Position numbers and translations under genes: made by a program. Under the pieces are notes generated by a model. It made no database searches and had not been told where the DNA came from. It saw only the letters and a program-made list of their open reading frames with translations. A DNA stretch of 24,262 nt from Campylobacterota bacterium (GTDB taxonomy: Bacteria; Campylobacterota; Campylobacteria; Campylobacterales; Sulfurovaceae): assembly GCA_034722955.1 (NCBI GenBank), contig JAYEOM010000034.1, positions 27,722 to 51,983 of the forward strand. Direction: 5' to 3'. Shown here one piece after another: positions 1 through 24,262 of this stretch. Position 1 is the stretch's first letter. Every line of letters begins with the position of its first letter.

Positions 1-928
1 TCGGCGGAACAATCGGCGGAACTATCGGTAATATTGGAGCGATAGATGGTGGAATTATAGGTGTTGGCTTTGGTGGTGGCGGTGTTGGCTTTGGTGGTAC
101 CGGCGGTACTGGTGGCACTGGTGTTGGCTTTGGTGGTACCGGCGGTACTGGTGGCACTGGTGTTGGATTTGGTGGCACTGGTGTTGGCTTAGGTGGCACT
201 GGTGTTGGCTTAGGTGGCACTGGCGTTGGCTTTGGTGGCACTGGCGTTGGCTTTGGTGGCACTGGCGTTACTGTTGGCTTTGGTGTTGGTGTATAATTTA
301 ATCCTTGCATCAATATATTCTGCAGACTTTGATCACTTACCGAGGCAGGTTTTCCTGTAGGTGTTCTCAATTTTTTTCTATATCTTTTTGAGATTGGTCC
401 TACTTTCCAAATACCATCTTGCAAATATACCATCTCTCCTGTATTGAGTTCGTACATTTTCAGTTTAGTCAAGACAGATATCTGACCTAGTATACATCCA
501 ACCTCTTCATATCGTCCTTTTACTAAACCAAAAAAATGAGTTCCCCGTATACCAATTGTTGCTGATTTGGTTTGAACTTTGAATCTTTCTGGTGCAACTT
601 CCCCAATTTTGCCTGTTACTATACGAAAAAAACCACGGTTTAATTTCATCTTTGCTTTCGAATTTCTCTTAGTATCAAACTTATATTCGCTAAAGCTATA
701 TTTGGAGTTTTCTCCTATTGTGACAATAGTCTGATCATTTAGAATGACTTGAACCTTACTGTTGTTTTTGGTCACGATACTATCTCTCTCCTGGATAGCT
801 GATCCATGTTTGATAGCGATAGTTTTTGTATTGCGTTCTATATTAGCTTTACCTTTGACTGCTGCTACATTACCTATGTTTGCTAAAAGCAGAGCTGGAA
901 TAAAAAGTAAAAGTATATAAGATCTCAT
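1..928 (-). CDS. Secreted FecR-domain protein with long Pro-rich linker (partial, runs off the left edge)
   Basis: Absent from the ORF track; translated by hand. ATG at 928 follows AAGGAG (935-940). Reads MRSYILLLFIPALLLANIGNVAAVKGKANIER...GFFRIVTGKIGEVAPERFKVQTKSATIGIRGTHF..., with a signal peptide and the FecR-type TxxATIGIRGT motif, then (PKPTPVP)n. No stop before position 1. Confidence 0.85.
   Translation of the reverse strand, partial: MRSYILLLFIPALLLANIGNVAAVKGKANIERNTKTIAIKHGSAIQERDSIVTKNNSKVQVILNDQTIVTIGENSKYSFSEYKFDTKRNSKAKMKLNRGFFRIVTGKIGEVAPERFKVQTKSATIGIRGTHFFGLVKGRYEEVGCILGQISVLTKLKMYELNTGEMVYLQDGIWKVGPISKRYRKKLRTPTGKPASVSDQSLQNILMQGLNYTPTPKPTVTPVPPKPTPVPPKPTPVPPKPTPVPPKPTPVPPNPTPVPPVPPVPPKPTPVPPVPPVPPKPTPPPPKPTPIIPPSIAPILPIVPPIVPP
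57..292. repeat. Coding tandem repeats: 21-bp unit (PKPTPVP) and a perfect 39-bp duplication
   Basis: Unit ggtggcactggYgttggcttW (one copy ggattt) starts at 150, 171, 192, 213, 234 and 255 (last copy partial). 81-119 and 120-158 are identical 39-mers. Confidence 0.92.
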
Positions 929-938
929 TTGTTACTCC

Positions 939-2183
939 TTAGTAATTGTACTGTAGACCGATGGATATAGTCTGCTTGTTATAAGATGCCGATTCATAGT
1001 TACTCTCATTTTTAGCATAAGTATAATTGGCAAGTATCTTAAGTTCTTTTGTCAGCTCTCTTTGGAGCGAAAGGTTGATATAGTTGAAATCATCCTCTCT
1101 ATCTATATTCTCTTCGAGAATCACTTCACTACCGAAAGTTCTATGTCCATATTGATAGGTGATTCCAGCGATTGCAAGCCCCTCTATCTCATAGCTGGCA
1201 CCTATAAATAGCTGAAGATAGTCATACTCTGTAAAGGGTGTAGGGTCTGCACTCTTTGCATCAAAACTATTGTATATTGCTTGTGCATAGATATAGTTTT
1301 CTCCATAAAATTTATAAAGACCCAAACTGATACTTGAGAGGGTGTCATCAGCATTTTTATAAAGAGTATCTATATATCTTCGCTCAAGATATTTCAATTC
1401 AACATTAAAGAGCAAACCATCTCCTAGTGAACTAGTCAAACTGGGTGCTATACCATACTGCTCATAGAGATCAAGATCGAGATAGTTCATCCTTCTGTAG
1501 ACTATAGGAAGATATAGTGAAATATTGGAGGTGCTGTAGCCCAAACCTGCATCTATAGAACCATAGAGTGTGTCATAGTAGTGTGCACTATAGTTATCTT
1601 GCCAGTAGAGATTTAGATTACTTTGAAATGAATATCCTCCGGTATCTTCTAACTCATGGACATAGTTGCCACTGAAATTAAAAGAGTGAAATGCACTGCC
1701 GATATCCCCCTCTTCGGTACTAGCCTCTCTGTAGATGCCAAAGTTTAGATTGTCATCATGCCCAAAACTGAGTGTTGCAGAGAATCTTGTAGATACAAGA
1801 CTCCTCTTCTTGTCTACCAGTGTTGAGACAATCTGACGCTGTTGTGGGGTTAAGCGACTATGATCTACAGTATGCATGAGCTCTTTAGATTCATACTCCA
1901 TATTGTTTTTTTGATAGAGCTTTGCAAGTGCTATTGTGGCTTTGGTATTATTGGGATTATACATTAATACGCGTTCATATGCACTCATGGCCCCCTCTTT
2001 GTTTCCTAGCTTCTCTTCACACTCTGCCCATTGCAGGTTGAAACTCTCTGGATTTTTTGTCTCTACAAAATGTTTTTGAAAATAGCTTGCATCGTCTCTG
2101 CATACTGTCTCATTGGCACTCAATAGTGAAAATGGGATCAGAAGCAGTGGAGCTATTTTGCTTATCTGTTTTTTTCTACTCAT
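939..2183 (-). CDS. TPR + outer-membrane beta-barrel protein (Slam/DUF560-like)
   Basis: Signal peptide, TPR-like helices (AMSAYERVLMYNPNNTKATIALAKLY), a Tyr/Phe-rich beta-strand region beginning GHDDNLN, and a C-terminal aromatic beta-signal (SIGLQYNY). GGAGG RBS upstream. Confidence 0.72.
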   Translation of the reverse strand: MSRKKQISKIAPLLLIPFSLLSANETVCRDDASYFQKHFVETKNPESFNLQWAECEEKLGNKEGAMSAYERVLMYNPNNTKATIALAKLYQKNNMEYESKELMHTVDHSRLTPQQRQIVSTLVDKKRSLVSTRFSATLSFGHDDNLNFGIYREASTEEGDIGSAFHSFNFSGNYVHELEDTGGYSFQSNLNLYWQDNYSAHYYDTLYGSIDAGLGYSTSNISLYLPIVYRRMNYLDLDLYEQYGIAPSLTSSLGDGLLFNVELKYLERRYIDTLYKNADDTLSSISLGLYKFYGENYIYAQAIYNSFDAKSADPTPFTEYDYLQLFIGASYEIEGLAIAGITYQYGHRTFGSEVILEENIDREDDFNYINLSLQRELTKELKILANYTYAKNESNYESASYNKQTISIGLQYNY

Positions 2184-2235
2184 ACTATTTTTTCCTCCGT
2201 TAAAATATAATTTTATATATTTTCATCTCTTAGAG

Positions 2236-3954
2236 CTACTCAAATTTGCTAAGAAAGATATCACCATCGCCACTACTGTTACCGTCAAGATCCCCTTCGG
2301 TTGCTCCTGTAATATAGATATCACCATCTCTATCTGTAGTGAGTGAATAGCCAATATCTGCCTCTTTGCTGCCGTACTGCTCTGTTGAGAGTCTAACTCC
2401 GGAACTATCAAATTCACTCAGAAAGATATCTCCTTTACCATTTGGGTTATCGTTGGCAAGGTCTCCCGATGTAACTCCAGTGATATATACTTTCTCATTC
2501 TCTCCAGCTGTGACTGAGCAGGCAAAATCAAGCTCGGAAGTGCCGTACTGCCTAGTCCAATCGGTTTCACCTTCGGTATTGAGTTTGGTCAAAAATATAT
2601 TCCAACTCTCACTAACAAACTCATCATCGATCATATCCCCCGAAGTTCCACCTGTAATATAGATGTTATCAGCTCTATCGATATCCATAGAGGATCCTAC
2701 ATCAGAAGCATAACTGCCAAATAGAGTTGTCCAAGCTCGAATACCTTCACTATTAAATTTACTAAGAAAGATATCACCATAGCCACCTTGAGTGTTACCA
2801 TCGAGATCACCCAAGGTGCTACCCGAAATAAAAATATCATCTTGGCTATCTATGCCTACAGAGTTGGCAATATCATCTTCTGTACTACCATACTGTTTTA
2901 TCCAAAGATTTGTGCCATCATTTGTAAACTTTGCAAGGAAGATATCTCCACCACCTAAATTTTGAATATTTTTCATATTCCCATAGGTAACTCCAGTAAT
3001 ATAGATATATCCAGCACTATCTATTGCAATTGAATGTCCTATATCACTAGAGTTTATACTTCCAAATACTTTGTTCCATATTCGTTGTCCGTCACTATCT
3101 ATTTTGCTAACAAATACATCTCCACCTCTCTCTCCTGTGATATATATGTCACCTTTATTATCAACTGTTATGCCATATCCTATATCATTCTTTGCGGCAC
3201 CATACTGTTTTGTCCATATCCTAGTTCCTAATTTGCTAAATTTTGTAAGAAAAATATCCCACCCACCATATCTGGTATTGTCATCAAGGTTTCCACCAGT
3301 GGCACCAACGATATATATATATCCATCATTATCAGTAGTTACAGCTTTTCCATAGTCATAGCTGACTGTGCCATACTGTTGAGTCCATACCAAGCTTTCA
3401 GGAGTAATTGGTTGATTTGCAAATTCATCAATCATAGCCTTTGCATCCTCTACACTCTGGGTATCTACGGTAACTCCTTCCATTACAGCTCTTGCTTGGT
3501 CACTATCGTTGAGACCACTCTCTGCGAAGTAGAGTCCGACTTCTGTTTTGTTCTGCACTATTATCTTATCATCTCCCAATGCTCCGCGAATGATATCCAA
3601 GATAGCAGAGGATCTTGTTATTGTTCCACTGTCAAGCTCTCTTACCCAGTACTCTAAACCATCTTCATCTGGCTCATGCTCAAATAGATTTTTATAAACA
3701 GTGGTGATAAACTCTTCATTTGTAAGTGAATTGGGATATTTTTTTTGTGTCTCTTCCTGATAGAAGAAGTTCTCTGAGATCTGTTCGAGTGATAGACCTG
3801 ACTTCAGCCAATAGTCCAACCCCTTGGCATCAGATGCTCTATCAAAAAAAGCAATATAGAGTTCTGCTGTACTCTCCTGTGTAGGCTCTTCTGCATATAT
3901 GGGAATTGAAAAGAGGAAAAATGCAGATAAGAGTATGGATAAAATGATTTTCAT
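2236..3954 (-). CDS. Secreted DUF4214 (S-layer N-terminal-like) + seven SBBP beta-propeller repeats
   Basis: Start moved to MKIILSILLS, which follows AAAGGAG and begins a signal peptide. LYIAFFDRASDAKGLDYW and VYKNLFEHEPDEDGLEYW match DUF4214. Seven W-x-x-Q-Y-G...D-x-x-G-x-I-Y-I-T-G...D-I-F-L-x-K repeats follow. Confidence 0.85.
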   Translation of the reverse strand: MKIILSILLSAFFLFSIPIYAEEPTQESTAELYIAFFDRASDAKGLDYWLKSGLSLEQISENFFYQEETQKKYPNSLTNEEFITTVYKNLFEHEPDEDGLEYWVRELDSGTITRSSAILDIIRGALGDDKIIVQNKTEVGLYFAESGLNDSDQARAVMEGVTVDTQSVEDAKAMIDEFANQPITPESLVWTQQYGTVSYDYGKAVTTDNDGYIYIVGATGGNLDDNTRYGGWDIFLTKFSKLGTRIWTKQYGAAKNDIGYGITVDNKGDIYITGERGGDVFVSKIDSDGQRIWNKVFGSINSSDIGHSIAIDSAGYIYITGVTYGNMKNIQNLGGGDIFLAKFTNDGTNLWIKQYGSTEDDIANSVGIDSQDDIFISGSTLGDLDGNTQGGYGDIFLSKFNSEGIRAWTTLFGSYASDVGSSMDIDRADNIYITGGTSGDMIDDEFVSESWNIFLTKLNTEGETDWTRQYGTSELDFACSVTAGENEKVYITGVTSGDLANDNPNGKGDIFLSEFDSSGVRLSTEQYGSKEADIGYSLTTDRDGDIYITGATEGDLDGNSSGDGDIFLSKFE

Positions 3955-3985
3955 CATATCTCCTTTTCTTAATTTAAGATATCTA

Positions 3986-3994
3986 ATTATATCA
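3986..3994 (-). promoter_or_regulatory. Extended -10 promoter element (TGATATAAT) for the DUF4214/SBBP gene
   Basis: Plus-strand attatatca, about 30 nt upstream of the start codon. Confidence 0.5.
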
Positions 3995-4061
3995 TATATA
4001 TCAGCTTTTTTGTAAATTAAAATTTTATGACTTACTGCAGATAAAGAGTTGTAACTGAATG

Positions 4062-4565
4062 TTACAGTATCACTCTTTTGCAAATGATAACTCTTTTTTG
4101 GTAGAATGGCTTATTGAGACTCGTTCTGATAACGCCTCTTTTTGAGCTGCTTGCATGGATGAAGTTGCCGTTGCCTATATAGATACCAACATGATTGACC
4201 TCTCCTCGGAACCGTTTTCTGGTATCAAAAAAGATCAGATCACCATATTTGAGCCTATCTATAGGTATAGTTTTGCCACGCTTTGACTGATCGATAGATT
4301 TTCTAGGCAGCCATAGATTCATAGTAGCAAAACTATAGTATACGAGTCCTGAGCAGTCAAAGCGATTGGGACCTTGTCCTGCATATCGGTAAGAGTCTCC
4401 ATAGGTTCCTCTGAGGATTTTGTGGAGTGCGGATAGTGATGGTTGTTGGTACTTGACTACCGGTATATAGCGTTGTTTTGAGCTGCAAGCAGTAAAAAAA
4501 ACAAGAATAACTGCTAAAGTGTATATGATAGCTATATCTCTGGAGATAAAATGTTCTCTAAACAT
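4062..4565 (-). CDS. NlpC/P60 (C40) peptidoglycan endopeptidase lipoprotein
   Basis: Lipobox-like FTAC; catalytic motifs FDCSGL, GDLIFF, HVGIYIG and FIHASS. Confidence 0.9.
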   Translation of the reverse strand: MFREHFISRDIAIIYTLAVILVFFTACSSKQRYIPVVKYQQPSLSALHKILRGTYGDSYRYAGQGPNRFDCSGLVYYSFATMNLWLPRKSIDQSKRGKTIPIDRLKYGDLIFFDTRKRFRGEVNHVGIYIGNGNFIHASSSKRGVIRTSLNKPFYQKRVIICKRVIL

Positions 4566-5189
4566 CTATGGAACAGCCCTTCTAGGGATCCGGTTGCCTG
4601 GTTTCCATGGTGTAGTATGCAGAGTAGTAGTAGTCTTCATCGGAGTTAATTTTCCACTGCAGGTCATATAGAACTCTTTTTCACTCTTGCTCATATAGCG
4701 TTTGCATATCTTCATCCTCTTTAGATAGATAGGCTCTTTGTCAAAGTTCGTATATATGACTTTACGATCTCTGCTGCTAGCATGGGCGAACCAGCCATCC
4801 CCTAGATAGATCCCTACATGAGTAATGCGTCTGCTCTGTCCATTTTGTGAACCAAAAAAGATAAGGTCTCCATATATTAGGTTGTTGTAGTTCACACTTT
4901 TACCTACTTTTGCCTGTTCTCTCGCAACGCGTGGAATATTTATACCCATTTTACCATATATATTGTAGGTCAATCCAGAACAGTCAAAAGCATTTGGCCC
5001 CTCTTCGGCCCATATATAAGGTTTGTTGAGATATTGGTTAAGAAGTCTTTTTATGTTTTTTCGATTTGGTTTACAAGTTTTGGATGGTTTGATAATATCA
5101 TAGTTTGGATAACTGTATGGTTTGCGAGAACATGCAGTAAACAGTAGAGATATAGATAGTAAAAATAGGATTCCAAGATGCTGTTTCAT
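4566..5189 (-). CDS. NlpC/P60 (C40) peptidoglycan endopeptidase lipoprotein
   Basis: Start moved to MKQHLG after GAGGAG. Lipobox-like FTAC; FDCSGL, GDLIFF, HVGIYLG and FAHASS. Its TAG directly abuts the ATG of the next gene. Confidence 0.9.
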   Translation of the reverse strand: MKQHLGILFLLSISLLFTACSRKPYSYPNYDIIKPSKTCKPNRKNIKRLLNQYLNKPYIWAEEGPNAFDCSGLTYNIYGKMGINIPRVAREQAKVGKSVNYNNLIYGDLIFFGSQNGQSRRITHVGIYLGDGWFAHASSRDRKVIYTNFDKEPIYLKRMKICKRYMSKSEKEFYMTCSGKLTPMKTTTTLHTTPWKPGNRIPRRAVP

Positions 5190-5213
5190 AGGCGACTCCT
5201 CATATTTTAGAAT

Positions 5214-5222
5214 ATTATAGCA
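5214..5222 (-). promoter_or_regulatory. Extended -10 (TGCTATAAT) for the NlpC/P60 pair
   Basis: Plus-strand attatagca, about 25 nt upstream of the ATG at 5189. Confidence 0.6.
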
Positions 5223-5262
5223 TCTAAAGGTAGAGATTTGCATAAAATAGTAAAGTTTAAAC

Positions 5263-5283
5263 CTTGATTGACATTGACTAAAG
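5263..5283. promoter_or_regulatory. HAIR (HspR-associated inverted repeat) operator
   Basis: CTTGATT-N7-ACTAAAG versus the HAIR consensus CTTGAGT-N7-ACTCAAG: 6/7 in each arm with the correct spacer, directly upstream of cbpA-hspR. Confidence 0.85.
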
Positions 5284-5297
5284 ATTTTTGATATAAT
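5268..5297 (+). promoter_or_regulatory. Sigma70/80-type promoter of cbpA-hspR
   Basis: TTGACA (5268-5273), 18-nt spacer, TATAAT (5292-5297) with a TG extension at 5289-5290. The -35 lies inside the HAIR. Confidence 0.75.
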
Positions 5298-5332
5298 TCT
5301 ATAAATTGTATAATTTATAAGGATTGTAGTAG

Positions 5333-6211
5333 ATGTCAAAAAGTTTGTATGAGACGCTTGGAGTTAGTGAAAATGCCAGTGCAGATGAGATCAAAAAGGC
5401 TTATCGAAAATTAGCAAGAAAATATCATCCGGATATCAATAAAGATGAGAGTGCTATAGAGAAGTTCAAAGAGATCAATGGTGCGTATGAAGTCCTAAGT
5501 GATAAGAGTAAGAAAGAGCAGTATGATCAGTATGGTGATCAGATGTTTGGAGGGCAAAACTTTGGTGATTTTGCTAAAGGTCAGGGTGCAAATGTCGACC
5601 TAGATGAGCTCCTGCGTCAAATGTTTGGAGGCGGCGGCGGTGGCTTCTCTGGAGGTGGAGGCGGTTTTGCTGGAGGTCAGCAAGGTGGTTTTGGCGGTTT
5701 TGGTGGCTTTGGAGAGCCAGATCTTGATACTCAGGCGAGGATTACTATCCCATTTACAGTCTCAGTTTTAGGTGGTAAACATCAGGTAACAACCAATGGA
5801 AATAGTTTTGATATCAAAATACCTGCCGGCATCAAGAGTGGAGAGACTATGCGTGTGCGTGGAAAAGGTCAAACTCAAGGGGGGCAAGTTGGTGATCTAA
5901 TGATCAAGGTTGATATATCTCCATCGACAGAGTATGAACGCAAAGGGGACAATCTATACAAAACGATAGATGTGCCATTGAAAACAGCTTGGTTTGGCGG
6001 AAAGATACAAGTTGATACGCCTGAGAAAGAGGTATCGCTCAAAGTTCCTCAAAATACTAAAAATGGTCAAAAGTTTAGACTCAAAGGCAAAGGGGTACCT
6101 GATAGAAAAACAGCACTCAAAGGCGATCTCTATCTTGTTGCCGATGTGGTACTCCCCGATGTAGAGAGGCTCGACAGTGAGCTCAAGACTTTACTGGAAA
6201 ACAGATTATAA
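5333..6211 (+). CDS. cbpA: Curved-DNA-binding DnaJ-class co-chaperone CbpA
   Basis: J-domain with HPD, G/F-rich region, DnaJ C-terminal domain, no Zn-finger repeats; lies directly upstream of hspR. Confidence 0.9.
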
Positions 6212-6223
6212 GAAGGATGAGAT

Positions 6224-6601
6224 ATGCATAGTCATAGTTATGATGAGCCCGTTTATTTGATCAGTGTTGTTGCGTCGATATTGGATATCCATCCGCAAAC
6301 TCTGAGACAGTATGAAAAAGAGGGGCTTGTTACCCCTTCGAGAACAGGTGGGCGTATGCGTCTCTACTCTCAACGAGATATAGATAGGATGAAGATGATT
6401 CTTCGTTTGACACGGCAGATGGGAATCAATTTGGCAGGTGTAGATGTAATACTGCAACTCAAAGAGAAGATGGATGAGATGGAGCTGGAGATATCTCAGA
6501 TTAGAGAGGAGCTAAGCAGAGTCAATCGTAATGGCTCTGTACAGATGAGTAAAGCTATGGTGACAAAAAACAGTTATGATATTATCATCTTTAAAGAGTA
6601 G
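6224..6601 (+). CDS. hspR: MerR-family heat-shock repressor HspR
   Basis: YDEPVYLISVVASILDIHPQTLRQYEKEGL...RMRLYSQRDID...GINLAGV is typical of HspR; cbpA-hspR synteny and an upstream HAIR. Confidence 0.93.
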   Translation: MHSHSYDEPVYLISVVASILDIHPQTLRQYEKEGLVTPSRTGGRMRLYSQRDIDRMKMILRLTRQMGINLAGVDVILQLKEKMDEMELEISQIREELSRVNRNGSVQMSKAMVTKNSYDIIIFKE

Positions 6602-6714
6602 CATAGAGATCTCTACTCTTTAGGTAGAGGGTGATTAGGAACCTCCCCCAAGCAACTCTACCCATCTGACTTCTCCTTTTGCTCCTAGTTGGATTCTCTC
6701 AATCGTCGCATAGA

Positions 6715-7011
6715 TTAATCTATATAGTATCGTCGACCATTGCTTCCTATATAATATGTATACCCTCTATTATCTCTATAATATCTACGGTTTCTATCTT
6801 TTGCATCTTCGTTGGCTCCTATCGCTGCTCCAGACACACCACCAAGTGCTGCACCGACTGCTGCACCTCTGCTACCGCCGACAAGACCTCCAAGAACTGC
6901 TCCACCACCTGCACCTACTGTTGCACCCGTTCCTGCTTTTGTAGCACATCCACTCATCAAGACAATAGCCGTACTGGCAATAGCAACTGTTGCAAATTGT
7001 ATTTTTTTCAA
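6715..7011 (-). CDS. Small glycine-zipper lipoprotein
   Basis: Lipobox LMSGC, GAxxGAxxG glycine zippers and a basic Tyr-rich tail; AAAAGGG RBS. Confidence 0.8.
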   Translation of the reverse strand: MKKIQFATVAIASTAIVLMSGCATKAGTGATVGAGGGAVLGGLVGGSRGAAVGAALGGVSGAAIGANEDAKDRNRRYYRDNRGYTYYIGSNGRRYYID

Positions 7012-7185
7012 TTTTATCCCTTTTATATTTTATTTTTGATTGTAACATTATATTATAATATAATTGCTTTAAAGATTACTGTAGAGGTGAAGTCATTTTC
7101 GAACATTATTTCGATCTCTGGGTTAGACTTGTAGTTATTTTAGTTATACTACTAGAATATTTTGAGACAAAGGTAGAGTGTAGTT

Positions 7186-9003
7186 GTGAAGAAGATCATT
7201 TTTTTACTTATCCTGCTCTATGCTTCATCTCTATTGGCTGACAGCAACGATAATACTTTTGATACTTTTATCGATAAACAGATCAATGTTGAAGCTATAT
7301 TTTTTGATCAAAATCTCTCTCTTGACGATAAGGTCAAGGTTAAAAAAAAGCAGAGTAGTGATTATCAAGATTTCTTCCTGCAATATTCTACTGAGAAGAG
7401 TATAAATAGCAAAGTGAACAATCCATACCGTAAAGATATGAATAGAGTAAAAATTCGTATAAAAAGCAATAGGTATGCAGGCAATATTAATGCAATAAAG
7501 CGTGATGAAGTTTTGCTAAAAAATTACTCTACACGAAATGCTCTTAGAGAGATGCTCAATAGTATCATAAAGCAGACCAATAGCAATTCAAAAGCATTCT
7601 TCAAAGAGAAGGTCAATGAGATTATTGAAAAATTCTTTTCATCACACAGACCACTGGAGAGAAGTAAGTATCTTTCTGGTGACCAAAACCAAACCAACTC
7701 CATTGTAGAGTCAATTCGTTCAGGACTTCAAAATCAAACTTATCTTGAGAGCGTAGTCAATACTTTCAGTTCGGAGCTGATAGAGGATAGTTCTCTTATC
7801 TACCGTACTTCCCGTATAGCTGACTCTAAAATTTTAAATATTATCTACAGAGTTAACAAAACCTCTCTGGGGCAGGAGCTGAATAAGTTTCTCTCTCCTT
7901 TACATTTGGATTCGGCTAAGCTTGTCCTGATGCTTGGTATAATAGTTTTTATTTTTATTTTTAAATATATTGCAAAGATCTTGGTAGATCGTCTATTGCA
8001 TTATCATAAGATCAAAGAGGACGATATAGAGTATATTCATAAATATATTTTAAAAATATTTACTATGCTCGCCTCCTTGGTTGCCATCAATGTTACATTT
8101 GTAGTTCTTCTAGGATTTGATAGTCAAACTATCAATCTCACTAAAGTATTTGCAACTCTCTATGTGATTTTGATAGCACTACTACTCTATCGTATCACCA
8201 GCACGATTGCATACCTAAAGTTAGAGCAGATGAAAAATAGTAAAATACTCAAAAATGAAGTAGTCAACCTCTCCATAAAAGTGGTTCATGGTGTCATTGT
8301 TGTTGTAGCATTGATCGTTATTCTCAAAATCGTTGGTGTTAATCTCACTGCACTCCTTTCAGGTTTGGGTATTGCAGGTGCAGCAGTAGCTTTCGCAGCG
8401 AAAGACAGTATAGCCAATATCTTTGGCTCGATATCTATCCTTTTAGGAGATGTTTTTGAGCAGGGTGACTGGATCGAAGCAAAAGATATCAATGGTACAG
8501 TAGTGGAGATCGGTCTGCGGGCTACAACTGTACGAACCTTTGACAATGCACTTATATCGATTCCAAATTCCAATTTGTCAGGTGATGCCGTCATAAACTG
8601 GAGCAGGAGAAGTGTAGGGCGGCGCATCAAGATGAGTATCGGTGTCACTTATGAATCTGACTTTGGTGATATCAGAAAAGCGATAGATGATATCAGGGAG
8701 ATGCTCAGCAATCATCCCTCCATCGCCCAAAAAACTACTTCTCATTATAGTTCGGGCAGGACATCCAGGCTGGTCTCTACAGAGGATTACAAGGGTGTCA
8801 AAAATACAACACTGGTATATATGGATGAGTTCGCAGACTCCAGTATCAATATATTGATCTACTGTTTTAGTAGCACTGTAGTCTGGGATGATTGGCTCAG
8901 AGTCAAAGAGGATGTTATGTATAAGGTAGAGGAGATCCTTCAGAAGAACAACCTTGAATTTGCTTATCCTGCGATGATGCTCCATAAGGCAAAGCAAGAG
9001 TAA
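7186..9003 (+). CDS. MscS-family mechanosensitive channel with N-terminal exported domain
   Basis: Signal peptide, TM helices and MscS core motifs GIAGAAVAFAAKDSIANIFG, GDWI, GTVVEIGLRATTVRTFD, IPN and EFAYP. Confidence 0.9.
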   Translation: MKKIIFLLILLYASSLLADSNDNTFDTFIDKQINVEAIFFDQNLSLDDKVKVKKKQSSDYQDFFLQYSTEKSINSKVNNPYRKDMNRVKIRIKSNRYAGNINAIKRDEVLLKNYSTRNALREMLNSIIKQTNSNSKAFFKEKVNEIIEKFFSSHRPLERSKYLSGDQNQTNSIVESIRSGLQNQTYLESVVNTFSSELIEDSSLIYRTSRIADSKILNIIYRVNKTSLGQELNKFLSPLHLDSAKLVLMLGIIVFIFIFKYIAKILVDRLLHYHKIKEDDIEYIHKYILKIFTMLASLVAINVTFVVLLGFDSQTINLTKVFATLYVILIALLLYRITSTIAYLKLEQMKNSKILKNEVVNLSIKVVHGVIVVVALIVILKIVGVNLTALLSGLGIAGAAVAFAAKDSIANIFGSISILLGDVFEQGDWIEAKDINGTVVEIGLRATTVRTFDNALISIPNSNLSGDAVINWSRRSVGRRIKMSIGVTYESDFGDIRKAIDDIREMLSNHPSIAQKTTSHYSSGRTSRLVSTEDYKGVKNTTLVYMDEFADSSINILIYCFSSTVVWDDWLRVKEDVMYKVEEILQKNNLEFAYPAMMLHKAKQE

Positions 9004-9058
9004 AAGGATATACGATAAAATACGATCTTCAATATCAAAAGCCATAGGAGGCATATCG

Positions 9059-10177
9059 ATGAACCCGTTAGAGAAACTACATAACTTTGGACAATCCCCT
9101 TGGATGGATTATATCCGTCGTGATCTATTTGCAAGTGGCGAATTGAAGAGTCTGATCAGTAATGATGGCATATCCGGTGTCACTTCTAACCCATCTATCT
9201 TTGAGAAAGCAATTGCCCAAAGTGATGAGTATCAAGATGCTATCGCAGCTTTTGCAGGACGAGGAGATCTGAATGCCAAAGATATCTTCGAATCTCTAGA
9301 GGTTTCTGATATCCAAAATACAGCTGATGCTTTGAGGTCGGTATATGATGCTACCAGTCGCCGTGATGGTTATGTCAGCATGGAGGTCTCTCCTAGACTT
9401 GGACATGATGTAGAGGGGACTTTGGCAGAAGCTAGACGACTATGGGCGATGGTTGACCGTCCCAATCTTCTGGTCAAAGTACCAGCAACAGATGAGGGAA
9501 TACCTATCATCAAGCAACTGCTTAGTGAAGGTATCAATGTAAATGTGACACTTCTATTTTCTCAGGAGGCATACAAAAATGTTGCCCAAGCTTTTATCAG
9601 CGGATTGGAGGCACGCTTGGAAAACGGTGGAGATATCTCTGGTGTGGCGAGTGTGGCGAGTCTGTTTGTAAGCCGTATCGATACTTTGGTAGATAGGTTG
9701 ATAGATGAAAAATTGGAGAGTATAGAAGATGTGGATCAGGCTGCACTTCTCAAAGGCATCAAGGGCAAAGTTGCCATCGCCAACTCTCGTATCTGTTATC
9801 AGGATTACAAAAATCTATTTAGCGGTGAGAGGTGGCAGGTTTTGGCTGACAAGGGTGCCAATACACAGCGTCTTTTGTGGGCTAGTACCAGTACAAAAGA
9901 CCCAGCTTACAGCGATACGCTCTATGTAGATCAATTGATCGGACCAGATACAGTCAACACGATACCACCAGCAACGATGGATGCATTTCGTGACCATGGC
10001 AATCCGCAAAATTCACTTGAAAATGATATCGAAACAGCTTATAAGATATTTGATATTTTGAAAGATGCTGATATCTCTATGACAAAGGTGACAGATCAGC
10101 TACTAGAAGAGGGGCTTGAGCAGTTTGTCGTAGCCTTTGACAACCTGCTCAATGTTGTTGATAAAGCACGCAGTTGA
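9059..10177 (+). CDS. tal: Transaldolase (long type, similar to the Tal domain of Tal-Pgi fusions)
   Basis: GQSPWMD, GVTSNPSIFEKA, VSMEVSP, catalytic-Lys motif VKVPAT, NVTLLFS, QRLLWASTSTKDP; AGGAGG RBS. Confidence 0.93.
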   Translation: MNPLEKLHNFGQSPWMDYIRRDLFASGELKSLISNDGISGVTSNPSIFEKAIAQSDEYQDAIAAFAGRGDLNAKDIFESLEVSDIQNTADALRSVYDATSRRDGYVSMEVSPRLGHDVEGTLAEARRLWAMVDRPNLLVKVPATDEGIPIIKQLLSEGINVNVTLLFSQEAYKNVAQAFISGLEARLENGGDISGVASVASLFVSRIDTLVDRLIDEKLESIEDVDQAALLKGIKGKVAIANSRICYQDYKNLFSGERWQVLADKGANTQRLLWASTSTKDPAYSDTLYVDQLIGPDTVNTIPPATMDAFRDHGNPQNSLENDIETAYKIFDILKDADISMTKVTDQLLEEGLEQFVVAFDNLLNVVDKARS

Positions 10178-10885
10178 TCATCCTAGCGAAGGCTCTGCTG
10201 CTCTGTCCATCAAGATATTGACAGGTGCCGGATTGCCGATCTTGGCGATAGGCAGTGGCTCGCCATCTTGCCAAGCCTCTATGGCATCCTGCTTTCCTGC
10301 TCCGGTAGCCAGTATGAGAATCTCCCGTGCATCACTCAATGCACGGATACCCATGGTGACGCGGTCTGATGGTGGCTTTGGTGAGTTGTAGACTGGGCAA
10401 ACCAACTGATCTACCGGATGCTTATGACTGGGAAAGAGACTAGCAGTATGACCATCCTCGCCGATACCTAGAACCACTACATCGAAAGGTATCGCAGCCT
10501 TGACGATGGATTTATACTCTTTGGCAGCGATCTTAGCTCCCTTTTCGCTAGGTATAGGGTATATGTTGGCAGCAGGGATCTCAACAGAGTTGAGCAGAGC
10601 ATTGCCGGCCATGACACTATTGCGATCGGGATCACCCAAAGGCAGACAGCGCTCATCACCAAAGTAGATCTCCCAGCAGGACCAGTCGGTATCTGCCCCG
10701 ACCAGCAGACGATAGGTAGCTTCTGGAGTCCGCCCACCTGCGAGTACGAGACGGAAAACACCACGATCCTCGATGGATTTGGTGGCGTGCTTGAGGATAC
10801 GCTCTGCCGCCTCTTTGGCTACTGCATCCGCATCATCATATACATACCAGTATCTCTGGATATCTTTAGTTGGTTGCTTGTTCAT
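10178..10885 (-). CDS. pgl: 6-phosphogluconolactonase
   Basis: LAGGRTP, FGDER, LGIGEDGHTASLFP, SPKPPSDRVT and TGAGK motifs. Confidence 0.92.
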   Translation of the reverse strand: MNKQPTKDIQRYWYVYDDADAVAKEAAERILKHATKSIEDRGVFRLVLAGGRTPEATYRLLVGADTDWSCWEIYFGDERCLPLGDPDRNSVMAGNALLNSVEIPAANIYPIPSEKGAKIAAKEYKSIVKAAIPFDVVVLGIGEDGHTASLFPSHKHPVDQLVCPVYNSPKPPSDRVTMGIRALSDAREILILATGAGKQDAIEAWQDGEPLPIAKIGNPAPVNILMDRAAEPSLG

Positions 10886-10919
10886 ACTCTCTTCTTTGAT
10901 CGGATTTTAGAGTTTGAGC

Positions 10920-11231
10920 TTAAGCCCTGACCGGTTCAGCCACTCTATCTTCTTTCTGGCTGCATTTACTCTCTGTATAGAAACTACCGAACGGTATCAG
11001 AGATGCTATGAAAAATATAAATGTCTCTTTTTTACTAAATGGTACATTCTTGGTCGCTTCAAAGAGTTGATAGATAAAAGCTATAAATAGAACACCGTGC
11101 AGCATACCTACTATCTTGGTAGCTACAGGATAACCCATCATATATTTGAGCGGCATAGCGATAAAGAGAAGGATGAGAAACGAATACCCCTCTATTTTGT
11201 TAATGAGACGAAACTTATTTAATTCAGACAT
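10920..11231 (-). CDS. DUF3817 small membrane protein
   Basis: FRLINKIEGYSFLILLFIAMPLKY...GMLHGVLF...ASLIPFG pattern; AGGAG RBS; TGCTATACT extended -10 at 11253-11261 (minus). Confidence 0.8.
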   Translation of the reverse strand: MSELNKFRLINKIEGYSFLILLFIAMPLKYMMGYPVATKIVGMLHGVLFIAFIYQLFEATKNVPFSKKETFIFFIASLIPFGSFYTESKCSQKEDRVAEPVRA

Positions 11232-11329
11232 ATTTACTCCTATTTTTCTCGTAGTATAGCAGAATTTTATCTAAAGCCTCTTAGCAAATCAACTTATCTG
11301 TCAGAGGATGGATGGGAATGAGTAGAATA

Positions 11330-11338
11330 TGCTATAAT
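11330..11338 (+). promoter_or_regulatory. Extended -10 (TGCTATAAT) of the TA operon
   Basis: Perfect TGnTATAAT 24 nt upstream of the antitoxin ATG; AGGAG at 11351-11355. Confidence 0.6.
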
Positions 11339-11362
11339 AGTCTATAAAAAAGGAGCTTTGAG

Positions 11363-11587
11363 ATGCAAGTAACCATAGATGTAAAAGAGAGTGCGTTAGA
11401 GCAAGTGATGTATATACTTAGAAATTTGTCAGATGTAAAAGTACTTCAAGATAGAGAAGAACCGAAAAAACTAGATGCGGAGGATCTCTTTTTTTTGGAA
11501 GCAGAGATAGAGAAAGGGCTTGGGTCAGGAAGAAGTGATAAGAGTCATGCCCAAATCATAGATGAATTAAAACAGAAATATGCATAA
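11363..11587 (+). CDS. Putative antitoxin (ParD-like C-terminus)
   Basis: 74 aa, acidic; LEAEIEKGLGSG resembles ParD C-terminal segments; overlaps the toxin gene by 8 nt. Confidence 0.7.
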   Translation: MQVTIDVKESALEQVMYILRNLSDVKVLQDREEPKKLDAEDLFFLEAEIEKGLGSGRSDKSHAQIIDELKQKYA

Positions 11588-11873
11588 AATAGTCTATTCC
11601 AATGAAGCAGAAGATGATATATCAGATATTATCGACCATATAGCCAAGGAGAGTGAGAGTAATGCATTGGCATATTTAGAAAGGTATGATGAGAGAATGG
11701 CACTACTACAGGCAAATCCTAAAATGGGGACACCCTGTGCCAATAAAAATATAGATAAAGTCTGTAGGGTATTGACATCAGAGAGTCATATAGTGATTTA
11801 TGAAGAGAGTAATGATGAGATTTTTATCATAAGAATCTTTCATCAATCGGTAAATTATCCAATAAAAGTTTGA
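11580..11873 (+). CDS. RelE/ParE-family toxin
   Basis: 97 aa; IVYSNEAEDDISDIIDHI...NPKMG...HIVIYE...IFIIRIFH ParE-type pattern. Confidence 0.85.
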   Translation: MHKIVYSNEAEDDISDIIDHIAKESESNALAYLERYDERMALLQANPKMGTPCANKNIDKVCRVLTSESHIVIYEESNDEIFIIRIFHQSVNYPIKV

Positions 11874-11975
11874 CTGTCACATCTCCTTTTACTCCTACTC
11901 CCTCTCTTTTTGTTGGTAAAGTTTTATCCTCTATGAGGGTTTCTAATCTTTGGATTTTACTCTGTCTTGTTGCAC

Positions 11976-12950
11976 TTATTGCTCCACTTTGGGACATCTC
12001 ACCCAGTGACCCTCTTCTGTCTCTAGCATATCTGGATGGATTGTGTCGCAGGTATGATCTCTATGGGGGCAGCGATTTGCAAAAAAACAGCCTGCAGGCA
12101 GATCTATAGGTGTTTGAACTTCGCCATCTTTCAATAGACTCTCTGTCATAAGTGGTGTGTTTATAGTCGGTACTGTAGATAGCAGCAGCTTGGTATATGG
12201 ATGCTTGGGTGAACTAAAGAGAGTCTCTTTGGAAGTATACTCTATGATTTCACCTAGATACATCACTGCTACAAAATCACTGATATATTTAACGACGCTG
12301 ATATCATGTGTGATAAAGAGCAGTGTCAAGTTGTACCTCTTCTGAAGATCCATCATGAGGTTGAGTATTTGTGCCTGTATGGATAGATCTAGTGCAGAGA
12401 TCGGTTCATCAGCCAAAATGAGTGCGGGTTTGAGGATGATCGCTCTGGCTATCGCGACTCTCTGTTGCTGCCCGCCTGAAAATTCATGAGCGTATCTATC
12501 GAGGTAGCTTGGGTCGATTCCCACTTCATCACATAGGGAGAGTATCGTTTTTAACCGCTCTTTTTGATTCATATTGGTATGGATCTTCAGAGGCTGTTCC
12601 AGAATACTCTTTATCTTTTTTCTAGGATTGAGAGAAGAGTAGGGGTCTTGAAAGATCATCTGTATATCTTTTTGGGTTGATCCTCTATCGCTTGGAGTGG
12701 TTTTTGCGATATCTTTTCCTTGGAATAGTATTGAGCCATCGGTTGCCTGATAGAGTCCCAATATAACCTTGCCGATCGTTGTTTTGCCACAACCACTCTC
12801 TCCAACCAAAGAGAGAGTTTTGCCTTTGAACATATCAAAACTCACTCCATTTAGTGCATGGAGATCCCGTTTACCAAAAGTCCCTGAACTCACTCTAAAT
12901 ATTTTTTTTACGGCATTAACTTCCAGAAGTTTGACTAAATCTTGTGACAA
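11976..12950 (-). CDS. Peptide/nickel ABC transporter ATPase (DppF/OppF type)
   Basis: Walker A GESGCGKT, signature FSGGQQQR, ADEP, HPYT and a C-terminal Cys cluster; TTG start overlapping the upstream ATPase. Confidence 0.93.
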   Translation of the reverse strand: MSQDLVKLLEVNAVKKIFRVSSGTFGKRDLHALNGVSFDMFKGKTLSLVGESGCGKTTIGKVILGLYQATDGSILFQGKDIAKTTPSDRGSTQKDIQMIFQDPYSSLNPRKKIKSILEQPLKIHTNMNQKERLKTILSLCDEVGIDPSYLDRYAHEFSGGQQQRVAIARAIILKPALILADEPISALDLSIQAQILNLMMDLQKRYNLTLLFITHDISVVKYISDFVAVMYLGEIIEYTSKETLFSSPKHPYTKLLLSTVPTINTPLMTESLLKDGEVQTPIDLPAGCFFANRCPHRDHTCDTIHPDMLETEEGHWVRCPKVEQ

Positions 12951-13888
12951 AATATAACCCTTTCACCCAGAACCACTCTCTTGGGATATATATCGCACTC
13001 GCTATCAGCAAATTCACATCGTTCCCTAAAGTAGCATCCTGTGGGGAGATGGAGTAGAGACGGCATAACGCCTGGTATCTGGTGCAGTTTTTTTTGCTTC
13101 TCATCGAGTGTTGGCAAGCATGCGATCAACCCTTTGGTGTATGGGTGTTTTGGATCATATATGATCTCATCTTTACTCCCATACTCCACAATCTTTCCTG
13201 CATACATCACTGCTATCTTGTCGCATATCTGTGAGATAACCGCTATGTCATGGGATATGAAGATCAGAGAAGATCCAAAATCACTGCTAAGTTTTTTCAT
13301 CAGATAGAGGATCTGTGCCTGTATTGTCACATCGAGTGCTGTTGTCGGCTCATCAGCTATCAGCAGCTTCGGGTTATTTAGAAGAGCGATAGCGATAACA
13401 ACTCTCTGCTTCATCCCTCCGGAGAGTTGATGTGGGTAGCTCTCCATTCTCCTCTTGGCTGAGGGCAATCCCACTCGCTTTAGCATCTCTATACTCTGGC
13501 TGTATGCATCCTCTCTGGAGAGAGATCTTTGATGATATAGCATCGTCTCTATCAACTGTCTGCCGATAGTGATAACAGGATTGAGTGATGTTTCAGGATC
13601 TTGAAATATCGTGGCTATCTCATCTCCTCTGAGATTTTCAAACTCATCTTCACTCAGCTTTGTCAAATCTCTATCCTTAAAGATAATGCTACCTCCGACA
13701 ATCTGGCCGGGTTGATCGATCAGGTTCAATATAGAAAATCCAGTGACTGATTTGCCTGCCCCAGACTCTCCGACTATCCCAACTATTTCACCCTTCTTAA
13801 GACCAAAACTGATCCCATCGACAGCTTTAACAACTCCCTCTTTTGTAAAAAAGTAGGTTTTTAAATCATTGACTTCTAAAAGTGCCAT
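12935..13888 (-). CDS. Peptide/nickel ABC transporter ATPase (DppD/OppD type)
   Basis: [31 protein letters not shown] and C-terminal GC..RC..C..C. Confidence 0.93.
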
Positions 13889-14739
13889 TATCTCTCCATC
13901 CTTGGATTCATCATATCTCTTATCCTGTCACCCATAAGGTTGATAGAGATGATCAAGAGCATCAAGACGATACCCGGGAAGAGAGAAGTCCACCAAAATC
14001 CGCTAAAGAGCACTTGATATCCATTGGAGATTAGAGTACCTAGGGAGGGCTCTGTGATGGGGACACCCACACCCAGAAAACTCAAGGTAGCCTCCAAAAC
14101 AATAGCATAAGCGATTCTAACTGTAGCTATCACGATAATAGGAGCAGTTGCATTTGGCATGATTTCGCCAAAGATGATAAAGAGATTGTGCATGCCAAGT
14201 GCTTTTGCAGATTGAACATACTCTTTCTCTTTTTCCAAGAGGACAATACCTCGGGCAGTTCTCGCATAATAGACCCAGCTCACAATAGTAATCGCGATGA
14301 TGATCTTGTTGATGCCTGCTCCCCATAGAGCCATGATAATAAGTGCTATCAAGATAGCAGGAAAAGAGAGTTGTATATCTGCGATCCTCATGATGATCGT
14401 ATCGACCCATCCTCCATAATATCCAGATATGAGTCCAGCAGAAAATCCGATAATAACAGAGAGTATCATGCTAGCAAGCCCTACATAGAGTGAAGTTCTC
14501 AGCCCATAAAGTATCGCTGAATATATATCTCTCCCCTGCTCATCTGTCCCTAGGATAAAGGAGTGATTTGGTGGTTGAAAACTATTTTGCAGGTAGATCT
14601 GTGTCAAATCATAAGGGTCTTGATAAGCAAAAATCGATGGAGCTATCGCCACAATAGCAAATAGTGCAAAGATGACGAAGCCAACTTTGGCACTCTTCTC
14701 TTCAAAAAATTCTGATATAGATCTGTTTTTTATCTTCAT
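13888..14739 (-). CDS. Peptide/nickel ABC transporter permease (DppC/OppC type)
   Basis: LGTDEQGRD, EAA-loop EYVQSAKALG, LSFLGVG and NLMGD. Confidence 0.93.
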   Translation of the reverse strand: MKIKNRSISEFFEEKSAKVGFVIFALFAIVAIAPSIFAYQDPYDLTQIYLQNSFQPPNHSFILGTDEQGRDIYSAILYGLRTSLYVGLASMILSVIIGFSAGLISGYYGGWVDTIIMRIADIQLSFPAILIALIIMALWGAGINKIIIAITIVSWVYYARTARGIVLLEKEKEYVQSAKALGMHNLFIIFGEIMPNATAPIIVIATVRIAYAIVLEATLSFLGVGVPITEPSLGTLISNGYQVLFSGFWWTSLFPGIVLMLLIISINLMGDRIRDMMNPRMER

Positions 14740-15689
14740 GAGAGCCTCACCCTTGGGTCGATCATAGTGTAGATGATATCAACTATAAAATTGATGAAGA
14801 CAAATATAGAAGCGATCACCAATAGATAAGCGATCACCACCGGTCTATCCAGATTTTGGATCGAATCAATGATCAGCTTCCCTGTACCTGGCCAAGCAAA
14901 GATAGTCTCTGTGACGATGGTGAAAGCGATGAGTTGACCAAACTGTATGCCGATGACTGTCACCAATGGAATGAGTGTATTCTTGAGTGCATGATCATAG
15001 AAGATCACTCTTTGGGGTAGACCTTTTGCCTTGGCAAACTTGATATAATCCTGTGCCAATACTTCACTCATGCCACTCTTTGTGAGTCTGATGATCAATG
15101 CTAACTGAAAAAGAGAGAGTGTTGTGACAGGCATGATGAGGTGTTTGATGCCATCCCAAGTAAAAGCAGAGGTGAAGAGATAGACTTCTCCTCTGCCTGA
15201 TGAGGGCAAGAGATTGAATGTGACAGAGAATAGAAGTACAAGCAGCATTCCCATCCAAAAAACCGGCATGGAGATACCCGTAAGAGAGAAGATCATAATA
15301 GATCTGCTCTTGATAGAGTTTGGATCGGTAGATGCTATGACTCCTAGTGGAATACCCAATAGTATGGATATCATCATAGATATGATGGCAAGTTCTAGTG
15401 TGGCAGGCAGTCTCTCTAGTACTATATCAAGGGCAGGTTCTCCATAGATAAATGAATTTCCGAGATCTCCATGCGAGAGTTGAACCAAAAAACTTTTGTA
15501 CTGTACGATAAAAGATTGATCTAGTCCCAGAGTATGTCTCATCTGCACAACCTCTTGCTGTGTGGCATCAGGAGGCAGTAGCAGCTGAACGGGATCTCCG
15601 GCTTTGAACATGATGAAAAATGCGATAAAACTGATAGAGAGCATCACCAAAAAGGAGTGAAAAAGTCTACTTGAGATAAATTTAATCAT
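14736..15689 (-). CDS. Peptide/nickel ABC transporter permease (DppB/OppB type)
   Basis: Start moved to MIKFISSR. GDPV, GDLGNS, DYIKFAKAKGL, ETIFAWPG and DPRV motifs. Confidence 0.93.
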   Translation of the reverse strand: MIKFISSRLFHSFLVMLSISFIAFFIMFKAGDPVQLLLPPDATQQEVVQMRHTLGLDQSFIVQYKSFLVQLSHGDLGNSFIYGEPALDIVLERLPATLELAIISMMISILLGIPLGVIASTDPNSIKSRSIMIFSLTGISMPVFWMGMLLVLLFSVTFNLLPSSGRGEVYLFTSAFTWDGIKHLIMPVTTLSLFQLALIIRLTKSGMSEVLAQDYIKFAKAKGLPQRVIFYDHALKNTLIPLVTVIGIQFGQLIAFTIVTETIFAWPGTGKLIIDSIQNLDRPVVIAYLLVIASIFVFINFIVDIIYTMIDPRVRLS

Positions 15690-15696
15690 GGCTCTC

Positions 15697-17235
15697 TCAT
15701 CTCTTTTTAATATCAAATGCCCAGATATGACTATCTACTCTCGGTTCAAAATGAATCTTTTTGTTTGAAGCGTAGAGATCTACCTGAAAATGCAGAGGAA
15801 TGACAGATTGGTTATTCAGCAGGGCGATTTTTTGTGCCTCTTGCAGATATTTCAGACGCTCTTCGGGGTGCATTATATCTGCTGACTTTTCGATCAATGC
15901 ATCGACTTTGGGGTTTGAAAATCTTCCATAGTTATATCTCCCATACCCCTTTATCTCATCAAAAGAGTGAACACAAGAGTCCAGTATCGAGCTTGAATCA
16001 CCATCACCACTCGCCCATCCTACAAGAAAGAAGCTTGTCTCCAACCGACTAATCTCTCCAAAAAATCTCGACTTTGGCATCGCATTGACAGTGACTTTTA
16101 TCCCGATTTTGGCCAAGCAGGATGCAACAGCTTCTGCTATATGCGAATCCTTGACATAGCGATTGTTTGGAGAGTCCAGCCGTATGCTAAACCCGTTAGG
16201 GTAGCCTGCATCGGCGAGTAGTTTTTTAGCTTTTGCCAGGTTGTGTTTTGCTCTTCTCATGTTTGGATCTGATCCAAAAACAGCAGGTGGGCTTAACTGT
16301 GCGGCTGGTTTGGCAAAACCTCTCATGATATATTTGGCAATTGCCTCTTCATCGATACCATAATAGATCGCTCTTCTTACTCGTAGATCTTTAAGCGGAT
16401 TTTTGCCGGTTGGACTCTCTATGTAGGGTGATATGTGACGAAGCTGATCCATCTGTAGATAGATGAGTCTCAGACCCGGTTGCTCAAAAAAGTTTAGAGT
16501 GTTACTATTTTTCACTCTGTGAACATCGGTGACAGGAACCCTGTTGATAATATCAACTTCACCGCTCAGTATCGCCGCGACTCTCGTTGCACTATTGGTC
16601 AGAGGTTTAAGGAGAAGATGATCAAAGTGGGCTTCTCCATGCCAATAGTTTGGGTTTGCTTTCAAGCTAATGTGATCCCCCTTGCTCCAATCAATAAATC
16701 GATAAGGTCCTGTACCTACAGGATGGATAGCAATCCACTCATCTGCTCTACCCTCTAGCGTCTCCCTGTCCACTATGTTAACATAGGTTAATTTTTTTAA
16801 AAATATCGGGTATGGTTTTTTTGTCACGAACTTTACAGTATATTCATCGACCTTGGAGGCAGAGTCGATCATATGCACCTTGCCCTTAAATCCTGACTTG
16901 TCCCAACGCTTAATCCTGTTAAATGAGAAGATAACATCATCGGCGTTAAAAGCACTGCCATTATGAAATTTTATATTTTCTCTTAGCTTCATTATCCACA
17001 CTTTTGGCTCTGGATTACTCCAAGATATTGCAAGATTTGGATAGATTTTTAGATCTTTATCAAAGCTGACTAGAGAGTCAAATATATTGGAGAGGATGGA
17101 GATAGTGGCTACTTCATTGAGTGCATGCGGATCCATAGTGAGAGCACCAGAAGCCAAGCCTATCTTTAGGGTGTGAGCTTGACTTGTGATGGCTAGAGAG
17201 ATAAGTGCTATGAAGCTGATGAGTATCTTTTTCAT
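15697..17235 (-). CDS. Family-5 (DppA/NikA/OppA-like) periplasmic solute-binding protein
   Basis: Signal peptide; MDPH, KFHNG, GTGPY, RVRRAI and AKKLLADAGYPNGF motifs. Confidence 0.93.
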   Translation of the reverse strand: MKKILISFIALISLAITSQAHTLKIGLASGALTMDPHALNEVATISILSNIFDSLVSFDKDLKIYPNLAISWSNPEPKVWIMKLRENIKFHNGSAFNADDVIFSFNRIKRWDKSGFKGKVHMIDSASKVDEYTVKFVTKKPYPIFLKKLTYVNIVDRETLEGRADEWIAIHPVGTGPYRFIDWSKGDHISLKANPNYWHGEAHFDHLLLKPLTNSATRVAAILSGEVDIINRVPVTDVHRVKNSNTLNFFEQPGLRLIYLQMDQLRHISPYIESPTGKNPLKDLRVRRAIYYGIDEEAIAKYIMRGFAKPAAQLSPPAVFGSDPNMRRAKHNLAKAKKLLADAGYPNGFSIRLDSPNNRYVKDSHIAEAVASCLAKIGIKVTVNAMPKSRFFGEISRLETSFFLVGWASGDGDSSSILDSCVHSFDEIKGYGRYNYGRFSNPKVDALIEKSADIMHPEERLKYLQEAQKIALLNNQSVIPLHFQVDLYASNKKIHFEPRVDSHIWAFDIKKR

Positions 17236-17261
17236 AGATCAATATGATTTCCAAAACTCAT
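17232..17261 (-). CDS. Candidate 9-aa uORF MSFGNHIDL coupled to the SBP start
   Basis: AGGAGGAG (17267-17274), 5 nt, ATG (17261). Its TGA overlaps the SBP ATG (ATGA), and the SBP ATG has no SD of its own. Confidence 0.45.
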   Translation of the reverse strand: MSFGNHIDL

Positions 17262-17324
17262 TTTGTCTCCTCCTATAGTACTGTGTAGTATTATACACTA
17301 TTTTACACTTTATTACCCCACCAA

Positions 17325-19340
17325 CTAAAACTTATAGTTGAGTTCAAATTTGATATTTCTACCCATTGCAGCATAGTTGAGCTGTTGCCACCCGTAGGAG
17401 AGGTGATCATAATACTTTTTATCTAATATATTCTCAAACGAAAGCGATGCGTTGATACCGTTGCTATGGATTAGATAGGTTTTGAAATCTACTGTAGTGT
17501 ACCCTGGAGTCTCCTTCTCTCCTACACCGATCTCGTCTTGTCTTGCTGCACTGGTAGCTGAGAGTTCTAGGTTGATATCCATATCACTCCAGTAGGTCTC
17601 ATAGTTGACTCCATAGCGAGCCTTGTTTGCAGGGATAGCAGTGAGTGCACCCCCTGTGTCATCATCCTCTCCTTTGATAAATGAGCCTGAGACAAAGAGG
17701 CTCAATGTATCACTGATAAAGTAACTAAAGTCTAGTTCGCCACCATAGATCTTTGCATTGGTTATATTTTGATATTGGTAGATCTGCTCAGAGACTGGGT
17801 CAGTTGGATTGGTGAGAATCTTTCTGATGAGGTCATCGATACTATTGTAGTAGAGTGAGAATGAAGCTCTATAGTCATCTGTAGCGATTCGTACACCAAT
17901 ATCACTATTGAGACTAATCTCTGGGTCAAGATTTGGGTTTCCTCTATCTTGTGATGGACCATCATGTGGACCAAAGTAGTATCGCTCTATGAGTGTAGGG
18001 GCTCTAAAAGCACGACTGATATTGGCATAGATATTGCTCTTCTTGTTAATATGGTAGACTACTCCTATCTCACCACTCATAGCTGAATCTCTGTCAGATT
18101 GTGGTGAAGTGATAAAAAATGGCTCAGGGGCCCCATCTGTTTTTGTTTCGATAGAGTCATAACGCACACCTGCTGTCATACTCCAACACTCGCTTAGTGT
18201 GATAGCATCTTGCATAAAGACCCCTATGCCATCTCTAGAAGATGGAGAGATGACAGGTACACCGCTAAATTTACCAATGACTGGAGGATATCCATTCATG
18301 ATGCGTGAAGAGGTGAGATCCTCATCAAAGAGATCAAATCCTGTAGTAACGCGGTGCATATCATTAGGCACTAAAACCCACTGCCCACGGAGTGTAGAGG
18401 TATCCTTGTCAACCTTTATATCGGTAAGTTTATTCTCGTCTGGTTGGCGTATACGGTGCCTGTTGTGCTCCTGGTGGCTTGCAACCAAAGAGAACTTTCG
18501 AAGCAGTCCCGTATCAGAACGATAGGCAATCTTAGTGTCACCCATTGTATGTGTCTCATCCTTGTAGTAATCAGAGACGAAGTCTCTAGGTGCAGTGATA
18601 CCGATATCAGCTCTGTTTTGCCAAATATTGAGTGCTATACTCCAATCACCCATTGTGTAGTCACCACCGCCCCAAACGGTATATCCATCATAAAAACTAA
18701 ACTTCACATCCTCTTCGGGCGATTTGATATCGTCTGATTTTCGCTTGATGCCTCCTAGATAGAGATTCAAGTTTTTTCCGCTAAGGTTTATCTGTCCTTT
18801 GGCTCTCTTTTCATTACTGTTGCTCCCATAGCCCAATCCTACTTCACCACTTACGGTGAGATTGTCATCCTCTGTTTGTACTGATTTTTTGGTGATGATA
18901 TTGACAACCCCACCTATGGCACCAGCACCATAGAGTACAGAGCCTGACCCTTTGACTATCTCTACTTTCTCTATCTGTGCGGGGTCTATGGAGAGGATAT
19001 GGTTGCCTCCTGGTCTCTCATCTGAGAGCCTCACTCCATTGACAAGTATCAAAACTTGCTCATCAGAGAGTCCACGAATGACAGGCATGACTGAGCCTCC
19101 TGCACTTTTGGCATCGACTCCACTTGTCTGTTCGAAGATCTCCTTGGTAGTAGTTACCCCTTGTTGTTGCATAGTATCCGAACTTATCACAGCTACTGAT
19201 ACTGGTGCTTGTGTTGCTTTGAGTTGAGGGTTTTGTGTCGCTGTTACACTCACCTCCCCAAGCTCGACACTCTCATCTGCGCAGAGTGGATTTGCTAGGA
19301 GTATAGCAGTAGCCATACTCAAGTAGATTTTTTTTCTCAT
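17325..19340 (-). CDS. TonB-dependent outer-membrane receptor (probably metal/metallophore)
   Basis: Signal peptide, TonB-box-like ESVELGEVSVTA, plug motifs IRGL and IEKVEIVKGSGSVLYGAGAIGGVVNIITK, RAPT, GNPNLDPE, NILDKKYYDHL, terminal Phe. Confidence 0.93.
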   Translation of the reverse strand: MRKKIYLSMATAILLANPLCADESVELGEVSVTATQNPQLKATQAPVSVAVISSDTMQQQGVTTTKEIFEQTSGVDAKSAGGSVMPVIRGLSDEQVLILVNGVRLSDERPGGNHILSIDPAQIEKVEIVKGSGSVLYGAGAIGGVVNIITKKSVQTEDDNLTVSGEVGLGYGSNSNEKRAKGQINLSGKNLNLYLGGIKRKSDDIKSPEEDVKFSFYDGYTVWGGGDYTMGDWSIALNIWQNRADIGITAPRDFVSDYYKDETHTMGDTKIAYRSDTGLLRKFSLVASHQEHNRHRIRQPDENKLTDIKVDKDTSTLRGQWVLVPNDMHRVTTGFDLFDEDLTSSRIMNGYPPVIGKFSGVPVISPSSRDGIGVFMQDAITLSECWSMTAGVRYDSIETKTDGAPEPFFITSPQSDRDSAMSGEIGVVYHINKKSNIYANISRAFRAPTLIERYYFGPHDGPSQDRGNPNLDPEISLNSDIGVRIATDDYRASFSLYYNSIDDLIRKILTNPTDPVSEQIYQYQNITNAKIYGGELDFSYFISDTLSLFVSGSFIKGEDDDTGGALTAIPANKARYGVNYETYWSDMDINLELSATSAARQDEIGVGEKETPGYTTVDFKTYLIHSNGINASLSFENILDKKYYDHLSYGWQQLNYAAMGRNIKFELNYKF

Positions 19341-19351
19341 AGATATTTTCC

Positions 19352-19373
19352 TTTTATCACTAAAAAAGTCTAT
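19352..19373 (-). terminator. Weak hairpin with U-rich 3' arm between the leader ORF and the TBDT
   Basis: Minus strand AAAGAGUC-AGAUA-GACUUUUUU: 8-bp stem with one G-U pair, ending next to the TBDT RBS. Confidence 0.3.
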
Positions 19374-19420
19374 CTGACTCTTTACTTATAATTGCATTGA
19401 TTTTTTTGGGTGGACAGTAT

Positions 19421-19759
19421 CTATACTAGTGGAGGGGCGTGAGAAAAGTATCCTAGAGCTAAAGCTTTGACTACATACTTCCTAGGTAGAGGAGATGCCT
19501 CAAACTCTATGGGAACTTGAGTTAATATAGAGGCTCTTTTGTAGACTCGTTGGGGCTGAGTTATCTGTGCTGTATAGAGTGAAACTCTTTCATGAAAAAA
19601 AGCTTCGCTATGAGAGACACTCTTGGTTTGCTTGCTTGCAGCACAGACTTGACACTGCTTGTCTGCCTTAAAGTGATGCTCAAAGTGTGTAATATTTGCA
19701 TAATAAACAAAGAGAACAAATGGTACTAATAGTAGTTTGATATATTTATATTTGTTCAC
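19421..19759 (-). CDS. DUF2946/CruR/CutF-like metal-binding leader ORF with RAPP-like C-terminal motif
   Basis: GTG start; basic then hydrophobic N-terminus; H25-x-x-H28-H29; C36-Q-V-C39; C-terminus YFSHAPPLV; first gene upstream of a TBDT. Confidence 0.7.
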   Translation of the reverse strand: MNKYKYIKLLLVPFVLFVYYANITHFEHHFKADKQCQVCAASKQTKSVSHSEAFFHERVSLYTAQITQPQRVYKRASILTQVPIEFEASPLPRKYVVKALALGYFSHAPPLV

Positions 19760-19902
19760 TGAGACTTCTTGTGGTTTTAATTTATTGATTTTACTATATA
19801 TAACCTATGAATAAGGATTGAGTTTGAGATTTAGGTAAAATTACCTCATATAATAGAAACAGCCAAACTCTAAAAGTTCCTAAAGTTTCTGCTCAGCATC
19901 AA

Positions 19903-19956
19903 CCCGAATTATGCAACAGAATTGCTAGTTTAGTAATCTCTATTGCGTATTTCGGG
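19903..19956. repeat. 54-nt imperfect inverted repeat
   Basis: Arms pair as CCCGAA/TTCGGG, TATGCAA/TTGCGTA, AGA/TCT and ATTGCTA/TAGTAAT around a GTT loop. Confidence 0.7.
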
Positions 19957-19994
19957 ATAAAATAGTGATAATATATAGGAAATTTCTTTAGTTT

Positions 19995-20003
19995 TGCTAT
20001 AAT
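19995..20003 (+). promoter_or_regulatory. Extended -10 (TGCTATAAT) 5 nt before the HD-GYP ATG
   Basis: Perfect TGnTATAAT; no SD precedes ATG 20009. Confidence 0.6.
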
Positions 20004-20008
20004 AAATT

Positions 20009-22369
20009 ATGGAAAAAATAAATCAAAAATCTCTAATCATCTCTGTAGTTATTTTACTGATCTTACTCGTAACTTTTTTTATAATCCTTCAACTCATCTC
20101 ATCAAAAAACAGTGAAAAATTACTCTCTGAGCAGCAACTCATTCAAGAGGCCAAAGCTCACTTTCAGGGTATGGTAGATACTCGCTCCTGGAATGCCAAA
20201 TATGGTGGTGTTTATGTCAAAGCAACAGATGGGCTTGAGCCAAACCCTTATCTGAAAAACAATACTCTACTTACTGATAAAAATAAAACTCTCATCAAAA
20301 TAAATCCTGCATGGATGACAAGACAGATATCTGATATATCTAACAAACAGGGTAACTATCACTTCAAGATCACCAGTCTGAAGCCGATAAATCCATCAAA
20401 TAGAGCGGACAAATTTGAAACCCAAGCACTTAAATTTTTTGATAATAATCCTAAAGAGAACTATTTCTATATCTTCAATAGAGATGAAAAAAGTTTTAAT
20501 TTTATGGGAGCACTGCCTACAGCGCAAGCCTGCCTAAAGTGTCATGAGTATCAGGGTTATAAGATTGGAGATATCAGAGGTGGGATTAGGGTCTCTGTGC
20601 CTCTGGAGCTTCACAATGAACATATGACTCTTTTGTCAGAAAAAACTAAAAATAGTATCATTATTGTACTTATTATTGCCATTATACTTATCGCGATACT
20701 ATACTGGTTTATCGATCTATTGTATAGACGCAAATACGAAATAGAGCATGCAAATGAGATACTGGAAGAGAGAGTAAAGCAGAGAACTTATGATCTTGAA
20801 GTGGTTGCATCTCATGAACTACATCTAAAAGATGTATTGAAGATCATAACAGAGGTTAATGAGATGCTTATAACATCTTACTCTACAGAGACTATTTTGA
20901 AAAATGCTACCAATAAGCTCTCTACAAATGGAGCATACTCTTTAGTTTTGAGTGGATTGATTCATGGAGATATTTTAGATATTATCTCCAAATCTTCAGA
21001 GGTTACAAATTTAGTACCTCAAGATATAGTTTCACTTAAAGAGCAAGATGATCAAAACTTTTTGTTTGATGCCGTAGAGAAAGCTACAAAATTAAAATAC
21101 CCTATTATAGAAAAAGTTTCTCAAGAGTTACTCTGTAGTGATGAGTGCAGACGCAAAGATGAGTTGGATCTTCAATGGATGATAGTTTTACCACTGCTGC
21201 ATGGCTTTGAAAATGATGTTTATGGCATGATCACTGTATTTTGTTCACGAGAAAATGGCTTTGAAGTAGAGGAGATAAAGATACTGGAAAATATGGCTCA
21301 TGATATCAGTATCGCCCTATACTCACACAAACAAAGAGACTCTATCCTTGAGATGGAAAAAGAGAAGAGTGCCAACTATGAAGAGACTATATTAGCCTTT
21401 GTCAATATCATAGAGCAGCGTGATACCTATACTGCCGGTCATACTATCCGAGTGGCAGAGTACTGTGCAATCATCGCTAAATATATGGGATTTAGCGATG
21501 AAGATATACACCAATTGGAGAAAGCTGCTATCTTGCATGATATAGGTAAGGTAGCTACCCCCGATACGATACTTCTCAAGCCTGGTAAATTATCTCATCT
21601 TGAATATGAGCTTATTCAGCAGCATGCTGAAATTGGTGCTGATATGCTTGAGAGAATCACTATCTACAGAGATTTGGCAGATATCATCAGATATCATCAC
21701 TCTAGGTATGATGGAGAAGGATACCCAAAGACTGCCTCACCTGATAATATATCAATGTCATCACATATCATGATCGTTGCAGATGCTTTCGATGCTATGA
21801 CAACAAATCGAATCTACAGATCAAGAAAGAGTATTGATGAAGCTCTGCAAGAGTTGATAGACGGTAGAGCCGAACAGTTTCATCCAGAGGTCGTAGATGC
21901 TGCTATCATCGCCTTGAAAGATATCAACATCAGTAGTACATCGCAGATGCCAACTTCAGAGATGGAGCAGAGACGAATGTCCTATTTCTTCCAAGATGCC
22001 CTCACAGGACTCTACAACGAAGACTATTTGCAAACAATGCTCAACTCCAATAATCATAACTATAGATGTCTCAATATAATAGATATGAAAAAGTTCACAA
22101 AATACAATCAAACATATGGTTGGGAAGAGGGAAATAGCCTGCTTAAGAGATTTGCCAAGTTTTTAAAGACCTCCTTCCCAGATGCTATAGTCGTACGATA
22201 TCATGGAGATGATTTTGTTATCTTAAGTCGCATACATGATGTCATCAGCTCGGAAGTGATGTCAAAATGTGATATTATAAAGCAAAATATTATAGAGATA
22301 GATATTGTACATTATGATATAGATTCATATTTTAATTTTGAGAAGTTTAAAAATATAGAAGACAGATAG
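20009..22369 (+). CDS. Membrane signalling protein: heme-c DUF3365 (Tll0287-like) sensor + GAF + HD-GYP + degenerate GGDEF
   Basis: TM, then TSLKPINPSN and CLKCH...GDIRGGI (DUF3365), a second TM, a GAF-like region, RDTYTAGH, HDIGK, HHSRYDGEGYP, VADAFDAMT, then DALTGLYN...RYHGDDF. Confidence 0.88.
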   Translation: MEKINQKSLIISVVILLILLVTFFIILQLISSKNSEKLLSEQQLIQEAKAHFQGMVDTRSWNAKYGGVYVKATDGLEPNPYLKNNTLLTDKNKTLIKINPAWMTRQISDISNKQGNYHFKITSLKPINPSNRADKFETQALKFFDNNPKENYFYIFNRDEKSFNFMGALPTAQACLKCHEYQGYKIGDIRGGIRVSVPLELHNEHMTLLSEKTKNSIIIVLIIAIILIAILYWFIDLLYRRKYEIEHANEILEERVKQRTYDLEVVASHELHLKDVLKIITEVNEMLITSYSTETILKNATNKLSTNGAYSLVLSGLIHGDILDIISKSSEVTNLVPQDIVSLKEQDDQNFLFDAVEKATKLKYPIIEKVSQELLCSDECRRKDELDLQWMIVLPLLHGFENDVYGMITVFCSRENGFEVEEIKILENMAHDISIALYSHKQRDSILEMEKEKSANYEETILAFVNIIEQRDTYTAGHTIRVAEYCAIIAKYMGFSDEDIHQLEKAAILHDIGKVATPDTILLKPGKLSHLEYELIQQHAEIGADMLERITIYRDLADIIRYHHSRYDGEGYPKTASPDNISMSSHIMIVADAFDAMTTNRIYRSRKSIDEALQELIDGRAEQFHPEVVDAAIIALKDINISSTSQMPTSEMEQRRMSYFFQDALTGLYNEDYLQTMLNSNNHNYRCLNIIDMKKFTKYNQTYGWEEGNSLLKRFAKFLKTSFPDAIVVRYHGDDFVILSRIHDVISSEVMSKCDIIKQNIIEIDIVHYDIDSYFNFEKFKNIEDR

Positions 22370-22377
22370 TAATCTTC

Positions 22378-22399
22378 TAGAGCCAGAGCAGAGGCTCTA
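22378..22399. terminator. Hairpin between convergent genes
   Basis: TAGAGCC-N8-GGCTCTA perfect 7-bp stem; no clear U-tract. Confidence 0.35.
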
Positions 22400-24037
22400 T
22401 AGAGTTTGGAACTTAAACTTCCAATAAGCCAATTTGGCTTTTAGCTTCTCTATAAGAGATTTTCTTTTAGTCGGTGGTAAGCTTTTGGCTATTACCTCTT
22501 TTAAGTCTCTCATCAAGATCTCTTTCTCTGCAAAATAGGAGTGTCCCAAAAGACTAGTATCAATACCGCTTGCGTCGATCGTATCTAAACCCTCATAGAC
22601 AAAAACATCCTCCTCTCCACCTTGTCCTATCCTCTCTCCACTATGGAGTCTATTGGATAATTTCAAAGCAGCATCATCTGAACTGGCATAGAGTGTGATC
22701 TTATCTGTTGTTTTTGTGATATAGGGCAATAGGCTTACTTGGAATACATCTCTGTCGATATCGGGAGCAGCTAGTATAATATTTTTGAAGAGATGTTTCC
22801 CCGGATAGATATAAGAGATCTCCTTGAGGGCATTTGTCAGTGCTCTTGTCCCCATACTATGTCCAATGATATGTATATTGGCATCTCCTCTGTTGTCAAT
22901 GACTTTTTTTAGAAATGCTACGAGATGTGGAACCGTGTACTGAACAGATGACTCATCTCTCATATATTCGTTGACTTCTCCCTGGCTTGGCCAAGAGTAA
23001 GCCATAGGCAGACCCTTGAACTTCAGATCATAGGATATCTGTGCAGTTCTTCTGATAGCTCCGGCGAAAGTGACATTAAATCCGTGAATAATGATCAAAA
23101 TATCCTGCTCTTTGACATTTGTGAGTTTACTTTTGAGGAGTGAAAGAAACTTTCCCCCATCAATATTTTCGAGTTTGGTGATCAGAACATGTTCTCCTAT
23201 AGTTTCACTTTCCCAGAATTTCGGTCTCTCCATAGCTCCTAGCTTGTGTTCTTTGGGTATACTGACCTGTGCTACACCATATTTGAGTTTGCCTCTCTCA
23301 CCTGTGTAGTAACTCTCCCAGTCTGATCTGTTGGAGTTGATTTTTCTGTCAGTTCCATATAAGATATCTACGATAGTGTGTTTGTCCTTTTCATAAAAAA
23401 CCTGACTATGTCTATCCATCGCATAGTATAGTGTCGAAGATACCTTTTGGTCTACCAGCTTATCTCCAAAGGCATTGGTCACTTCGACCTTGGAGTCATT
23501 TTCCAGATAGTTAACCGGTATTCTAAACAGTGTCTTGTCGCTCTCCTTATTTACGATCTCTTTTACGACTGTGCCGTCTGGTTTTTTGATGCTGAGTGTC
23601 ACGGGTAGGGGTCCATACTCTTCACTGTAGATAACCACCTCTCTTTTGGAGGGGGGAAGTGATATGATCCCTTTGATGACTTTGTCTCTGTCGATGTCTC
23701 TGTTGGACGCAGGGTCATCTTTCTGCTTGGTAGTGATGATGGCTTCATCCTTGATCGAAGAGAGGAGTGCCTTGATATCTGTATCATCGCCTAAAGGGAT
23801 CTGGTAACACTCAGGATTTTTACTGCTCAGTTTTACTTTGTCATCAATGATAACTCTACCTGATCCATCAACGAAGCAGATCATTGTGCCAGATTGTAGC
23901 GTCAGATTATGATCTTCGGGTACCTTGAACTCTTGACCATTTATCAGCAGTGTTGCATCGCCGCCTTTGACTATCAGATGACTCGCAAACCCAAAGGTAA
24001 CACTCAATAGCAGAAACAGTATAAACTTCATATTCAT
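22397..24037 (-). CDS. Secreted alpha/beta hydrolase (DUF900) with uncharacterised N-terminal domain
   Basis: Start set at MNMKFILF after AAGGGG; signal peptide; ILYGTDR, IHGFN, YSWPS, nucleophile elbow GHSMG, LAAPDID and GHSYF. Confidence 0.85.
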   Translation of the reverse strand: MNMKFILFLLLSVTFGFASHLIVKGGDATLLINGQEFKVPEDHNLTLQSGTMICFVDGSGRVIIDDKVKLSSKNPECYQIPLGDDTDIKALLSSIKDEAIITTKQKDDPASNRDIDRDKVIKGIISLPPSKREVVIYSEEYGPLPVTLSIKKPDGTVVKEIVNKESDKTLFRIPVNYLENDSKVEVTNAFGDKLVDQKVSSTLYYAMDRHSQVFYEKDKHTIVDILYGTDRKINSNRSDWESYYTGERGKLKYGVAQVSIPKEHKLGAMERPKFWESETIGEHVLITKLENIDGGKFLSLLKSKLTNVKEQDILIIIHGFNVTFAGAIRRTAQISYDLKFKGLPMAYSWPSQGEVNEYMRDESSVQYTVPHLVAFLKKVIDNRGDANIHIIGHSMGTRALTNALKEISYIYPGKHLFKNIILAAPDIDRDVFQVSLLPYITKTTDKITLYASSDDAALKLSNRLHSGERIGQGGEEDVFVYEGLDTIDASGIDTSLLGHSYFAEKEILMRDLKEVIAKSLPPTKRKSLIEKLKAKLAYWKFKFQTL

Positions 24038-24102
24038 CATACACCCCTTAATCATATTTAGTATTTCATACTATATTATCATATTTAGATTTACAAAAGA
24101 CT

Positions 24103-24262
24103 TTAGAGGCTCCCCTCAGCAGGTCTCTCTCGGTCGCTCTGTTTCGATGATGAGACTTTAAAGTCTTCAATCCCTTCGATCTTGGCTATTATTTTTACAG
24201 TTTTGCCTAGTATCATACTGCCTGTTCCAACAGCACTATGCAAATTTAAATCAAAATCCTTT
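24103..24262 (-). CDS. 3' end of a YceI-family protein (partial)
   Basis: Hand translation KDFDLNLHSAVGTGSMILGKTVKIIAKIEGIEDFK...GSL* resembles the YceI C-terminal strands (RxDFGL...G..LxGxxVxI). Confidence 0.6.
   Translation of the reverse strand, partial: KDFDLNLHSAVGTGSMILGKTVKIIAKIEGIEDFKVSSSKQSDRERPAEGSL

Follow-up and report, generated by a model that had tools for sequence, protein, structure and literature searches.

The stretch of DNA that was analysed (the window) comprises 24,262 nucleotides of contig JAYEOM010000034.1 (assembly GCA_034722955.1), from a Campylobacterota bacterium of the Sulfurovaceae. Its translation confirmed the arrangement given in a preliminary description: an ORF of 112 codons, encoding H25, H28 and H29, a C36xxC39 pair and a HAPP motif two residues before the stop codon, was the first of seven same-strand ORFs that extended down to position 11976. 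The leader ORF and the genes behind it had the following features.

19421..19759, minus strand: leader ORF of 112 codons with a GTG start, belonging to a Sulfurovaceae family that has no annotation and whose members are 112-121 aa long
19688..19735, minus strand: hydrophobic membrane anchor or export segment (residues 9-24), after a Lys-rich N-terminus
19673..19687, minus strand: His cluster H25-x-x-H28-H29, directly 3' of the anchor codons
19643..19654, minus strand: invariant CxxC, present as C36-Q-V-C39
19442..19642, minus strand: tether of 67 residues (40-106), including a conserved P/A-L-G-Y/F block (101-104) ahead of the candidate stall motif
19430..19441, minus strand: H107-A108-P109-P110, candidate ribosome-pause motif, of which only A-P-P is invariant
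19421..19429, minus strand: L111-V112-stop, the sole case in the family of two residues after APP
17325..19340, minus strand: TonB-dependent receptor of 671 aa (plug and barrel), heme/hemoglobin-receptor family type
15697-17235, minus strand: family-5 SBP, 89 nt after the receptor gene
14736-15716 and 13888-14739, minus strand: two permeases
12935-13888 and 11976-12950, minus strand: two oligo_HPY ATPases

Searches of Pfam and NCBIfam with the leader ORF returned nothing, and a word-indexed protein search with the single leader sequence as query recovered its own cluster only. An Atlas look-up returned the leader's own cluster, unnamed Bacteroidota clusters and, at rank 22, a cluster with PF11162 in 13% of its members, all of which we treated as leads only. 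AF2 modelling of the window leader produced a helix at residues 3-32, with pLDDT values of 87-95 across the first 20 residues, and nothing globular (pTM 0.28; pLDDT below 50 at residues 49-80). The positive-inside rule is used for assigning membrane topology, and by this rule the leader would be oriented N-in/C-out. Among the 6247 ORFs of 60 aa or more in the six frames of the whole genome, three had APP located 2-4 residues ahead of the stop; two of the three also contained a CxxC and the other was an apparently spurious low-complexity frame. As the combination of motifs was rare in the genome and conserved in homologues, we consider it to be more than a chance occurrence.

Family HMM searches at the level of the order (401 genomes) and of the family (250 genomes), together with a search using a five-row alignment that recovered three Sulfurovum MAG loci, defined a leader family of 49 distinct members in the Sulfurovaceae and one neighbouring family. 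All 57 database homologues of the leader were annotated as hypothetical and were without a Pfam match. Cultured Sulfurovum isolates are among the organisms with a member in their genome. L061, whose N-terminus was cut off by a contig end, was omitted from the alignment A5. A protein of 872 aa with six short matching stretches (P0010, E 2e-4) was excluded from the alignments as a likely repeat artefact.

Six residues, H25, C36, C39, A108, P109 and P110, were invariant in all 48 aligned members. H28 was present in 30 and H29 in 40 of them, and every member had two to four His residues between the anchor and the first Cys. Within the anchor, 44 of the 48 had L11 and 47 had Q20; the window copy has Tyr at position 20. 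The export-type N-terminus, the CxxC, the Pro-Pro close to the stop and the first position before outer-membrane uptake genes, all remarked upon in the preliminary description, were upheld, and the small ORF proved to be a conserved one. The conservation expected of HAPP held for its last three residues and not for its His, which was found in 8 of 49 members. The residue ahead of APP was otherwise Thr (32), Asn (3), Met (2), or Arg, Ala, Leu or Ile (one each), and the proposal that His had taken the place of Arg was abandoned, as the position is variable and mostly Thr. Given this variability, and with mutagenesis reported to have shown the Arg of RAPP-type motifs to be irreplaceable (PMC12992588), RAPP-type arrest cannot simply be assumed.

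The APP residues were encoded by 23 different codon triplets across the family, which indicates that selection acts on the peptide. Their distance from the stop was nearly fixed, at four residues in 42 members, three in six and two in one. The spacing from CxxC to xAPP was similarly constrained: the mode was 69 residues (33 members), with 67 in two, 68 in four, 70 in eight, and 71 and 73 in one each. The tether itself was poorly conserved by column (0.41 vs 0.72 for the C-terminus). The C-terminal block, P-L-G-Y/F-x-x-x-A-P-P-x-x-F-S, had G103 in 46/48, L102 in 42/48 and the final "FS" in 30/49 members. By eye, an AAGGAG-type Shine-Dalgarno sequence preceded most family members. The window copy was an outlier within the family, having Y20 for Q, A101 for P, a spacing of 67 and two residues after APP.

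The preliminary description had related the leader to DUF2946, and this claim stood for the N-terminal half of the protein at the level of profile comparison. The PF11162 (DUF2946) profile matched 0 of 12 long-family members at E<=10, and neither the window protein nor any other protein of the genome at E<=1, whereas 5 of 5 scanned short Campylobacterales proteins, used as a positive control, matched it (best E 1.3e-5). Alignment of the long family with the short Campylobacterales DUF2946 proteins by hhalign gave probabilities of 93.8% (E 1.7e-7) and 96.7% (E 3.9e-10), the homology being confined to 50 columns from the anchor to just beyond CxxC. Judged from these alignments, the sensor (N-terminal) half of the long family and genuine DUF2946 proteins from its order are homologous, and the leader family appears to be a distant, long-tether relative of DUF2946.

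The short proteins (L009-L012, L019, L030-L035) shared with the long family an anchor-His-CxxC module, equally far from the start (H25, C36, C39), and an x-A/S-P-P end. They too preceded a porin-like gene, homologous to that of the long family, with a ZnuA-like gene behind it. They differed in their length, of 84-106 aa, and in having approximately 45 residues between the motifs. Their terminal motif was mostly RAPP, with HAPP, QAPP or RSPP in three. The porin-like genes behind the short (RAPP, 45-residue) and long forms were homologous (35% identity, E 4e-76). A multicopper oxidase gene adjoined two of the short-type relatives (L031 and L033).

Analyses of the genes around the family members indicated a consistent type of cargo. 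The next same-strand gene lay 25-203 nt downstream of the leader and was of a recognised exported outer-membrane uptake type (four types) in 48 of the 49 loci; in L064 the first downstream gene matched none of the reference types. The first cargo was a porin-like gene in 24 loci, a lipoprotein with a ZnuD-like receptor in 18, a receptor of the window type in five and another gene in two. ZnuA/ZnuB-like genes accompanied the His-rich porin-like cargo, and the receptor behind the lipoprotein scored best with ZnuD, below its curated cut-off, as is the case for every zinc-type gene name used here. A ZnuA-like gene was found within 5 kb in at least 16 of the 49 loci, a lower bound since many loci reach just 1.5 kb, and a Fur-family gene lay directly upstream on the same strand in 21. 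Among solved structures, the ZnuA-like protein was closest to Synechocystis ZnuA, with His at the three aligned positions that we take to be the metal ligands. The window had neither a Fur-family nor a ZnuA-like neighbour; its receptor was of the heme-receptor family and its SBP was HbpA/GsiB/DppA-like.

The window receptor scored 300.5 bits against TIGR01785 (cut-off 316.85), and its orthologue in L081 scored 321.8 bits. The window receptor carries FRAP...H...NPNL boxes. It also had a weak match to the TonB-copper model (116.8 bits, cut-off 472) and to OprC chains. Orthologues of this receptor type were located behind a family leader in four other loci (L081, L085, L086 and L087), in each of which the genes for the SBP, permeases and ATPases were absent after the receptor. 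The leader and the ABC genes (11976..17235) do not form a conserved pairing.

The most likely sensed metal is zinc, to which we would give an even chance; copper is unlikely, as is any metal other than the four named here, and nickel or cobalt is improbable. The preliminary description had favoured nickel or cobalt because of the ABC importer. With the ABC genes not being conserved partners, that choice is unsupported and zinc, to which the family contexts point, is the better guess. We consider it very improbable that the leader is a nickel or cobalt sensor governing the receptor and a Nik-type ABC importer, an arrangement suggested by the family-5 SBP and oligo_HPY ATPases on the same strand after the receptor, and by a score of the SBP against Opp5A_nikA of 169.1 bits. 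That score is far under the cut-off of 600 and behind that of GsiB (the score against TIGR02294 was 134.6, cut-off 393). In addition, the closest solved relatives of the SBP were an unnamed SBP (5u4o), HbpA, YliB/GsiB and DppA, with the NikZ-type 4oet ranking lower (2.6e-33) and NikA chains weaker still, and no urease, hydrogenase or NikR genes were seen in the window. A copper sensor like CruR, in which Cu(I) on the CxxC would release the stall and the receptor would import copper, seems improbable to us. It is favoured by the CxxC being the copper motif of CruR, by the sole two studied relatives sensing copper, by the multicopper oxidase gene beside L031 and L033, and by the weak copper-type matches of the window receptor. 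However, in the loci read there was no copper gene beside long-family members, the neighbours being ZnuA/ZnuB-like, ZnuD-like, His-rich porin-like and Fur-family genes instead, and an invariant His with one to three more His and two Cys suits zinc as well as copper. Also counting against copper, the Zur-related transcriptome of Caulobacter includes DUF2946 genes ahead of czrCBA (PMC4176598).

To investigate how a leader might act on the gene behind it, we studied the spacer and the region upstream, which contained the following features.

19341..19420, minus strand: leader-receptor spacer of 80 nt
19364-19382, minus strand: 7-bp hairpin with a U run behind it, a weak terminator-like element; the hairpin forms in the MFE fold and in the centroid fold alike
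~19350-19352, minus strand: GGA Shine-Dalgarno of the receptor gene
19760..20008, no strand assigned: divergent region of 249 bp upstream of the leader, presumed promoter region

The window spacer had a z score of -2.5 when folded alone (3 of 200 shuffles were equally stable) and of -0.35 in a larger context. Codons 103-106 or the stop region of the window leader can pair with the Shine-Dalgarno and AUG of the receptor. Masking of the ribosome-binding site or start by the 3' end of the leader was examined as a candidate, with UUUUUCAUAA pairing to UUAUGAAAAA in the MFE folds of many loci, yet the duplex energies were those of the background. Across the family, pairing of the leader 3' end with the start of the next gene averaged -8.21 kcal/mol vs -8.16 kcal/mol in 515 background gene pairs (p = 0.30). 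Because these energies equal the background of an AT-rich genome, masking was dropped as evidence.

The family spacers contained 5.6% G, compared with 14.1% in 361 background spacers of the window genome, at a similar C content (15.0 vs 15.4%), and a skew of at least 0.3 was found in 13 of 23 spacer clusters; the sequences are related and the background is a crude, ORF-based one. With 10 C and 9 G, the window spacer showed no depletion of G. For the family, the low G content of the spacers is compatible with the loading of Rho. Rho and EF-P are both encoded in the window genome. A promoter and terminator scan of positions 19000-20200 found sites no more commonly than in shuffled sequences, none of them in the spacer, and no terminator. 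A TATAAG-like hexamer was present in the window spacer. The Rfam scan of 19200-20100 returned only osmY at 18.6 bits (gathering score 46.9) and no riboswitch. Counts of k-mers and palindromes in 44 upstream regions, made in search of a shared operator, returned only Shine-Dalgarno sequences and the end of the Fur-family coding sequence. One 14-nt palindrome was located approximately 87 nt upstream of the window leader start.

To our knowledge, the only metal-sensing nascent peptides studied are CruR and CutF, both of which respond to copper and both of which are from Pseudomonadota. CutF of Rhodobacter capsulatus (cutFOG operon), a DUF2946-like protein, is reported to have a Cys41xxxCys45 pair and to end in G113PPP116-R-L-stop, a Pro motif without the Arg of RAPP, to need its signal peptide and to sense periplasmic copper (10.1101/2025.02.05.636593); its Pro motif alone is reported not to be a strong staller (PMC9973294). 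CutF resembles the window leader in being small, in its export-type N-terminus and in its place immediately upstream of its target. Both have a Cys pair close to where the exported portion (in the window leader, a putative one) begins, and an Arg-less Pro-Pro motif two residues before the stop (mostly four in the long family). The spacing from Cys pair to Pro motif is likewise similar, at approximately 67-68 residues in CutF, 67 in the window and 69 as the family mode, and both CutF and the leader family are poorly structured or unstable. The roughly 68 residues counted in the preliminary description were thus upheld, at 67-73 in the family, and they fit its idea that the metal site is exposed in the periplasm during a stall. 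The differences are that CutF has CxxxC, PPP and a cleavable signal peptide with no His cluster, whereas the leader family has CxxC with His, A-P-P and a probably uncleaved anchor; that CutF switches on a detoxifying oxidase with copper through a stem-loop masking the ribosome-binding site, whereas the leader family has uptake cargo and masking at background level; and that CutF senses copper, whereas the metal of the leader family is probably not copper.

CruR (Bp2923) of Bordetella pertussis, a DUF2946 (PF11162) protein, shares with the leader a CxxC, an export-type N-terminus and an x-A-P-P located 2-4 residues from the stop, and like the window leader it heads an operon that includes a TonB-dependent receptor; its read-out is Rho-dependent, which the G-poor spacers of the leader family fit, and it too is reported to lack a globular fold (PMC9426467). 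In CruR the Arg of RAPP is essential and the motifs lie 45 +/- 2 residues apart, unlike the leader family (Arg in 1/49, 67-73 residues, no PF11162 match); the signal peptide of CruR is dispensable and its spacer is 162 nt long, compared with 80 nt in the window (PMC9426467). The homologues of CruR named in the text of that report come from three classes of proteobacteria (beta, gamma and alpha) and from a small number of further phyla, Campylobacterota not being among them (PMC9426467). The arrest peptides ApdA, ApdP, ApcA and SecM are likewise small proteins, secreted or membrane-bound, that carry an A-P-P-type motif near the C-terminus and are encoded upstream of a regulated gene (PMC12992588; see also PMC10951233). 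They differ in having an irreplaceable Arg and in monitoring the Sec/YidC machinery, whereas the leader family has Arg in just 1/49, metal-uptake cargo and a ligand site. The Arg of RAPP-like motifs is reported to be irreplaceable in ApcA, ApdA, ApdP and SecM, and R139A abolished the arrest of CruR (PMC12992588). With Arg occurring once in 49 members here, data from E. coli or B. subtilis do not predict a strong intrinsic arrest for the leader family.

We consider it somewhat probable that the leader is a cis-acting metal-sensing peptide, co-translationally inserted into the membrane, of the CutF/CruR kind that pauses at APP. The Lys-rich N-terminus and the hydrophobic helix would bring the nascent chain to the membrane in an N-in/C-out orientation, and the H25/C36/C39 site, with H28/H29, would end up at the periplasmic face. 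With the ribosome at A108-P109-P110, the approximately 68 residues between this site and the peptidyl-transferase centre would be enough to cross both exit tunnel and translocon, which also holds for CutF. The pause at APP would be of the polyproline type and sensitive to EF-P, and not of the RAPP type, because the Arg is absent. Its duration may be altered by metal occupancy of the His/Cys site, and how long the ribosome waits there, 2-4 codons short of the stop, would set the output of the downstream outer-membrane uptake gene. For an operon devoted to uptake, the logic we would expect is CruR-like: without metal, the stall would persist, the downstream mRNA would be protected and the receptor would be made; with metal bound, the stall would be released and the transcript terminated or silenced. 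Of this scheme, our analysis demonstrates the existence of the family, its invariant residues, the length of the tether, the relationship of the sensor half to DUF2946 and the order of the genes; we infer the topology, the metal identity, the polarity, the pausing and the downstream read-out.

We also considered that the leader might be a stable small bitopic membrane protein acting in trans, as a periplasm-facing metal chaperone, sensor or assembly partner of the outer-membrane uptake proteins, with the conserved C-terminus serving to bind a protein instead of stalling the ribosome. Such a role, which we think rather unlikely, would account for the C-terminal block being the best conserved part of the protein (0.72) and reaching beyond APP, for the strong Shine-Dalgarno sequences, which suggest high translation, and for the lack of the Arg needed for RAPP arrest; a shared partner could also explain the three outer-membrane cargo types. 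Against it, there is no predicted fold outside the anchor (pTM 0.28), and the two studied members of DUF2946, to which the sensor half is related, are reported to act as nascent chains and to be undetectable as mature proteins (PMC9426467, PMC9973294). In addition, a constant tether length with free sequence and a fixed distance from APP to the stop are what a ribosome and translocon ruler predicts, and not what a folded domain predicts. To the proposal that the ORF plays no part in regulation, and that the receptor is driven by its own promoter in the spacer under transcription factor control only, we give hardly any credence. The TATAAG-like hexamer would suit such a promoter, and the hairpin and U run could end a leader transcript. 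As a Fur-family regulator is adjacent in 21/49 loci, transcriptional control surely exists; a leader switch is, however, compatible with it. The promoter scan placed no site inside 19341-19420, and the conserved first position, the gaps of 25-203 nt and the three cargo types are hard to explain without a functional linkage.

Returning to the co-translational sensor, we speculate that a single sensor-leader family of the Campylobacterales falls into two classes by length, one with RAPP and 45 residues and the other Arg-less, with xAPP and 69 residues, and that both head homologous zinc-uptake operons. Members of the long class would act as a transmembrane "ruler": a chain running through translocon and exit tunnel would connect the periplasmic His/Cys zinc site to a weak polyproline pause, and zinc pulling or folding the chain would release the ribosome and allow Rho to shut off outer-membrane zinc import. 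This proposal is a tentative one that we hold to be possible and on balance doubtful. If it is correct, the family would provide the first zinc-sensing nascent-chain switch, and the two classes would be a natural pair in which cytoplasmic and periplasmic metal sensing are separated by linker length alone.

The leader family would take the principle of the metal-sensing nascent peptide to the Campylobacterota, in sulfur oxidisers of the deep sea and of brines, and would link it to zinc-type uptake genes. It also presents a candidate stall motif without the Arg that is currently held to be indispensable, and the occurrence of short RAPP and long xAPP forms before homologous genes offers a direct test of tether length against the metal-sensing site. 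At least 49 genes that are now hypothetical and without a Pfam family can be named as candidate leaders, and the genes that follow them, for porin-like proteins, lipoproteins and receptors, can be marked as putatively metal-regulated.

Translation of the minus strand at 19421-19759 confirmed the coordinates and residues that the preliminary description had given for the leader ORF. The leader heads a run of seven minus-strand ORFs and is followed by a 671-aa TonB-dependent receptor (Plug and barrel), a family-5 SBP, two permeases and two ATPases, both of which bear an oligo_HPY tail. The gaps are 80 nt between leader and receptor and 89 nt between receptor and SBP, and the later genes of the cluster overlap.

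Features of the leader ORF and of the spacer that separates its stop from the receptor gene
19421-19759, minus strand: leader ORF, 112 residues by translation, GTG start
About residues 9-24 of the leader, minus strand: hydrophobic stretch, after a Lys-rich N-terminus
H25, H28 and H29 of the leader, minus strand: His residues, by translation
19643-19654, minus strand: C36-Q-V-C39 of the leader, by translation
19430-19441, minus strand: H107-A-P-P110 of the leader, then L-V and the stop
19364-19382, minus strand: 7-bp hairpin, then a U run, in the predicted fold of the spacer

The combination of CxxC and a near-stop APP is rare in the window's genome: APP was found 2-4 residues before the stop in 3 of 6247 ORFs (≥60 aa, six frames), CxxC was also present in two of these, and the non-leader one of the two resembles a spurious low-complexity frame.

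The leader protein had no Pfam or NCBIfam match, and a word-indexed protein search with it found nothing beyond its own cluster. An exhaustive phmmer search of 1.84 billion representatives identified nine proteins at E≤0.001, and a six-frame search found full-length relatives in 4 of 41 related genomes. Among 401 genomes from the order, a 12-member profile had matches at E≤0.001 in 17, nine at full length and eight in the N-terminal half only. Of 250 genomes from the window's taxonomic family, 48 had matches at E≤1e-5, and these 48 belong to just 3 of 11 genera. One full-length member comes from a different family of that order (genome G258). Merging of duplicate loci reduced 59 hmmsearch matches over ORFs of the retrieved loci to 49 distinct proteins, here called the long family, whose named records are all Sulfurovum. 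The 57 database homologues of a 48-row profile were all "hypothetical" or unnamed, barring one obviously wrong label, and none has a Pfam domain. These similarities indicate that the leader is a member of a gene family and not a chance ORF. One Sulfurovum genome has two tandem leader copies, each before its own outer-membrane gene (L039:6893-10222, also L080), in the order leader, exported protein of 284 aa that contains an EEHHEH stretch, second leader and 436-aa porin-like protein.

Several other features of the window were observed. The leader shares a 249-bp upstream region with a divergent neighbour (20009-22369, plus strand), a 786-aa membrane protein with Tll0287-like (heme-sensor-type), GAF, HD-GYP (HD_5) and GGDEF domains that is possibly a c-di-GMP signalling protein. 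A 14-nt palindrome, AGGTAATTTTACCT, lies at approximately 19833-19846 (minus strand), about 87 nt 5' of the leader start; no counterpart was found in other long-family loci. Two small overlapping genes (11363-11873, plus strand) lie shortly beyond the ABC genes: the second encodes a 97-aa ParE-family toxin (Pfam, 3.1e-15), and the first, of 74 aa and without a family assignment, presumably encodes its antitoxin. At 2-4083 (minus strand), three adjacent genes may form a surface-lipoprotein export set; they encode a protein with a FecR domain, a protein resembling SlipAM (surface lipoprotein assembly modifier), and one of 615 aa that combines DUF4214 with six SBBP beta-propeller repeats.

Conservation was assessed in a 48-row alignment, from which one member with a truncated N-terminus was left out. 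H25, C36, C39, A108, P109 and P110 were invariant, and M1, L11, Q20 and G103 nearly so. H29 was present in 40 of 48 members, H28 in 30 and an additional His at position 50 in 36, and every aligned member carried 2-4 His in the stretch from the anchor to the first Cys. Of the CxxC and HAPP motifs first described, CxxC and APP were therefore conserved throughout (48/48) and the His of HAPP was not, the residue preceding APP (n = 49) being mostly Thr (32), then His (8), Asn (3), Met (2), and Arg, Ala, Leu or Ile (1 each). APP is followed by four residues in 42 members, three in six and two in the window leader only. Across the family it is encoded by 23 codon triplets, with every Ala and Pro codon used, which indicates that the constraint acts on the peptide.

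The distance from the second Cys to the residue before APP was 67 (2 members), 68 (4), 69 (33), 70 (8), 71 (1) or 73 (1) residues, so that the spacing of ~68 residues noted for the leader is kept at 67-73 in all 49 and fits periplasmic sensing. Conservation was lowest in this tether (0.41) and highest in the C-terminal block (0.72). AlphaFold2 with the alignment predicted two helices, an N-terminal one at residues 3-32 and a short one at 37-48, and no fold beyond them (pTM 0.28; pLDDT <50 at residues 49-80). The long family has a polar residue fixed in the predicted membrane helix: Gln at position 20, inside the hydrophobic anchor, occurs in 47 of 48 members, the window leader having Tyr.

Two motifs, CXXC and RAPP, define DUF2946; 45 residues (+/- 1-2) separate them in >2000 proteins, >95% of which have an export signal (PMC9426467). 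Besides beta-, gamma- and alphaproteobacteria, a few other phyla are reported to have CruR homologues (PMC9426467). A whole-genome search of 101 genomes of the order with the DUF2946 model, PF11162, gave no match at E≤1 for the window's genome and found, in other families of the order, short ORFs of 84-106 aa that read HHH..CxxC, ~45 residues, RAPP. PF11162 matched 5 of 5 of these short leaders scanned (best 1.3e-5) and 0 of 12 long-family members at E≤10. The proposed DUF2946 membership thus failed for the Pfam model itself and stood as homology of the N-terminal half: profile-profile comparison of long and short groups over the anchor-to-CxxC half gave 93.8% (E 1.7e-7) and 96.7% (E 3.9e-10), and the His and both Cys lie at equal distance from the start (25, 36, 39). 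This homology and these equal positions argue that the long family is a distant DUF2946 relative, which by sequence comparison has a tether ~24 residues longer and has lost the Arg.

Two short 93-aa DUF2946-type leaders (L031:1489-1770 and L033:1420-1701), just 3' of a multicopper oxidase gene and 5' of a porin-like gene, end in HAPP, not RAPP; the 45-residue class can thus also have His before APP. Two further short-type leaders, L030:1501-1761 and L034:1393-1713, end in R-S-P-P; Ala-to-Ser in a RAPP-type motif was partially permissive for arrest by mutagenesis (PMC12992588).

Two studied copper-sensing leaders offer models for the mode of action. In CruR without Cu, stalling at RAPP blocks Rho-dependent termination ahead of the receptor gene (PMC9426467). 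CutF has Cys41xxxCys45 and P109EPEGPPPRL118, with 67 residues from the Cys motif to G113; its Pro repeat lacks Arg and lies two residues before the stop (10.1101/2025.02.05.636593). CutF requires its signal peptide and senses Cu in the periplasm, and its EF-P-dependent stall opens a stem-loop covering the next gene's ribosome-binding site (10.1101/2025.02.05.636593, PMC9973294). The window leader is CutF-like in geometry (67 residues, no Arg, two residues after PP) and CruR-like in cargo, because an uptake receptor comes next. The preliminary description had read HAPP as a RAPP variant with His for Arg. By systematic mutagenesis, the Arg of the R-A-P core is irreplaceable in ApcA, ApdA and ApdP, as known earlier for SecM, and R139A abolishes CruR arrest in vitro (PMC12992588). 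As the position is really x in the long family, with Arg in one of 49 members, the family lacks a defining feature of RAPP-type arrest. If its members stall, a polyproline-type, EF-P-sensitive pause is more likely. A-P-P is among the stronger X-P-P contexts for EF-P. Genes for both EF-P (227.5 bits) and Rho (685.4 bits) were found above cut-offs in the window's genome.

The downstream ABC importer had been taken to hint at Ni or Co, for which we found no support. The closest relatives of the SBP were an unnamed SBP (5u4o), HbpA, YliB/GsiB and DppA; NikZ-type and NikA chains ranked lower and nickel models were far below cut-offs. In addition, the ABC genes were absent after the receptor in all four other loci with the window's receptor type, where the next genes were on the other strand or unrelated (3/4) or were a second receptor and TonB-ExbB-ExbD (1/4). 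The conserved unit is the leader-receptor pair. The receptor scored 300.5 against TIGR01785 (cut-off 316.85; its orthologue in locus L081, 321.8) and its best solved relatives were ShuA and PhuR, then ZnuD, which places it by similarity in the heme/hemoglobin-receptor family. It has what we take to be the FRAP...H...NPNL boxes.

The window's receptor type is the first same-strand downstream gene in 5 of 49 loci, and in 18 a receptor follows a lipoprotein of about 300-335 aa. In 24 loci the first gene encodes a porin-like protein of the outer membrane, about 420-460 aa long and bearing a His-rich loop, and in the remaining two it encodes another exported protein (1) or is unclassified (1). ZnuA-like and ZnuB-like genes stand behind the porin-like gene, the ZnuA-like gene being ≤5 kb away in at least 16 of 49 loci, a lower bound because many loci reach just 1.5 kb. 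Among solved structures, the ZnuA-like protein is closest to Synechocystis ZnuA (6.6e-20), and it has His aligned at the three positions that we take to be zinc ligands there. The top model for the receptor behind the lipoprotein was ZnuD (144.9 bits, cut-off 950), the binding protein matched MntC and AztC models below cut-offs, and 21 of 49 loci have a same-strand gene for a 122-aa Fur-family protein immediately upstream of the leader. Short (RAPP) and long leaders precede porin-like genes that are homologous to each other (35% identity, E 4e-76), and two short-type loci adjoin a multicopper oxidase gene. Together, these data lean to zinc as the long family's metal, all the zinc-type names being sub-threshold similarities, and make zinc more likely than nickel or cobalt.

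Regarding the read-out, the last leader codons pair with the next gene's start in MFE folds of many loci. Family-wide, the strength of this pairing equalled that in 515 same-strand gene pairs of the window's AT-rich genome (-8.21 vs -8.16 kcal/mol, p = 0.30). The long-family spacers had 5.6% G vs 14.1% in 361 background spacers, with C unchanged, and a mean (C-G)/(C+G) of 0.53 vs 0.04; skew was ≥0.3 in 13 of 23 groups of similar spacers. By cargo, G was 3.9% before porin-like genes, 4.7% before the window's receptor type and 10.8% before lipoproteins. These G-poor spacers, which are related sequences compared with a crude background, look like a Rho-loading site, as in CruR. The window spacer is an exception (10 C, 9 G). 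Its predicted hairpin and U run at 19364-19382 resemble a weak intrinsic terminator, and the predicted fold (z = -2.5 for the spacer alone, z = -0.35 in context) allows pairing of the receptor SD/AUG with the leader stop region or with codons 103-106. A consensus scan of 19000-20200 called no terminator and placed no promoter in the spacer, and no known RNA family was found in the leader/spacer region.

In the available literature on DUF2946, CruR/RAPP, arrest peptides and ribosome stalling in Sulfurovum, we found no account of the long family or of such a zinc-sensing leader. The leader interpretation was partly right: the RAPP-type motif, Pfam membership and Ni/Co did not hold, and what stands is a candidate leader-type small ORF related to CruR and CutF, with a tether that would fit periplasmic sensing.
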